Source: a virus (lineage: Duplodnaviria > Heunggongvirae > Uroviricota > Caudoviricetes). From it: a stretch of 20,767 nt of DNA. Below the pieces are notes generated by a model. It had not been told where the DNA came from. It saw only the letters and a program-made list of their open reading frames with translations, and searched no databases. The position numbers and the translations under genes are program-made. The stretch lies in the IMG/VR virus record IMGVR_UViG_2547132272_000014, one strand, 5' to 3'. Positions 1 through 20,767 of the stretch are shown here, piece after piece (positions within the stretch are counted from its first letter, which is position 1; the number at the start of each line of letters is the position of its first letter).

Positions 1-354
1 CACTAAATCAGTAAGTTGGCAGCATCACCAGCAAATAATGCTTATAAAAATCAACTCAATAGATTGTTTTGTTTTTTTTGTTCAGAAAAATAATGTGGGT
101 GGCGTAAGTTTTATATTGAATATCTGGCAGAGTGAAAATTTGAGATTTTTATAAAAAATAATTCAAATAACACCAGCGATAATTGCAGTGAAAGTTATTA
201 ACCAGTCGGACAAGAGTGGTTCGCATTAAGAACAATACAAATATATTCTCTTTTCCTGTGGATTTTTCCTAACCGCTGAACTACTTATTAATCAACCCTG
301 ATGATGACTGTTAGCTTCAGGGCATTAGCCAATCACACATTATGGAGTTCACCT

Positions 355-630
355 ATGAAAACTGGAACTAAGCTCTTAGTTGGTGCGTTAGCTTTTGTTG
401 TCACAAACGTCTATGCCGCTGAATTGATGACTAAAGCGGAATTTGAAAAGGTTGAATCGCAATATGAAAAAATAGGTGATATTTCAACAAGTAATGAAAT
501 GTCGACTGCAGATGCAAAAGAAGATTTAATCAAAAAAGCGGATGAAAAAGGTGCTGATGTGTTGGTACTGACCTCCGGTCAGACTGACAATAAGATCCAC
601 GGCACGGCAAATATTTATAAGAAGAAGTAA
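355..630 (+). CDS. yahO: YahO-like small periplasmic protein (DUF1471 / BhsA-McbA family), 91 aa
   Basis: ORF track 301..630 trimmed to ATG 355, which has GGAG at 343-346; N-terminus [23 protein letters not shown] is a typical Sec signal peptide; sequence recognised from memory as E. coli YahO; position upstream of prpR fits the known gene order. Confidence 0.7.
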
Positions 631-702
631 TTCTGAAGCCATGTAAATATGCCCGATGTGCACGTCTATCGGTGAATGCAATATATTGAAATTCATGATT
701 TT

Positions 703-736
703 GTAGGCCGGATAGGGGGTCACACCGCATCCGGCA
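703..736. repeat. REP (repetitive extragenic palindromic) element between yahO and prpR
   Basis: gtaggccggatagggggtcacaccgcatccggca matches the enterobacterial REP consensus (GCCGGATA...GCATCCGGC) with internal dyad symmetry. Confidence 0.5.
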
Positions 737-738
737 AT

Positions 739-2325
739 TTAATTTTTCAGCCGCCGCCAGAACGTCGTTCGGCTGATGCCTAAATAATTCGCCGCTGCTG
801 TTTTATCACCATTAAATTTCTCCAGTGCCTGTTGGGGTGTCAGCAAGGGAGAGGCGGTAATTTTCGCCGACTCGTGGGCTAATTCCGGCAGTAGCCGTTG
901 CAAAAACTGCGGCGTTAAATCCGGCGTCGGTTCCACACTTAAAAATAGCGCCAGTCGCTCCATCATATTGCGGAGTTCACGAATATTTCCCGGCCACTCA
1001 TAGTGCAATAAAACCACCTGGCAGGTATTTAACCCCTCGCGTAACGCAGCAGAAAATGGGGCGGAGAGCGCCGCCAGAGACACTTTTAAAAAGCTTTCCG
1101 CCAACGGCAGAATATCCGCACCCCGCTCGCGCAGTGGCGGCAATTGCAGACGTAAAATACTCAGTCGATAAAACAGATCACGGCGAAAACGTCCTTGCTG
1201 CATATCCTCTTCCAGATTGCAGTGGGTGGCGCTGATGACCCGCACATTTACCGGAACAGGCTGATGTCCGCCGACGCGAGTGACCTCTTTTTCTTCCAGC
1301 ACCCGCAGCAGGCGAGTCTGCAAAGGCAGCGGCATTTCGCCAATTTCATCAAGAAACAGCGTGCCGCCGTGGGCAATTTCGAACAGCCCGGCGCGACCTC
1401 CGCGTCGCGAGCCGGTAAATGCCCCTTCCTCATAGCCAAATAGCTCCGCTTCCAGCAATGATTCGGCAATCGCTCCGCAGTTAACGGCAACAAACGGATG
1501 TGATTTTTTACCGTGGCGAGCGTCATGACAGGCAAAGTATTCCCGATGTATCGCCTGAGCCGCCAGCTCTTTACCGGTTCCCGTTTCTCCCTGAATCAGC
1601 ACCGCCGCACTGGATCGGGCATAGAGCAAAATGGTTTGCCGCACTTGTTCCATCTGTGGCGATTGACCAAGCATATCGCTCAAAACGTAACGAGTACGCA
1701 GGGCGTTGCGGGTAGTGTTCTGGGCGTTATGCCTTAGAGACATGCGTGTCATATCCAGCGCATCGCTGAACGCCTGGCGCACGGTGGCAGCGGAATAGAT
1801 AAAAATTCCGGTCATTCCGGCTTCTTCTGCCAGATCGGTAATCAGCCCGGCACCGACCACGGCTTCGGTGCCGCTAGCTTTTAGCTCGTTAATCTGCCCG
1901 CGTGCGTCTTCTTCGGTGATGTAACTACGTTGGTCGAGACGCAGATTAAAGGTTTTTTGAAACGCCACCAGTGCCGGAATGGTTTCCTGATAAGTAACGA
2001 CGCCAATCGATGAGGTAAGTTTTCCGGCTTTTGCCAGCGCCTGTAACACATCAAAGCCGCTCGGTTTAATCAAAATAACGGGCACTGACAGGCGGCTTTT
2101 CAGGTACGCGCCGTTAGAGCCAGCGGCGATGATAGCGTCGCAGCGTTCACTTGCCAGTTTTTTGCGGATGTAGGCCACCGCTTTTTCAAAGCCAAGCTGG
2201 ATAGGCGTTATGTTCGCCAGGTGATTAAACTCAAGGCTGATATCGCGAAACAGTTCGAACAAGCGCGTCACTGATACCGTCCAAAAAATGGGTTTATCGT
2301 CGTTCAGCCGTGGTGGATGTGCCAT
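739..2325 (-). CDS. prpR: Propionate catabolism operon regulator PrpR, sigma54-dependent enhancer-binding protein, 528 aa
   Basis: ORF track 739..2394 trimmed to ATG at 2325 (protein [12 protein letters not shown]...); AAA+ sigma54-interaction signatures GETGTGKE (Walker A) and GAFTG, C-terminal HTH; divergent from prpB. Confidence 0.85.
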
Positions 2326-2501
2326 AGCACCCCAAAGAATTAAGAAACCGAATATTGGGTTTAGTCTTGTTTCATAATTGTTGCAATGAAACACGGTGAA
2401 ACATTGCCTGAAACGTTAACTGAAACGCATATTTGCAGATTAAGTAAGAGTGTTTTTGTTAACAAATTGAAATGTATTGGTTATTTTGAGTTTATCAATT
2501 G

Positions 2502-2517
2502 TGGCATAGCCCTTGCT
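2502..2517 (+). promoter_or_regulatory. sigma54 (RpoN) -24/-12 promoter for prpB-prpC
   Basis: TGGCATAGCCCTTGCT fits TGGCAC-N5-TTGCW (GG at 2503-2504, GC at 2515-2516); lies about 50 bp upstream of the prpB start and next to the divergent sigma54 activator gene prpR. Confidence 0.7.
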
Positions 2518-2563
2518 TTGTGTTTATCAACGAAAATAACAAGTTGATAACAAAGGATGGGCT

Positions 2564-3454
2564 ATGTCTCTACACTCTCCAGGTAAAGCGTTTCGCGCCG
2601 CACTCTCCAAAGAAACTCCGTTGCAAATTGTTGGCACCATTAACGCCAACCATGCGTTGTTGGCGCAGCGTGCCGGATATCAGGCGATTTATCTCTCCGG
2701 TGGTGGCGTGGCGGCAGGTTCGCTGGGGCTACCCGATCTCGGTATTTCTACCCTTGATGATGTGCTGACCGATATTCGGCGTATCACCGACGTTTGCTCG
2801 CTGCCGCTGCTGGTTGATGCCGATATCGGCTTTGGCTCTTCGGCCTTTAACGTGGCGCGTACTGTGAAATCGATGATTAAAGCCGGTGCGGCAGGATTGC
2901 ATATTGAAGATCAGATCGGCGCGAAACGCTGCGGTCATCGTCCGAACAAAGCGATCGTCTCGAAAGAGGAGATGGTTGATCGGATCCGCGCGGCGGTGGA
3001 TGCGAAAACCGATCCTGATTTTGTGATCATGGCGCGCACCGATGCGCTGGCAGTGGAAGGTCTGGACGGCGCGATCGAACGCGCGCGAGCCTATGTTGAA
3101 GCCGGTGCCGAGATGCTGTTCCCGGAGGCGATTACTGAACTCGCCATGTACCGCCAGTTTGCCGATGCGGTGCAGGTGCCAATCCTCGCCAACATTACCG
3201 AATTTGGCGCCACGCCCCTGTTCACCACCGATGAATTACGCAGCGCCCATGTCGCAATGGCGCTGTACCCGCTTTCAGCATTCCGCGCCATGAACCGCGC
3301 CGCTGAACATGTCTACAACATCCTGCGCCAGGAAGGCACGCAGAAAAGCGTGATCGACACCATGCAGACCCGTAACGAGTTGTACGAAAGCATCAACTAC
3401 TACCAGTACGAAGAGAAGCTCGACGACCTGTTTGCCCGTAGCCAGGCGAAATAA
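2564..3454 (+). CDS. prpB: 2-methylisocitrate lyase, 296 aa
   Basis: ORF 2564..3454 with AAGGATGG upstream; isocitrate lyase/PEP mutase family signatures (KRCGH catalytic loop, EDQ motif); recognised as E. coli PrpB. Confidence 0.9.
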
Positions 3455-3487
3455 ACAAACGTCTGGTGGTTGTATTCGACAACCGAT

Positions 3488-3574
3488 GCCTGATGCGCCG
3501 CTGACGCGACTTATCAGGCCTACGAGGTGTACTGAACTGTAGGTCGGATAAGACGCATGGCGTCGCATCCGACA
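3488..3574. repeat. Pair of inverted REP elements (BIME-like) in the prpB-prpC spacer
   Basis: gcctgatgcgccgctgacgcgacttatcaggcctac (3488-3523) and gtaggtcggataagacgcatggcgtcgcatccgaca (3538-3574) are REP-consensus sequences in opposite orientation. Confidence 0.5.
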
Positions 3575-3615
3575 ACAATCTCGACCCTACAAATGATAAC
3601 AATGACGAGGACAAC

Positions 3616-4650
3616 ATGAGCGACACAACGATCCTGCAAAACAGTACCCATGTCATTAAACCAAAAAAATCTGTGGCACTTTCTGGCGTTCCGGCGGGTA
3701 ACACCGCGCTTTGTACCGTAGGCAAAAGCGGCAACGACCTGCACTATCGCGGCTACGATATTCTCGATCTCGCAGAACATTGCGAATTTGAAGAAGTGGC
3801 GCATCTGCTGATCCACGGCAAACTGCCGACCCGTGACGAACTCGCCGCTTACAAAACGAAACTGAAAGCCCTGCGCGGTTTACCGGCTAACGTGCGTACC
3901 GTGCTGGAGGCTTTACCTGCGGCGTCGCACCCGATGGATGTTATGCGCACCGGCGTTTCCGCGCTCGGCTGCACGCTGCCGGAAAAAGAGGGGCACACCG
4001 TCTCCGGCGCGCGGGATATTGCCGACAAACTGTTGGCGTCGCTGAGTTCGATTCTTCTCTACTGGTATCACTACAGCCACAACGGCGAACGCATCCAGCC
4101 GGAAACCGATGACGACTCTATCGGCGGTCACTTCCTGCATCTGCTGCATGGTGAAAAGCCGTCGCAAAGTTGGGAAAAGGCGATGCAAATTTCGCTGGTG
4201 CTGTACGCCGAGCATGAGTTTAACGCCTCCACCTTTACCAGCCGGGTGATTGCGGGCACCGGCTCTGATATGTATTCAGCCATTATCGGCGCGATTGGTG
4301 CACTGCGCGGGCCGAAGCACGGCGGGGCGAATGAAGTGTCACTGGAGATCCAGCAACGCTACGAAACGCCGGACGAAGCCGAAGCGGATATCCGCAAGCG
4401 CGTGGAAAACAAAGAAGTGGTGATTGGTTTTGGCCATCCGGTTTATACCATCGCCGACCCGCGCCATCAGGTGATCAAGCGTGTGGCGAAGCAGCTCTCG
4501 CAGGAAGGCGGCTCGCTGAAGATGTACAACATTGCCGATCGCCTGGAAACGGTGATGTGGGAGAGCAAAAAGATGTTCCCCAATCTCGACTGGTTCTCCG
4601 CTGTTTCCTACAACATGATGGGCGTTCCCACCGAGATTGTGGGGTGGTGA
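3616..4650 (+). pseudogene. prpC: 2-methylcitrate synthase prpC, 3'-truncated by prophage insertion
   Basis: Translation matches PrpC (citrate synthase family) through ...[13 protein letters not shown]. As I recall it, intact PrpC continues MFTPLFVIARVTGW... for about 45 more residues; here the frame reads IVGW-stop, encoded by the first bases of the prophage end. Chromosome/prophage junction is at 4637/4638. Confidence 0.75.
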
Positions 4651-4800
4651 TCAATTCTGGGCGGAGTTCGTGCAGCCTGGTAGAACCTGCAAGCCTTGTG
4701 TGGCGCGGGGTGTGGTGATTTAGTGTGATTCTGGGCGGATTTGTGAGAAATGACCAAAAACGCTTTTTTTTGCGCTTTTTTCTGGGCGCTTTTGATCTGG
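4645..4800 (+). repeat. Left-end array of three direct repeats, candidate transposase-binding sites (analogous to Mu L1-L3)
   Basis: TTCTGGGCGG at 4655-4664 and 4729-4738, and TTCTGGGCGC at 4780-4789; the first two sit in longer matching contexts GGTGAT...ATTCTGGGCGGAnTTnGTG. Offsets of about 18, 92 and 143 bp from the terminus resemble the Mu attL layout. Confidence 0.5.
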
Positions 4801-4949
4801 TTCTGCTACAAACTTAACGGGTTTTAAATGCTTTTAAAAAGTGTTTTATCCTTGCCCGTTTTCCTCAATTTGTTCTCATCTGTTGTGTTCGGTTTTGTTG
4901 TGGTTATTGCTGATTAGCTAACAGCATACGCCCCGCCAAAACGAGGCGC

Positions 4950-5600
4950 TTATGCTGATTTCTTGTTTACAGGCTTCGTTTCTTGCTCCGGCGTGGCAAC
5001 GGTCTGACCACCTGGCGACCTAGCTCGTATATGAGATTCGATGCGGCGCAAAATCTCTTTGTCAATTTCTTCGTTACCATCTAATGCCATACATATGGCG
5101 TCTTTTAGCGATTCCCTGATGTTCAGGCTTCTGATGGCATTCTCCTGTTCGTCTAGGTCGTTGTAGGCCTGTTTCGCTTGCCTGGTGGGTTGTTGTAGGC
5201 GTTCCAGGACTCCTTTGATACCAATACAACAAAGCATATCAATAAGACGCTCTCTATCTTCTGGAGCGGCTCGTCTTAGTATTTCGTCAACAATACTTGT
5301 ATCGGGGCGGTTAACGTCTTCTGTAGTCACCCTTGATTTTTCTACCATTGGAACACTTCTGTTCTCACCGTAGACCAGCCATTCCAGTGATACATTCTCT
5401 AATTTTGCTATTGTAGCGACCACATTTAGGCCAGGTGTCGTGCCTTTTTCAAAGTAGTTATTTATGGTCGAGTACGGTAATCCCCAGTCTGAGGTGGCTT
5501 TACGCAGGCTCCTGGTGCCAATCAGTTGTTTGATTCTGTCTTGAATGCTTTCTTTTCTATCCTGAGAAAAGGAAAAATCATCAGCGATTTGTTTACTCAT
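4950..5600 (-). CDS. Prophage repressor candidate, N-terminal HTH (XRE/CI-like), 216 aa
   Basis: Minus-strand ORF divergent from ner; AGGA upstream of ATG 5600 on the minus strand; N-terminal segment LRKATSDWGLPYSTINNYFEKGTTPGLNVVATIAKLENVSLEWLVYGE looks like a CI/C2-type helix-turn-helix; no obvious S24 peptidase motif in the C-terminal half. Confidence 0.6.
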   Translation of the reverse strand: MSKQIADDFSFSQDRKESIQDRIKQLIGTRSLRKATSDWGLPYSTINNYFEKGTTPGLNVVATIAKLENVSLEWLVYGENRSVPMVEKSRVTTEDVNRPDTSIVDEILRRAAPEDRERLIDMLCCIGIKGVLERLQQPTRQAKQAYNDLDEQENAIRSLNIRESLKDAICMALDGNEEIDKEILRRIESHIRARSPGGQTVATPEQETKPVNKKSA

Positions 5601-5648
5601 TTTCTTTCCTTCTAACGTGTTGATTTACATGTGCTTTCTTCAAAAAGA

Positions 5649-5752
5649 CTTTCTTTTCACCAAAGAAAGAAAAGAAAGCTTGTAATTTTCTATTTGTGGA
5701 TCAATACTTATATCCGAAGGGATAACACGGCGGTGTTATCCGCACGGATAAC
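5649..5752. promoter_or_regulatory. Divergent repressor/ner control region with candidate operators
   Basis: Inverted repeat CTTTCTTTTC (5649-5658) / GAAAAGAAAG (5669-5678); palindrome GATAACAC-GGCG-GTGTTATC (5721-5740) plus a third GGATAAC half-site at 5746-5752; located between divergent regulatory genes. Confidence 0.4.
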
Positions 5753-5768
5753 TTTTAAGGGTAACCTA

Positions 5769-6005
5769 ATGATGGTTAGAAATGAAGTAATGAACAAAGA
5801 CTGGCACCGCGAGTACATCGTTGCCGCTGTGCACACCAAAGGTTTTACATTGCGTGAACTTTCTGAACGCGCTGGTCTAAAAAAAGACTCTTTAAAAAAT
5901 GCACTGTATCGCTCATGCCCTAAATATGAACGCATCATAGCCGATGCTATTGGTGTGGAACCTGCGGAGATCTGGCCAAGCCGGTATGCCAGTAAGGCGG
6001 CGTAA
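5769..6005 (+). CDS. ner: Ner-like DNA-binding protein (Mu Ner / Nlp family), 78 aa
   Basis: ORF track 5631..6005 trimmed to ATG 5769 (AAGGG at 5757-5761); sequence KDWHREYIVAAVHTKGFTLRELSERAGL...IIADAIGVEPAEIWPSRY resembles Mu Ner (…DWHRADVIAGLKKRKLSLSALSRQFG…IWPSRY, from memory). Confidence 0.75.
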   Translation: MMVRNEVMNKDWHREYIVAAVHTKGFTLRELSERAGLKKDSLKNALYRSCPKYERIIADAIGVEPAEIWPSRYASKAA

Positions 6006-8047
6006 TGTTTTATTCAGCCAATGAGCTGGCCGGTCTTCCTGGTTTGCCCGGTACAGTTCAGGGGGTGCGCTGGACGCTCAATCGGATCACAGAGACGCAC
6101 CCAGAATGGAAGCGCAAGCGCGAAGGCACCAAAGCATTCGAGTATCACATCGACTGCCTGCCCGCTGAAGCGCAGAAAGTTTTACGTAAGCGCCTGACTC
6201 ATCAGGTCCTGGAAGATGCACAACTGCCCGCCGTAGTTGAGCAGAAAGCAGTTAAAAACGTCGCCGTTCGCGATGAACTGGAGGTGATGGTCAAATGCCC
6301 GGAGCTGGCATTACGCGAAGTCCAGTCACTGACCGACAAGCAAAAGGCCATCGCTGATGCGCGGATATTGCTGGCTACTGAAGTGCATAAGCTGCGCGAG
6401 TATGCCGGAATGACCAGGAAGGCCGCTTTAAAGCACATCGTTGATGGTGTGCGCATGGGGGCGTTACCTGACCGCATTATCGAAGCAGCGAATACTGCAA
6501 ATGCACGTCAGGGAAAGCGAACCGGTGTCAGCACCGGCAGCCTGGATAGCTGGTACTCCAGCTGGGTGATGGCGCGCGGTGATGCCAATCAGTTACTGGC
6601 GTTACTGGCTCCCGGTCATCATAAGGGAACACCGTGGGAGCAGGTCTGGTGGTTGAGCGATTTCTTTATGTTCTATCGCTCATGGAAGCGCCCGACTGTT
6701 GAATATGCGTATCGTGAGTTTTCAGCCTGGTGGCATGAAAAACACGCGAATGATGCGGGAATGCTGGCGGCACTGCCTTCAGTTCACGCAGTAAGACGGG
6801 TGTTAAGCAGCGTCCCGGTGATTGTTAAAGAGCGTTTCCGCTCCACCGGTTCAGCCTGGCGTTCGCTCAATCCCTTTGTGCGGCGCGACTGGACATCATT
6901 ACCGGTTAATGCGGTATGGGTCGGGGATGGTCACTGTATGAAAATGACCGCGTTTAACCCCCTGACCGGCAATATTTTCCGGCCAGAAGTGACGCTGGTT
7001 ATGGATGCGGGGCAACGCTTTGTTGTGGGCTGGTCACTGTCCCTGTCGGAGAACGTGATAGCTGTTGCTGATGCGTTGCGTTACGGCATGGCACAGCACG
7101 GGATACCGCTGATTTATTACTCCGATAACGGGGGCGGCGAAAAAAACCGGGTGCTTGATGCCGATATTACCGGGATTCTGCCCCGTCTGGGTGTGGAACA
7201 TCACACGGGGATACCAGGTAACCCGCAGGGGCGCGGGGTGATTGAACGGGCAAACAAAGGAATACCCAAAGACGTGGCTCTGAGTTTCCAGACGTACTGC
7301 GCAAGGGATGCAGACAAGGAAACCGTAATGATGCAGCAACGGATTATGCAGTCAGCCATTAAGGCCACCCACAAAGGGAAAGAGCTGACAAAACGGCAGG
7401 TTAAGGCGAGGGATGAAATCCCTACCTTTGAGCAACTGATGGCAGCCATAGAGCTGGAGGTCAGACGCTATAACAACCGGCCACACAGCAGCCTTCCTCG
7501 CAAAGAGGATGGCGAATATTACAGCCCGGCAGCGTATCGCCGGAAACTGATAAAAGAGCAAAAGGCTGAAATCGACATGCTGTCGCCGGAAGAACTGCAT
7601 GAAATGTTCAGACCGGAAGTGACGCGCAAAACATTTCGCGGGGAAATTCAGTTATTCAACAATATTTATTACTCATATGAGCTGGCCGCAGAGCACGGGA
7701 ATGAAGTCAGGGTCAGTTACGATATTCATGATGCAAACAGCGTCATTGTCCGGCGGGCTGATGGCTCTTATATCTGCGATGCCATCTGGAACGGTAACAA
7801 GGTTGATGCCTTCGCTAAACCAGTTATCGAGCAAAAACTGGAGAAACGCGTCAGGGGCCGCATTGCACGGGCCACGCAGAAAATCGAAGAAGCTAAACGC
7901 GAGCTTACCCCGGCCATTACGCAGAAGCCTGACTTTAATCTGGGATATGGACTGGAGCGCCCGGAGAAAAAGGAAAAAGAAGAACTTTATTTATTCGCAT
8001 CTGAACGCGAACGCAATTTAAAGAAAAACGGCACAAACAACCGTTAA
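6005..8047 (+). CDS. MuA-like DDE transposase, 680 aa
   Basis: Start overlaps the ner stop (TAATG); N-terminus ANELAGLPGLP resembles the MuA N-terminus (ANLPGLPKT); candidate DDE residues in WVGDGH, YYSDNGG and GRGVIER; size and position match Mu A. Confidence 0.85.
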   Translation: MFYSANELAGLPGLPGTVQGVRWTLNRITETHPEWKRKREGTKAFEYHIDCLPAEAQKVLRKRLTHQVLEDAQLPAVVEQKAVKNVAVRDELEVMVKCPELALREVQSLTDKQKAIADARILLATEVHKLREYAGMTRKAALKHIVDGVRMGALPDRIIEAANTANARQGKRTGVSTGSLDSWYSSWVMARGDANQLLALLAPGHHKGTPWEQVWWLSDFFMFYRSWKRPTVEYAYREFSAWWHEKHANDAGMLAALPSVHAVRRVLSSVPVIVKERFRSTGSAWRSLNPFVRRDWTSLPVNAVWVGDGHCMKMTAFNPLTGNIFRPEVTLVMDAGQRFVVGWSLSLSENVIAVADALRYGMAQHGIPLIYYSDNGGGEKNRVLDADITGILPRLGVEHHTGIPGNPQGRGVIERANKGIPKDVALSFQTYCARDADKETVMMQQRIMQSAIKATHKGKELTKRQVKARDEIPTFEQLMAAIELEVRRYNNRPHSSLPRKEDGEYYSPAAYRRKLIKEQKAEIDMLSPEELHEMFRPEVTRKTFRGEIQLFNNIYYSYELAAEHGNEVRVSYDIHDANSVIVRRADGSYICDAIWNGNKVDAFAKPVIEQKLEKRVRGRIARATQKIEEAKRELTPAITQKPDFNLGYGLERPEKKEKEELYLFASERERNLKKNGTNNR

Positions 8048-8065
8048 TTTAAAAGGTATTTAATT

Positions 8066-8959
8066 ATGAGTTTAATTACGCAATTAAATGACGTAATGGC
8101 CCGTCGCGGCTATACGCAAACCCACGTCGCCCGTGCTATTGGTCGTAGCAGCGCCGTTATCAACCAGTATTTACAGGGTAAATATCAGGGCGATATGGCT
8201 GATATTGAAGAACGCATTTTCGCCTTTGTGACCCGTGAGCGGGAAAAGGAAAACAGCCGCCGTATTAAAGCGAAATTTGTTGCCACCGGTATGGCTGCCA
8301 AAGGACTGGAGGTGTTGGCCTATGCTCACCTGGAATGTGAAATCTGCGTACTGTATGGCGCGGCAGGTCTTGGCAAAACAATGATTCTGCGTGAATACGC
8401 CGCCAGAAACCGGGATGCGGTCCTGATTGAAGCCGACCCGGGCTATACAGCCAGAACACTGCTTGAGGAGCTGTGCCGCCAGCTGGGGGTAAAAGTTCGC
8501 GGCAATATCCACGAACTGATTGATGCATGTGTGCGAGAACTGCGTGATTCCGGTCGCCTGCTGATGGTGGACGAGGCTGAACTGCTCCCCTATCGCGCAC
8601 TGGAGGTTCTGCGCCGTCTGCATGACAAAGCGGGTATCGGGATTGTCCTGGCGGGTATGCCACGCCTTCTGATTAACCTCAAGGGACGTCGCGGTGAGTT
8701 CGCCCAGTTATACAGCCGTGTGGCGCTGGCGCTTAACCTGGGCGATACGCTGGCGCAGGAAGATTTTAACCAGATAGCCACCGGGCTGATGCCGGAAGCA
8801 GCAGAACCGGAAATCAGCGAGGCGCTTTACGTACGCTCGCTGGGTAATGCCCGCCGCCTCTTCAAACTGGCGCGCGGTGTGTACCGGATTTGTGATATCA
8901 GCGATGCACCGGTCAGTGTGCAGGCCATTGATAAATTCGCAGAAATGTTAATTCACTGA
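8066..8959 (+). CDS. MuB-like AAA+ ATPase (transposition target DNA activator), 297 aa
   Basis: N-terminal HTH-like segment, Walker A GAAGLGKT, Walker B-like LLMVDEAE; immediately downstream of the transposase as in Mu. Confidence 0.75.
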   Translation: MSLITQLNDVMARRGYTQTHVARAIGRSSAVINQYLQGKYQGDMADIEERIFAFVTREREKENSRRIKAKFVATGMAAKGLEVLAYAHLECEICVLYGAAGLGKTMILREYAARNRDAVLIEADPGYTARTLLEELCRQLGVKVRGNIHELIDACVRELRDSGRLLMVDEAELLPYRALEVLRRLHDKAGIGIVLAGMPRLLINLKGRRGEFAQLYSRVALALNLGDTLAQEDFNQIATGLMPEAAEPEISEALYVRSLGNARRLFKLARGVYRICDISDAPVSVQAIDKFAEMLIH

Positions 8960-9198
8960 TGGAGAACAAGACGATGGACAAGCAGACCATTAACGCCGTC
9001 CGTTCCCGTGCCCGTGTGGCCATCCACACCACTGGCGGTCGTGTAACGGGGCAGCATCACCGTTTACCTGTGGTTTATGCCTGCCCGCCCGTGGGTGGTC
9101 CTGTATGGCCGGTAACGGAAATCATCCAGACATTCAGCGGCCTGCGCCGCGTGGTGAAAACGTCCTGTATCGACGGCTGCACCGTCGTATGGCAGTAA
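8959..9198 (+). CDS. Hypothetical early protein, 79 aa (alternative start ATG 8974)
   Basis: ORF overlapping the B stop (TGATG); GGAG at 8961-8964 would serve ATG 8974; Cys-containing; no family recognised. Confidence 0.35.
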   Translation: MENKTMDKQTINAVRSRARVAIHTTGGRVTGQHHRLPVVYACPPVGGPVWPVTEIIQTFSGLRRVVKTSCIDGCTVVWQ

Positions 9199-9213
9199 AA
9201 CGAGGAACTGAAA

Positions 9214-9405
9214 ATGTCATTAGAGCTTGAGTTAACCTTCAGCCTGGACAGGCCTGGTAAACCGGAGAAAGCTGTCGCGACGTATCAGTTGCCGCCTGAT
9301 GTCACGGGAGAGCAGGTTTCCGACATTATCATAAAAACTCACTGTTTTATGAACGAAATTATTTTTAAATCGTTTGATTTCAAAGGAGAAAAACATGGCG
9401 GTTAA
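9214..9405 (+). CDS. Hypothetical early protein, 63 aa
   Basis: ATG 9214 preceded by GAGG; the 3' third of the ORF runs into AT-rich DNA, so the C-terminus may be fortuitous. Confidence 0.3.
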   Translation: MSLELELTFSLDRPGKPEKAVATYQLPPDVTGEQVSDIIIKTHCFMNEIIFKSFDFKGEKHGG

Positions 9406-9610
9406 GTTAGAAGTAATTATCTATACCAATGAAAAAGGCAGGGTTTTAACCCAGATTACAGGAAGTTATTTGAAGGATGGCGCTTCTGAAAGGGAGTTTC
9501 AGGTGGCAACAGGATTACATGATGTTATCAAGGAAGCACTGAGAAATGACTACAACGGCGTGAATATTTTTTCTGAAAACGCTGCGCCCTGCGCACATAA
9601 CACAAATTAA
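9395..9610 (+). CDS. Hypothetical protein encoded in an AT-rich block, 71 aa
   Basis: ORF track 9374..9610 (TTG) trimmed to ATG 9395 with GGAG at 9385-9388; about 37% GC by eye versus about 55% in flanking phage genes. Confidence 0.35.
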   Translation: MAVKLEVIIYTNEKGRVLTQITGSYLKDGASEREFQVATGLHDVIKEALRNDYNGVNIFSENAAPCAHNTN

Positions 9611-9639
9611 TCTGTAAATATCACTGAGGTAATTTAATT

Positions 9640-10284
9640 ATGACGACTGAAAATAAAGTTAAGCAATACACGAAAACTCAGGCACCTGAAGGTTACTGGG
9701 TGGATGCCCGTGGCGTAATGACACCTGAAAGCCTTATCAAAGATATTGACCGCGACCGCGAGCAGCTGGTCGGTGAGCTGGTGGAGATGGTGATTGCTGC
9801 CTCCGCCTCACTGCGTGAACTGAAACTGCGTGCGTTTGGTGATATTCAGGCGTTTATTGACCTGTCGGCGGAGAAATACGGCGCTGTGAAAGGCGGTAAA
9901 AAAGGGAATATCACGCTTTACAGCTTTGACGGGCGTTACAAGATTCAGCGCGCCATGCAGGACCGTATCGCGCTTGATGAACGCATTCAGACCGCGAAGG
10001 CGCTGATTGATGACTGTCTGGCTGACTGGACGGAAGGCGCACGCCCTGAAATTAAGGCCATCATCAGTGAGGCATTCAGCACGGACAAGGAAGGCAACAT
10101 CAACACCGGTCGCGTTCTGGCTCTGCGTCGTCTCGATATTACGGAGGAACGCTGGGATAACGCCATGAAACTGATTGGTGAAGCCGTCCAGGTGGTTGGT
10201 AGCAGAAGCTATATCCGCGTGTATGAGCGCGTCGGTGATTCTGATGAATACCGCGCAATCCCGCTTGATATTGCAGGGGTTTAA
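9640..10284 (+). CDS. Conserved Mu-like phage early protein (DUF3164-like, from memory), 214 aa
   Basis: Clean ORF with codon-like composition in the early region; length and general sequence character recalled as the DUF3164 family seen in Mu-like prophages; function unknown. Confidence 0.45.
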   Translation: MTTENKVKQYTKTQAPEGYWVDARGVMTPESLIKDIDRDREQLVGELVEMVIAASASLRELKLRAFGDIQAFIDLSAEKYGAVKGGKKGNITLYSFDGRYKIQRAMQDRIALDERIQTAKALIDDCLADWTEGARPEIKAIISEAFSTDKEGNINTGRVLALRRLDITEERWDNAMKLIGEAVQVVGSRSYIRVYERVGDSDEYRAIPLDIAGV

Positions 10285-10285
10285 C

Positions 10286-10519
10286 ATGCATCAGGATATC
10301 AAAGAGTACAGAGCCAGAAATAGTTGCGCGGCGTATTCGCTGGGCGCGTCCAGAGCAGAACAACGCGGCGATTATGCCGAGGCTGAAAAGCTGTGGCGTA
10401 AGGCAGCGCAAAGCCCGTGTAGCACCCTGCGCCGCATCTGGGCAGAACACCGGGCACAGTTCTGTGCCAATGCTCACCAGAAAGGATGGAAGCCGATTCA
10501 TGAACGCGAAACGCTTTAA
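10286..10519 (+). CDS. Small hypothetical protein, 77 aa, possible small helical regulator
   Basis: ORF track 10175..10519 trimmed to ATG 10286 (overlaps the upstream stop, TAACATG); segment AEAEKLWRKAAQ...RRIW weakly recalls PerC/ANR-type small regulators; unverified. Confidence 0.35.
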   Translation: MHQDIKEYRARNSCAAYSLGASRAEQRGDYAEAEKLWRKAAQSPCSTLRRIWAEHRAQFCANAHQKGWKPIHERETL

Positions 10520-10691
10520 TCAGTTATATCCGCCTGGTACTCGTTTCATGCACATTGCACATCAGGCGGTGCGTGGTGGTCGGGTGGTAAAAACTGTTGC
10601 ACCGGCCAGAGATTTTAAATGTGGTTGTGTGGTTGAAATTAATGTCGAGCCTTATTTCGTAAAAGTCGAAACACTGAAAGCAGCGCATTAA
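10500..10691 (+). CDS. Small hypothetical protein, 63 aa
   Basis: ORF track 10374..10691 trimmed to ATG 10500; overlaps the upstream gene by 20 nt; start uncertain (alternative ATG 10470). Confidence 0.3.
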   Translation: MNAKRFNQLYPPGTRFMHIAHQAVRGGRVVKTVAPARDFKCGCVVEINVEPYFVKVETLKAAH

Positions 10692-10771
10692 TTTAATTTG
10701 TTTTTAATTGTTATTTAAAACAGGCGTAAACCCGCCGGGGCTGGCTTACGCCTGAATCTGAGGGATTCATT

Positions 10772-11488
10772 ATGGAAAATAAAAGCAAATACATTGCCAA
10801 AATCAAAAAACTGTTACGCCTTGCCAGAGGAACATCAAGCCCGGAAGAAGCCGCTAACGCTATTGCAAAAGCCCAGGCTTATATGCGCCAGCATGGTATC
10901 AGCGAAAACGACGCGGAATTGTTCGACATTCAGGAAGCTGCCAGCGCGGGTGCGCCGAGTGATGCCAGTACGCCGCCGCGTTATATGCACATCCTGTGTG
11001 ACCTGGTATGTAAAGCCTTCGGTGTCGAGTGTTACATCTCAGGTGAATACCGGGCTTCTGGTTCACTCAAACGTTACGTTCGTTTTTATGGTCCTGACAG
11101 CCGCCCGGAAATTGCGGCATACGCGTTTGATGTGCTTTCCCGTCAGATGATGGCTGAACGTAAAAAATATCAGGATAAACACTGCAAACGTTGCGGCCCG
11201 TCCACGCGGGTAGCCCGTGGCGACCAGTTCTGCGAAGGCTGGGTCTTTGGTGTCCGTGATGTCATTGCGGTGTATGACGTCTCCCCGGAAGAAAAAAGTC
11301 GCCTTGAGCTTTACAGAAAGAACCTGCACAGCACGAAAGGGCTGCGCGACGGGGATATGCGCACAGCTAAAGCGTGCCGGGGTGCAGAGTTTGCCGCTAC
11401 TGCCGGTTTTATCGCCGGGAAAAACGCCAGGCTGCATCAGGGGGTTAATGGTCAGAGCAACAGACCACTGGCATTGGGGAGGGTGTAA
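10772..11488 (+). CDS. DUF2786-like protein with C-terminal Cys cluster, 238 aa
   Basis: ATG 10772 with GAGGGA at 10760-10765; N-terminus KIKKLLRLARGTSSPEEAANAIAKAQAYMRQHG matches the remembered DUF2786 N-terminal signature; HCKRCGPSTRVARGDQFCEGW suggests a metal-binding ribbon. Confidence 0.5.
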   Translation: MENKSKYIAKIKKLLRLARGTSSPEEAANAIAKAQAYMRQHGISENDAELFDIQEAASAGAPSDASTPPRYMHILCDLVCKAFGVECYISGEYRASGSLKRYVRFYGPDSRPEIAAYAFDVLSRQMMAERKKYQDKHCKRCGPSTRVARGDQFCEGWVFGVRDVIAVYDVSPEEKSRLELYRKNLHSTKGLRDGDMRTAKACRGAEFAATAGFIAGKNARLHQGVNGQSNRPLALGRV

Positions 11489-11490
11489 CG

Positions 11491-11718
11491 ATGGCTTTTA
11501 AACTTCTCAGTGTTACCGAAGCAATATACCAGCCGCCCGGAGAACGCCACGAATACAGGATGAATGACGGTAGCGCGGCGGTTGAGTTCCTTAAATATCC
11601 GGGGGATTCCCGGTGGCGGTTCTATGACAGTGTGGGACGCCGGATTATTAAAAGAACCGTGCACAACGCCATGAAAGCCGCCGTAGAACGTCACAAAAGA
11701 AGGTTTAACTGCAAATGA
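11491..11718 (+). CDS. Hypothetical early protein, 75 aa
   Basis: ATG 3 nt after the upstream stop, GGGGAGGG upstream; no family recognised. Confidence 0.4.
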   Translation: MAFKLLSVTEAIYQPPGERHEYRMNDGSAAVEFLKYPGDSRWRFYDSVGRRIIKRTVHNAMKAAVERHKRRFNCK

Positions 11719-11939
11719 ATATTGAATTTTATGACTATGGGGTTACCGCAAAAATCATTGTCACCTGCTGGTTCTGGGAGTTCCGTCGCTATTGCCGGGT
11801 TGTAGATGCGGCGCTGTTTGTAGCCCCTGAAGTGCACCATGAGAGCGGTGGCGGTCTTTTAATGAGAACTGTTATCACCGGCAAGACTGTCCCGATGTTA
11901 CGGGCGTTTAAAGTGGCAAAACAGGAGGCGGCGCAGTGA
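11715..11939 (+). CDS. Hypothetical early protein, 74 aa
   Basis: Start overlaps the upstream stop (ATGA), suggesting translational coupling; no family recognised. Confidence 0.4.
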   Translation: MNIEFYDYGVTAKIIVTCWFWEFRRYCRVVDAALFVAPEVHHESGGGLLMRTVITGKTVPMLRAFKVAKQEAAQ

Positions 11940-12100
11940 ACCAGCAAACCAGAATAAGCGATAAGAGCCTGACCAGACTGATTGCCGATGCGGACAAGGT
12001 GCTGGAGCGGAACACTCCCGTTGCCGATGAGGAATGGTGGCAGGATTTCCGGGCCGCAATGCTGGAACTTCAGGTACGTCGTCGGGAGGAATTGAAGTGA
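11936..12100 (+). CDS. Possible small ORF, 54 aa, GTG start
   Basis: GTG overlapping the upstream stop (GTGA); fills a 250-bp gap in an otherwise tightly packed operon; not in the ORF track. Confidence 0.2.
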   Translation: MNQQTRISDKSLTRLIADADKVLERNTPVADEEWWQDFRAAMLELQVRRREELK

Positions 12101-12189
12101 GTGAATTAAAGTGTCGAATTAATGGCAATCAGATAGAACCGTGTGCGGTACTGGCAAAAGCACCCGAATATGGAAAAAGGAGGCAACCA

Positions 12190-12687
12190 GTGAGTGAGAT
12201 TAACTATCAGGCACTGCGTGAGGTGGCAGTGGCCGCGAAGGGGGATACGACGTGGCAGAACCTACAGGCTTTTCATGCTGCTGCTACGCCGGAGGTTGTG
12301 CAGGCGTTGCTGGATGAAAACGAAAGACTGTGTCGCGATCTGATAGCTCGTAATGGTGAGATTGAAGGGCTTCGGGAGTGGGCAGAAGAACTGGAGGCAC
12401 GGGAGGTAGCTTTGCCAGTAGCGTCATTCATTGTTGAAGATGGATACATGCGTGTTGATGGGTTCAGTGAGTATGTAGGTCACTCGCTACCTGATGGAAT
12501 GCATGAGCTTTATGCTGCCCCGCCAGCATCGGTAGTACCGGAAGGACTAGTTAAAGCAGTGCGTTTCTATGAACAGGTAAAGTGTGAGAATCCGCTAGTC
12601 GAAACCGGAGCATGGAAAGACGCGGTTGACTGGGTGCTCAACGAGGCTTGCCAGGCTGTAAATATTGACGCCAAAGGAGGTGCGTAA
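12190..12687 (+). CDS. Hypothetical early protein, 165 aa
   Basis: ORF track 12034..12687 trimmed to GTG 12190, which has a strong AAGGAGG at 12177-12183; predicted helical/coiled-coil segment (ENERLCRDLIARNGEIEGLREWAEELEARE). Confidence 0.45.
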   Translation: MSEINYQALREVAVAAKGDTTWQNLQAFHAAATPEVVQALLDENERLCRDLIARNGEIEGLREWAEELEAREVALPVASFIVEDGYMRVDGFSEYVGHSLPDGMHELYAAPPASVVPEGLVKAVRFYEQVKCENPLVETGAWKDAVDWVLNEACQAVNIDAKGGA

Positions 12688-12857
12688 TGCGTGCCGCGTT
12701 TATCGGTTTATTACCGTACCCGACTCGTTTTTGGGCTTCTGCGCTAATTGCAAAGCCGCATACCCTTATGGCTGACAGCATCATCCCGGCACCAAAGCGC
12801 CATACCGGTATTGCAGCTGCACGACGCGAAGCAAAGAAACGCAGGAGAGCAAAATGA
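12687..12857 (+). CDS. Possible small basic protein, 56 aa
   Basis: ATG overlapping the upstream stop (TAATG); C-terminus RREAKKRRRAK; below the ORF-track size cutoff. Confidence 0.2.
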   Translation: MRAAFIGLLPYPTRFWASALIAKPHTLMADSIIPAPKRHTGIAAARREAKKRRRAK

Positions 12858-13045
12858 TGAAAAACCGTAAGGCAAGACTGCTGATAGCAAAAACCGGGCA
12901 GCTTATCCGTATCTCAAATCGGCTTGTTGTTCGCTATAGATATCTTGGTTTTAGGGAGTGGTCATCTATTCGTTTTTACGGTGTCTGGCGAAACAGAAGC
13001 GCAGCCCAAAACCGCTGGAAAAATCACAGAGGGACAACACGATGA
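12854..13045 (+). CDS. Small basic Arg/Trp-rich protein, 63 aa
   Basis: ATG 12854 with GGAG at 12844-12847; highly basic composition. Confidence 0.3.
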   Translation: MMKNRKARLLIAKTGQLIRISNRLVVRYRYLGFREWSSIRFYGVWRNRSAAQNRWKNHRGTTR

Positions 13046-13227
13046 AAACTATCACTGTAACGGTTGAAATCGACGTTCCTGATAACGCAACGGACAATGA
13101 TATTGCTGATTTTGTCGATGTCGAGTATGGAGAGTGCGGAAAAATGGCACTTGATAACCCATGCCGGACAGATGGAACGGAAATACTCGATGCCAGATGG
13201 GAACACGGACCTGATTACGCGGGGTGA
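13042..13227 (+). CDS. Small strongly acidic protein, 61 aa
   Basis: ORF track 12958..13227 trimmed to ATG 13042 (GAGGG upstream; ATGA overlap with the upstream stop); 10 Asp + 5 Glu against 4 Lys/Arg by my count. Confidence 0.4.
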   Translation: MKTITVTVEIDVPDNATDNDIADFVDVEYGECGKMALDNPCRTDGTEILDARWEHGPDYAG

Positions 13228-13231
13228 AAAG

Positions 13232-13483
13232 ATGAGATGGGTTGACATTTTTATTATCGCTCTGATTGTTACGGGTATTGCGCTTTGTGTAACAACTAAC
13301 AAGGCTTCTGATGATGCGGAAAGTGGGCATTGCGTGGTAAGGAGAAATTTCATCAAAACCATTACGCATTGTGATGATGGAAGCGCCACCGTGACCAGCG
13401 GGGATAAGTTTATTTATTGCTCTGCGGGGAAAAATGGCACGCCATCCTGTCATGAAGTGACGCTCGGTGATGGTGATAAATAA
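13232..13483 (+). CDS. Small membrane-anchored Cys-containing protein, 83 aa
   Basis: ORF track 13064..13483 trimmed to ATG 13232; hydrophobic segment WVDIFIIALIVTGIALCV followed by a soluble domain with four more Cys. Confidence 0.45.
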   Translation: MRWVDIFIIALIVTGIALCVTTNKASDDAESGHCVVRRNFIKTITHCDDGSATVTSGDKFIYCSAGKNGTPSCHEVTLGDGDK

Positions 13484-13563
13484 TTCACCACATTGAGCAA
13501 ATAACAATCAAGCGCAGACCAAAACATATGTTTTGGTCTGCCAAAAGTAGTGTTTTGGTCATT

Positions 13564-13842
13564 ATGAAGATTGAACAAGTCGGAATGGCAGCTTTCAGGC
13601 AACAGGCTGAAAGCGGTGGCGTGGATGAGTTCGTCGTGCAGCGGTTCGGTGGTGTGTATCACCTCTTCGCTGTGAATCGCCGCGCCGGGGTGTCCTATTT
13701 TCTACAGGAACGCCGTGGCGATTACAAGACGTGGCTGTCTCTTGACCGTGCCGCCGCGTTCCTGTCGGGGATTGGCGTTTCACGTTTTACCGTGCGTTTT
13801 GAGGATAACAAACATGCTGAAAAAGATGATCGGAGCCATTAA
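13564..13842 (+). CDS. Hypothetical protein, about 92 aa, start uncertain
   Basis: Codon-like ORF 13528..13842 but no convincing RBS at any in-frame start (13528, 13564, 13587); overlaps the GemA-like start by 29 nt. Confidence 0.3.
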   Translation: MKIEQVGMAAFRQQAESGGVDEFVVQRFGGVYHLFAVNRRAGVSYFLQERRGDYKTWLSLDRAAAFLSGIGVSRFTVRFEDNKHAEKDDRSH

Positions 13843-14209
13843 AGCCGGTCAGGCGTATCTGGGGTGGGATGATGCCCTTTATCGCCAGACGCTGGCCCGT
13901 CTGACCGGTAAAACCAGCACCACACGCTGCAATCTCGATGAACTGCGCATCATCCGGGAATACATGCACGAACAGGGATTTCCGCGCAAAGCGCCCGCCG
14001 GTAAAGGTCGCCGCCCCCGTGTTGCAATGAGCAGAAAATCGGTATTATCCAAAATTGAGGCGTTGCTGGCTGATGCCGGTCGTTCCTGGGCGTATGCGGA
14101 AGGACTGGCATCTCACATGTATAAGCAACATGTGATCGAATGGCTGACGGATGAACAGCTTTTTGGGGTGATGGTGGCGCTGGTTAAAGATTCAAGGAGA
14201 CGTAAATGA
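13814..14209 (+). CDS. GemA-like protein (Mu gp16 / DUF1018-like), 131 aa
   Basis: ORF track 13715..14209 trimmed to ATG 13814 with GAGGA at 13801-13805; N-terminus KKMIGAIKAGQAYLGWDDALYRQTLARLTGKTSTTRCNLDELRIIREYMHEQGF matches the remembered GemA-family pattern; lies just upstream of the Mor-family gene as gemA does in Mu. Confidence 0.55.
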   Translation: MLKKMIGAIKAGQAYLGWDDALYRQTLARLTGKTSTTRCNLDELRIIREYMHEQGFPRKAPAGKGRRPRVAMSRKSVLSKIEALLADAGRSWAYAEGLASHMYKQHVIEWLTDEQLFGVMVALVKDSRRRK

Positions 14210-14544
14210 AAAAACTGTTATTACTTATTCTGGCTTTATGTTTTACAGGGATATCCCATGCTTCTGATTCAGAGGAAGATTTGATCAAAAAAACATTACA
14301 GGGCGATTATCAGGCACAACGTAATCTGGCTTATTCATACATGAATGGCTGGGATGATATTTCAAAGGATATCATCAGAGGATGCGCTCTCAGGAAGGTT
14401 ATTCTCTTGACACAAGCCAAAGCTGACATTGGCGATTATGGAAATGAAGCCATAGATTGCCGAAAAGTGCATCCAACAGATAACCAGAAAGTATGGGAAT
14501 ATGTCAGAGGATACCTGGTGTTGATAAACGAGAATAAAAAATAA
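14206..14544 (+). CDS. AT-rich cargo gene encoding a secreted/periplasmic protein, 112 aa
   Basis: ATG overlapping the GemA-like stop (ATGA), AAGGAG at 14194-14199; signal peptide MKKLLLLILALCFTGISHA/SD; about 32-37% GC in the two 60-nt stretches I counted, versus about 55% in neighbours. Confidence 0.5.
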   Translation: MKKLLLLILALCFTGISHASDSEEDLIKKTLQGDYQAQRNLAYSYMNGWDDISKDIIRGCALRKVILLTQAKADIGDYGNEAIDCRKVHPTDNQKVWEYVRGYLVLINENKK

Positions 14545-14551
14545 TATGAAC

Positions 14552-14581
14552 AAAAACCTTCGCAGGCGCGGAGGTTTTTTA
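14552..14581 (+). terminator. Rho-independent terminator at the end of the early operon
   Basis: AAAAACCT ... AGGTTTTT inverted repeat around a GC-rich loop (tcgcaggcgcgg), followed by a T-run; directly after the stop at 14544. Confidence 0.55.
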
Positions 14582-14585
14582 TGGT

Positions 14586-14614
14586 CTGTACAGGCGATCA
14601 TGTATGGCTATAAT
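14586..14614 (+). promoter_or_regulatory. Candidate middle promoter (Pm-like) for the Mor-family gene
   Basis: Perfect -10 hexamer TATAAT at 14609-14614 with a poor -35 (TGTACA at 14587-14592), as expected for an activator-dependent promoter; 30 bp upstream of the mor-like start. Confidence 0.35.
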
Positions 14615-14643
14615 AACAGTAAGTTACTACCGGAGACGCCATC

Positions 14644-15111
14644 ATGCAGACCTTCAGTGAAACAGATCTTCGCGATGCGCAGGCACTGCTGCCCGACTCC
14701 GTGCAGCAACTGATTAGCGTGATTGGCTTCCCCGCCCTGACCCGGTTGATTCGTTCTTTTGGTGGCGTGACGTTAAGCGGTAAAACCGGCGCACACGCTG
14801 AACGCACCGGCGGCGTCCATGCCCTGTTACATGATGTGCTGACCGAAGACGAAATCAACAAACTGATCCGCTTTCTTGGCGGTGCTCCGTTTTACATTCC
14901 CCGTTGCGATCATGCGTTACGTGCCCTGCGTAACACCCGTTTTATGGCTGATTTACAGCGGCATATCAGGGACGGATTCTCACACCGGCAGGCGCTGGCA
15001 CTGCTCTGTCCCCGCTACGGGATTTCAGATCGGTACGCATGGCAGCTGATACACCGACGACAAAAACAGACTTCGCTGAAAAGCCCCACCCAGGTGGGGC
15101 TTTTTGATTAA
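14644..15111 (+). CDS. mor: Mor/C-family transcriptional activator, 155 aa
   Basis: GGAG at 14631-14634; C-terminal region LGGAPFYIPRCDHALRALRNTRF...LALLCPRYGISDRYAWQLIHRRQ matches the Mor/C pattern (GG.VYIP ... YG.S...VY.I..R); positioned after the early terminator as mor is in Mu. Confidence 0.65.
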   Translation: MQTFSETDLRDAQALLPDSVQQLISVIGFPALTRLIRSFGGVTLSGKTGAHAERTGGVHALLHDVLTEDEINKLIRFLGGAPFYIPRCDHALRALRNTRFMADLQRHIRDGFSHRQALALLCPRYGISDRYAWQLIHRRQKQTSLKSPTQVGLFD

Positions 15112-15138
15112 TGGGCCTCAGAAAAAAGGAGACACGAA

Positions 15139-15426
15139 ATGATGCGTTCTGACACCGATATCGACTATGCAGTACTCGGTGAATATACCGCATTTTCAGA
15201 CAAGGCCCGGGATGCAGCCCGTCGCCGACATGCTGAAATGTGCAATTTATCCAGTTACCTGGCGAAACAGGCCCAAAGCCCGGAATCAGTAACGAATCAT
15301 GATGAAGTGCTGTCAGCCGTAAACAGAATGATTGACGCAGAACGGGAAATGCGTAATGCCGTGGAAAGAGCTAACCTGCTGGCGCGGGCATGTTATAAGC
15401 CACCATTAAAACTCGCTTCCCTTTAA
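15139..15426 (+). CDS. Hypothetical protein, 95 aa
   Basis: ATG 15139 with AAGGAG at 15125-15130; no family recognised. Confidence 0.4.
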   Translation: MMRSDTDIDYAVLGEYTAFSDKARDAARRRHAEMCNLSSYLAKQAQSPESVTNHDEVLSAVNRMIDAEREMRNAVERANLLARACYKPPLKLASL

Positions 15427-15613
15427 TCCATCCAGATAATCAACCTGCTGGGGGTGCTGAACACCCCCAGCAGTACCCACCACACCAGACCGTTTACCCT
15501 GTCCACTCAGACCACAAGGCACCTTAAGGGATAGCGCCCTGCAAAAGGCTTTTGTGCCTTTGACAGGGTGTTATTTACGGGCCGTCAGTGGCTCAGATTT
15601 ACAGGAGAAACTC

Positions 15614-16027
15614 ATGTCTGAACCCTTATCAGGCGGCGGGGCTGTGGCAGTCACCATCGGTGGTGCCAGTGTGTTTGGTCTTCTCACCAATACCGATTTC
15701 GGGGTCGTGGTGGGCGCGTTTGCCGGGGCGCTTTTTGTTGTCACGCAGCAGAAAGAAATCCCGGTATGGCGAATGGCTATTCACCTGCTCGTCGCGTTTG
15801 TGGTTGGCGTTCTGGGGGCTGGCGTGGCTGCGTCACTGATGCAGTGGCTGACCCATTACAACGACAAACCGCTTGATGCATTGTGTGCGGTCGGTGTCTC
15901 GGCGTTATCCATCAAGATACTGACCTTTTTTTATCAGCAGGAAATCAAAGTCCTGCTCGGTATGTTCTCAAAACTGTTCAACCTCGTATCAAAGTTGTGC
16001 GGTGGAGGGGGAGAAAATGGAAAGTAG
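15614..16027 (+). CDS. Multi-pass membrane protein, lysis-cassette candidate (holin/antiholin-like), 137 aa
   Basis: ORF track 15554..16027 trimmed to ATG 15614 with AGGAG at 15603-15607; about four Gly/Ala-rich hydrophobic segments; lies directly upstream of the endolysin. Confidence 0.45.
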   Translation: MSEPLSGGGAVAVTIGGASVFGLLTNTDFGVVVGAFAGALFVVTQQKEIPVWRMAIHLLVAFVVGVLGAGVAASLMQWLTHYNDKPLDALCAVGVSALSIKILTFFYQQEIKVLLGMFSKLFNLVSKLCGGGGENGK

Positions 16028-16295
16028 CCTTGCCGGTATTGTGAATGTCTGGTTGTGTCTCGCCATTGTGCTGGGGTTGTTTGTGTATCGCCGCCACGGT
16101 GCGGCGCATAAACCGATGATTACCTGGCTGGCGTACTGGCTGATGCTCGGTTACATCATCATCCCGTTCCGCTGGCTGTCCGGTACATACACGCACTCCA
16201 GCTGGCTGGTTGTGGCGCTGAATCTGGTTTTCTGTGCGCTTATCGTGTGGGCGCACGGGAATTTGTCAAAAATCCTTTCGTTACTGCGGAGGTAA
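16017..16295 (+). CDS. Three-TM small membrane protein, holin candidate, 92 aa
   Basis: ORF track 16002..16295 trimmed to ATG 16017 with GGAGGGGGAG upstream; three hydrophobic segments (IVNVWLCLAIVLGLFVY, ITWLAYWLMLGYIIIPF, WLVVALNLVFCALIVWA); ends 2 nt before the endolysin start. Confidence 0.45.
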   Translation: MESSLAGIVNVWLCLAIVLGLFVYRRHGAAHKPMITWLAYWLMLGYIIIPFRWLSGTYTHSSWLVVALNLVFCALIVWAHGNLSKILSLLRR

Positions 16296-16297
16296 AT

Positions 16298-16675
16298 ATG
16301 TCGGGAAAATTCCGTTTCAGTCAACGTAGCGAGAAAAATCTGGCTGGCGTAAAGCCACAACTGGTGGCGGTTGTACGCCGTGCGCTGGCGTTGTCGGACG
16401 TCGATTTTGGTATTACCGAAGGTTTACGCACGAAAGAACGTCAGAAACAACTTGTCGCTGAAGGCAAGAGCCAGACCATGAACAGCCGTCACCTTACTGG
16501 CGATGCCGTTGATGTCGTGGCTTACGTTGGTAGCACCATTTCATGGGACTGGCCGTTATACGAAAAAATCGCCCGTGCCTTTAAACAGGCTGCCGCAGAG
16601 CTGGGTGTCGCCATCGAATGGGGCGGAGACTGGAAAACGCTGAAAGATGGGCCTCATTTCCAGTTAAAACGCTGA
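16298..16675 (+). CDS. Endolysin, peptidase M15 family (zinc D-Ala-D-Ala carboxypeptidase-like), 125 aa
   Basis: ORF track 16247..16675 trimmed to ATG 16298 with GGAGG at 16288-16292; M15-type motifs SRHLTGDAVD (His..Asp metal ligands) and DGPHFQ (second His). Confidence 0.7.
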   Translation: MSGKFRFSQRSEKNLAGVKPQLVAVVRRALALSDVDFGITEGLRTKERQKQLVAEGKSQTMNSRHLTGDAVDVVAYVGSTISWDWPLYEKIARAFKQAAAELGVAIEWGGDWKTLKDGPHFQLKR

Positions 16676-16688
16676 TGCGGGACGGGTT

Positions 16689-16871
16689 ATGAACAGAAGT
16701 CACTGGACCCACAGAACGCCACGTAAAGCCGCGCGCTGTGTTCTGGCCCTGTTTCTGGTGATGTTGCTTCCGGTGGGATGCACAGACATTAACAGAGCGG
16801 GCCAGCTGTTTGACGCGGCGGCGCAGGTCTGCCGGATTATTGACGGTATCCGGCAGTGTTCGCAGAACTGA
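16689..16871 (+). CDS. Small putative lipoprotein, o-spanin candidate, 60 aa
   Basis: N-terminus with a basic region then hydrophobic VLALFLVMLLPVGC ending in Cys (atypical lipobox LPVG/C); directly follows the endolysin. Confidence 0.3.
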   Translation: MNRSHWTHRTPRKAARCVLALFLVMLLPVGCTDINRAGQLFDAAAQVCRIIDGIRQCSQN

Positions 16872-16891
16872 TTTTTCGAAGGTCTGACACA

Positions 16892-17098
16892 GTGAGCATT
16901 ATCAGATTTACAGAATACAGAGGTTCAGGAGGTGCTGGCGCTGTCATGGTGCTTGCTGAACGCATCACCCATTTTTACCGCCAGTACGGTACACATGATG
17001 GCACTGTCATTGAACTGGATACCGGGAAAAACGTGTTTGTTCTTGAAAATCCCGACGAAGTTCAGCGCAGGATTGAACAGGCTCAGAAGGACACTTAA
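16892..17098 (+). CDS. Hypothetical protein, about 68 aa, start uncertain
   Basis: ORF track 16856..17098 starts at a GTG inside the upstream gene; GTG 16892 is an alternative; no family recognised. Confidence 0.25.
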   Translation: MSIIRFTEYRGSGGAGAVMVLAERITHFYRQYGTHDGTVIELDTGKNVFVLENPDEVQRRIEQAQKDT

Positions 17099-17598
17099 TG
17101 GCGTGGTCACAGGATATCAGGGACAAAGTCCGTAACGGGTACATCTTTGACCAGCTTCCGCTGGATATCGTCGCCATGAAGTACGCCGTGCCGCACGACA
17201 CCGCGCGGCGCTGGAAAACGCAGGCGATGAAGAACGGCGACGACTGGGACAAGCTGCGGGCCGCGCACGCGCTCGCCGGTGACGGGCTGGAAAGTGTCGC
17301 CCGCACCGTGCTTATCAGTCTGGTGGTGAAGTGTCAGACGACACTTGAACGGCTGAACCAGAACCCGGACATCCCGCCGCAGGAGTCCGTCGAACTGCTG
17401 GCGAGTCTGTCCGACAGCCTCAGTAAGGCGGTGGCCAGTAGCAAAAAAATCCTGCCGGAAACCGACCGGCTGGCCACGGCACTGGAAGTGGTGCAGCGGC
17501 TCGGCGCGTTCATCAAGGAGCGTCACCCGGCACAGTATGCCCCGTTTCTTGAGGTGCTCGAAGGCTTCGCTAAAGAGCTTGAGGATAATTTCAGTTAA
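17098..17598 (+). CDS. Mu gp27-like protein (DUF1804-like), putative small terminase subunit, 166 aa
   Basis: Start overlaps the upstream stop (TAATG); N-terminal HTH-like region; position two genes upstream of the large terminase as in Mu; family assignment from memory. Confidence 0.5.
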   Translation: MAWSQDIRDKVRNGYIFDQLPLDIVAMKYAVPHDTARRWKTQAMKNGDDWDKLRAAHALAGDGLESVARTVLISLVVKCQTTLERLNQNPDIPPQESVELLASLSDSLSKAVASSKKILPETDRLATALEVVQRLGAFIKERHPAQYAPFLEVLEGFAKELEDNFS

Positions 17599-17644
17599 CC
17601 ACAGCGGCCCGGTTTTCCGGGCCGTCTGATATTCGGGATTTGTA

Positions 17645-18385
17645 ATGCAAAAACAGATTATTGGTAACGCAACGTTGTATTGCGGTGATGTTCTTGATGT
17701 GCTGCCAGCGTTATCTGAACGTTTTGATGCCGTCATTACCGACCCGCCTTACAGCAGTGGTGGCACACACAAATCAGACCGCAGCATGGCCCCTTCGGAC
17801 AAGTATGTCGGTCACACTCAGTATGCCGAGTTCACCGGCGATAACCGCGACCAGCGCAGCTGGGCGTTCTGGTGTTCCATGTGGATTTCTCATGCATTGC
17901 ACAGGCTGAATCCCGGCGGTTATTTCATGGTGTTCAGTGACTGGCGACAACTACCGGCGCTTACCGATGCATTTCAGGCCGGTGGTGTGCTGTGGCGCGG
18001 TCTGGTTGTCTGGGATAAAACGCTTGCTTCCCGTGCGCCACACACCGGCTATTTCCGGCATCAGGCCGAGTATGTGGTCTGGGGCAGTAACGGAAAACTC
18101 GACAAATGCCCGCACGGTGGCCCGTTCCCGGGTGTGATTACGCAGCGTGTTGTCCCGTCCGAAAAACTTCACATGACCGCAAAGCCGGTTCAGCTGATGG
18201 CCGAGCTGGTTAAACCGCTGGCACCGGATGCGCACGTTCTCGATCCGTTTATGGGAAGCGGCACCACCGCCATCCCTGTACTTGCCCGTGGCGGACGGTT
18301 TACCGGCATTGAAATGACTAACCAGTATTTTGATATCGCCTGCGCACGTCTCGAAAAAGCGCAGGCAGAAGCAGCGCAGGTGTGA
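17645..18385 (+). CDS. DNA methyltransferase (N6-adenine or N4-cytosine, beta-class motif order), 246 aa
   Basis: Catalytic motif IV DPPY (VITDPPYSSGG) near the N-terminus and AdoMet motif I FMGSGTT near the C-terminus; no adjacent restriction endonuclease gene. Confidence 0.8.
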   Translation: MQKQIIGNATLYCGDVLDVLPALSERFDAVITDPPYSSGGTHKSDRSMAPSDKYVGHTQYAEFTGDNRDQRSWAFWCSMWISHALHRLNPGGYFMVFSDWRQLPALTDAFQAGGVLWRGLVVWDKTLASRAPHTGYFRHQAEYVVWGSNGKLDKCPHGGPFPGVITQRVVPSEKLHMTAKPVQLMAELVKPLAPDAHVLDPFMGSGTTAIPVLARGGRFTGIEMTNQYFDIACARLEKAQAEAAQV

Positions 18386-18386
18386 C

Positions 18387-20027
18387 GTGGCAAAACGTAA
18401 ACTTTCCATTAAAGAGTTTCAGAGAAGCCTGCAGGAGTACATCGCCAACCTCCGCCAGACCATCGAGGCTGAATGTCTGGGGTTCGATGTTAACCCGCAG
18501 GCCACACAGGCCCGCCGGGCGGCAGTCTGTGACCCGGTGACGGGCTACGATTATTTTGTCGAAAACTATTTCCCGCATTACGTCCGCAACCCGGCAAAAA
18601 GTGAGCTGCATAAATACCTGTTCAGCCGTCTGCCACAGGTTGTGGCAAGCCCGGACCCGGAGAACGACGCCATCGCCGCCCCCCGTGGTGAAGCAAAATC
18701 CACGCTGGTGACGCAGCTGTTTACCCTGTGGAACATTATCCGGGCCATTAAGCATTACCCGGTCATCATTATGGACAGTATCGACCAGGCTTATCCGATG
18801 CTGGAAGCCATCAAGGCTGAACTGGAATTTAACCCCCGTTTAAAAAACGATTTCCCGGAAGTGTGCGGACAGGGGCGTGTCTGGCGTATGGGGACCATCG
18901 TCACGGCCAACAATATCAAGGTGACCGTTGCCGGTAGTGGTAAAAAACTGCGTGGTCTGCGCCACGGTCCGTACCGTCCTGACCTGGTCATCCTCGACGA
19001 CATCGAGAACGACGAGATGGTGCGTAACCCGGAGCAGCGCGACAAGCTGCATGACTGGCTTACCAAAACCGTGATGCCGCTGGGCGAGGCTGGCGGTAAA
19101 ACCGATATTATTTATATCGGAACCATCCTGCATTACGACTCCGTGCTGTCGCGCACACTCAATAACCCGATGTGGAAAACAGCCCGCTTTAAGGCTGTTA
19201 TTCAGTGGCCTGCCAACATGAAGCTGTGGGACGAGTGGGAAGAACTCATCCGCAATAAACAGCCGGAAGCGGCGGAGGCACTTTACCGACAGAACGAGGC
19301 TGAGATGCTCGCCGGGTCGGTGGTGTCATGGGCGGCGCGTCCCCTGCTGGCGCTGATGAAAATCCGTGTCCGTGATGGTCACGACACCTTTGATTCTGAA
19401 TACCAGAACGACCCGGTCAGCGGTGAAGATGCGCTGTTTGCGGGCTGCATTAAATTCTGGGTTAACCGTCTTGATGAATGGGTGTTTTATGGTGCTGTTG
19501 ACCCCAGTCTCGGGAAGAAGAATAAAAACCGTGACCCGTCGGCCATTCTCGTGGGGGGCTTTAACCGCTTTACCGGCATTCTGGATGTGGTTGAAGCCGA
19601 TATCCGCCGACGTCTGCCGAATAAACTTATCGAAGACGTGATTAAGTATCAGCGGGAATATCACTGCCTGTGCTGGTCGTTTGAGTCCGTCCAGTTTCAG
19701 GAGTTTCTGCGTACCGTGCTGGTTGAGCGTTCGGCGGCGCTGGGCGTGCCGGTTCCGGCGCTGCCGGTCATCCCGCTGGAGGATAAGGCGCTGCGCATTG
19801 AGTCCCTTCAGCCGCATATGGCCAACGGCCTGATTCGTATCAGTCACACACATCAGACACTGATTGACCAGCTGCGCCACTACCCCAAAGCTGACCACGA
19901 TGATGGCCCGGACTGTTTGCACATGCTGTGGACGCTGGCGGTTTCGCGTAGCGCAAAATTTCAGATTCACACCCCACGCAGCACCGGGCGTGACCGTGGC
20001 GGGCGTTTTGGTTCAGGAGGATGGTAA
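18387..20027 (+). CDS. Terminase large subunit (Mu gp28-like), about 546 aa, start uncertain
   Basis: P-loop-like APRGEAKST in the N-terminal ATPase region and acidic nuclease-type motifs (VDPSLGK, HDDGPD) in the C-terminal region; no in-frame ATG before the P-loop, so the start is GTG 18387 or TTG 18330. Confidence 0.7.
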   Translation: MAKRKLSIKEFQRSLQEYIANLRQTIEAECLGFDVNPQATQARRAAVCDPVTGYDYFVENYFPHYVRNPAKSELHKYLFSRLPQVVASPDPENDAIAAPRGEAKSTLVTQLFTLWNIIRAIKHYPVIIMDSIDQAYPMLEAIKAELEFNPRLKNDFPEVCGQGRVWRMGTIVTANNIKVTVAGSGKKLRGLRHGPYRPDLVILDDIENDEMVRNPEQRDKLHDWLTKTVMPLGEAGGKTDIIYIGTILHYDSVLSRTLNNPMWKTARFKAVIQWPANMKLWDEWEELIRNKQPEAAEALYRQNEAEMLAGSVVSWAARPLLALMKIRVRDGHDTFDSEYQNDPVSGEDALFAGCIKFWVNRLDEWVFYGAVDPSLGKKNKNRDPSAILVGGFNRFTGILDVVEADIRRRLPNKLIEDVIKYQREYHCLCWSFESVQFQEFLRTVLVERSAALGVPVPALPVIPLEDKALRIESLQPHMANGLIRISHTHQTLIDQLRHYPKADHDDGPDCLHMLWTLAVSRSAKFQIHTPRSTGRDRGGRFGSGGW

Positions 20028-20767
20028 TGGCACAGCTTGTTGATATTTACGGACGCCCGCTGAAACGTGAGGCACTCAAAACCACGCAGTCGGTCCGAGT
20101 GGCGGAACGGCTGCGCATTTATCCCGACCACCCGTCCCGTGGTCTGAACATCAGAAAACTGCCACGCATTCTGGAAGCTGCCGAACGCGGTTATCTTCCG
20201 GCGCAGGCGATGCTGTTTGCGGATATGGAAGAACGTGATGGCCATCTGTTCGCCGAGATGGAAAAGCGCAAAAAAGCCTTGCTGACGCTGGACTGGTCGG
20301 TGGAGCCGCCCCGCAATGCCTCGAAGGCAGAAAAGGAGCTGGCCGCCGCCGTGGATGAATGGCTGCACGGTATCCCGGACATGGAGGACATCATCCTCAA
20401 CGGGATGAGCAGTGTCGGTTACGGCTTCAGCTGTCAGGAAATCAGCTGGGCGTTCGTGGATAAAACGTGGTTACCGGATGCGGTGACGCTGCGCCCGCAT
20501 AACTGGTTCATAACTCTGCCGGAACACAATGACGAACTCCGGCTGGATGACGGCAACCGTGGGGAAGACGGTAAGGACGGTTCCGCATTGTGGCCGTTCG
20601 GCTGGCTGGTTCACCGTTACAACGCCCGGTCGGGGTTCCTGGGTTCATCCGGCCTGTTCCGCGTACTGGTCTGGCCGTATCTGTTTAAAAACTTTGCGCT
20701 GCGTGATATGGCGGAATTTCTGGAGATTTACGGCCTTCCGGCGCGCATTGCCTACTATGCACAGGGC
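20027..20767 (+). CDS. Portal protein (Mu gp29-like, DUF935-like), N-terminal 247 codons; continues beyond the window
   Basis: ATG 20027 overlapping the terminase stop (TAATG) with AGGAGG at 20015-20020; open frame to the window end; position after the large terminase; family assignment from memory. Confidence 0.6.
   Translation, partial: MAQLVDIYGRPLKREALKTTQSVRVAERLRIYPDHPSRGLNIRKLPRILEAAERGYLPAQAMLFADMEERDGHLFAEMEKRKKALLTLDWSVEPPRNASKAEKELAAAVDEWLHGIPDMEDIILNGMSSVGYGFSCQEISWAFVDKTWLPDAVTLRPHNWFITLPEHNDELRLDDGNRGEDGKDGSALWPFGWLVHRYNARSGFLGSSGLFRVLVWPYLFKNFALRDMAEFLEIYGLPARIAYYAQG

Follow-up and report, generated by a model that had tools for sequence, protein, structure and literature searches.

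Positions 4638 to 4801 of the DNA analyzed here (a stretch of 20,767 nucleotides, referred to as the window) very likely represent a Mu-type attL (probability of approx. 0.9), in which three direct copies of TTCTGGGCG would form the cores of L1, L2 and L3, i.e., of putative binding sites for the prophage's own transposase. Repeats of this kind are found at each end of the element, mirrored and with the first copy equidistant from the respective terminus (the right end being read from other copies of the prophage), and the left end adjoins genes for a MuA-family DDE transposase and a MuB-like AAA+ ATPase, as identified by Pfam matches and, for the transposase, by a fold match to 4FCY.

The left boundary of the prophage was located by comparison with E. 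coli K-12. Window positions 1-4637 represent the E. coli prp locus, and the prophage extends from 4638 on. The Mu-like prophage interrupts prpC, encoding 2-methylcitrate synthase, after nucleotide 1022; the 5' part of this gene is located at 3616-4637 (plus strand; Pfam Citrate_synt, E = 1.4e-108). Up to 4637, the window has the same sequence as prpC of K-12; beyond this position, K-12 reads GTTCACACC and the window reads TGTGGGGTGGTGATCAATTCTGGGCGG. The prophage starts with the heptamer TGTGGGG (4638-4644, plus strand), which is conserved in the lineage and provides the 5'-TG end. TG...CA termini were found at the host junctions of five full-length E. coli copies (L001-L004 and L006); for the window, the TG at 4638 was identified against the empty prpC of K-12. 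Among 11 aligned left ends from elements with 45-91% transposase identity, GTGGGG (element positions 2-7) is invariant, with T1 of the left terminus falling outside the scoring due to an offset in sequence cutting.

The 313 bases from 4638 onward are present in 49 of 5426 complete E. coli genomes and, among the matches listed, prophage homology starts exactly at 4638 (query base 1). In other strains, copies of the prophage adjoin eutC (EPEC E2348/69), aslB, mhpT, ypdF, yfcC, phnJ and the yeiP/yeiQ interval, and some E. coli copies are inserted inside other prophages. Insertion at this many unrelated loci represents transposition, not site-specific integration; an insertion of the prophage in prpC was absent from all 5426 complete E. 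coli genomes searched. Moreover, some E. coli copies match query bases 1-164 only (94-96%) and carry a different mosaic beyond, and these mosaics delimit a conserved left-end block of 164 bp (attL; 4638-4801, plus strand), which holds all three sites. Overall, the comparison with K-12 prpC and the E. coli copies bear out the earlier note on this DNA, which had placed a TG-ended prophage left end at 4638.

Within attL, TTCTGGGCGG occurs at 4655-4664 and 4729-4738 and TTCTGGGCGC occurs at 4780-4789, all on the plus strand. The core TTCTGGGCG is thus located at 4655-4663 in L1 (element positions 18-26), at 4729-4737 in L2 (element positions 92-100; 74 bp after L1) and at 4780-4788 in L3 (element positions 143-151; 51 bp after L2), each on the plus strand. 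As the element begins at 4638, the motifs start at element positions 18, 92 and 143; both their coordinates and their distances of roughly 18, 92 and 143 bp from the terminus, as given in the earlier note, are exact in the sequence. None of the E. coli copies deviates in the cores, while the positions that flank them vary. No further copy of the core TTCTGGGC was found in the operator region or in the rest of the 16 kb of prophage in the window. A fourth exact copy of TTCTGGGCG is located at 1718-1726, inside the chromosomal prpR coding region, and was taken as a chance occurrence.

The window stops inside the prophage, and the right end was read from six full-length E. coli copies (L001-L006; 34.6-36.3 kb). 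The copies that supplied these data are 97-99% identical to the window at the left end; the three genomes with left ends nearest to that of the window (99.0%) have exactly this right end, and the precise right end was found in 17 genomes by megablast. Read inward from the terminus, the right end of L001-L006 is TGTAACTTCGCGTTTTT TTCTGGGC TAATTGGCGCACAA TTCTGGGC GGAGAGAGCGCAACCAAAAA GCCCAGAA TTGG. It contains TTCTGGGC in direct orientation at right-end positions 18 (R1) and 40 (R2), with N14 between these two cores, and in inverted orientation (GCCCAGAA) at positions 68-75 (R3). The L1 and R1 cores share the same start, i.e., position 18 from their respective termini. Inverted copies of the motif at the right prophage end, which the earlier note had suggested looking for, were hence present in all six full-length copies. 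In L003-like copies, the right end has diverged and all three cores are kept. Similarity among E. coli mosaics ends at approx. base 164 on the left (several genomes) and at approx. base 95 on the right (L003), and both breaks fall just beyond the last site of their end; conservation that ends past the last site is expected if the end blocks must stay matched to the transposase. Approx. 1 kb before the right end, L001-L006 also carry opposed tail-fibre and tail-fibre-assembly genes, which resemble the invertible G segment of Mu; no invertase gene is annotated beside these genes, and a 93-nt pseudogene is found there instead.

Target duplications of 4 bp, a feature that the earlier note does not mention, were found in five of five intact copies (L001-L004 and L006), with the sequences CTGA, CACT, AGAT, ATTC and GACA. 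When the copy at mhpT was compared to the empty K-12 site, the flanks overlapped by exactly 4 bp. A 5-bp duplication with shifted ends was also considered for L001-L004 and L006 and was rejected, as no matching 5-mers were obtained when each terminus was moved by one base. In Mu, the target duplication has 5 bp and represents a hallmark of this phage. For the Sp18-like phage in record LC727895, a 4-bp duplication was annotated by the depositors (L052, 1590-1593 and 40931-40934). On the basis of the other copies, AGAT at 4634-4637 is the predicted left copy of the duplication in the window, and the right junction of this insertion is predicted to read ...AATTAGCCCAGAAAAAAACGCGAAGTTACA / AGAT / GTTCACACCACTG, with prpC resuming. 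The remaining full-length copy, L005 (NZ_OY754349.1), shows no target duplication and has the right terminus GTTACT, not GTTACA (junction near position 35,000 of the locus); its host genes are a truncated phnJ followed by a truncated ABC ATPase gene, and its right junction is suggestive of a deletion next to the right end.

The genes next to attL are those of a Mu-like early region. The leftmost gene encodes a repressor of 216 aa with a CI-type helix-turn-helix (4950-5600, minus strand; Pfam Phage_CI_repr, E = 4e-6) and occupies the same place as the c gene of Mu. It is followed by a divergent early control region (5601-5768), characterized by several CTTTCTTTTC and GAAAGAAAAG repeats and by a GGATAAC palindrome (GGATAACAC...GTGTTATCC), with these elements being located within 5547-5679 and 5711-5750; judged by position alone, they are candidate operators or a candidate transposition enhancer. 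A Ner-like small DNA-binding protein of 78 aa is encoded at 5769-6005 (plus strand; Pfam HTH_35, E = 3e-25). Its start was set at the ATG at 5769; the mechanical ORF call runs from 5631, and homologues are annotated as 237-nt genes. The MuA-family DDE transposase of 680 aa (6005-8047, plus strand; Pfam HTH_Tnp_Mu_1, rve and Mu-transpos_C) is followed by a MuB-like AAA+ ATPase of 297 aa, the putative target-DNA activator (8066-8959, plus strand; Pfam AAA_22 and TniB), which is positioned as the B gene of Mu.

The transposase aligns end to end with MuA (21% identity over 616 columns); no Pfam match to the Mu I-gamma subdomain or to the Mu-specific core model (DDE_2) was found in this protein. 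A moderately confident AlphaFold2 model (pLDDT 72.6, pTM 0.41) predicts a winged helix (residues 1-70), helical domains (88-165 and 177-290), an RNase-H-like core and a beta-barrel. The best match of this model among solved structures is MuA in the Mu transpososome (4FCY; E = 9e-16, approx. 560-580 aligned columns). The next-best matches are TnsB of Tn7 and CAST elements, which are transposons, not phages. Tn7 and CAST elements likewise have multiple transposase sites, which are spaced out at one end and tightly packed at the opposite end; the end sequences of these elements are not known to be related to those found here, and the target duplication of Tn7 has 5 bp.

For comparison with Mu, the 22-bp sequence TGNTTCAYTNNAARYRCGAAAR, which we take to be the MuA consensus and which recovers the Mu sites, was used to scan Mu's own ends, the ends of the prophage in the window and shuffled sequence. 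In Mu, the scan identified L1 (6-27), L3 (151-172), R1 (6-27), R2 (28-49) and an inverted R3 (56-77), with 0 to 4 mismatches. The best matches in the prophage studied here, on the other hand, differed from the consensus at 7 positions (left end) and at 8 positions (right end), which equals the median for shuffled sequence. The two phages have in common the TG...CA termini, three sites per end, a long spacer that isolates L1 from L2 and L3, an R1-R2 distance of 22 bp, an inverted R3 and the gene order repressor, Ner-like protein, transposase and ATPase. Conversely, the prophage differs from Mu in the spacing between L1 and L2 (74 bp as compared to approx. 105 bp in Mu), in the core TTCTGGGC, which starts at position 18, in end sequences that are unrelated to those of Mu, in the length of the target duplication (4 as compared to 5 bp) and in the repressor, which is of the CI type and not of the Mu c type. 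The core, at positions 18-25, is also located farther from the terminus than TTCA, which is conserved in the Mu site at 9-12. Compared to the genus Muvirus (Mu, D108 and SfMu), the prophage lacks the match to the consensus, the 5-bp duplication and a close relationship of transposase and DNA.

These comparisons, which gave three sites per end, a 22-bp R1-R2 distance, an inverted R3 and a match to the Mu consensus no better than that of shuffled sequence, agree with the earlier note in that the layout resembles L1/L2/L3 of the Mu attL and in that the motif differs from the Mu consensus. The note had further suggested that the transposase specificity is probably distinct, and this suggestion is supported by the low identity to MuA and by the finding of other cores at the same offset in other lineages, both of which point to a putative recognition sequence of its own.

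A transposase scan using one genome per species yielded 40 loci with 26-61% identity, to which closer homologues from Yersinia (77%) and Salmonella (72% and 60%) were added by look-up. Elements from Yersinia, Salmonella, Serratia, Sodalis and Pantoea (transposase identity of 42-77%) have the terminus TGTGGGG and, at position 18, the core TTCTGGAC or TTCTGGAT, followed by two more cores approx. 73 and 51 bp farther in; these distances were 73-74 and 51-52 bp in relatives from Sodalis and Pantoea, and left ends from Yersinia and Salmonella align with the former spacing. Elements from Klebsiella, Raoultella and Limnobaculum (45-47%) have the terminus TGT and, at position 18, the core TTTGATAC (TTTGATAT in two), with spacings of 71 and 41-42 bp; Pluralibacter has the TTTGATAC core in common with this group, as judged from sequence for which the end was not read. 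Across genera, TTCTGG is invariant at the L1 core and mostly kept at L2 and L3, in elements with diverged spacers. A fixed scaffold with a core that changes by lineage is the pattern expected for a recognition site that co-evolves with its protein.

The TTCTGGAC-type relatives have A at core position 7 and sometimes T at position 8, whereas all six sites of the E. coli lineage carry G-C at these positions. Within single elements of the relatives, the last two core positions vary between sites (GGAC, GGAT), and the right end of one viral contig in IMG/VR (L083), the first 17 bases of which equal those of the right end described here, shows the three-site layout with GGAC in all cores. As far as these sequences indicate, G at core position 7 of the E. 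coli lineage could therefore represent tolerated variation rather than a change in specificity.

An IMG/VR scan for TTCTGGAC-N14-TTCTGGAC returned 35 matches, approximately the chance expectation for 16 specified bases; only the 11 matches with TGT exactly 17 bp upstream were kept as phage ends (L087 has TG, not TGT; the other 23 were dropped). Among the 13 left-type matches in IMG/VR, two (L095 and L096) were real ends, and the rest, which represented collagen-like or tandem repeats, were rejected. In Sodalis genome bins and Sodalis sp. SoCistrobi, the TTCTGGAC-type element was observed at at least ten loci in three assemblies (L020, L027, L031-L033, L035, L037, L038, L040-L042 and L046); some of these copies have the decayed cores TTCTAGAC, TTCTAAAC and TTTTAGAC. 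The many Sodalis copies together with the decayed cores suggest a burst of transposition, then decay.

Among isolated phages, the nearest transposase is that of Pseudomonas phage VW-6B (49%), which belongs to the TTCTGGAC-type relatives and the right end of which reads TGTAGCGCGGCGAAAAATTCTGGAC; this record has approx. 53 bp to the left of the first gene, too little for a left end to be read. The record of Klebsiella phage ST405-OXA48phi1.1 starts and stops at genes and shows no ends, and prophage copies in genomes were used in place of these two records. Phages of the Sp18 type (O157 Sakai Sp18; Mu_JNE122137 in LC727895, an Stx phage record) share with the prophage studied here the host species, the 4-bp duplication, a first core at position 18 of both ends and a second right core at position 40. 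They differ from it in the core, which is TTTGATAC (with a TGT terminus; left end 18, 113 and 165; right end 18, 40 and 75), in the third right core, which is direct and located at 75, and in the transposase, which is 44% identical. For Mu, FluMu, Pnm1 and Sp18, six putative transposase sites were reported earlier (PMC2628397), and Sp18 DNA is packaged into particles (PMC2669165). Haemophilus phage SuMu, a myovirus with a transposase identity of 40%, resembles the prophage described here in its GTGGGG terminus (TGTGGGGT) and in a repeated core at positions 18-19, with further copies at both ends, but has the core TTTTGCATAG; the paper on SuMu lists repeats without reading them as transposase sites (PMC3447690).

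No real nucleotide match emerged when both ends and the early region were compared to 50,697 phage records by megablast and blastn. The exception was a degenerate right-end-like sequence in SerU-LTIIb (KU052038.1, partial; L114, 1157-1238), which reads TGTAACTTCC-TTTTTCTGGGC...TTCTGGGT...GCCCAGAA with a shortened T run and adjoins side-tail-fibre genes and a tRNA-Ser pseudogene; this sequence probably represents what is left of a Mu-like end or of a recombined tail-fibre module. A literature search found no description of the ends of E2348/69-type prophages, a result which does not by itself prove that they are absent from the literature.

In the alignment of the 11 left ends, the invariant columns cluster at the terminus, at the three cores, at columns 54-71, at AATG (112-115) and at TTTTTTG (129-135). 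Columns 54-71 represent the block AAGCCTTGTGTGGCGCGG in the L1-L2 spacer (4691-4708, plus strand), which is invariant or near-invariant across genera, while the remaining spacer diverges. As a guess, this block could be a packaging signal, a site for a host bending protein or a weak extra site; at a comparable place (Mu positions 85-99), Mu has TGCAAGCCTGTAGTG. A second block, TTTTTTGC (4766-4773, plus strand; columns 129-135 invariant and C136 near-invariant), is located 7-14 bp upstream of the L3 core and probably provides the outer half of an L3 site made up of two parts. In L3, R1, R2 and R3, positions -8 to -6 with respect to the core read GCG.

Conserved blocks in the L1-L2 spacer and upstream of L3 could also serve a protein other than the transposase. 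The repeats themselves might bind the packaging machinery (as a pac site, given that the Mu packaging signal lies within the left end), the repressor, the Ner-like protein or a host bending protein. We consider this explanation improbable, as the same core is found three times at the right end, mirrored and with the first copy starting at position 18 from either terminus, and as the layout tracks the transposase lineage. Moreover, packaging requires a signal at a single end, and the repressor and the Ner-like protein should both act in the operator region at 5601-5768, where no copy of the core was found.

Apart from the three copies of the motif, the whole 20.7-kb window contains no 8-mer or 9-mer that occurs three times within 200 bp. 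Among 1000 windows simulated under a first-order Markov model, some 8-mer triple was found in 138 and some 9-mer triple in 9, so that the repeat, taken alone, is suggestive (P of approx. 0.01 for the 9-mer). The frequency of 8-mer triples in the simulations, along with the partly T-rich composition of the region, could be taken to indicate that the copies arose by chance or from the composition of a T-rich non-coding stretch and have no function. Such an origin has hardly any likelihood left when considering the rarity of 9-mer triples, the invariance of the cores in the E. coli copies, their recurrence at the right end and the retention of TTCTGG across genera despite diverged spacers. The motifs are decisive because they are located at the prophage boundary and recur at the other end, which goes beyond the repeat statistics. 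Finally, a conserved chromosomal or other mobile element beside prpC, an alternative which the earlier note had itself raised, is contradicted by the data to the point of being negligible, as K-12 prpC runs through the site without the repeats, the 164 bp always adjoin the same repressor and transposase genes at different loci (including yeiQ), the repeats move with the prophage and are absent from empty K-12 sites, and no point in favor of such an element was found.

Taking the repeats as transposase sites, a mechanism can be proposed by analogy with Mu, in which domain I-beta/gamma of MuA binds L1-L3 and R1-R3. Transposase subunits would bind L1-L3 and the three matching right-end sites, and the bound subunits would bring both ends together in a transpososome. 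Those subunits that occupy the terminal sites, the cores of which start 17 bp in, would set their active sites at the terminal TG/CA dinucleotides; the subunits would then nick at the termini and link the 3' ends to target DNA that the MuB-like ATPase has captured, with the two joins being made 4 bp apart in the E. coli lineage. We infer the contact between transposase and cores, the domain responsible for it and the order of assembly; binding is suggested by the position, the symmetry and the comparative conservation of the sites.

It is tempting to speculate, although we regard this as rather doubtful, that the E. coli lineage represents a natural specificity variant of a widespread Mu-like transposase that recognizes TTCTGGAY. 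The transposase of this lineage might be able to tell its own ends apart from those of co-resident Mu-like phages. If the lineage is such a variant, the specificity change together with the 4-bp stagger would make this a system orthogonal to MuA and a tractable case of co-evolution between a transposase and its ends.

Overall, this left end is an ordinary feature of Mu-type viruses, with the core motif and the 4-bp duplication as modest differences from Mu, and it leaves the understanding of Mu-type transposition unchanged. Among the 50,697 phage records of the searched collection, no isolated phage represents this E. coli prophage family. The data provide exact ends for a Mu-like prophage family that is found in approx. 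1% of complete E. coli genomes, including the reference strain EPEC E2348/69, i.e., TGTGGGG on the left and GTTACA on the right, with an attL of 164 bp, an attR of approx. 95 bp and a 4-bp duplication. They also describe a conserved scaffold (terminus, core at position 18 and an R1-R2 distance of 22 bp) in which the recognition cores are swapped between TTCTGGGC, TTCTGGAY, TTTGATAC and TTTTGCAT; these core swaps are useful for studying the co-evolution of transposases and their ends and for building MuA-like tools that do not cross-react.

Follow-up and report, generated by a model that had tools for sequence, protein, structure and literature searches.

Two small AT-rich genes between kil and DUF3164 in the early operon of a Mu-like prophage of Escherichia

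Introduction

Why do two small genes in the early operon of a transposable prophage have a much lower GC content than the genes on both sides of them, and is such a block recently acquired DNA or an old part of the operon? We addressed this question for positions 9214-9610 of a viral DNA stretch of 20,767 nucleotides (hereafter the window, meaning the whole stretch that was analysed), in which a gene for a 63-aa protein (orf63) is followed by a gene for a 71-aa protein (orf71). A preliminary description of the sequence had taken the block for accessory early genes next to a recombination scar.

Prophage context and gene map

From its genes and flanks, the element in the window is a Mu-like transposable prophage (B3/BcepMu-type) that interrupts prpC in a non-coli Escherichia. 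The host flank yahO-prpR-prpB-prpC (376-4637) shares only about 91.5% identity with E. coli, which makes the host a different Escherichia. Similarity ends at 4637, within prpC, from which it appears that the prophage transposed into this gene. Imperfect direct repeats (GGTGAT..TTCTGGGCGGA.TT.GTG) at about 4645-4677 and 4712-4746 resemble transposase-binding end repeats. Genes were identified by Pfam and PHROG searches, and the features around the block are as follows.

4950-5600, minus strand: CI-type repressor (Pfam/PHROG)
5631-6005, plus strand: Ner-like HTH protein (Pfam/PHROG)
6005-8047, plus strand: MuA-type transposase (Pfam/PHROG)
8066-8959, plus strand: MuB-like AAA ATPase (Pfam/PHROG)
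8974-9198, plus strand: Kil homolog, 74 aa (phrog_2679, E 5.7e-35)
9199-9213, plus strand: spacer with the GAGGA RBS of orf63 at 9202-9206; left junction of the orf63 module (alignment)
9214-9405, plus strand: orf63, 63 aa, optional (phrog_38867, E 4.3e-49)
9385-9388, plus strand: GGAG RBS for orf71, within the 3' end of orf63 (sequence)
9395-9610, plus strand: orf71, 71 aa (phrog_7438, E 2.5e-48)
9425-9604, plus strand: hypervariable core of orf71, codons about 11-70 (diversity profile)
9611-9639, plus strand: conserved 29-nt spacer with GAGG at 9626-9629 for DUF3164 (sequence/alignment)
9640-10284, plus strand: DUF3164 gene (PF11363, E 4.6e-79; phrog_846, an unknown-function family)
10286-10519, plus strand: ANR-family protein (Pfam/PHROG)
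10500-10691, plus strand: further 63-codon ORF (Pfam/PHROG gene map)
10772-11488, plus strand: DUF2786/DUF7168 (Pfam/PHROG)

The block lies in the counterpart of Mu's semi-essential early region, and to our knowledge the DUF3164 gene is absent from Mu. The gene directly upstream of the block is a clear Kil homolog; the preliminary description had brought in kil merely as an analogy. Neither orf63 nor orf71 matched the Kil profiles (phrog_2679/phrog_2743) at E≤0.1.

Composition and reading frames of the block

The GC content was 0.367 over 9330-9610 and 0.411 over 9214-9610, and the mean of the whole window was 0.517. The flanking genes had values of 0.544 (MuB-like gene, 8066-8959), 0.600 (kil homolog, 8974-9198) and 0.526 (DUF3164 gene, 9640-10284). 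The earlier estimate by eye, about 37% at about 9330-9610 versus about 55% in the flanks, agrees well with these measurements (0.367 versus 0.53-0.60). When the whole window was scanned, only 1.7% of the 281-bp segments were as AT-rich as 9330-9610, and five further troughs of similar depth were found (1-480, 2177-2424, 5317-5684, 10508-10652 and 14079-14401). The GC dip at 9330-9610 is genuine, yet it is not unique within the window. Low GC also continues slightly past 9610, to about 9680 (0.352 over 9320-9680).

Of the other troughs, the one at 5317-5684 is the divergent control region of the repressor and ner, with a GC minimum of 0.335. In the middle of the window there is the trough at 14079-14401, and GC is 0.377 over about 14276-14556. 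A second AT-rich trough at about 10508-10868, with GC of about 0.39-0.40, is another plastic slot: between the ORF at 10500-10691 and DUF2786, relatives differ in carrying DUF7448, 181-aa or about 130-aa hypothetical proteins, or small minus-strand ORFs.

Within the block, orf63 (9214-9405) and orf71 (9395-9610) overlap by 11 nt. orf71 starts with ATG at 9395 and ends with TAA at 9608-9610, and GGAG at 9385-9388 lies 6 nt ahead of the ATG, so the 71-aa ORF with its own GGAG RBS is present as had been claimed. It was also correctly seen that the C-terminus of the upstream ORF runs into AT-rich DNA, as the GC content inside orf63 falls from 0.517 over 9214-9329 to 0.276 over 9330-9405. The GC1/GC2/GC3 values of orf71 are 0.46/0.35/0.40, and all three are below those of the MuB and DUF3164 genes (about 0.62-0.66/0.40-0.41/0.56), which shows that its low GC comes from amino-acid composition together with codon choice. 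On the plus strand of 9199-9640, the counts of promoter- and terminator-like sites were no higher than the shuffle expectation. An Rfam search of the block gave no match at E≤1, and the repeats in the block were short chance ones only, with no flanking repeats.

Content of the slot in related prophages

We compared 58 complete E. coli genomes with a closely related prophage, and assigned slot classes from the matched-span length and from fetched annotated loci.

orf83, orf63 and orf71: 18 of 58 genomes
orf63 and orf71 (the arrangement of the window): 3 of 58 genomes
orf71 alone: 37 of 58 genomes (one of them also with an IS1 insertion)

Thus orf63 was present in 21 and orf83 in 18 of the 58 E. 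coli relatives, and orf83, a full-length match of phrog_35084 (E 1.1e-60), is missing from the window. orf71 was found in all 58, which differ by allele of this gene rather than by its presence. In E. coli RM9088 (H97, NZ_CP042298.1 2086502-2087645), IS1A sits in the small-gene slot.

The position of the slot, from the Kil homolog to DUF3164, was constant in 25 loci of Escherichia, Salmonella and Citrobacter, and its GC content was 0.39-0.42 regardless of content in the 12 loci first examined. Alignment with a locus without orf63 (L003) and with two that have the extra orf83 (L002, L005) placed the module joins in short RBS-containing spacers. The slot is recombinationally plastic, with orf63 and orf83 as its only optional cassettes.

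Homologs of orf63 were found in Escherichia, Salmonella and Citrobacter only. Its C-terminus is conserved at the protein level in Salmonella, Citrobacter and E. albertii, and the AT-rich 3' part of the gene codes for a predicted helix (residues 32-53). Because the C-terminus is conserved across relatives, the point at which GC drops within orf63 does not mark a junction of recombined DNA. The recombination scar that had been proposed at this C-terminus did not hold up: every orf63-bearing relative has the same DNA and frame there (omega 0.16), and the indel boundaries of the orf63 module fall at its two ends, near 9199 and 9394, away from the drop in GC near 9330. Database variants of orf63 with 51 aa have a +1 T frameshift between 9316 and 9317 in DNA that is otherwise identical.

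These comparisons bear on the possibility that the block is foreign DNA, inserted recently by illegitimate recombination that left its scar at the orf63 C-terminus. The atypical composition, the presence/absence polymorphism of orf63 and orf83 and the very narrow taxonomic range of orf63 speak for such an event. However, orf71 with the same composition occupies the same position in 58 of 58 E. coli relatives and is also in place in Salmonella and Citrobacter relatives and in distant lineages (see below). Furthermore, the GC step at about 9330 lies within a conserved frame and at no indel boundary of the relatives, the orf63 C-terminus with its predicted helix is kept in Citrobacter and Salmonella, and flanking repeats, a promoter and a terminator were not found in the block. 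The preliminary description had proposed presence or absence in relatives as the check; since orf71 is in every relative, recent acquisition is refuted for this gene by that measure, and on the whole of the sequence comparisons we regard it as largely refuted. What stands is the optionality of orf63 (21 of 58). We consider recent import of the block very unlikely. The view of the block as accessory early genes of a Mu-like phage is borne out by the small genes, the adjoining Kil homolog and the plastic slot, and fails in the recent insertion of orf71.

Homologs of orf71 upstream of DUF3164

Two distant homologs, P0048 and P0050, have 27-30% identity with orf71. Each is flanked by a gene of 91-94 codons on one side and by DUF3164 on the other, and the MuA, MuB and DUF3164 proteins of these prophages share 47%, 57% and 72% identity with their counterparts in the window. 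In both, the stop codon overlaps the start of DUF3164 by 11 nt, and their GC contents are 0.384 and 0.455, versus 0.54-0.56 in the flanks.

With DUF3164 as the anchor, wider synteny was surveyed in species-representative genomes. Recognisable members of the orf71 family were present in prophages of Photorhabdus, Xenorhabdus and Intestinirhabdus, and similar ORFs of 65-71 codons of the form 'MA.K...VH' were seen in Yersinia, Pectobacterium, Symbiopectobacterium and Klebsiella as well as in metagenomic contigs. These genes adjoin DUF3164 on its upstream side, mostly with an 11-nt start overlap, and in every such locus their GC content (0.39-0.48) is below that of DUF3164 (0.45-0.57). The features found in the family are a length of 65-71 aa, an N-terminal strand of the MA[VI]K[LFI]E type, a predicted hairpin plus helix, and a position directly upstream of DUF3164. 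In a Buttiauxella prophage and in the Serratia and Pasteurellaceae lineages, the DUF3164-anchored survey gave no recognisable orf71 homolog.

Most Enterobacterales lineages have this 11-nt stop/start overlap between a gene of the orf71 family and DUF3164, with L012 4206-4216 (AATGTCCACTGA) and L029 2492-2502 as examples. An 11-nt overlap of the same kind joins orf63 to orf71 at 9395-9405 of the window. In the lineage of Escherichia, Salmonella and Citrobacter, the overlap between orf71 and DUF3164 is replaced by the conserved 29-nt spacer with GAGG.

In the majority of the sampled lineages of related prophages, orf71 thus precedes DUF3164. Judging from this synteny the gene is ancestral, and its low GC is a lineage-wide trait of the family, not a recent import.

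Allelic variation and selection in orf71

A word-indexed search of 5.8 billion proteins gave 30 clusters of the orf71 family, all from Escherichia or Salmonella salamae, and an exhaustive profile search of 1.84 billion representatives gave 9 matches. Residues 1-11 are the same in all members of the family alignment, the C-terminal P-x-A-H-N-T-x is nearly invariant, and identity in the centre ranges from 96% down to 44%. Nucleotide diversity, calculated per 30 nt over 25 loci, has the following profile.

9395-9424: 0.036
9425-9544: 0.25-0.35
9545-9604: 0.17-0.19
Beyond 9604: about 0.03 (0.02-0.06)

The differences between allele groups are confined to 9425-9604. Over codons 13-64, dN between groups is 0.58-0.73 and dS 1.0-1.25; for the same genome pairs, dN and dS are 0-0.012 and 0.02-0.16 in kil, and 0-0.03 and 0.05-0.24 in DUF3164. 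At least one family member (P0013) is a recombinant between two allele groups, and the allele group of orf71, the presence of orf63 and the mosaic patches of DUF3164 assort independently. The allele classes are old and are moved among near-identical backbones by recombination in the conserved ends.

The mosaic of DUF3164 (9665-9694 and 10115-10174) consists of patches at residues 13-16 (TQAP or NKVQ), 166-177 and 186/189, and the alternative patches assort independently of one another as well as of the orf71 allele group. Co-evolution of orf71 with DUF3164 was considered and rejected, as the allele group was unassociated with DUF3164 or kil variants (p 0.58 and 0.74). Diversification of the DGR type was also rejected: blastn of 9431-9590 against the whole window gave only chance matches of ≤25 nt and no template repeat. 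No RT domain was found by Pfam among the early genes examined.

Tree-based counts gave the following omega values and numbers of nonsynonymous changes per codon.

kil: omega 0.05; 0.15 nonsynonymous changes per codon
DUF3164: omega 0.08; 0.25 nonsynonymous changes per codon
orf63: omega 0.16; 0.21 nonsynonymous changes per codon
orf71: omega 0.43; 1.74 nonsynonymous changes per codon

The Kil homolog (8974-9198; mean nucleotide diversity 0.044) and DUF3164 are the conserved left and right borders of the slot. In the centre of orf71 omega is 0.48, which is significantly below neutral (p 3e-6), and replacement hot-spots are located at codons 16-21 and 24-28. An omega significantly below 1 but above that of the neighbours means that orf71 is a coding gene under much weaker constraint than they are. 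Gene-wide positive selection was rejected because omega is below 1 in all partitions, the lone pairwise value of 1.47 resting on 12 changes.

orf71 is independently frameshifted in two lysogens, STEC346 (L004 2007-2239) and E2348/69 (L006 1550-1805), and truncated members exist in the database. In E2348/69, a reference EPEC strain, the gene is thus an unannotated frameshifted pseudogene. Such copies, the absence of a known domain and the ability of nucleoid proteins to bind AT-rich DNA would fit a block with no protein function, be it decaying remnants, spacer DNA or an AT-rich cis-regulatory or RNA element. Against this, the length of orf71 is held at 70-71 aa, in frame, down to 27% identity across genera, the sole indel in the family alignment is a whole codon, and omega is significantly below 1. 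The lack of an Rfam match at E≤1, the chance-level promoter and terminator counts and the lack of notable repeats in the block also count against a DNA or RNA element, and we consider it extremely improbable that the genes have no protein function.

Another reading is that orf71, perhaps with orf63, is an effector in an arms race, acting in anti-defence, superinfection exclusion or host takeover, with a variable surface that follows a changing target in the host or a competitor and with alleles under diversifying or frequency-dependent selection. It would account for an orf71 omega 5-9 times that of the neighbours, for hot-spots at the hairpin tip and the region from strand 2 to the loop, where several codons have 4-6 nonsynonymous versus 0-1 synonymous changes, and for two or three deep allele groups on near-identical backbones in one species. 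The pair of the window and L010 has an omega of 1.47 in the orf71 centre, and Tip and Aqs1, two small early proteins from Mu-like phages of Pseudomonas, give a precedent (PMC12035536). However, comparisons inside and across allele groups both give a gene-wide omega significantly below 1 (0.33-0.48), and this only value above 1 depends on 10 versus 2 changes. Since dS between groups is also very high, the divergence is old and imported and not rapid in place. There was no PADLOC or fold likeness to defence or anti-defence proteins, and the frameshifts in two lysogens also speak against it. As an explanation of its own, we hold the arms race to be somewhat unlikely.

Predicted structures and possible origin of the small proteins

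AF2 models of the two proteins gave the following elements.

orf71: strands 2-11 and 17-26, helix 32-52, disordered tail 56-71, mean pLDDT 66
orf63: strands 4-11 and 18-25, helix 32-53, disordered tail 57-63, mean pLDDT 72

Each protein is thus predicted to be a beta-hairpin with one helix. Foldseek against PDB and BFVD gave nothing significant for the small proteins, and sequence searches of Pfam and PDB gave no match. PADLOC-DB was searched with orf63, two orf71 alleles, orf83 and the neighbouring genes, none of which had a match at E≤0.1. The PHROG matches of orf71, orf63 and orf83 are unknown-function families only. No match was found among isolated phages when orf71, P0048 and orf63 were compared by tblastn with 50,697 phage records. 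The literature on DUF3164 gave passing mentions only, in four papers, with no function reported.

The like topologies raise the question of whether orf83, orf63 and orf71 are tandem paralogs, duplicated from one ancestor ahead of DUF3164, with the slot resized by unequal recombination. orf63 and orf71 share the same predicted topology in almost the same register, and like N-termini occur (MSVKLTIVF, MSLELELTF, MAVKLEVII). The 11-nt overlap is found both at the orf63/orf71 junction and at the junction of orf71 homologs with DUF3164, the C-terminus of Citrobacter orf83 is SEENKVH as in distant orf71 homologs, and the family HMM against orf83 gave an empirical p of 0.011-0.024, with marginal values of 0.01-0.035 for a broader family HMM. 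On the other hand, hhalign gave a probability of 0.4% for orf71 versus orf63, and 12% and about 2% for orf71 versus orf83, the score of orf63 with the family HMM was no better than that of half of the shuffled decoys, and a fold as simple as a beta-hairpin with one helix could have evolved more than once. Paralogy of orf63 and orf71 was thus unsupported by sequence profiles (hhalign and family HMM), and orf83 was marginal only. We regard the common origin as possible though doubtful.

Proposed role of the slot

The explanation that we favour, as probable with a good deal of reserve, is a plastic early-operon slot made up of the optional orf63 cassette and an ancestral, fast-evolving orf71, whose products would function as protein-binding factors. 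orf63 is gained and lost as a cassette at RBS-containing gene junctions, and orf71 is ancestral and fixed in position ahead of DUF3164. The orf71 protein evolves 7-12 times faster than its neighbours' products, and its deeply diverged alleles are swapped by homologous recombination through the conserved 5' and 3' ends. Low GC would be intrinsic, coming from a composition rich in K, N, I, E and T and from weak codon selection in fast-evolving genes.

Both genes probably share the early transcript with A, B and kil, and their products may be small cytoplasmic beta-beta-alpha proteins that bind other proteins. In orf71 the invariant N-terminal strand and the C-terminal tail would make constant contacts, either in self-association or with a conserved phage partner, for which the DUF3164 product is the leading candidate. 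Change would be tolerated in the hairpin tip, in strand 2 and on the surface of the helix, either by drift or in tracking a variable target. Because of the independent frameshifts in STEC346 and E2348/69 and the truncated database members, orf71 is likely dispensable for prophage maintenance.

Within this plastic-slot explanation, we give about the same weight to a variant in which DUF3164 is the partner and to one in which orf71 is an arms-race effector. A more specific proposal is that proteins of the orf71 family act together with the widespread DUF3164 protein of transposable phages, as its hypervariable specificity subunit or modulator, or else serve as an anti-defence or exclusion factor, with alleles that are selected and exchanged as cassettes by way of the conserved gene ends; we think it unlikely in this form. 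If it were true, it would open a way to study what DUF3164 does, and an arms-race locus in a Mu-like early operon.

Significance and comparison with known systems

The locus shows that a GC valley in a prophage is by itself no evidence of recent acquisition: the AT-rich orf71 is the ancestral, constant gene, and it is the optional orf63 that spans the GC step. It also brings out a small protein family defined by its position, usually with an overlapping stop/start, next to the DUF3164 of many transposable phages. In E. coli prophages, including that of E2348/69, its alleles behave like compact cassettes in which conserved ends enclose a hypervariable core of about 180 nt. Should this core vary in step with a target in the host or in a phage, the locus would be a tractable way into the accessory functions of early operons in Mu-like phages of enterobacteria, of which almost nothing has been characterised.

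The small genes are already RefSeq hypothetical proteins (e.g. WP_000279305.1, WP_000051130.1), and PHROG 7438, 38867 and 35084 match orf71, orf63 and orf83 over their full length. Those PHROG families contain no record of synteny with DUF3164, of how the alleles are structured or of the wider relatives in Enterobacterales.

A lambdoid moron has its own promoter and terminator, which are absent from the block, where the genes are translationally linked by the 11-nt overlap. Absence from near-identical relatives together with atypical composition, as in morons, is true for orf63 but not for orf71. Tip of D3112, which inhibits PilB, and Aqs1 of DMS3, which inhibits LasR, are small early proteins (PMC12035536), and their likeness to orf63 and orf71 would be one of functional analogy only, as small early accessory proteins of transposable phages that work by binding proteins of the host.

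Most of the 14 ORFs in Mu's semi-essential region are uncharacterised. The region is carried on the long early transcript, begins with kil, also includes gam, gemA and about 10 uncharacterised ORFs, and is dispensable for growth (PMC3325207, PMC3820752). The slot in the window is similar in lying downstream of A and B, with kil first and small genes; unlike this similarity of order, there is no sequence similarity beyond Kil. In the Mu-like phages of P. aeruginosa, regions of genomic plasticity occupy constant positions among the core genes, for the most part in the left or early arm. A region may be empty or hold up to several ORFs of 34-100 codons, mostly uncharacterised, in which close relatives differ; some of these regions are in GC valleys, and no recombinase target is evident at the junctions (Cazares et al. 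2014, PMC4378225). The slot resembles them in its fixed core-gene site, its GC deviation and its short variable ORFs, the last for orf63 and orf83 only. It differs in the Escherichia host, the B3/BcepMu-like gene set and the unrelated sequences, and in that orf71 is non-optional in the relatives sampled, hypervariable, and of a low GC that is shown to be old. The plasticity regions of the Pseudomonas Mu-like phages are the closest described counterpart of this slot, and the semi-essential region of Mu is the other close comparison.

Follow-up and report, generated by a model that had tools for sequence, protein, structure and literature searches.

Four small, independently assorting genes in the early region of an E2348/69-type Mu-like prophage

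The block and its setting

The window, that is, the whole stretch of 20,767 nucleotides analysed here (IMG/VR virus record IMGVR_UViG_2547132272_000014), includes transposable Mu-like prophage DNA with the gene order repressor, transposase A (6005-8047), B (8066-8959), DUF3164, DUF2786, Ea22, a block of four small genes, gp16/GemA, and Mor. From this position we infer that the block is expressed as part of the early operon. The block (12687-13483) consists of tightly packed open reading frames on the + strand, located where an earlier note on this DNA had placed them. That note spoke of a single basic protein; such a product is present, and there are in fact two basic frames, orf56 and orf63. 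The features of the locus are the following.

12034-12687, + strand: Ead/Ea22-like gene, left neighbour of the block (Pfam Ead_Ea22, E=9e-13)
12687-12857, + strand: orf56, 56 aa, basic, pI 12, with an Arg/Lys-rich C-terminal tail and an AGGAGG Shine-Dalgarno sequence upstream
12854-13045, + strand: orf63, 63 aa, very basic, 13 Arg, pI 12, with the conserved motifs MKNRKAK and SAAQNRWKNH (alignment A5)
13022-13028: mosaic junction, just after the WKNH codons of orf63
13042-13227, + strand: orf61, 61 aa, acidic, 10 Asp and 5 Glu, pI 4.05
13232-13483, + strand: orf83, 83 aa, predicted to be exported, with an N-terminal hydrophobic signal or anchor
13513-13560: conserved repeat element, right border of the variable slot
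13715-14209: gp16/GemA
14644-15111: Mor

The E2348/69 homologue of the left neighbour is labelled in RefSeq as an "ead/Ea22-like family protein", and the stop codon of this gene overlaps the start of orf56 (TAATG). Within the block, the start of orf63 overlaps the orf56 stop, and the stop of orf63 overlaps the orf61 start (ATGA). The repeat element at the right border contains three TGTTTTGGTC copies, one of them inverted and thus forming a 12-13-bp hairpin, and it is invariant in six prophages regardless of the gene that lies upstream. The ATG at 13564, just after the element, is likely the true start of the next gene, for which RefSeq gives a length of 279 nt.

The four frames are genuine genes, as judged from the Shine-Dalgarno site present for each of them, the start/stop overlaps, the matches to PHROG families, the dN/dS values, and the conserved domain of orf83. 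All four match PHROG families with E values from 5e-10 to 5e-47 and with nearly the whole profile covered: orf56 matches phrog_13831 (E=7e-35), orf63 phrog_1380 (E=4.9e-10), orf61 phrog_8773 (E=4.5e-47), and orf83 phrog_8391 (E=1.2e-44). Measured against the copy in the window, dN/dS is 0.17-0.18 for orf56, 0.24-0.28 for orf63, and 0.13 for orf61, an overall range of 0.13-0.28. The earlier note had considered that the frames might lack conservation; conservation of the proteins can still be followed at 30-45% identity, between phages of different types and between bacterial genera. The four genes are independent, translationally coupled, and under purifying selection, which for orf83 is seen only in the conservation of its exposed domain.

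Each of the four PHROG families is labelled "unknown function", every annotation found for their members reads "hypothetical", and a literature search by RefSeq accessions, PHROG identifiers, and peptide strings returned no papers on them. Searches of Pfam, NCBIfam, PADLOC, and the PDB, with single proteins and with family profiles, gave no significant match for the block genes. The statement that the products have no family match was therefore correct for these four databases and incorrect for PHROG. A profile scan of genome contigs with alignment A1 recovered 4 species representatives only.

Three other readings of the DNA were discarded. Antisense frames on the - strand (13024-13389 and 13052-13507) are broken in several distant homologues. 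Rfam has no match in 12687-13483 that would point to a non-coding RNA. A self-contained moron was rejected since no promoter-like or terminator-like site within the block rises above chance.

The block had also been described as low in GC. The 60-nt stretch at 13042-13101 does have 40.0% GC, whereas the block as a whole departs only weakly, with 47.1% compared with 52.1% in the prophage part and a standard deviation of 3.8% for segments of the same size, 12% of which lie below the block. The GC content of orf56 is 52.6%, and a gene near the block (14206-14544), with 37.8%, is far below it. Low GC is thus a weak signal here.

A variable slot and its gene pool

The earlier note had suggested comparing this slot in related prophages, and the comparison revealed 14 architectures between the Ea22-like gene and GemA/Mor, while the flanking proteins of the compared prophages are typically 93-100% identical. 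Across these architectures orf56, orf63, orf61, and orf83 are each present or absent independently; prophages that are otherwise about 95% identical have exchanged single genes here. One such exchange can be located in the window: the sequence resembles the E2348/69-type slot (Ea22-orf56-orf63) up to 13028 and the STEC313-type slot (orf61-orf83) from 13022 on, as given by query ranges 1-429 and 423-961 of the segment 12600-13560. The orf61-orf83 module is 95% identical to STEC313-type prophages, and of 5426 complete E. coli genomes only 9 have its DNA. In some relatives that retain orf83, orf61 carries an internal deletion. Any role of the block genes must be conditional, because orf61 is internally deleted in some relatives and close relatives lack the genes.

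The block thus lies inside an early operon and is variably present among close relatives, as is characteristic of accessory early regions, and these observations support its description as a recombination-shuffled accessory cassette in the early operon of an E2348/69-type transposable Mu-like prophage. Of the earlier proposal of anti-defence or exclusion cargo, the accessory part holds, with independently assorting mosaic modules in a variable slot; the specific part is a plausible guess, and neither sequence nor fold links the proteins to DNA-mimic, anti-restriction, defence, or exclusion families.

The two basic genes have many relatives. The orf56 family comprises 163 IMG/VR loci, lambdoid for the most part, and the orf56 DNA module (12672-12888) shares 80-90% identity with Stx phages, phiV10, and the P1-like RCS47. 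The orf63 family comprises 210 IMG/VR loci. In 116 of 125 loci an orf63-like gene lies no more than 450 nt after orf56, and in Stx phages orf56 and orf63-like genes sit after ea22. By these similarities, orf56 and orf63 are drawn from the lambdoid exo-xis gene pool. Neither matches the Pfam families of lambda Orf60a (DUF1317), Orf63 (DUF1382), or Orf61 at E<=1. A reading of orf56 as a membrane protein was rejected, its maximum Kyte-Doolittle score being 0.98.

The orf61 family (13 clusters at 90% identity, 35 representatives at 50% identity) ranges over Mu-like, lambdoid, and virulent N4-like phages of Enterobacterales and reaches Alteromonas. Homologues are found in the early-left region of lambdoid phages, flanked by an Ea22-like gene and an exonuclease/integrase, as well as in Klebsiella Mu-like early regions, where they adjoin Gam, and one lies near the start of the record of the virulent N4-like Pantoea phage G19. 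Occurrence in lambdoid, Klebsiella Mu-like, and virulent N4-like phages argues for a role of orf61 in lytic development and not in the lysogeny circuit of one phage. The orf83 family (34 clusters) has members in lambdoid nin regions and in virulent T1-like Klebsiella phages (Webervirus). Judged by these sequence relationships, the block genes come from a pool common to enterobacterial Mu-like, lambdoid, P1-like, and some virulent phages.

The block is the counterpart of two well-known regions. In position, it corresponds to the semi-essential early region of Mu (kil, gam, sot, arm, cim, lig, up to gemA/mor), as both follow the transposition genes and precede GemA/Mor. Like that region and like the lambdoid exo-xis region (orf60a, orf63, orf61, orf73, ea22, and a variable downstream set), it has small genes that look dispensable and differ from one relative to the next, and its orf56 and orf63-like genes reside in the exo-xis region too, after ea22 in Stx phages. 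By contrast, Pfam and NCBIfam searches revealed no homology of the block proteins to any named Mu or lambda early protein.

The acidic and the putatively exported protein

The acidity ascribed to the 61-aa product was borne out exactly (10 Asp and 5 Glu, pI 4.05, net charge -11), and it extends to the whole family, whose median net charge is -8 (32 members). Acidic residues are kept at alignment columns 11, 14, 18, 20, 23, 26, 28, 38, 44, and 47, and a DNPC motif and a C-terminal segment with E47 and W53 are also conserved. The protein is predicted to begin with a beta-strand (residues 2-12), and an amphipathic acidic helix is modelled at about residues 16-29. The AlphaFold2 monomer model of orf61, which contains a helix at 18-29 as its sole defined one, is of low confidence (pLDDT 65), having been built on a shallow alignment. 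The input alignments held 8 sequences for orf61 and 6 for orf83 and predate the deeper families. The putative acidic surface is thus deduced from the pattern of the sequence: the conserved acidic columns of the strand and the helix are compatible with an array of carboxylates that imitates the DNA backbone, and not diagnostic of one.

Searches for relatives of orf61 gave little. Foldseek with the low-confidence model returned only matches of E>1 in BFVD, and Pfam had no match at E<=1. When 29 family members were compared with Pfam, one weak match to Ral appeared (E=0.043), which is not significant. A match to the PB1 domain of NBR1 (E=0.4) was rejected as due to chance.

Small size, pI of about 4, early-operon position, and position-specific conservation of negative charge are shared by orf61 with T7 Ocr, ArdA, T7 gp5.9, phi29 p56, UGI, and several Acr proteins; it has no sequence-profile similarity to these mimics. 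Among phage proteins that are small and acidic, many are something other than decoys.

As had been described, the 83-aa product has a single, strongly hydrophobic segment near its N-terminus (residues 6-20, Kyte-Doolittle 3.09) and a Cys-containing exposed domain. The segment taken for a membrane anchor may instead be a signal peptide that is cleaved off. Homologues from Klebsiella have a classical A-M-A|A signal peptide, cleaved at a SPase I site, with no Cys there. After the hydrophobic signal or anchor comes a linker that varies, and then a conserved domain, about 50 aa long and predicted to be beta-rich. Four of the five Cys residues lie in the exposed domain and are invariant in the family (C34, C47, C63, and C73; alignment A6), which would fit periplasmic disulfides. 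Conservation among close relatives is 86% in the exposed domain and 61% in the N-terminus. Among the closest relatives dN/dS is 0.6-0.7, a value with little power given the very few substitutions. These features support a putative exported Cys-rich protein. A lipoprotein was rejected, as there is no lipobox ([LVI][ASTVI][GAS]C); the segment reads I-A-L-C19, with Leu at -1.

The AlphaFold2 model of orf83, with five strands, is likewise of low confidence (pLDDT 58; shallow alignment), and its best Foldseek match in the PDB reached E=1.4 and a TM score of 0.3. Searches of Pfam and the PDB gave no significant match for orf83, to Llp, Cor, Sp, Imm, or any other protein. Compared with T5 Llp, phi80/N15 Cor, and T4 Sp and Imm, orf83 is alike in being a small (about 50-80 aa) early-operon protein with an export signal and probable periplasmic disulfides. 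Llp and Cor are lipoproteins, and orf83 differs from them in having no lipobox and no match in sequence or fold.

Possible functions of the cassette

The explanation that best accounts for the block as a whole, and which we hold to be slightly more probable than its contrary, is an accessory early-operon cassette of four selected genes with the following roles. The genes would be expressed alongside those for transposition and replication, as soon as the prophage is induced or a cell infected, and their products would act on the host, not on phage assembly. The orf61 product would be a small cytoplasmic alpha/beta protein with a conserved carboxylate-lined face of strand and helix. On a protein of the host or of a rival phage, this face would bind a basic surface, probably one that contacts nucleic acid, and so block it. 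Such a protein would be an electrostatic decoy, of which a DNA-mimic anti-restriction protein is one special case. The orf83 product would be exported by Sec, fold in the periplasm around two disulfides, and act at the envelope, where its most likely role would be to shield the infected cell from entry of more phages or to mask a receptor or envelope component. The products of orf56 and orf63 would form a linked Arg-rich pair, probably binding nucleic acid or an acidic partner. Host defences are often the target of fast-evolving phage accessory genes (bioRxiv 10.1101/2023.04.06.535777). A bolder conjecture, that orf61 founds an undescribed family of acidic decoys (55-70 aa) inhibiting a nucleic-acid-binding factor of host immunity or repair and that orf83 founds a new family of periplasmic, disulfide-bonded, entry-blocking proteins, is quite doubtful as a joint claim.

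Alternatively, the block genes may modulate phage development as the exo-xis proteins of lambda and Stx phages do, adjusting the lysis-lysogeny choice or the timing of induction via host transcription or physiology, with no counter-defence involved. Genes of exo-xis regions influence lysogenisation and induction (PMC8614690, PMC3824215), and in lambdoid prophages the orf61 homologues have an Ea22-like gene on one side and xis/int on the other, which agrees with such a role. However, homologues of orf61 and orf83 also occur in the strictly virulent N4-like Pantoea phage G19 and T1-like Webervirus, which make no lysogeny decision; the block proteins are unrelated to lambda Orf60a, Orf61, Orf63, and Orf73, whose Pfam families were not matched; and an exported periplasmic orf83 would be an odd modulator of transcription. 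This developmental role is unlikely, if not negligibly so.

The functions first proposed for the locus were that orf61 is an anti-restriction mimic of the Ocr/ArdA kind, relieving type I or other restriction, and that orf83 is a membrane-anchored exclusion or lysis-control protein. The pI of 4.05 and net charge of -11 of orf61, with acidity kept throughout its family, can be set beside the pI of about 4 of Ocr and ArdA (bioRxiv 10.1101/2023.04.06.535777). Both genes are placed in early operons of temperate and virulent phages, and orf83 is a predicted exported, Cys-rich protein. In this it resembles T5 Llp and T4 Sp/Imm. However, apart from the non-significant Ral match, orf61 touches no anti-restriction family, PADLOC and the PDB hold no relatives of the block proteins, and the orf61 model is too uncertain for a DNA-like charge surface to be judged. 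As for orf83, it has no lipobox, its Klebsiella homologues have SPase I sites, and the lysis genes of the prophage are located away from the block, relatives having holins and endolysin annotated downstream of Mor. Anti-restriction or exclusion is a plausible guess for these genes taken broadly, and the specific pair of functions first proposed is improbable.

It is very unlikely that the basic orf63 and the acidic orf61 constitute an obligate pair, such as a toxin and antitoxin or an inhibitor and chaperone. Their opposite charges (+15.6 and -11.4) and the ATGA overlap of their genes invite this idea, which was rejected because the co-occurrence data show independent assortment: E2348/69 and GF75 have orf63 without orf61, STEC313 carries orf61 beside an orf63-like gene of merely 41% identity, and lambdoid and N4-like carriers of orf61 have no orf63. 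The overlap itself was produced by the mosaic junction at 13022-13028, and the steady partner of orf63 is orf56. Finally, the notion of a decaying prophage region whose frames have lost their function or are open by chance, to which their very short length, the lack of a curated family, their absence or (for orf61) internal deletion in relatives, and the dN/dS of orf83 with its very few substitutions might lend colour, is largely refuted by the low dN/dS of the other three genes, protein conservation across phage types and genera, the conserved Cys columns of orf83 and acidic columns of orf61, and the Shine-Dalgarno sites, and can be given hardly any credence.

To return to the accessory cassette, the main outcome for now is that the frames are genuine and that the block is mosaic cargo that lambdoid exo-xis regions also carry; as phage dark matter goes, it is ordinary. 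Neither the argument from composition nor the label of DNA mimic, which the charge pattern had suggested, is supported as yet. If orf61 or orf83 did prove to act in counter-defence or exclusion, the anti-immunity toolbox of phages would gain two compact families, of about 60 aa and, in mature form, about 50 aa. In that case the DUF2786/Ea22-GemA slot of E. coli Mu-like prophages would be an anti-defence hotspot worth mining, given the 14 gene sets seen there.

Four small genes in the early operon of a Mu-like prophage

The window holds a transposable Mu-like prophage of the E. coli E2348/69 type. A block of four small open reading frames, orf56, orf63, orf61 and orf83 (named by their length in amino acids), lies head to tail on the plus strand at 12687-13483, a position that in Mu is known as the "semi-essential early region".

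6005-8047, transposase A, downstream of the repressor
8066-8959, transposase B, followed by DUF3164, DUF2786 and small ORFs
12034-12687, Ead/Ea22-like gene, left neighbour of the block
12687-12857, plus strand, orf56, 56 aa, pI 12
12854-13045, plus strand, orf63, 63 aa with 13 Arg, pI 12
13042-13227, plus strand, orf61, 61 aa with 10 Asp and 5 Glu, pI 4.05, net charge -11
13232-13483, plus strand, orf83, 83 aa with 5 Cys
13715-14209, gp16/GemA, separated from the block by one small gene
14644-15111, Mor, with a small exported protein between GemA and Mor

In relatives, holins, endolysin and terminase come after Mor. The window's twin in IMG/VR, IMGVR_UViG_3300026224_000011, encodes proteins 98-100% identical to those of the window across the region. 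In the flank at 376-4637 (yahO-prpR-prpB-prpC), identity to every E. coli genome is only 91.5%, and the ORF of prpC (3616-4650, 344 aa) breaks off at the edge of the prophage. A non-coli Escherichia is therefore the probable host, with prpC as the apparent target of transposition.

An earlier note on this DNA described a low-GC block encoding a basic protein, a strongly acidic 61-aa protein and a membrane-anchored, Cys-containing 83-aa protein. The acidic composition was confirmed by counting, but two ORFs, orf56 and orf63, are basic instead of one. A Shine-Dalgarno-like purine-rich stretch is found 6-10 nt 5' of every ORF, and start and stop codons overlap at three junctions (TAATG between the Ea22-like gene and orf56, then ATGATG and ATGA), which points to translational coupling within a single transcript. 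A consensus scan of 11400-14800 revealed no promoter-like or terminator-like sites above shuffled expectation, and Rfam gave no match within 12687-13483.

Each of the four products has a full-length match to a PHROG family of unknown function (orf56, E = 7e-35; orf63, 4.9e-10; orf61, 4.5e-47; orf83, 1.2e-44). When homologous copies from IMG/VR and E. coli genomes were each compared with the window copy, dN/dS was 0.17-0.18 for orf56, 0.24-0.28 for orf63 and 0.13 for orf61; for orf83 the ratio was about 0.6-0.7 among the closest relatives, with too few substitutions for a test. In orf83, conservation reaches 86% in the exposed domain versus 61% in the first 32 residues, and four invariant cysteines of this domain persist down to 30% identity. 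On these comparisons all four genes are real. The two long reading frames antisense to orf61 and orf83 were rejected, being interrupted in several distant homologues.

The 40.0% GC reported for one 60-nt stretch was reproduced, and the block is indeed lower (47.1%) than the prophage part (52.1%, sd 3.8% in 797-nt windows), but 12% of such windows fall below it. orf56 has 52.6% GC and orf63-orf83 together 45.4%. Stronger deviations exist elsewhere, 14206-14544 (37.8%) being a notable one, and the low GC of the block is therefore a weak signal only. The gene at 14206-14544 encodes 112 aa, separates GemA from Mor and departs furthest in GC of all genes in the early region; its product has an N-terminal signal peptide (cleavage between MKKLLLLILALCFTGISHA and S), a weak Sel1-repeat match and a phrog_5882 match. 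At this site E2348/69 has another gene, which makes it a second variable slot, with a better claim to being "foreign cargo" than the block.

An accessory slot refilled by recombination

What really sets the block apart from the core is mosaicism rather than composition. Among complete E. coli genomes, none covers 80% of it. Its left part, 12600-13028 (Ea22 C-terminus, orf56 and orf63), has 95% identity to E2348/69, and 13022-13560 (orf61, orf83 and the downstream spacer) has 95% identity to STEC313-type prophages. The junction, at 13022-13028, falls directly 3' of the conserved WKNH codons of orf63, so the ATGA overlap of orf63 and orf61 was produced by that joint. [quoted passage not shown]

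The slot between the Ea22-like gene and GemA/Mor holds 14 different sets of genes among related Mu-like prophages; the four genes are present or absent independently of one another, and the full set was found only in the window and its twin. This comparison upholds the proposal of accessory cargo. A survey of 5426 complete E. coli genomes found orf61-orf83 DNA in 9: four carry both genes, three an internally deleted orf61 with orf83, and two orf61 only. orf61 is reduced to its first 16 codons, with orf83 intact, in IMGVR_UViG_2713896896_000010 (L029/L032) and in E. coli 20KM0223N, MEI148-20EC and AH19B041; this recurrent deletion shows that orf83 can do without orf61. In STEC313- and GF75-type prophages, orf63 is separated from orf61 or from the downstream gene by a 136-aa hypothetical gene (WP_053896997 / WP_029392800; loci L001 5569-5979 and L003 5381-5791). 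This gene is absent from the window and is a further member of the slot gene pool.

The right border is fixed: in six related prophages the spacer from 13513 onward is invariant whatever gene precedes it. At 13513-13560 it contains three copies of TGTTTTGGTC, one inverted to give a 12-13-bp hairpin (GCAGACCAAAACA/TGTTTTGGTCTGC), directly 5' of the ATG at 13564, which implies that the next gene starts there (92 aa) and not at 13528. Possible roles of the element are protein binding, RNA processing or attenuation through the hairpin, and the anchoring of recombination. The block is therefore an early-operon accessory slot holding four genuine small genes and refilled by recombination, with a gene pool common to lambdoid exo-xis and nin regions and some virulent phages.

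Families of the four proteins

A word-indexed search with orf61 gave 13 clusters, and when 1.84 billion representatives were searched exhaustively with a profile, 35 proteins scored E<=0.001, almost all of them 55-70 aa long. The family shares alternating N-terminal hydrophobics (I4, V6, V8, I10, V12), read as a putative beta-strand, then P13, an amphipathic helix with A16, I21, F24, V25 and Y29, a DNP(C/L) motif and a C-terminal E47-x-x-x-x-x-W53; cysteines are not conserved. Net charge has a median of -8 (range -13 to 0, n=32), and acidic residues are kept at columns 11, 14, 18, 20, 23, 26, 28, 38, 44 and 47, so negative charge is a selected feature. The AlphaFold2 model from 8 sequences (pLDDT 65) defines helix 18-29 alone, and with it BFVD gave no fold match. 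The earlier statement that there is no family match holds for orf61 in Pfam, NCBIfam, PADLOC and PDB, but not for PHROG.

Carriers of orf61 include Mu-like early regions of E. coli and Klebsiella (DUF2786 to GemA, near Gam), lambdoid prophages (in the order Ea22-like, HNH and unknown genes, orf61 homologue, Rv2179c-like exonuclease, integrase), an Stx1c phage, 111-116-kb E. coli phages, the N4-like virulent phage G19 of Pantoea (where the ORF lacks annotation and lies about 2.9 kb into the record), and species representatives of Pantoea, Pseudocitrobacter, Izhakiella and Alteromonas. The Klebsiella block (loci L206-L208 about 6784; L214-L217) encodes repressor, 594-aa transposase-like protein, AAA B-like protein, Gam, DUF2786, orf61 homologue, dATP/dGTP pyrophosphohydrolase, GemA and Mor. 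It is 100% identical in several samples to about 150 nt past the Mor stop (...CACTTCTAATCA) and then enters wholly different genes in at least four contexts, indicating that the element ends just after Mor; its left end lies beyond the compared sequence. Unlike Mu, it has no late genes to the right of Mor, and may be an unusual genome layout or a repeatedly transposed mini-Mu-like element.

For orf83, five clusters were found from the single sequence and 34 from a profile including distant members, without exception labelled hypothetical and found in Enterobacteriaceae or their phages. Members share the core H-C-x(11-12)-C-D-D-G-[ST]-x-T-x-T-x(3)-K-x-I-x-C-x(9-13)-C-x-E-x-x-L. The family occurs in Mu-like slots, in lambdoid nin regions (flanked by replication genes and NinB/Q), in virulent T1-like Webervirus phages and in a jumbo phage. 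The proposed membrane-anchored Cys protein does have a very hydrophobic segment at 6-20 (Kyte-Doolittle 3.09) and four invariant cysteines, but the anchor may be a cleaved signal. In the window protein the segment precedes a 12-residue linker, with no clear cleavage site and no lipobox (I-A-L-C); Klebsiella and jumbo phage YC1 members have textbook cleavable signal peptides (e.g. between ...IPAAMA and ADNPHC). Pfam, PADLOC and PDB searches found no known relative, and Foldseek against PDB with the AF2 model (pLDDT 58, a helix then five strands) gave a best E of 1.4.

orf56 and orf63 occur in 163 and 210 IMG/VR loci, mostly in non-Mu contexts. The two are linked: at 116 of 125 IMG/VR loci an orf63-like gene lies no more than 450 nt after orf56. 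orf63 conserves basic motifs at both termini around a variable middle. Neither has a relative in Pfam or PDB, and comparison with Pfam families and lambda annotation showed them unrelated to lambda Orf61, Orf63 or Orf60a. The pair, a conserved module of two genes for Arg-rich proteins, seems to have escaped study so far. Beyond PHROG clusters and "hypothetical protein" labels, the block families are undescribed.

Candidate functions

The block genes would be co-expressed with the transposition genes right after induction or infection and would act on the host. Sequence placed none of their products in a DNA-mimic, anti-restriction or exclusion family. Our best guess is that orf61 may be an electrostatic decoy blocking a basic, nucleic-acid-binding protein, because its carboxylate pattern on the strand and helix face is conserved, because virulent as well as temperate phages carry it, and because its neighbours include nuclease, recombination and Gam genes. 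Classic anti-restriction DNA mimicry would be one special case of such a decoy, and a rather improbable one. For orf83, export and four invariant cysteines indicate a putative periplasmic, disulfide-bonded effector, and the leading guess, by analogy with T5 Llp and T4 Sp/Imm, is that it may protect against further phage entry or mask an envelope component. The likely ligand of the Arg-rich orf56-orf63 pair is nucleic acid or an acidic partner.

A role as developmental modulators of the exo-xis kind (PMC8614690) is weakened by the homologues in virulent phages. A complex of orf63 with orf61 is contradicted by their independent assortment, and purifying selection contradicts the reading of the ORFs as junk.

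The block is a fresh instance of a well-known kind, the variable early accessory cassettes of temperate phages, and would not surprise a specialist. Conserved acidity in orf61 and the exported four-Cys domain of orf83 make these two reasonable candidates for counter-defence or exclusion screens, no more.

Follow-up and report, generated by a model that had tools for sequence, protein, structure and literature searches.

Genomic Context of the Array

The window, i.e. the whole stretch of 20,767 nucleotides analyzed here, contains a Mu-like prophage that interrupts prpC. Homology to this gene ends at 4637, and the left end of the prophage maps to about 4638, within it. In the listed order the first gene encodes a CI-type repressor (4950–5600, − strand) and is followed by a Ner-like gene, a 680-aa Mu-type transposase, a B-like ATPase, and a run of small accessory genes, several of which are of lambdoid types (Ead/Ea22, DUF2786, DUF3164). 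The transposase is <50% identical to any in the phage collection, and the phages closest to it by transposase have no ORF92. The accessory region, which is variable, ends here with an 83-aa ORF (phrog_8391; 13232–13483, + strand) that is replaced by unrelated genes in other array-carrying prophages. Next come ORF92, the 92-aa ORF led by the array (13564–13842, + strand; a small conserved protein), a GemA-family gene (13814–14209, + strand), and the 112-aa ORF112 (14206–14544, + strand), the three conserved genes with which the early operon ends. Beyond ORF112, the last gene of that operon, lie an intrinsic terminator, a promoter-like site, a Mor-family gene, and the lysis genes.

The terminator of the early operon, AAAAACCTTCGC-AGGC-GCGGAGGTTTTT(T), is found at 14552–14579 on the + strand, about 1 kb 3′ of the array. 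Because it lies downstream, the array is internal to the early transcript, and every gene from ner (5631) through 14544 is on the + strand. On neither strand does a sigma-70-like promoter overlap the array or lie next to it, the sole nearby promoter-like match (13457–13484) being in the non-conserved upstream part. From the co-oriented genes, the downstream terminator, and the lack of an internal promoter, we infer that the array lies on the sense strand inside one transcription unit.

Several other sequence features of the prophage were observed. Directly 3′ of ORF112, the terminator (AAAAACCTTCGC..GCGGAGGTTTTTT) is followed by a palindrome, CTGTACAG (14586–14593), which overlaps the promoter-like site TGTACA-16-TATAAT (14587–14614) just 5′ of the Mor-family gene at 14644; by analogy with t9.2/Pm of Mu, the 14552–14614 region looks like an early-to-middle switch point. 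Two hairpins with perfect 12-bp arms occur at 15079–15104 and 15445–15473; one, AAAAGCCCCACC/GGTGGGGCTTTT, falls within the final codons of the Mor-family gene and resembles a bidirectional terminator, and the other, CTGCTGGGGGTG/CACCCCCAGCAG, follows a 95-aa ORF ahead of the holin genes. Near the left end, a TTCTGGGCG-containing repeat is present in three copies (about 4655–4663, 4729–4737, and 4779–4787), which are probable transposase-binding sites and, to our knowledge, are unrelated to the Mu L1–L3 consensus. The region between the repressor and Ner genes contains two sets of inverted repeats (5649–5678 and 5711–5750), with CTTTCTTTTC/GAAAAGAAAG and GGATAAC-containing arms, that are probably operators. 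Within the early operon, the gap at 10692–10771 folds as three adjacent hairpins (z = −2.3), the central stem of which, CAGGCGTAAAC..GCTTACGCCTG, resembles CAGGCGTAAATCC...GCGCCTG in the distant relative L029 (about 2420–2455), where it sits just 5′ of the CCAAAA array of that relative.

Anatomy of the Array

A reading made from the letters of this DNA only (hereafter the sequence-only reading) had described a palindrome and a repeated half-site in a gap with weak coding evidence. The region is indeed noncoding, and is better described as a true 80-nt intergenic leader (13484–13563) between the 83-aa ORF and ORF92. Its 5′ part (13494–13513, + strand) is A-rich and TTGAGCAAATAACAATCAAG-like, and it is here that homology among prophages with different upstream genes starts. 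The perfect 26-bp palindrome, CAGACCAAAACATATGTTTTGGTCTG, is present at 13515–13540, exactly where it had been placed. In this window the perfect palindrome reaches 28 bp (13514–13541, GCAGACC...GGTCTGC), as the flanking G13514 and C13541 add one pair; relatives keep only the 26-bp core, position 13514 being variable. With 14 complementary pairs, it is the longest perfect inverted repeat of the 20.8-kb window, compared with 8.6 pairs on average and at most 11 for the longest inverted repeat in 60 dinucleotide-preserving shuffles.

The half-site TGTTTTGGTC occurs in exact copies at 13517–13526 (− strand), 13529–13538 (+ strand), and 13551–13560 (+ strand), the last of which had been reported as a direct repeat and is an exact match; no further mismatch-free copy is found elsewhere in the window. 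The earlier count of three half-sites thus stands for exact copies, but it missed a fourth element, CCAAAA at 13541–13546. With this element included, the array consists of four alternating half-sites, CCAAAA (e1, 13519–13524)-N6-TTTTGG (e2, 13531–13536)-N4-CCAAAA (e3, 13541–13546)-N6-TTTTGG (e4, 13553–13558), all given here on the + strand. The first two lie within hairpin I, GCAGACCAAAAC-ATAT-GTTTTGGTCTGC, i.e. the perfect 28-bp palindrome, and the other two form hairpin II, CCAAAA-GTAGTG-TTTTGG (13541–13558). Owing to e3, this second unit (CCAAAAGTAGTGTTTTGG) is an inverted repeat as well, and it is a direct copy of the first at 22-nt spacing with 80% identity over 20 nt. The third exact copy of TGTTTTGGTC also provides the 3′ arm of an alternative long hairpin (see below). 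Only 3 nt separate the 3′ end of the array from the ATG at 13564.

The array resembles a Rho-independent terminator in having a G+C-containing stem-loop with a stem of 12–14 bp and 6 G-C pairs. It differs in that there is no U-tract on the transcribed strand, where CAAAAGUAGUG follows the stem, and has only a weak T-rich tail on the − strand; the operon terminator is 1 kb downstream. The sequence-only reading, which held that this was not a terminator, was correct in this respect. On the − strand, hairpin I together with the U-rich complement of the leader could in principle act as a leftward intrinsic terminator that blocks antisense or read-in transcription into the accessory and early region. 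A − strand scan flags the site (12 pairs, 6 G-C pairs, 4-nt loop, tail GCTTGATTGT), and the tail is moderately U-rich in all five leader types (e.g. CUUUUGAUU in L051). However, most types have only 3–5 U in the first 8 nt, which is weak, no − strand gene or promoter-like site is found to the right within the scanned region, and the conserved second unit (e3 and e4) would be left unexplained. We therefore consider leftward termination very improbable.

As explanations, an operator for a dimeric regulator or an origin-like site had been offered. A replication origin or iteron array is favored by the two direct 22-nt units, a periodicity like that of plasmid iterons, and by a local A+T content of 62–65% versus 40–47% in the flanks. 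Unlike iterons, the units number only two and each is internally palindromic; there is no DnaA box or IHF consensus in 13100–14000 and no Rep-type gene nearby, so the origin-like assignment is not upheld. The prophage also encodes a Mu-type transposase and a B ATPase, and a disrupted host gene flanks it. Transposition is how phages of the Mu type replicate, and replication of this element by the same route disfavors an origin, which we regard as extremely improbable.

Two further candidates were rejected. The array is not a transposase end or enhancer site, as the motif bears no relation to the left-end repeats of ATTCTGGGCGGA type (4655–4787), nor is it a Mor-type activator site, for which a dyad at −43.5 would put the start point 3′ of the ORF92 ATG. 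No motif is common to the array and the promoter-like region before the Mor-family gene, and the hexamers CAGACC/GGTCTG are at chance frequency. The array contains no IHF site, DnaA box, or Dam site.

Distribution and a Mosaic Junction 5′ of the Array

A 67-bp element spanning the array is present in 58 of 5426 complete Escherichia coli genomes, which are the same 58 that match the surrounding prophage segment, at a median of one place per genome. The notion that the motif might be a common chromosomal repeat, which was considered alongside the sequence-only reading, is refuted by this distribution, all carriers having the prophage module; a dispersed palindromic repeat (REP/BIME-like or MITE) is ruled out by the same figures. 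Carriers include EPEC E2348/69 and STEC313, and in the complete related prophage of STEC313 (about 38 kb) the motif is single, at the array site only. No record of the phage collection matches the 67-bp element, no homologues of ORF92 were found in sequenced phages, and we found no mention of the element in the literature. Within IMG/VR the four-element array is restricted to this family and one other contig. The single-unit pattern ACCAAAAS-N4-STTTTGGT gave at least 120 matches there, which are mostly unrelated, and is uninformative.

Most megablast matches to E. coli genomes begin at 13499 or 13506 of the window, just 5′ of the palindrome. Upstream contexts were compared across loci (designated here by L numbers) from genomes, IMG/VR, metagenomes, and read assemblies. 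A common leader of about 70 nt is preceded by at least five upstream gene sets that are unrelated to one another. The alignments of five upstream contexts converge at 13494–13513, and the mosaic breakpoint is about 15–20 nt 5′ of the array.

A hairpin with the arms of the array, ACCAAAAG-TGTC-GTTTTGGT, is also observed in an unrelated lambdoid prophage region (L060, 5941–5982; L075 from E. coli SMN013SH2, around 2620–2645; L082; and L113), placed 3′ of two terminator-like hairpins and 5′ of a Doc-family toxin-antitoxin pair. Two versions of this locus differ by exactly 22 nt, and L060 carries a four-element version with N6/N4/N6 spacings identical to those of the Mu-like array. Outside the searched pattern, L060 and the Mu-like array match at 5 of 20 positions by hand count, which is the chance level; the likeness may reflect convergence or a recurrent way of duplicating hairpin units.

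Evolutionary Origin of the Leader

In L023, L024, and L027 (a Leminorella genome and IMG/VR contigs) the bases homologous to the array are the last codons (...NQINTFGEPK*) of a 124-aa Cys-rich gene, and the spacer before the ORF92 homologue also falls within the homologous stretch. In one frame the E. coli array still reads DQNICFGLPK. The Cys-rich gene itself is absent from the E. coli prophages; in the independent lineages L004, L029, L040, and L041 it has been lost and the homologous stretch has been kept. The array descends from the last ~45 nt of the upstream Cys-rich gene together with the intergenic spacer, which distant relatives still have, and was perfected into a strong palindrome in the E. 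coli clade. In that clade both arms have been extended (GCAGA/TCTGC), and the fourth element, which is GGAATGG or GGATTGG in relatives and thus includes a Shine-Dalgarno-like GGA, has become GTTTTGG. This last change both gave rise to the exact 10-nt repeat and deprived ORF92 of a Shine-Dalgarno sequence. As at least five unrelated gene sets precede one leader and several lineages kept the ~45 nt while swapping their upstream genes, the element would appear to serve, and to belong functionally to, ORF92.

The N-terminal domain of the Cys-rich gene of L024 and L027 has a weak homologue in the window at 10374–10691 (tblastn E of about 1e−4 at 10449–10634), and both genes match phrog_19503.

The same ancestry admits a passive reading, in which the array is what remains of the 3′ end of a displaced gene, made palindromic by intrastrand template switching and without regulatory role, whose short conserved stretch persists as a homology patch for swaps of accessory modules. 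Besides the coding origin of the homologous bases, the mosaic breakpoint about 15–20 nt upstream and the 22-nt indel polymorphism of the lambdoid analogue, in which hairpin units evidently duplicate or delete readily, are in its favor. A passive relic should decay, however, and the arms are conserved far past the neutral expectation while adjacent leader bases and loops diverge (see below). Template switching would homogenize the arms, but it leaves the G·U-type variants and the invariant e3 and e4 unexplained, and efficient RecA-type exchange ordinarily takes more homology than a patch of about 45 nt. A relic that serves as a recombination linker is thus, in our judgment, quite unlikely.

ORF92 and Its Start Codon

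In the E. coli type, ORF92 has no recognizable Shine-Dalgarno sequence, while most neighboring genes have one. Some public annotations start the gene at an ATG in the hairpin loop (13528; 104 aa, 13528–13842) rather than at 13564 (92 aa, 13564–13842). An N-terminal coding extension from ATG 13528 was rejected, as this ATG is absent or out of frame in several haplotypes and the variation of the loop is non-synonymous in both frames. The start of ORF92 is therefore likely to be 13564, and the 104-aa annotation is probably wrong. Mini-ORFs upstream end in a TGA that overlaps the ORF92 ATG (13550–13567); distant relatives do not conserve them, and they lack a Shine-Dalgarno sequence. Opening the ORF92 initiation region takes about 9 kcal/mol, an ordinary value within the operon (5.5–15.9 kcal/mol for its genes), which gives no support to simple occlusion of the start, and strong occlusion was set aside.

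ORF92 belongs to no Pfam family, and its PHROG matches (phrog_7844 and phrog_4595) are both of unknown function. It has no significant sequence match in the PDB and no annotated viral structural neighbor. Structure prediction gives a small α/β protein whose fold is predicted to be closest to that of ribosomal protein eL38.

Conservation of the Arms

Among 23 haplotypes, variation affects 4 of the 34 stem columns, compared with 6 of the 10 columns in the loops and 8 of the 11 immediately 5′ of the array. Within hairpin I the variable columns number 3 of 11 in the left arm and 1 of 11 in the right. In hairpin II all six pairs are invariant among the 12 core haplotypes and four of the six loop columns vary, the loop being hypervariable at 13547–13550. 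Spacer lengths are constant in all intact haplotypes. The contrast is greatest in two divergent loci, L051 and L022, which differ from the window at 37.6% of the third-codon positions of ORF92 and at only one of 34 stem positions, the loop-closing G13530 (binomial P = 2e−6 for each). As the flanks of the leader have diverged in both, a recent transfer of the whole leader does not explain the identity of the stems. The arms of the array are under strong purifying selection, and the element is functional. The array is a selected, non-random cis element and not a + strand intrinsic terminator.

The one-sided stem changes (C13515T, A13518G in two backgrounds, and C13525T) are all in the A/C-rich left arm, and each gives a G·U pair in the + strand RNA where a C·A mismatch would arise in the − strand. 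The G/U-rich right arm, in which transitions would break pairing, is invariant save for the loop-closing base. This wobble bias is based on three or four events. In E2348/69 a compensated pair is seen (C13525A with G13530T), by which C:G becomes A:U. Formal covariation across the haplotypes is not significant against shuffle controls: 98.5% of cells are paired, with one compensated pair and four wobble changes, and the controls often reach these values.

The two 22-nt units evolve in concert, being more alike within than between lineages (six lineages, hand-delimited units, permutation p = 0.003). Such likeness is expected if both units fit one co-evolving protein, and this leads back to an operator-like DNA site, at which a sequence-specific dimeric protein of phage or host would bind the inverted repeat GACCAAAAC-N4-GTTTTGGTC and also the degenerate copy of it, and two dimers 22 bp apart on one helix face would form a roadblock or architectural complex inside the early operon. 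The four half-sites have the fixed spacing of 12, 10, and 12 bp, the arms are invariant with spacers free in sequence and constant in length, the 22-bp phasing puts both units on the same DNA face, and the same arms and spacings recur in the unrelated lambdoid contig L060. Tandem palindromic operators for dimeric repressors are found at lambdoid OR/OL and at P1 phd-doc, which the array resembles in its inverted repeats, fixed spacers, and two sites about two helical turns apart. Unlike these operators, it overlaps no promoter that could be regulated, is present at one locus per genome, and has no cognate DNA-binding protein that we could find. The single site per prophage bears no likeness to the repressor/Ner repeats (GGATAAC, CTTTCTT; 5649–5750) or to the transposase-end repeats, no helix-turn-helix or ribbon-helix-helix protein is linked to it, and the accessory early proteins have no DNA-binding Pfam domain. 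The eL38-like fold predicted for ORF92 is not a known DNA-binding fold. In addition, the left half-site loses its symmetry at three positions in natural variants and the right one at none, and the likeness of L060, with its chance-level agreement outside the pattern (5 of 20 positions, by hand count), may be convergent. The operator assignment of the sequence-only reading thus finds no backing in the promoter, copy number, or repeat data, and we regard an operator-like site as unlikely.

Predicted Folding of the Leader RNA

A 71-nt segment containing the array folds at −24.4 kcal/mol (z = −5.3; none of 200 shuffles is as stable), the dominant RNA feature being the 12-bp stem of hairpin I. The 80-nt gap as a whole gives z = −5.1, the most extreme of six gaps folded. 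As single-stranded DNA, the segment gives z = −5.3 likewise. In distant relatives the homologous stretch is only weakly structured (z from −1.5 to +0.35), and the strong fold is therefore clade-specific and not ancestral. Nothing in Rfam is matched at gathering thresholds, and a local E-value search returned two sub-threshold chance matches; a known RNA family is rejected accordingly.

In addition to the side-by-side hairpins, the + strand can adopt a nested fold (13517–13560), in which 13517–13527 pairs with 13550–13560 (11 bp) and 13531–13536 pairs with 13541–13546 (6 bp, UCUG loop), the two stems being separated by a 3 × 3 internal loop. The computed energies of the nested and side-by-side forms are −23.7 and −23.5 kcal/mol in the window, and the two are isoenergetic in nearly all haplotypes; in the L003/L015 haplotypes the nested fold is the minimum-energy structure. 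Within the hypervariable loop of hairpin II, 13547–13549 vary freely and 13550–13552 (RTG) keep their ability to pair with 13525–13527, a detail that the nested fold explains.

A Proposed Structured Leader for ORF92

The wobble-type changes, the compensated pair, and the retained pairing of the nested fold are few events, but they favor a constraint at the RNA level on the transcribed strand. We infer that selection acts on RNA and not on DNA, and that a post-transcriptional step is controlled. The reading also draws on the place of the array inside the operon, the stability of its fold, the selection on its arms with free loops, its single copy per prophage, the unrelated gene sets 5′ of one leader, and the missing Shine-Dalgarno sequence of ORF92. 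We tentatively propose, at somewhat short of an even chance, that the array is a structured and possibly two-state RNA leader that acts post-transcriptionally. In this model the early transcript would carry four alternating complementary elements in the leader of ORF92. In state 1 these would form two adjacent hairpins, e1:e2 (with the 12-bp stem) and e3:e4; in state 2, e1:e4 and e2:e3 would form one interrupted hairpin of about 17 bp that ends 3 nt 5′ of the ORF92 start codon. The leader would act where the exchangeable accessory genes meet the conserved ORF92-gemA-ORF112 module, possibly as a barrier or a site of processing through which the two mRNA halves come to differ independently in stability, or possibly as a gate on initiation at the Shine-Dalgarno-less start of ORF92. 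Against the model stand the weak structure of the stretch in distant relatives, the ordinary opening energy of the ORF92 start, the non-significant covariation, and the lack of an Rfam match. The invariant arms fit sequence-specific protein recognition equally well, and a two-site binding protein explains the concerted evolution and the 22-bp, one-face spacing at least as well as the RNA model does.

Similar elements are known from other phages. The early mRNA of T7 has RNase III sites, and the N leader of lambda has an RNase III-sensitive hairpin; the array is like these in being a stable hairpin of roughly 17–20 bp that contains an internal loop and separates cistrons of a long early transcript, in lying directly 5′ of a start codon, and in being conserved while neighboring non-coding bases drift. 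It is unlike them in that it can also fold as two hairpins and has no sequence relationship to them. In com-mom of Mu, a structure inhibits translation and the target of Com overlaps com. The parallels are a Mu-type phage with adjacent stem-loops just 5′ of a start codon and, in the distant relatives, an array that overlaps the 3′ end of a Cys-rich (zinc-finger-like) gene. In contrast to com-mom, the array is in the early operon before gemA rather than in the late mom operon, the E. coli prophages have no Cys-rich gene, and the start region opens at an ordinary energy cost. In kind the element is familiar, though its place is new; no new mechanism is required.

A more specific version, which we consider a long shot, is that the 22-nt units constitute a two-state RNA switch bound by the ORF92 protein itself, which would autoregulate the translation or stability of ORF92-gemA-ORF112. 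Were this so, the units would have evolved in concert because they co-evolved with ORF92, and the early operon of a Mu-like phage would end in a post-transcriptional checkpoint. Post-transcriptional control in Mu-type early operons has been little studied and the genes of the GemA region are poorly understood; the 47-nt element, with its natural variants and its presence in well-studied strains including EPEC E2348/69, offers an easy experimental handle. If the structured RNA leader is the correct reading, these prophages would possess a compact, strongly selected leader that insulates the conserved regulatory tail of the early operon (ORF92, GemA, and ORF112) from whichever accessory genes are recombined in upstream.

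Follow-up and report, generated by a model that had tools for sequence, protein, structure and literature searches.

At positions 14206–14544 of the 20,767-nucleotide stretch of phage DNA analyzed here (the window), the plus strand carries an open reading frame of 112 codons and a stop codon, whose product is identical to WP_000734972.1 (annotated "hypothetical protein") and which we refer to as the cargo gene. The first-pass annotation had called it at these same coordinates and had placed it between a GemA-like gene and a terminator, and both neighbors are borne out. The upstream gene (13814–14209, plus strand) matches Pfam GemA (E = 1.5e-18) and phrog_286 (E = 9e-37), and its stop codon overlaps the cargo-gene start as ATGA (14206–14209). 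A Shine-Dalgarno sequence, AAGGAG (14194–14199, plus strand), can be read 6 nt 5' of the ATG, within the gemA coding sequence. Downstream, an intrinsic terminator (14552–14580, plus strand) with the stem CCUUCGC/GCGGAGG, an A/U extension and then UUUUUUA ends the gemA-cargo transcript; its hairpin (14552–14579) has a folding energy of -15.8 kcal/mol and a z-score of -3.5, and none of 200 shuffled sequences was as stable. Beyond it, and outside the cargo, lies a σ70-like promoter, TGTACA-16-TATAAT (14587–14614, plus strand, 10 of 12 matches), which is present in all alleles and precedes the gene for a Mor/C-family transcription activator (14644–15111, plus strand; Pfam Mor, E = 1e-6; phrog_836, E = 9e-42). 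In phage Mu, gemA (8233–8784) is followed directly by mor (8781–9170) with a 4-nt overlap, confirming the earlier statement that Mu has no gene at this point.

The low GC content noticed earlier also stands, with 37.8% in the cargo gene (36.3% at third codon positions) against 53.3% in gemA, 55.3% in mor and 51.7% across the window, placing it within the lowest 2.2% of all 339-nt segments of the window. This composition and the absent annotation are the only points that favor a spurious reading frame or a decaying, functionless remnant in an AT-rich spacer, a reading that is refuted by the conservation data and to which we assign a negligible chance. The dN/dS of the frame is 0.20 when compared with an allele of 87% identity (0.08 for both gemA and mor) and ranges from 0.20 to 0.35. 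The Shine-Dalgarno sequence is strong and the start is coupled, full-length homologues occur in several phyla, nine residues are invariant in an 80-sequence alignment (A5; Gly-33, Asp-34, Tyr-35, Arg-39, Asn-40, Ala-42, Cys-60, Asp-77, and Cys-85), and the fold is predicted with confidence. Judged by these sequence comparisons, the frame is a real gene under purifying selection. An RNA gene does not explain the region 13000–15600, where an Rfam search of both strands returned weak matches below the gathering threshold that are due to the terminator hairpins.

A consensus scan for a promoter inside 14100–14205, where the first-pass annotation had suggested looking for one active in the lysogen, detected none. 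By eye, just weak 3-of-6 hexamers are visible at the 3' end of gemA. The DNA specific to the cassette begins at most ~25 nt before the cargo ATG. Given this short leader, the overlap of the start with the gemA stop, and the empty promoter scan, the gene is best placed as the last cistron of an early or semi-early transcript. From the gene layout we infer that the ATGA overlap couples its translation to that of gemA and that it is expressed without a promoter of its own, and it is therefore to be regarded as an early lytic product rather than as a demonstrated lysogenic-conversion gene. The product would thus be made together with GemA after induction or infection, from a transcript closed by the cassette's own terminator.

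The N terminus of the protein has the organization of a Sec signal peptide. Residues 1–19 (MKKLLLLILALCFTGISHA; 14206–14262, plus strand) are divided into n-, h- and c-regions, and a rule-based reading gives MKK, LLLLILALCFTGI, and SHA, followed by SD after the predicted signal peptidase I cut. The positive n-region MKK precedes a 13-residue hydrophobic core (Leu-4 to Ile-16; Kyte-Doolittle hydrophobicity 3.06 over residues 4–14) and a c-region (Ser-17, His-18, Ala-19) with small residues at -3 and -1, so that the cleavage after ISHA proposed earlier is reproduced with the cut after Ala-19. The length of the h-region lies within the 7–15 residues expected under the Sec/signal peptidase I rules, and the protein has neither a twin arginine nor a lipobox. 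A lipoprotein reading was rejected on the latter ground, the residue before Cys-12 being leucine. Homologues carry equivalent N termini, and a hydrophobic segment precedes the domain in 206 of the 220 family members that have the domain motif. In the AF2 model the signal segment is a low-confidence helix (residues 3–13). The protein had been described as secreted; a Sec-type export signal is indeed present, but in a Gram-negative host it directs the protein to the periplasm, and nothing points beyond. After Sec export, removal of the 19-residue signal peptide would leave a 93-residue domain in the periplasm.

This mature domain (14263–14541, plus strand) is predicted to consist of five helices forming about two Sel1-like repeats (SLRs). 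Although no family had been recognized at first pass, the protein belongs to phrog_5882, which it matches over its full length (E = 1.7e-56, residues 1–112 on profile positions 1–114 of 114). The family comprises 409 representatives at E ≤ 1e-3 (over 400 clusters when grouped at 50% identity), nearly all of them exported, and its sequences carry a readable SLR signature (...A.kGDyqAqrNLAysY..G......a.CAW..v...). The Pfam Sel1 match stays below the gathering threshold (15.8 versus 30.7 bits, E = 0.022), as it does for other family members, and profile comparison with solved structures finds Sel1 proteins as the best matches, weakly (E = 0.002–0.19). The model is an antiparallel helix-pair repeat fold that can be superimposed on solved SLR proteins. 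The structure-based search of the mature domain proposed earlier gave Sel1-like matches in Foldseek, the nearest including EsiB of uropathogenic Escherichia coli and Legionella LpnE and LceB. On the strength of the model, the mature product is an all-helical, two-repeat SLR domain. The two invariant cysteines, Cys-60 and Cys-85, probably form a disulfide. Searches of Pfam, NCBIfam, and PADLOC with the cargo protein and long family members yielded the subthreshold Sel1 match only, nothing significant came from the BFVD viral structure library, and no study of a homologue turned up in literature or accession searches. By tblastn, the deposited phages contained a single match (Mannheimia phage 3927AP2) and plasmids only Mu-like prophages residing on them.

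The gene is very probably optional cargo of a Mu-like (transposable) prophage, whose insertion site appears to be the host gene prpC. In ~58 complete E. coli genomes with this prophage region, the presence or absence check suggested earlier found the cargo gene in 13, an unrelated 159-residue exported protein in 23, and an empty slot in 19. Homology between the cargo protein and this alternative was rejected (hhalign probability 35% over 25 columns). An alignment of five alleles delimits the cassette-specific DNA to 14183–14573 (plus strand), comprising the last gemA codons, the Shine-Dalgarno sequence, the cargo frame, and the terminator stem; the sequence on either side is common to prophages with an empty slot, and the flanks of prophages whose slot is empty or holds the 159-residue protein are 96–98% identical to those here. 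The empty allele differs at the end of gemA and carries another terminator of its own, and the terminator of the alternative-cargo alleles is nearly identical to the one in the window. Neither direct nor inverted repeats that would suggest a recombinase site were found to flank the cassette. The holin WP_001372993.1 is identical after all three slot states. The cargo gene is not core in Mu-like phages, being present in 13 of the ~58 E. coli prophages of this kind and absent from Mu. A conserved homologue in all Mu-like phages would have spoken against an accessory gene; distantly related Mu-like phages (Pasteurellaceae, ~40% identity) do have one in the same place, but it is absent from close relatives, which indicates recurrent cargo and not a core function. 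Carriers include Shiga toxin-producing E. coli (STEC), for example E. coli STEC313 (locus FNE82_RS11560), poultry isolates, and commensals and pathogens among the Pasteurellaceae; strain tcmA_3 is one with the empty slot.

The term moron (defined in PMC4378225), under which the gene had been introduced, fits in part. A single gene of deviant composition lies between genes that directly adjoin each other in related phages (the 19 empty-slot E. coli genomes, and Mu) and is followed by a cassette-specific terminator, but the upstream promoter that belongs to a moron is absent. It is optional and compositionally foreign and yet, with a coupled start and no promoter, not self-contained.

The wider family is closely associated with transposable phages. 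We retrieved redundant contigs with the motif GDYQA[QL]RN and used crude gene calls of our own, so that the context percentages are approximate; on this basis, transposable-phage hallmarks surround 81 of 112 fetched loci (~72%). In such phages the gene has one of five places: behind gemA, behind mor, ahead of the lysis genes, between the genes for the tape measure and gp43, or immediately downstream of the c repressor. Its GC content is lower than that of the flanks in 87% of 111 loci, and at 38 of 82 distinct loci a terminator-like hairpin lies within 90 nt of its 3' end, compared with 13 of 410 control windows. An S24/CI-type repressor gene is directly upstream on the same strand in 7 loci, with a gap of 8 nt in one of them (L098). 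These seven copies lie in the lysogeny transcript, in which λ has rexAB. Some copies adjoin an MmeI-type restriction enzyme and others SduA_C and HEPN_AbiU2 genes; copies are also found in tail modules and in non-phage islands, some of the latter within runs of small exported proteins. The phrog_5882 profile also recognizes distant members in Beta- and Zetaproteobacteria, and free-living bacteria (e.g., Mariprofundus, Dechloromonas, Chitinimonas, and Acidobacteria) equally carry the family.

The best explanation of these data as a whole, to which we give a probability of about 0.4, is that the gene is optional early cargo encoding an exported SLR protein that serves envelope-level protection. 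The functional part, a protective or exclusion factor that acts at the envelope by protein binding, is put forward tentatively. In the manner of other SLR proteins, it would bind another molecule through a concave, conserved polar surface (Tyr-35, Arg-39, Asn-40, Asp-77, and Asn-80), and the infected or lysogenic cell would thereby be protected against attack at the envelope. T4 Sp and Imm and T5 Llp are small early-gene proteins that keep other phages out at this level, and our first choice is that superinfecting phages would likewise be excluded at cell wall penetration or DNA entry. The tie to transposable phages, the copies in repressor transcripts, and the restriction, SduA_C, and HEPN_AbiU2 neighbors speak for exclusion, as does the fact that the alternative cargo of the same slot is likewise exported. 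Exclusion genes occur in the Mu-like Pseudomonas phage Fc02 both within the transcript of the repressor and at an early position after ner (PMC9936078). Neutralization of incoming effectors by SLR proteins of the periplasm also has precedent, and two of them, PA5086 and PA5087, are among the Foldseek matches. Against the protective reading, an SLR fold, as a general-purpose scaffold for binding, does not by itself identify the target, and many copies lie directly before lysis genes, possibly pointing to a role in lysis. Expression at this locus is early lytic, so that a benefit to the stable lysogen would need a promoter that escaped detection. A stronger version, in which the phrog_5882 mini-SLR proteins form a new class of periplasmic gatekeepers, carried by transposable phages, that block wall penetration or DNA entry by competitors and the coupled slot after gemA is a hotspot for swapping exported anti-competitor cargo, is speculative and on balance unlikely.

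The position of many copies raises the alternative that the protein is an accessory of lysis timing, restraining a peptidoglycan hydrolase or a holin or spanin component until the proper time in the manner of an antiholin or lysis inhibitor. It might act on the endolysin of the phage, on a lytic transglycosylase of the host, as Legionella EnhC does on Slt, or on the lysozyme that superinfecting tails bring with them. The gene is immediately 5' of holin and endolysin genes in at least 12 gemA-mor-X loci and in 12 BcepMu-like loci, the predicted location is periplasmic, and a glycan or a muropeptide would be a fitting ligand for the conserved polar residues (Tyr, Arg, Asn, Asp, Asn, joined by Trp-62 in the majority of members). 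However, the neighboring endolysins are of five unrelated types (M15/VanY, SLT, GH108, Amidase_2, and GH19), and the same holin follows all three slot states in E. coli, which argues that lysis is independent of the cargo gene; we down-weighted the lysis-gene reading on these two grounds. In most cases a terminator stands between the gene and the lysis genes, and the copies behind repressors, inside tail modules, and in non-phage islands fit poorly with such a role, which we hold to be quite improbable.

The periplasmic location would also serve for immunity-like protection against periplasm-acting toxins such as type VI secretion (T6SS) effectors or colicins, with the protein binding the incoming effector much as the SLR immunity proteins PA5086–5088 neutralize the phospholipase PldB. 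PA5086 and PA5087 are among the Foldseek matches (probability 0.54–0.57, r.m.s.d. ~2 Å over 57–61 residues, 21–24% identity), but they match no better than other SLR proteins, and while some non-phage copies sit amid runs of small exported proteins, no toxin or T6SS gene was seen beside any copy. Toxin immunity would lead one to expect neither the strong link to transposable phages nor, in the window, the expression with lytic genes indicated by the layout, and it is very unlikely. Little probability also attaches to the original proposal, a lysogenic-conversion or host-interaction factor that acts on an animal host or on surface properties as EsiB, LpnE, and Hcp proteins do. The nearest structural matches include EsiB, LpnE, and LceB, the STEC, poultry, and Pasteurellaceae carriers are compatible with it, and 7 other phages have the family gene in the repressor transcript. 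At this locus, however, the proposal is unsupported, with no promoter in 14100–14205 and coupling to the early lytic gene gemA; a Sec signal alone would leave the protein in the periplasm, and the equal presence of the family in free-living bacteria argues against an animal-host target.

Few phage exclusion mechanisms that act in the periplasm are understood, and the cargo protein is a directly testable candidate, with 93 residues, a confident model, natural alleles with, without, and with alternative cargo in near-identical prophages, and hundreds of homologues. The family is large, is tied to transposable phages of Gamma-, Beta-, and Zetaproteobacteria, and is absent from Pfam, NCBIfam, and the literature; a function, once established, would annotate many prophages together. 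Should none emerge, the cargo gene would be one further accessory gene among many. The locus also illustrates how cargo can enter a phage operon promoterless by taking a translationally coupled position, the one that mor holds in Mu, and promoter-based screens would miss such cargo.

Compared with known systems, the cargo gene shares with λ bor and lom, with the morons of HK97, and with the regions of genomic plasticity in Mu-like phages of Pseudomonas a single inserted gene of deviant composition followed by a terminator, but it lacks the moron's own promoter and is spliced into an operon with a coupled start codon. Its family entry in PHROGs, phrog_5882, gives no function, and the family is far wider than GenBank-deposited phages. 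The cargo family shows a recognizable SLR signature in common with LpnE (6DEH), LceB (8SXQ), EsiB/c5321 (4BWR), AlgK (3E4B), and HcpC (1OUV), which are likewise exported or periplasmic; these have 4–20 repeats, in contrast to about two in the 93 residues here, and the cargo family is subthreshold for Pfam Sel1 and phage-borne. Its invariant Asp-34, Tyr-35, Arg-39, Asn-40, Asp-77, Cys-60, and Cys-85 lie outside the SLR consensus. Helicobacter Hcp proteins carry intramolecular disulfides. Vibrio SflA is membrane-anchored and regulates flagellar placement; its periplasmic domain (6IF6) is a near known system, but no relationship was detected at the sequence level and the genomic setting is unrelated. 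PA5086 and PA5087, of the Tli5 family of T6SS immunity proteins, are likewise SLR proteins of the periplasm whose whole action is to bind the incoming effector, but they are longer (264 residues) and encoded beside their toxin, whereas no toxin gene was seen next to the cargo gene. PADLOC returned no match to known exclusion or defense proteins, and Pfam only the subthreshold Sel1 match. T4 Sp and Imm, T5 Llp, and gene 10/olg1 of the Mu-like phage Fc02 (PMC9936078) are small envelope-acting exclusion proteins made from early or repressor transcripts; the cargo protein has no sequence or fold relationship to them, and for it the exclusion role is a candidate one.

The prophage in the window is Mu-like (transposable). 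Pfam and family annotation places a CI-type repressor on the minus strand (4950-5600), then a Ner-like gene (5631-6005), the MuA transposase (6005-8047), MuB (8066-8959) and, between MuB and GemA (13814-14209), early genes of the DUF3164, DUF2786 and Ead/Ea22-like types. The cargo ORF (14206-14544) lies between GemA and a Mor-family activator (14644-15111), to the right of which are two holins and an M15 endolysin. The host flank (1-4950) is the prp locus, with prpR (739-2394, minus strand), a prpB-like gene (2564-3454) and a prpC-like citrate synthase (3616-4650). Because this last gene is short, at only 344 amino acids with a Pfam match spanning 2-327 of a 357-position model, prpC appears to be the gene into which the prophage transposed, its left end lying between ~4650 and 4950. 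Other AT-rich islands of the early region (9178-9761, 10469-10926 and 13242-13580; <42% GC in 339-nt windows) are possibly extra cargo or regulatory stretches. In the late region, an N6/N4 DNA methyltransferase gene (17645-18385) between a DUF1804 gene (17098-17598) and a 565-amino acid ORF (18330-20027) is likely another accessory insertion; the 565-residue ORF occupies the large-terminase position of relatives and has no Pfam match.

That the cargo ORF is a real gene is strongly supported. An AAGGAG ribosome site lies 6 nt 5' of its ATG, which overlaps the gemA stop as ATGA, and a hairpin of -15.8 kcal/mol (beating 200 of 200 shuffles) starts 8 nt past its stop, followed by UUUUUUA. Its GC content is 37.8% (GC3 36.3%), compared with 53-55% in gemA and mor and 51.7% in the window. 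The N terminus, MKK-LLLLILALCFTGI-SHA/SD, shows the tripartite layout of a signal peptidase I substrate, as judged by rule rather than by SignalP, and contains no lipobox on the same inspection. Against an 87%-identical allele, dN/dS was 0.20 for the cargo gene and 0.08 for gemA and mor, with similar dS in all three (0.36 for cargo and 0.44-0.52 for gemA/mor); purifying selection thus acts on the cargo gene, which has stayed together with its flanks for some while. Its product is identical to WP_000734972.1, labelled "hypothetical protein" and found on 284 contigs, and its 90% cluster covers E. coli, Salmonella and E. albertii. The first-pass annotation, which had described an AT-rich gene for a secreted protein just before a terminator, at a point where Mu has none, was borne out on position, composition and signal peptide, and in Mu mor indeed follows gemA directly with a 4-nt overlap.

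The prophage DNA on either side of this site occurs, at 95-99% identity, in 58 of the 5,426 complete E. coli genomes searched. The cargo gene was present in 13 of these 58, always adjoining gemA; an unrelated 159-amino acid gene filled the slot in 23, and 19 had an empty gemA/mor junction. The proposed presence/absence comparison among Mu-like prophages thus gave a slot with three states, and the cargo gene is shown to be optional. Allele alignment confines the cassette-specific DNA to ~14183 (the last gemA codons) to ~14573 (the terminator stem). Between the two cargo types the gemA tail and coupled ATGA start are shared and the terminators nearly identical; in the empty allele the gemA C terminus differs, and the terminator (-20.9 kcal/mol) is its own. 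The alternative cargo (e.g. 2204-2683 in locus L004 and 2210-2689 in locus L005) also starts with an export signal, MMKKWLFCLVGVIFSCSALA. By profile comparison it is not homologous to the cargo protein, and it had no match in Pfam, NCBIfam, PHROG or PADLOC. This gene is confined to enteric Mu-like prophages, with 11 copies at ≥95% identity and 12 at 60-80%.

A scan of the plus strand for the sigma-70 consensus detected no promoter-like site in 13485-14586, which includes the interval 14100-14205 where a promoter search had been proposed. Given this result, the coupled start and the fact that DNA upstream of ~14183 is common to empty-slot prophages, the cargo gene is read as the last cistron of a transcript covering gemA, and its co-transcription and coupling with gemA are strongly supported. 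Transcription of this unit could begin at the early promoter or at one proximal to gemA. In Mu a semi-early promoter is annotated immediately 5' of gemA; at the equivalent position of the window lie a promoter-like site (13457-13484) and a 28-nt palindrome (13514-13541). The former, intergenic and before orf92 and gemA, reads GTGACG-16-AATAAT; the palindrome is perfect, GCAGACCAAAACATATGTTTTGGTCTGC, and a second copy of its core, CCAAAAGTAGTGTTTTGGTC, lies at 13541-13560 (20 nt, 80% identical). The stretch 13457-13563 may serve as operator or promoter of a putative orf92-gemA-cargo unit. The window's single Mor/C-family gene comes with a sigma-70-like promoter (TGTACA-16-TATAAT, the -10 being perfect; region 14587-15111) and a terminator (15079-15104) of its own, in contrast to Mu, where mor is coupled to gemA.

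The cargo protein matches phrog_5882 end to end (E 1.7e-56), which overturns the earlier statement that no family was recognisable. A word-indexed search returned nine clusters only, comprising enteric alleles and Pasteurellaceae relatives at ~40% identity. An exhaustive HMMER profile search recovered 409 representatives at 50% clustering (E ≤ 1e-3), 120 of them at E ≤ 1e-10. In a second profile search yielding 403 proteins, every named one was "hypothetical" and none had a Pfam domain, and our literature and accession searches found no study of any member. The domain is ~85 residues long. In an alignment of 80 sequences Gly-33, Asp-34, Tyr-35, Arg-39, Asn-40, Ala-42, Cys-60, Asp-77 and Cys-85 are invariant; in a more diverse one of 116 sequences Arg-39, Cys-60 and Asp-77 remain so, and Ala-30, Tyr-35, Asn-40, Ala-42, Ala-61, Trp-62, Asn-80 and Cys-85 are >90% conserved, position 62 being leucine in the window protein. 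A hydrophobic segment precedes the domain in 206 of 220 motif-bearing members, 55 of these 206 with a lipobox-like motif, and members lacking the segment look like truncated gene calls. The Sec signal is therefore conserved, and the domain is nearly always predicted to be exported. Longer members are lipoproteins of 140-420 amino acids with the domain at the C terminus. Long lipoprotein forms (150-280 amino acids) in Acidobacteria and metagenome contigs (loci L015, L023, L025 and L021) lie within runs of same-strand exported proteins without assigned function, near SduA_C, HEPN_AbiU2 and patatin-like genes, and several long members share ~150 N-terminal residues matching no family.

Sequence comparison gave no more than a hint of Sel1-like repeats: Pfam Sel1 scored 15.8 bits on the cargo protein against a threshold of 30.7, and the best matches of the family profile among solved structures were Sel1 proteins (E 0.002-0.19). 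We built a confident AlphaFold2 model from the 80-sequence alignment (mean pLDDT 90.4, >95 in the mature part; pTM 0.78), with helices at residues 23-31, 35-47, 56-69, 75-85 and 90-111. Structural comparison gave LpnE (10.1), EsiB/c5321 (9.1), AlgK (8.8), Oxalobacter Sel1 (8.5), SEL1L (8.4), the SflA periplasmic domain (8.4; 131-residue chain, r.m.s.d. of 2.3 Å over 81 residues) and HcpC (7.1). Foldseek, the structure-based check proposed for the mature domain, also matched Sel1-like repeat (SLR) proteins, with a TMq of 0.66 for EsiB and probabilities of 0.98-1.00 for AlgK, Sel1 and LceB. The cargo protein is thus, as modelled, a minimal two-repeat SLR domain; the SLR fold and the family-conserved Sec signal are both strongly supported, and the protein is predicted to be exported. 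Cys-60 in helix 4 and Cys-85 at the end of helix 5 lie on adjacent helices of the model, making a periplasmic disulfide plausible.

We fetched 112 loci, some redundant, by exact look-ups, one genome scan, one viral-contig scan and public records, and classed them with purpose-built GemA, Mor and family HMMs, checking neighbours by Pfam. Counted over redundant contigs retrieved with the motif GDYQA[QL]RN and gene-called by longest ORF, 40 loci (enteric and Pasteurellaceae) have the family gene between gemA and mor. In 12 it follows gemA-mor and precedes a terminator and lysis genes (Aquitalea, Chitinimonas, Chromobacterium, Mariprofundus and a Citrobacter plasmid-borne prophage). Another 12, from Burkholderiales and viral contigs, are BcepMu-like: a Mu-type transposase and an H-NS-like gene run leftward, and an HTH regulator, an unknown gene, the family gene, a holin and an SLT endolysin run rightward. 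In 10 (Herminiimonas and viral contigs; three on the opposite strand) it lies between the tape measure and Mu gp43-type DNA-circulation genes, and in seven (Methylobacterium and viral contigs) directly 3' of, and co-directional with, an S24/CI-type repressor, with ner and the Mu transposase diverging from it; in one of these, L098, 8 nt separate the repressor stop from the start codon of the lipoprotein. Among the other 31, some sit between a lambda-type large terminase and the adjoining head-region gene, some next to an MmeI-type restriction enzyme and some within islands that also encode SduA_C and HEPN_AbiU2. In 87% of loci the family gene has a GC content below that of its flanks (median difference -4.6 points), and a terminator-like hairpin lies ≤90 nt 3' of it in 38 of 82 distinct cases (control windows: 13 of 410). 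The gene looks to be mobile among phages, mostly transposable ones, and to settle at transcription-unit boundaries. In Pasteurellaceae Mu-like phages an intrinsic terminator brackets or directly precedes the family gene (L001 2882-3327; L007 3976-4398; L010 3955-3974), its T-run abutting the start codon in L007, so expression there must use read-through or a promoter upstream of the hairpin.

SLR domains act by binding partners, and the invariant polar residue cluster suggests a specific ligand. T4 Sp/Imm and T5 Llp are phage exclusion proteins, and by analogy with them the mechanism that we infer as first choice, tentatively (probability of about 0.3), is that, while the lytic programme runs, the cargo protein would keep out superinfecting phages. 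Five arguments favour a part in envelope-level conflict: the predicted export, the seven transposable phages in which a copy lies in the repressor operon, the copies near restriction and abortive-infection genes, the export signal likewise found on the alternative cargo of the same slot, and the precedent of the Mu-like phage Fc02, which has exclusion genes in its repressor and early transcripts (PMC9936078).

A role in lysis timing would fit the lysis cassettes that adjoin the family gene, but five unrelated endolysin types occur next to it and an identical holin protein lies behind all three slot states, making this role unlikely. The lysis cassette of the window (15614-16675) is itself mosaic relative to loci L002-L005: it has an M15 peptidase endolysin (16247-16675), as one relative, L005, has an M15 enzyme, and in close relatives the identical first holin (WP_001372993.1) is followed by a GH108 endolysin. 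Still less probable is toxin immunity; the T6SS immunity proteins PA5086 and PA5087 appeared lower down in the Foldseek search (probability 0.54-0.57). Interaction with an animal host is equally doubtful, and the family's wide occurrence in free-living bacteria argues against it. Nor does this locus, with no promoter of its own detected for the gene and a start coupled to gemA, lend support to expression in the repressed lysogen and hence to the lysogenic-conversion role first proposed.

The novelty lies in recognising the family, its fold and its link with transposable phages, in which it occupies five insertion points; the protein itself is not of a new kind, being both a phage accessory gene product and a periplasmic SLR binder. 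An own promoter is defining for morons, and the designation as a moron therefore stands in part: three other testable features were found, but the consensus scan detected no such promoter, leaving a moron-type accessory gene by genome behaviour. With SLR proteins the cargo protein shares the fold, while falling below the threshold at which Pfam recognises them.

Follow-up and report, generated by a model that had tools for sequence, protein, structure and literature searches.

How a phage of a Gram-negative host passes the outer membrane when it carries no recognisable spanin is an acknowledged open problem. Such phages make up about 13-15% of those infecting Gram-negative hosts, and the disruptin is the only alternative that has been demonstrated. 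The question is raised by four co-oriented late genes (A to D, all on the + strand) at positions 15614-16871 of the window, that is, the whole stretch of 20,767 nucleotides of IMG/VR record IMGVR_UViG_2547132272_000014 that was analysed. Gene families and position identify them as the late lysis operon of an E. coli prophage of Mu-like type: they lie directly downstream of the late activator Mor and ahead of the packaging genes (between Mor and DUF1804/TerL). The original prediction, made from the sequence alone, was of a lysis cassette with two membrane proteins, an M15 endolysin and a small lipoprotein, and both the families and the position agree with it. The genes, and two motifs of the endolysin, are as follows.

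15614..16027, + strand: gene A, 137-aa membrane protein of the Phage_holin_8 family (Pfam, PHROG, hydropathy, AF2, RefSeq names)
16017..16295, + strand: gene B, 92 aa, class-I-like holin candidate with three TM segments (Pfam, PHROG, hydropathy)
16298..16675, + strand: gene C, 125-aa soluble M15 (VanY/T5-type) L-alanyl-D-glutamate endopeptidase endolysin (Pfam, PHROG, PDB)
16484..16513, + strand: motif SRHLTGDAVD, residues 63-72 of C, aligning to SRHLTGHAVD of ChiX
16646..16663, + strand: motif DGPHFQ, residues 117-122 of C, identical in ChiX
16689..16871, + strand: gene D, 60-aa lipoprotein precursor of PHROG 7528 in the 'spanin slot' of the cassette (PHROG, 88 related loci, dN/dS)

The profile matches of these genes to Pfam, PHROG and PDB counter the idea that they are chance ORFs. 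A megablast search of the phage collection gave no match, and relatives emerged at the protein level; an NCBIfam search with A to E returned nothing above noise. The lysis region was matched in 111 of 5426 complete genomes. No sigma-70 promoter-like site was found anywhere between A and E, and the number of terminator-like matches, some of them inside A and C, was near the shuffle expectation. Two roles were considered for ORF E (68 aa, 16892-17098) and rejected, that of a further component of the system and that of a frameshift extension turning D into a u-spanin: it is not hydrophobic and is confined to the Mu-like lineage. It lies in a different reading frame from D, and its only profile match was a sub-threshold one to FlbD. 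A, B, and C are ordinary parts of such a cassette, and D is the interesting one.

Genes A and B, said in the original prediction to overlap, share 11 nt; both are upstream of the endolysin gene, and each product has multiple TM segments. A Shine-Dalgarno sequence (AGGAGA) stands 6 nt upstream of the start of A. The product of A is a member of Pfam PF16931 (Phage_holin_8; E 2.3e-21, 76.6 bits against a gathering cut-off of 26.4), matches PHROG 198 'holin' (E 2.6e-39), and has RefSeq relatives named 'phage holin family protein'. B is a member of PF05449 (Phage_holin_3_7, 'Putative 3TM holin'; E 5.1e-17, 62.1 bits, gathering cut-off 25.4) and matches PHROG 217 'holin' (E 2.2e-31). Hydropathy reproduced the four and three segments that had been proposed, at residues 10-24, 29-43, 58-72, and 89-103 of A and 8-22, 35-49, and 63-77 of B. 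The AF2 model of A (low confidence, pLDDT 58), used like that of D for helix positions only, placed helices at 7-25, 29-46, 51-82, and 85-108, with another at the C-terminus (111-130). A has four hydrophobic helices followed by a C-terminal amphipathic tail; since TM1 and TM2 are short and Gly/Ala-rich, four membrane segments are probable rather than proven. The C-terminus of B is basic (LLRR), and the positive-inside rule predicts an N-out/C-in topology. B is more likely than A to be the hole-former, and A is likely to be a holin partner or antiholin; the analogy with P2 Y/LysA would make it a co-holin or antiholin. A literature search found no experiments on hole formation by either holin family.

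C begins 2 nt past the stop codon of B. Its product is a member of PF13539 (Peptidase_M15_4; E 1e-12, 48.9 bits, cut-off 25) and matches PHROG 465 'endolysin' (E 3.6e-74). Among known structures it matched ChiX (5opz, E 2.4e-43), 8q2g, a 'peptidoglycan L-alanyl-D-glutamate endopeptidase' (E 2.9e-43), and the T5 endolysin (2mxz, E 6.4e-25). The alignments with T5 endolysin, Serratia ChiX, and 8q2g (M15C) run end to end and keep SxHxxGxAxD and DGPH (E 6e-25 to 8e-44), and the H-x6-D and D-x-x-H metal/catalytic motifs are conserved relative to ChiX and the 129-aa M15C structure. The metallopeptidase type first assigned from SRHLTGDAVD and DGPHFQ is therefore upheld by the Pfam, PHROG, and PDB matches and by the alignment of both motifs to ChiX. 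His65 and Asp72 are presumably Zn ligands, by analogy with the T5 endolysin, and Asp117 and His120 the presumed catalytic and Zn residues. ChiX functions in a secretion system and C belongs to the late operon of a prophage; no other difference of note separates them. Hydropathy detected no TM segment in C and no signal or SAR segment; on its sequence, C fits a canonical (non-SAR) endolysin that depends on a large-hole holin.

Gene D starts 13 nt past the stop codon of C. Translation can usefully start only at Met1, the following ATG/GTG in frame lying at codon 24/25 as read off the sequence. The parts of its product are listed below.

16689..16778, + strand: signal peptide with basic n-region (residues 1-16) and h-region (hhalign, reciprocal profile match, DNA alignment)
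16767..16781, + strand: lipobox L-P-V-G-C, with Cys31 presumed lipidated (V-G-C invariant in a 7-sequence alignment)
16779..16868, + strand: mature D, 30 residues, CTDINRAGQLFDAAAQVCRIIDGIRQCSQN, of which 29 follow Cys31 (alignment, AF2, charge calculation)
16830-16832, + strand: Cys48 (invariant in the 7-sequence alignment)
16857-16859, + strand: Cys57 (invariant in the 7-sequence alignment)

The n-region MNRSHWTHRTPRKAAR and h-region CVLALFLVMLLPVG lead up to Cys31. The product had been called lipoprotein-like with an atypical lipobox, and the comparison fits this: Pro is at -3 in this copy, while V-G-C is invariant in the seven aligned sequences. Relatives have the canonical LLVGC, LLMGC, LLAGC or LFAGC, and substitutions at -3 and -2 are mostly to canonical residues (LVGC, LMGC, LAGC, FAGC). 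From these sequences, the atypical form is peculiar to the Mu-like sub-lineage and the family consensus is canonical. Lipoproteins that lack a Lol-avoidance signal at +2 are sorted to the outer membrane; residue +2 is Thr here and is never Asp across the relatives, so the product of D should go to the outer membrane. D has a single hydrophobic segment (residues 14-32), the core of which is only about 14 residues. The mature part has a net charge of 0 (relatives -4 to +3), and its amphipathicity is marginal (shuffle p = 0.48 for this copy, 0.006-0.07 for relatives). An AF2 model of low confidence (pLDDT ~61) made residues 31-59 a helix (pLDDT about 61-73), and Jpred gave 83% helix for the phiP27 homologue (Kongari et al. 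2018, Table S2).

By its full-length profile match (E 5.6e-42, residues 1-60 on profile positions 1-60 of 60), D belongs to PHROG 7528, a tiny enterobacterial family. A remote homology search of 1.84 billion representatives, made with the D profile, returned 13 matches, all within this small family, and none of them tied D to a characterised protein. There was no Pfam match at E up to 0.1, and no function label was found in PHROGs, Pfam or NCBIfam. The family is widely distributed among prophages of E. coli, Salmonella, and Citrobacter, including Shiga-toxin phages. The 89 loci span several genera at 35-100% identity, and encode 57 distinct protein variants, nearly all as intact 60-aa ORFs; broken copies are occasional (phage GER2 and locus L088). 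At a synonymous divergence of ~0.5, dN/dS was 0.30 for the whole gene, with 0.21 for its n-region and 0.23 for the mature part, which indicates purifying selection.

D follows the endolysin across 88 loci, whether this is of the M15 or the GH108 type. A and B were present at 76 of the 78 loci with at least 1.6 kb of upstream sequence (46 with an M15 and 30 with a GH108 endolysin). The gap between endolysin and D was below 50 nt at 41/53 M15 loci and 16/35 GH108 loci, and about half of the phiP27-type loci have 200-1070 nt of unrelated genes in between. In Lelliottia, a distant family member is preceded by a lambda-S-type holin and a GH108 endolysin, so D goes with the slot and not with one holin or endolysin. 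It is kept in unrelated backbones (Mu-like and phiP27-like) while the adjacent cargo differs. The lysis-packaging interval around D is a cargo hotspot, holding toxin genes, KilA-N, HNH, the Ivy lysozyme inhibitor, and small ORFs.

The cassette type is not new, as it is already known from the Stx2e phage phiP27. There, the lysis region (L28 holin, L29 holin, L30 endolysin, and an unannotated 60-aa ORF at 20679-20861) has the same four families in the same order, with 54%, 49%, 92%, and 60% identity to A, B, C, and D. The two differ in backbone (phiP27-like rather than Mu-like), in the lipobox (canonical FLVGC rather than LPVGC), and in the distance between C and D, which is ~490 nt with an antisense 90-aa gene in phiP27 and 13 nt here. 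The phiP27 60-aa ORF was listed computationally as the singleton o-spanin family 'PhiP27', with a 64-aa 'i-spanin' as its partner (Kongari et al. 2018). This partner was considered and rejected: it is present at 3/90 loci, has no PHROG match, and is antisense to the conserved 90-aa gene. It looks spurious, and has no counterpart in the window.

The position and 5' half of D point to an origin from an o-spanin gene. Residues 2-34 matched LysC-type o-spanins (Pfam LysC, PF23793) by hhalign with a probability of 96.4% (E 1.1e-9), the o-spanin reciprocally matched the PHROG 7528 profile at E 1.3e-4, and the DNA of the signal region also aligns with the LysC-type gene. The PF23793 profile itself gave no match to D. 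In the P2-type LysB/LysC arrangement (PHROG 214 i-spanin and PHROG 456 o-spanin; loci L165, L167, and L174), the spanin genes occupy the same slot after the endolysin and are accompanied by homologous A and B, and the N-terminal 33 residues of D, with the underlying DNA, are homologous to the o-spanin N-terminus. The differences lie beyond this point. The overlapping i-spanin frame is broken by a stop codon at 16725-16727, and the cassette has no i-spanin. The mature LysC domain is ~70 residues and Pro-rich, as against the 29 helical residues of D, and no similarity between the two was detectable (shuffle p >0.08 in all pairs). It was also considered whether mature D is the C-terminal part of LysC after deletion of the Pro-rich linker (both have 'SLD...A.QC'), and this was rejected (shuffle p 0.08 to 0.9). 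By sequence comparison, the descent of D from an o-spanin is confined to its 5' half, with the i-spanin gone and the periplasmic domain replaced.

The absence of a separate inner-membrane spanin gene, already suspected in the original prediction, was found to extend well beyond the window. No i-spanin-like ORF was present in its late region or anywhere in the related prophage of E. coli STEC316, which is complete at 37 kb, and a topology heuristic and tblastn using four i-spanin families gave an Rz-like or i-spanin-like ORF at 0/88 D loci. A tblastn search at E up to 5 for an i-spanin remnant upstream of or overlapping D found nothing. An 83-aa Cys-rich membrane protein (13232-13483, PHROG 8391) was considered as a distant i-spanin and rejected, being present at only 6 other D-bearing loci. 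Three phages deposited as complete genomes (phiP27, phiSTEC1575-Stx2k, and vB_Apl-pPE4) carry D, and the regions examined in them contained neither an Rz homologue nor an i-spanin-like ORF. Among related IMG/VR cassettes that have mEp390-type A and B but no D, 79/80 carry an i-spanin (Rz-like or LysB/LysC spanins) after the endolysin, and a spanin fills that slot in phages mEp390, ENT39118, F1055, 118970_sal3, and LMessi as well. In phage GER2, Rz is present and the D copy is broken.

Taken as sequence evidence, these data make it most likely that D is an outer-membrane lipoprotein derived from an o-spanin and that, in the final step of lysis, it acts without a canonical partner. The course of events up to murein degradation has good support from homology. 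After Mor-activated transcription, A (four TM segments) and B (three, with a lambda-S-like topology) would accumulate in the inner membrane, and at triggering the A/B holes would let the cytoplasmic endolysin out. C, as a Zn-dependent M15 L-Ala-D-Glu endopeptidase, would then strip peptide stems off the murein. The 30-residue signal peptide of D would be cut at Cys31, the cysteine lipidated, and the product, a helical peptide of 29 residues, delivered by Lol to the outer membrane, where it would lie in the inner leaflet. The two invariant cysteines of this peptide suggest that it probably forms disulfide-linked oligomers. Being too short to span the periplasm, D would most likely destabilise or destroy the outer membrane alone, from the inner leaflet, and so would be a 'solo' o-spanin derivative rather than a membrane-fusion complex.

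Known lysis proteins offer partial parallels. Lambda Rz/Rz1 likewise places an outer-membrane lipoprotein with periplasmic cysteines at the end of the lysis cassette, but Rz1 requires Rz, the pair spanning the periplasm and fusing the membranes, and D has no Rz. The 29 residues after Cys31 are far below the 62-300 of the spanin pairs in Kongari et al. (2018), where the shortest, at 62, is the doubtful pair of the D family itself; no embedded, overlapped or adjacent cognate i-spanin gene was found for D. The u-spanin gp11 of phage T1 stands in for a two-component spanin, as D might, and is the product of one gene that encodes an N-terminal lipoprotein signal. Proteins of this type, however, have a transmembrane domain at the C-terminus and a periplasmic domain that is long and beta-rich, while hydropathy gave no second hydrophobic segment in D. 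Outer-membrane disruption without spanins has a precedent in the disruptin gp28 of phiKT (56 aa, predicted helical), which comes from a phage that lacks spanins and can complement spanin mutants of lambda. It is, however, a cationic, LL-37-like peptide without a lipoprotein signal, unlike D, which is predicted to be lipid-anchored; as mature D is not cationic and only marginally amphipathic, a disruptin-like membrane attack is without sequence support. In size and architecture only, the closest analogue for a solo mechanism is the colicin lysis proteins (Pfam Lysis_col, PF02402), a family of which D, with no Pfam match, is not a recognised member. These bacteriocin release lipoproteins are made as precursors of ~45-60 aa, mature to lipidated peptides of ~30 residues, and permeabilise the envelope without a partner.

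Several points weigh against this proposal. Lambda Rz1 is inactive alone, so a solo o-spanin has no known precedent, and no experiments on orphan o-spanins were found in the literature. The Pro at -3 of the lipobox is unusual for a lipidated protein, and the genes that separate D from the endolysin in many phiP27-type loci speak against a lysis role, as morons also behave in this way. When cultures are shaken and lack divalent cations, phages with defective spanins still release their progeny, so that the viability of phages with D only is no proof that D works. The account as a whole, operon and solo action of D at the outer membrane together, is accordingly offered tentatively, as something a little short of an even bet, and it is doubtful that a lipid-anchored peptide of ~30 residues would be sufficient alone for the outer-membrane step.

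A second reading, which is improbable, is that D is a genuine o-spanin subunit that bridges and fuses the membranes together with an inner-membrane partner of unrecognised type, such as a phage protein of non-canonical topology, a small tail-anchored membrane protein, a holin or a host protein. The descent from a LysC-type o-spanin would fit, as would the two invariant periplasmic cysteines, a feature of most spanins; other i-spanin topologies have been allowed for, and 31 genomes listed with a lipoprotein but no linked i-spanin (Kongari et al. 2018). Small membrane proteins (PHROG 4906, 1115, and 4493) lie directly upstream of D in many phiP27-type loci, but they are absent from the window and from the whole STEC316 prophage, and the only other type-II-like membrane protein here is the rarely shared PHROG 8391 product. 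A and B are near-constant companions, yet they also co-occur with complete Rz or LysB/LysC spanins, so D is not needed by them, and a D relative is found with a lambda-S-type holin; their periplasmic loops, from the predicted topology, would be only 4-12 residues. The mature peptide, ~4 nm as a helix, has a short reach across the periplasm, and the published phiP27 'i-spanin' fails as a partner on the grounds given above.

It is also rather unlikely that D is an accessory, 'moron'-like lipoprotein, dispensable for lysis, with the outer membrane failing passively after murein loss. Superinfection exclusion, envelope modification or lysis timing would be its possible roles, and lambda bor offers a positional comparison. 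The cargo hotspot around D, its separation from the endolysin in many loci, and the lack of an assigned function would all suit such a gene. Against this, D lies on the late strand, 13 nt from the endolysin stop codon in this lineage and with no promoter-like site of its own, is retained across unrelated backbones while neighbouring cargo varies, and goes back to an o-spanin gene that occupies the orthologous position. Its complementarity with spanins is strict (0/88 loci with D against 79/80 without), and in GER2, which has a full Rz, it has decayed.

Very unlikely is a third possibility, in which D is not lipidated but keeps its signal as an uncleaved anchor and serves as a small type II inner-membrane modulator of the holin, resembling an antiholin or LambdaSo Lcc6. 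Such holin-level small membrane proteins are known, and the Pro at -3 in this copy, the unusually long, conserved, basic n-region (dN/dS 0.21), and the near-constant linkage to A and B would be compatible with it. The G-C pair, however, is invariant in the aligned members, most of which have a canonical lipobox, the hydrophobic core, at ~14 residues, falls short of what a stable TM helix usually needs, and the signal region shares its ancestry with that of lipoprotein o-spanins. In Lcc6, moreover, the layout is reversed, the TM domain coming first and the cytoplasmic tail after it. That a LysB/LysC locus was deleted and D is its functionless remnant, as the destroyed i-spanin frame, the unrelated mature part, and the occasional broken copies (GER2, L088) might suggest, is highly improbable in view of purifying selection (dN/dS 0.30 at a synonymous divergence of ~0.5), intact 60-aa ORFs in nearly all 89 loci at 35-100% identity in several genera, and three cysteines invariant in the seven aligned sequences.

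For phages without a recognisable spanin, the D family provides a genetically easy case in E. coli: all other parts of the cassette are present, a 60-aa gene whose evolutionary tie to spanins is clear fills the slot, and sister cassettes differ essentially only there. The phiP27 entry as the 'shortest two-component spanin' calls for correction in the databases, and a gene now annotated as 'hypothetical protein' in E. coli genomes, including those of Stx2e and Stx2k phages, in which toxin release is governed by lysis, could be given a name. If the solo action of D proves true, it would represent a third class of outer-membrane-disrupting lysis protein, beside spanins and disruptins.

The lysis genes lie in a Mu-like prophage that is inserted in an E. 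coli-type chromosome segment. Insertion in the prp operon appears to truncate prpC, since this gene covers only part of its profile and stops about 300 nt short of the phage repressor (window 3616-4950). A related, complete 37-kb prophage of E. coli STEC316 is inserted at the aga locus instead, a difference expected of a phage that transposes, and it has just a 52-nt gap where the window carries a methyltransferase gene. The cassette occupies the usual lysis-gene site of Mu-like phages, with the late activator gene mor on one side and packaging genes on the other. Related prophages in complete E. coli genomes were about 96% identical over 15400-17100 (some match to the lysis region in 111 of 5426 genomes, near-full in 21), and the proteins encoded by two IMG/VR contigs (L006 and L007) were identical to those of the window.

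Features of the window (strand where recorded)
739-2394, minus: prpR, intact
2564-3454: prpB, intact
3616-4650: prpC, citrate-synthase family, truncated (profile positions 2-327 of 357 only)
4950-5600, minus: CI-type repressor
6005-8047: Mu transposase A
8066-8959: MuB-like ATPase
13232-13483: 83-aa protein with N-terminal anchor and six Cys, PHROG 8391
13715-14209: GemA
14206-14544: 112-aa protein with cleavable-looking signal peptide, PHROG 5882
14644-15111: Mor, late activator
15139-15426: 95-aa ORF, 5' of holin gene A
15614-16027, plus: A, 137 aa, Pfam Phage_holin_8 (2.3e-21), PHROG 198 (2.6e-39)
16017-16295, plus: B, 92 aa, Phage_holin_3_7 'putative 3TM holin' (5.1e-17), PHROG 217 (2.2e-31)
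16298-16675, plus: C, 125 aa, Peptidase_M15_4 (1e-12), PHROG 465 endolysin (3.6e-74)
16484-16513, plus: SRHLTGDAVD motif of C, conserved in aligned endopeptidases
16646-16663, plus: DGPHFQ motif of C, conserved in aligned endopeptidases
16689-16871, plus: D, 60 aa, PHROG 7528 (5.6e-42)
16892-17098: E, 68-aa ORF between D and DUF1804, PHROG 7691 and a sub-threshold FlbD match
17098-17598: DUF1804
17645-18385: DNA methylase, N6/N4 DNA methyltransferase (PF01555), between DUF1804 and TerL
from about 18330: TerL; the listed start, a TTG at 18330 that overlaps the methyltransferase gene, is probably too far upstream

The genes at 13232-13483 and 14206-14544 are variable middle-region cargo, each present in a minority of related Mu-like loci. 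E was found in the Mu-like lineage only and is not membrane-associated. Two inverted repeats separate the 95-aa ORF from gene A (15445-15473 and 15531-15574), one having a perfect stem of 12 bp around a loop of 5 nt, the other with 19-nt arms, 79% complementary, flanking TTGACA; they could be a terminator or attenuator plus a Mor-responsive late promoter element.

The gene coordinates and Pfam/PHROG matches confirmed in full the original prediction of a lysis cassette made up of two membrane proteins, an M15 endolysin and a lipoprotein. All four genes are co-oriented. Hydropathy gave four membrane segments for A, three for B, none for C and one for D, and B overlaps A by 11 nt, as had been expected of a four-segment and then a three-segment protein with overlapping genes. 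AF2, run on the A sequence alone (pLDDT 58), gave four long helices and a C-terminal helix. Four L-Ala-D-Glu endopeptidases of solved structure aligned with C over its full length, namely an M15C protein of 129 aa (7.9e-44), Serratia ChiX (2.4e-43), 8q2g (2.9e-43) and the T5 endolysin (6.4e-25), and both motifs are conserved, in line with its assignment as a metallopeptidase. No signal or SAR segment was detected in C, so that it needs a hole-forming holin. Cassette type, holin families and endolysin are all of known kinds.

The cassette was also said to show no evident separate inner-membrane spanin (i-spanin), and this held for the window, the STEC316 prophage and the D loci. Among the membrane-protein ORFs of the window and that prophage there was no i-spanin candidate, the notable ones besides A, B and D being early-region accessory proteins. 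No D locus carried, on the plus strand from B to 2.5 kb past D, an ORF that combines a single N-terminal TM segment with 45 or more residues of charged tail. Searches of the D loci by tblastn with four i-spanin families matched only in phage GER2; there D survives as a broken remnant (L004, 3001-3168) beside a full Rz, 3' of an intact S-R-Rz cassette. Where a homologous A+B pair occurs without D, the i-spanin directly follows the endolysin, as in mEp390 (91 aa, PHROG 1026 'Rz-like spanin'), Klebsiella ST13-OXA48phi12.2, ENT39118, F1055, 118970_sal3 and LMessi, and in 79 of 80 such IMG/VR loci, the one left being truncated. D and spanins are thus positional alternatives. That D works with a hidden inner-membrane partner we consider unlikely. 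In many phiP27-type loci (L043, L058, L035, L060, L064) one or two tail-anchored membrane proteins of 44-60 aa (PHROG 4906, 1115, 4493) adjoin the start of D upstream; proteins of these types are absent from the window, and in the phiP27-type lineage they may assist lysis or act as D's partners.

Among 88 D-bearing loci, 78 extended 1.6 kb or more upstream, and the A+B pair was present in 76 of these, with either an M15 peptidase (46/76) or a Glyco_hydro_108/PG_binding_3 enzyme (30/76) between B and D. In 41 of 53 M15 loci and 16 of 35 GH108 loci the gap from the endolysin stop to the D start was no more than 50 nt; the remainder had 200-1070 nt of variable cargo in between. A distant relative in Lelliottia lies 3' of a lambda-S-type holin (PF05106) and a GH108 endolysin. 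Given two endolysin types and a different holin in that relative's locus, D tracks the end of the lysis module independently of any particular endolysin or holin. A role as an accessory lipoprotein unrelated to lysis we also consider unlikely. In a Citrobacter locus (L088, 5001-5168) D is broken, its N-terminus fused or frameshifted into the endolysin ORF. One phiP27-type locus with a GH108 endolysin (L052) encodes a secreted Ivy-family lysozyme inhibitor (PF08816, 3.4e-16) about 409-831 nt past the D start, an odd neighbour for phage lysis genes. The cassette of 'Actinobacillus phage vB_Apl-pPE4' (PP818812.1; C 88% and D 57% identical to the window) is nearly identical to those of phiP27-type E. 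coli phages, and its stated host looks questionable.

In the D product a basic n-region of 16 residues leads into a hydrophobic core of 14 and then into L-P-V-G-C31, in keeping with a lipoprotein-like product that has an atypical lipobox (Pro at -3); thirty residues follow from Cys31, CTDINRAGQLFDAAAQVCRIIDGIRQCSQN. Met1 is the sole workable start, the next in-frame ATG or GTG being at codon 24/25. The only family match was PHROG 7528, annotated as of unknown function, with none in Pfam at E values up to 0.1. Homologues occur in phiP27 (60% identity), phiSTEC1575-Stx2k, vB_Apl-pPE4, Salmonella, Citrobacter and Lelliottia; relatives are encoded on 286 IMG/VR stretches, and a profile search of 1.84 billion representative proteins recovered no more than 13 clusters, every one of this small type. 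V-G-C31, C48 and C57 were invariant in a seven-sequence alignment. Wider relatives have LVGC, LMGC, LAGC or FAGC at the cysteine, Pro at -3 is peculiar to the Mu-like sub-lineage, and the mature-domain cysteines are 11 residues apart in the Lelliottia-type branch instead of 9. An uncleaved signal-anchor modulating the holin is a still less probable reading of this product. In lipoprotein sorting, Asp at +2 acts as a Lol-avoidance signal; this residue is never Asp in D and its relatives, and by that rule the product should reach the outer membrane. The mature part is uncharged overall, marginally amphipathic and predicted to be helical (AF2 helix 31-59, low confidence; 83% helix by Jpred for the phiP27 homologue, Kongari et al. 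2018 Table S2). D is a real, constrained gene: across 60 distinct coding sequences (dS about 0.5) its dN/dS was 0.30, with 0.21 for the n-region and 0.23 for the mature part, and that it is a relic is very improbable.

Its likely origin emerged from three of the 80 D-less loci (L165, L167, L174), which carry an overlapped LysB/LysC-type spanin, in which an i-spanin of about 130 aa (PHROG 214) is paired with an outer-membrane subunit (o-spanin; PHROG 456/Pfam LysC). Residues 2-34 of D are homologous to the o-spanin N-terminus (MQNSRSHWSHREPRKISKWLL...LLTGC in the o-spanin, MNRSHWTHRTPRKAARCVL...LPVGC in D; hhalign probability 96.4%, E 1.1e-9), the o-spanin reciprocally matches PHROG 7528 at 1.3e-4, and the underlying DNA also aligns. 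The spanin loci use this stretch twice, since it also encodes the i-spanin C-terminus. D loci no longer have an open i-spanin frame (TAA at 16725-16727 in the window), and the mature domains share no similarity. Together these comparisons argue that D derives from an o-spanin gene that kept its export and lipidation signal, lost its partner and gained a new, much shorter periplasmic peptide. It is an orphan, remodelled o-spanin derivative standing in for the spanin pair, and a novel variant.

Kongari et al. (2018) listed 'PhiP27' as a separated two-component spanin, with an i-spanin at 20348-20542 (64 aa) and an o-spanin at 20706-20861, the shortest pair in their catalogue (62 periplasmic residues). 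The listed o-spanin is the D homologue. The i-spanin (L002 2670-2864 = NC_003356 20348-20542) is probably spurious, as it begins with TTG, matched no PHROG and was present in just 3 of 90 loci, and the strand opposite it carries a 90-aa ORF (PHROG 36812) for which other loci have a counterpart at 45% identity. The same study found 31 genomes with a lipoprotein and no linked i-spanin, and treated spanin-less lysis as an open question. Only one alternative to spanins has been demonstrated, the cationic disruptin of phiKT (gp28); the literature searches yielded no experiments on D, the A/B holin families or orphan o-spanins.

The cassette is real and had been read correctly. By homology, late transcription would depend on Mor, A and B would build up in the inner membrane and permeabilise it, and C, once released, would cut the L-Ala-D-Glu bond of murein stem peptides. 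B, with a lambda-S-like N-out/C-in topology and basic C-terminus, is the putative hole-former, and A may serve as co-holin or antiholin, as P2 Y/LysA would suggest. D would undergo processing and lipidation, reach the outer membrane, probably form disulfide-linked oligomers, and contribute the outer-membrane step. Rz/Rz1-type fusion is unlikely unless an unrecognised partner exists, because a 29-residue peptide cannot span the periplasm. We tentatively favour D acting on its own at the outer membrane, though with slightly less than even confidence. The nearest architectural analogues for such partner-less action are the colicin lysis lipoproteins, to which D has no sequence relationship, given its lack of a Pfam match.

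D is of moderate interest, since it is conserved, makes sense in evolutionary terms and lends itself to direct tests in E. coli. In Rac-SA53 (L095) LT-IIa lies between the endolysin and terS, with a pertussis-like toxin upstream, and in phiP27 Stx2e lies upstream of the cassette; with toxin genes directly beside it, release of these toxins depends on this lysis module.

Follow-up and report, generated by a model that had tools for sequence, protein, structure and literature searches.

A DNA methyltransferase gene placed among the packaging genes of a Mu-like prophage, with a GC-rich hairpin shortly ahead of its start codon, raises the question of what the enzyme does for the phage and whether the hairpin governs its synthesis. 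A preliminary description of this locus proposed a stand-alone enzyme, consistent with an anti-restriction or epigenetic cargo gene, and a hairpin that could act as an attenuator or translational control element, loosely analogous to the Com-dependent control of Mu mom. These claims were followed up computationally in the window, that is, the whole analysed stretch of 20,767 nt, which holds the left 16 kb of the prophage, and in related prophages.

The prophage is inserted in prpC of a host flank, prpR-prpB-prpC, whose identity of ~91.5% to E. coli suggests that the host is a different Escherichia species. At the left prophage end prpC is interrupted, E. coli homology stopping at 4637 and the ORF at 3616-4650 being truncated. 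Near this end (window 4637-4760) the repeat ATTCTGGGCGGA(G/T)TT(C/T)GTG occurs twice, at ~4652 and ~4728, and the two copies are probably transposase-binding repeats of the element end. The features needed for the argument are the following.

4950-5600, minus strand: CI-type repressor gene
6005-8047, plus strand: Mu-type transposase (MuA)
8066-8959, plus strand: MuB-like ATPase
between the MuB-like ATPase and the Mor-family activator, plus strand: DUF3164 and GemA genes
14644-15111, plus strand: Mor-family activator
past the Mor-family activator and before the DUF1804 gene, plus strand: two holins and an M15 endolysin
17098-17598, plus strand: DUF1804 gene, 166 aa (PF08822, E 2.8e-52; PHROG 756, E 1.8e-67)
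17605-17624, plus strand: perfect 8-bp all-GC hairpin, CGGCCCGG-TTTT-CCGGGCCG (from sequence and folding)
17645-18385, plus strand: solitary beta-class DNA methyltransferase, 246 aa (Pfam, PHROG, PADLOC, model fold)
18378-18389, plus strand: junction of the methyltransferase and TerL genes (from sequence)
18387-20027, plus strand: TerL gene with a GTG start (PHROG 38, E 2.8e-143; TIGR01630, E 4e-25)

The matches of the last gene to PHROG 38 and TIGR01630 establish the large terminase that had been expected downstream of the methyltransferase. The gene upstream had been called small-terminase-like; it does stand where a small terminase subunit would be expected, but its product is a DUF1804 protein (PF08822) unrelated to Mu gp27. 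Homology to gp27 was considered and rejected, as gp27 belongs to PF11985 and a blastp comparison of the two gave E 0.57. The DUF1804 protein is 50% identical to D3112 orf24, annotated as 'DNA-binding protein', and its nearest phage relatives are found in Pseudomonas D3112-like phages at ~50% identity. Its gene has a GC3 of 76.6% vs 51-65% in the neighbouring genes, and this composition hints that the module with the DUF1804 gene may be of different origin.

The methyltransferase itself is well defined. Residues 33-36 of its translation read DPPY and residues 201-207 read FMGSGTT, and the protein matches Pfam PF01555 (N6_N4_Mtase) at E 7.6e-24 with 85.3 bits. Membership in PF01555 was defined by the curated Pfam cut-off of 26.7 bits together with motif IV (D/S-PP-Y/F) standing ahead of the AdoMet motif I (FxGxG); the score exceeds the cut-off and the motifs occur in this order, which confirms the beta class. 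Matches to PHROG 67 (E 8e-54) and PADLOC MTase_II (E 6.8e-64) agree, and D33, P34, P35, Y36, F202, G204 and S205 show no variation across 37 homologs. The AlphaFold model (pLDDT 83.1, pTM 0.84) has the fold of solved beta-class DNA methyltransferases: Foldseek returned M.BceJIV, CcrM and M1.HpyAVI at probability 1.0 and TM ~0.65-0.74, the matches 8urk, 6pbd, 5hfj, 1g60 and 1nw6 having E values of 1e-15 to 1e-11 at probability 1.0. A sequence search of the PDB gave M.BceJIV, M1.HpyAVI, CcrM and M.MboIIA, the M1.HpyAVI alignment covering the protein almost end to end. The beta-class enzyme with DPPY followed by FMGSGTT that had been recognized from the letters is thus borne out by family, profile and fold. 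The protein is also 100% identical to WP_001171801.1 ('DNA-methyltransferase' in RefSeq) of E. coli B1172.

As for the base that is modified, DPPY, as opposed to SPPY, is typical of m6A enzymes, and the motif favours N6-adenine as the probable target; the homologs carry adenine-specific annotation. PF01555 takes in N4-cytosine enzymes too, and the Foldseek matches also include the m4C enzymes 8s9m and 1boo. An assignment of the target sequence through the solved relatives was rejected, because identities of only ~21-24% to enzymes of known specificity do not allow a recognition sequence to be transferred. A search of the literature on WP_001171801, on the specificity of BPP-1 Bpm and on methylomes of Mu-like prophage methyltransferases found nothing specific.

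Among the alleles of the gene, four (L037, L039, L045 and L046) carry a dense patch of 12-15 substitutions within residues 64-109. In L037, L039 and L045 the DUF1804 and TerL flanks are still ~97-99% identical, while L046 is more diverged throughout. The patch looks like a short gene-conversion tract, judging from this distribution of substitutions. A change of specificity was considered for it and rejected, as the patch lies in the core helix and strand past motif IV, outside the recognition domain.

The enzyme has no recognizable nuclease partner. Its neighbours are DUF1804 and TerL, and Pfam and PADLOC scans of the prophage ORFs in the window detected no nuclease domain. The window does not reach the right-hand part of the analysed prophage; for that part, the lack of a nuclease is judged from the complete E. 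coli B1172 counterpart, ~98% identical over the region, in which no endonuclease, mom or com gene is annotated and whose right end stops past the tail-fibre genes. The methyltransferase is therefore solitary, as had been claimed from the window, and an endonuclease elsewhere in the prophage, which would make this a conventional restriction-modification pair, is not annotated in the full-length counterpart either; a type II restriction-modification system was accordingly rejected, no endonuclease gene being paired with the methyltransferase gene. Com was sought in two further ways. A tblastn search with three Com proteins, which themselves match PF10122, gave best E values of only 0.04-0.5 in the window, L001 and L008, and no small ORF with a CxxC...CxxC pattern was found in the window, L001 or L008, the full E. 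coli prophage included.

The distribution of the gene was surveyed in 5426 complete E. coli genomes, 55 of which have the prophage region at 95-99% identity. The methyltransferase is present in 35 of these 55, where the region is fully covered, and absent in ~20, where query coverage is only 56-61% and falls into two pieces. In an alignment of the window with three E. coli prophages that lack the gene (96-98% identical), the hairpin and its tail TCTGATATT are retained and the difference is confined to one segment:

~17634 to ~18373, plus strand: segment present or absent among prophages, replaced by TGTATAC when absent

Prophages that have the segment accordingly show 788 nt from the DUF1804 stop to TerL, those that lack it 52 nt, and both states are seen among IMG/VR contigs. 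Prophages without the methyltransferase encode a 100% identical DUF1804 protein and a ~98-99% identical TerL. Two metagenome-derived viral contigs, IMG/VR UViG_3300026224_000011 (L027) and UViG_3300003337_000001 (L030), are identical to the window over DUF1804, the methyltransferase and the first 1500 nt of TerL. A megablast search of the region against a phage collection gave no match.

Methyltransferases in the same slot were also found in Intestinirhabdus (L009), Buttiauxella (L010) and the IMG/VR contigs L047, L049 and L050, at 75-79% identity. The DUF1804 proteins of these Intestinirhabdus, Buttiauxella and IMG/VR relatives are 75-78% identical, and since the divergence of the methyltransferase parallels that of DUF1804, the gene is an old resident of the lineage that has been lost or swapped out repeatedly. 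The majority of DUF1804-bearing relatives have no methyltransferase at all, and what lies between DUF1804 and TerL in them differs widely, as listed by the length of the gap.

-1 nt: relatives L057-L059
44 or 52 nt: the hairpin alone
134 nt: one ORF of 48 aa (Mannheimia phage)
210 nt: a further gap length
470 nt: small ORF on the reverse strand
527 nt: D3112 orf25, reverse strand
788-830 nt: methyltransferase
1110 nt: lipoprotein-like ORF, hairpin and methyltransferase
1232 nt: two small genes and methyltransferase, without the hairpin

The DUF1804-TerL junction is thus a variable accessory-gene slot, ranging from -1 to 1232 nt in relatives, and it emerges as such in both Mu-like and D3112-like phages. 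Some of its other occupants can be described briefly. D3112 orf25 (L005, 3003-3539) is a 178-aa reverse-strand gene without a Pfam match, the lipoprotein-like ORF of L047 (~1920-2213) encodes ~97 aa, and L050 (3500-3990) and L056 (3500-3980) hold small ORFs, in each case including one on the reverse strand.

The hairpin was found exactly where it had been reported, 20 nt ahead of the methyltransferase ATG. It begins 6 nt past the TAA of DUF1804, so that it occupies the 46-nt intergenic region of the two genes, and is followed by the T-rich tail TCTGATATT at 17625-17633. Folded with a further closing G-U pair (22 nt) it has a free energy of -19.4 kcal/mol. When the window was shuffled with dinucleotides preserved, only 7.5% of the shuffles contained a perfect 8-bp stem made up of GC pairs at any position, and the pattern GGCCCGG-N3-6-CCGGGCC appeared in 0 of 100; the hairpin is no chance feature. 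Other long perfect palindromes, with 11-12-bp stems, are present at 13514-13541, 15079-15104 and 15445-15473 of the window, and of these three the Mor-like gene has one at its 3' end, while another stands shortly ahead of the holin gene. Altogether ~11 distinct perfect hairpins of at least 8 bp were counted in the window, with 2.1 expected from shuffles.

Whether this hairpin is a switch for the methyltransferase can be judged from where it occurs. A methyltransferase-specific translational switch, or an attenuator of the Com/mom kind, would fit its closeness to the ATG, its position immediately before the methyltransferase also in L009, L010, L047 and L046, and the pairing of the P2-like phage homologs with Com. 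However, the hairpin is kept, directly before TerL, in relatives that have no methyltransferase (L002-4, L028, L031-35, L044 and the more diverged L048), and it is missing from L050, which does have the gene. Moreover, the weak Shine-Dalgarno sequence of the methyltransferase (GGGA, 17635-17638) starts 10 nt past the hairpin end, and both it and the AUG at 17645 lie outside the structure, with ensemble unpaired fractions of ~0.51 and ~0.66, respectively. A stem-loop hiding the Shine-Dalgarno sequence or the start codon was rejected on these grounds, the hairpin ending before both. The hairpin is a backbone element, independent of the methyltransferase, and a control element specific to this gene, as had been suggested, is highly improbable. 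Nor does the analogy to Com and mom apply to this methyltransferase, because neither the window nor the full E. coli prophage contains a Com gene and no structure sequesters the ribosome-binding site. The term attenuator may still hold in a general sense, given the look of a weak intrinsic terminator, but it would describe the phage backbone and not the methyltransferase.

What the backbone hairpin does instead may be read from its own features. Its GC stem (8-9 pairs) is that of an intrinsic terminator, and the tail is T-rich in all lineages; the window tail TCTGATATT is interrupted, with 4 of the 8 bases next to the hairpin being T, and is not called by the terminator scan. In the version without the methyltransferase, the scan calls the hairpin on the plus strand, with 9 pairs and the tail CTGATATTTG. 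The tails of other relatives read TTTCACTATTT, TTTACTCTTT, ATTTCATTT and TTGTTCATT. We therefore put forward, as a tentative proposal with a real chance of being right, that the hairpin closes the lysis/DUF1804 block, acting either as an intrinsic terminator that leaks or by stabilising the transcript 3' end.

The main alternative is that the palindrome acts as DNA, either as a binding site for a protein, for example the DUF1804 protein, or as a recombination joint of modules, and here the conservation pattern can be read both ways. The window, L009, L010 and L048 have the same arms, GGCCCGG/CCGGGCC, L047 having one substitution in the 5' arm (AGCCCGG), and RNAalifold on seven hairpin variants recovered seven core pairs with zero compensatory change, MAFFT having misplaced the loop gaps; as the seven core pairs never vary, covariation speaks neither for nor against an RNA structure. 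Such invariance of both arms over diverged lineages would suit a DNA site, as would the boundary of the variable segment, which is only 9 nt away. But the loops differ in length and sequence across relatives (TTTT, TCTT, ACTC, AACGT, ACAA, TTCT), so that the spacing of half-sites would vary, the G-to-T variant of L036 and L038 keeps RNA pairing as a G-U pair while breaking the DNA palindrome, and the T-rich tail stands behind the hairpin in every lineage. A role at the DNA level is therefore considered unlikely, and the terminator or 3'-end hairpin is our best reading. A search of Rfam with the whole window at gathering thresholds, and with 17400-17800 at E up to 1, gave only a noise match (E 0.48).

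At its other end the methyltransferase gene is joined closely to TerL. The TerL Shine-Dalgarno sequence AGGTG (18378-18382) lies inside the final methyltransferase codons, the methyltransferase stop TGA occupies 18383-18385, and the TerL GTG follows at 18387-18389, the start given in RefSeq being 2 nt past the stop. The junction sequence CAGGTGTGACGTG is also present in prophages without the methyltransferase, and CAGGTGTGAC-GTG, comprising the TerL Shine-Dalgarno sequence and start codon, is common to both forms. The final two methyltransferase codons and the TGA therefore fall within the backbone, in the stretch that provides the TerL ribosome-binding site. Because the methyltransferase stop lies inside this site, no terminator stands downstream of the methyltransferase, and the two genes are probably translationally coupled. 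Upstream, no sigma-70-like promoter was found on the plus strand from 14614 to the window end, and all genes from the holin gene through TerL are co-directional and tightly spaced. From this lack of a promoter-like site and from the close co-directional genes, we infer that the methyltransferase would be transcribed late, together with the packaging genes, and not while the repressor acts. A moron, with its own promoter and its own terminator, was considered and rejected, as neither was found for the methyltransferase; only the presence/absence polymorphism is moron-like.

Based on these observations, we propose the following course of events. In the lysogen, the repressor would keep the methyltransferase silent. 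After induction of the late genes, it would be transcribed by read-through of the late lysis/packaging operon; there the hairpin in the RNA may terminate transcription in part or stabilise the transcript 3' end, but it takes no part in controlling the methyltransferase gene. Ribosomes ending at 18383-18385 would stand 1 nt off the TerL GTG, a position suited to termination/re-initiation coupling. The enzyme would thus be made at packaging time and could methylate replicated phage DNA ahead of packaging, and the virions would reach the next host pre-protected against those restriction enzymes that are blocked by the methylation. Methylation shortly before packaging fits both the accepted anti-restriction role of phage methyltransferases, which are thought to guard against restriction, and the pattern of Mu-like prophages without mom, which have adenine methyltransferases in its stead (PMC5778455, PMC3091744, PMC3299994). 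Of the two functions that had been offered for the gene, anti-restriction is accordingly the best reading. Taken together, a slot-resident solitary methyltransferase of an enterobacterial Mu-like prophage, made late with the packaging genes and serving anti-restriction, next to a hairpin that belongs to the backbone, is what we regard as the probable account of this locus.

The other of the two functions, epigenetic cargo, supposes that the methyltransferase is expressed from the prophage in lysogenic conversion and alters the host methylome and gene expression. A solitary enzyme residing in a slot that also takes up further cargo, for example the lipoprotein-like ORF of L047 and the reverse-strand D3112 orf25, would be in keeping with it. 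It is nevertheless disfavoured because no promoter-like site stands before the methyltransferase, the 46-nt intergenic region being filled by the hairpin; furthermore, the gene is co-oriented with the late operon and abuts the TerL ribosome-binding site, its homologs are either Com-gated or located within lysis cassettes, and M.EcoGII, a prophage enzyme likewise of the beta class, is silent in the lysogenic state (PMC5778455). We regard cargo as improbable. It might also be supposed that the phage needs the enzyme for its own packaging or replication, which would explain the place beside the terminase gene. The pac site of phage P1 requires Dam methylation, and here the gene immediately adjoins TerL, to which it is probably translationally coupled; yet ~20 of the 55 E. 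coli genomes have the prophage without the methyltransferase and with near-identical DUF1804 and TerL, and most DUF1804-bearing relatives likewise do without it, which makes a requirement of this kind, suggested by analogy, very improbable.

A variant of the anti-restriction reading concerns specificity. The enzyme is compact, with 246 aa and an M1.HpyAVI-like architecture that leaves little room for a recognition domain, and it could have relaxed or near-absent specificity and take the place of Mom in a Mu-like lineage devoid of both mom and com, although we think this unlikely. If it were so, toxicity would be contained purely by the position in the late operon and the coupling to TerL, without a Com switch, the hairpin would set the amount of read-through that reaches the methyltransferase, and a relaxed or non-specific enzyme could also serve as a tool. 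Irrespective of specificity, the near-isogenic natural prophage pairs with the methyltransferase (as in strain B1172) and without it (as in strains like Z1323CEC0014 or UMNF18) offer a clean test of what the gene protects against.

Solitary phage methyltransferases are already well known as a defence against restriction, and the gene itself adds little to that knowledge; it is its setting that is instructive when compared with known systems. In Mu, com-mom likewise provides a late DNA modification in a transposable phage that protects from restriction. However, Mom is an unrelated enzyme, the present prophage family has neither mom nor com, and the present hairpin leaves the ribosome-binding site unsequestered. 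Hia5, Hin1523 and Nma1821 are non-specific adenine methyltransferases that Mu-like prophages without mom carry in its stead (PMC3299994), but these are of the alpha class, Dam-like, with FxGxG before DPPY, and lie at the mom position behind Com (PMC3299994); for Hia5 and Hin1523 the alpha-class, Dam-like nature is also given in PMC5778455. Membership in the Hia5/Hin1523 family was rejected, since the present enzyme is of the beta class, has another position and no Com, and is set apart by the family description (PMC3299994). The methyltransferase ORF48 of the Mu-like phage B3, also located behind Com, shows no similarity to the present protein. M.EcoGII of E. coli O104:H4, a non-specific enzyme, resembles it in being prophage-borne and of the beta class, with DPPY, recognition domain and FxGxG in this order (PMC5778455), and differs in having 349 aa vs 246 aa, a comparison made by description only (PMC5778455). 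With M.BceJIV (GTWWAC), CcrM (GANTC) and M1.HpyAVI (GAGG) the fold is common, but sequence identity is only ~21-24%.

The nearest phage homologs are the methyltransferases of Escherichia phage Chuche (54% identical) and Bordetella phage BPP-1 (Bpm, 53% identical), both over 94% of the length. They are equally of the beta class (PF01555/PHROG 67), compact, phage-borne and without an endonuclease partner, but they occupy a different genomic slot, the present gene being flanked, in a Mu-like phage, by DUF1804 and TerL. No target sequence of this Chuche/BPP-1 subfamily was found in the literature. Pairs of Com and a methyltransferase of the same family (46-58% identity) occur in P2-like elements, namely Chuche, Smp131, Burkholderia KS5, the E. 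coli P2-like prophage L065 and the Acidovorax loci L014-L016. In these P2-like pairs the Com zinc-ribbon gene (PF10122) precedes or overlaps the methyltransferase 5' end, the Com genes next to family methyltransferases scoring E 1e-11 and 6e-20 against PF10122, whereas no Com gene was found in the present prophage. As family methyltransferases are Com-coupled in P2-like phages, the analogy to Com drawn in the preliminary description has a real echo in the family, even though it fails for this member. The Com-paired enzymes share the late, gated expression and the presumed anti-restriction role proposed here (PMC3091744), except that in the present prophage it would be the place of the gene within the late operon that does the gating. 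The family also occurs in another ~190 E. coli genomes, with two different placements: the P2-like prophage of E. coli KOr024 (L065) has a Com gene overlapping the methyltransferase 5' end, and in another prophage, of E. coli 2013C-3033 (L066), the methyltransferase stands directly between a holin gene and the M15 endolysin gene. One methyltransferase family is thus met in three regulatory settings, coupled to Com, placed between holin and endolysin, and fused onto the TerL ribosome-binding site.
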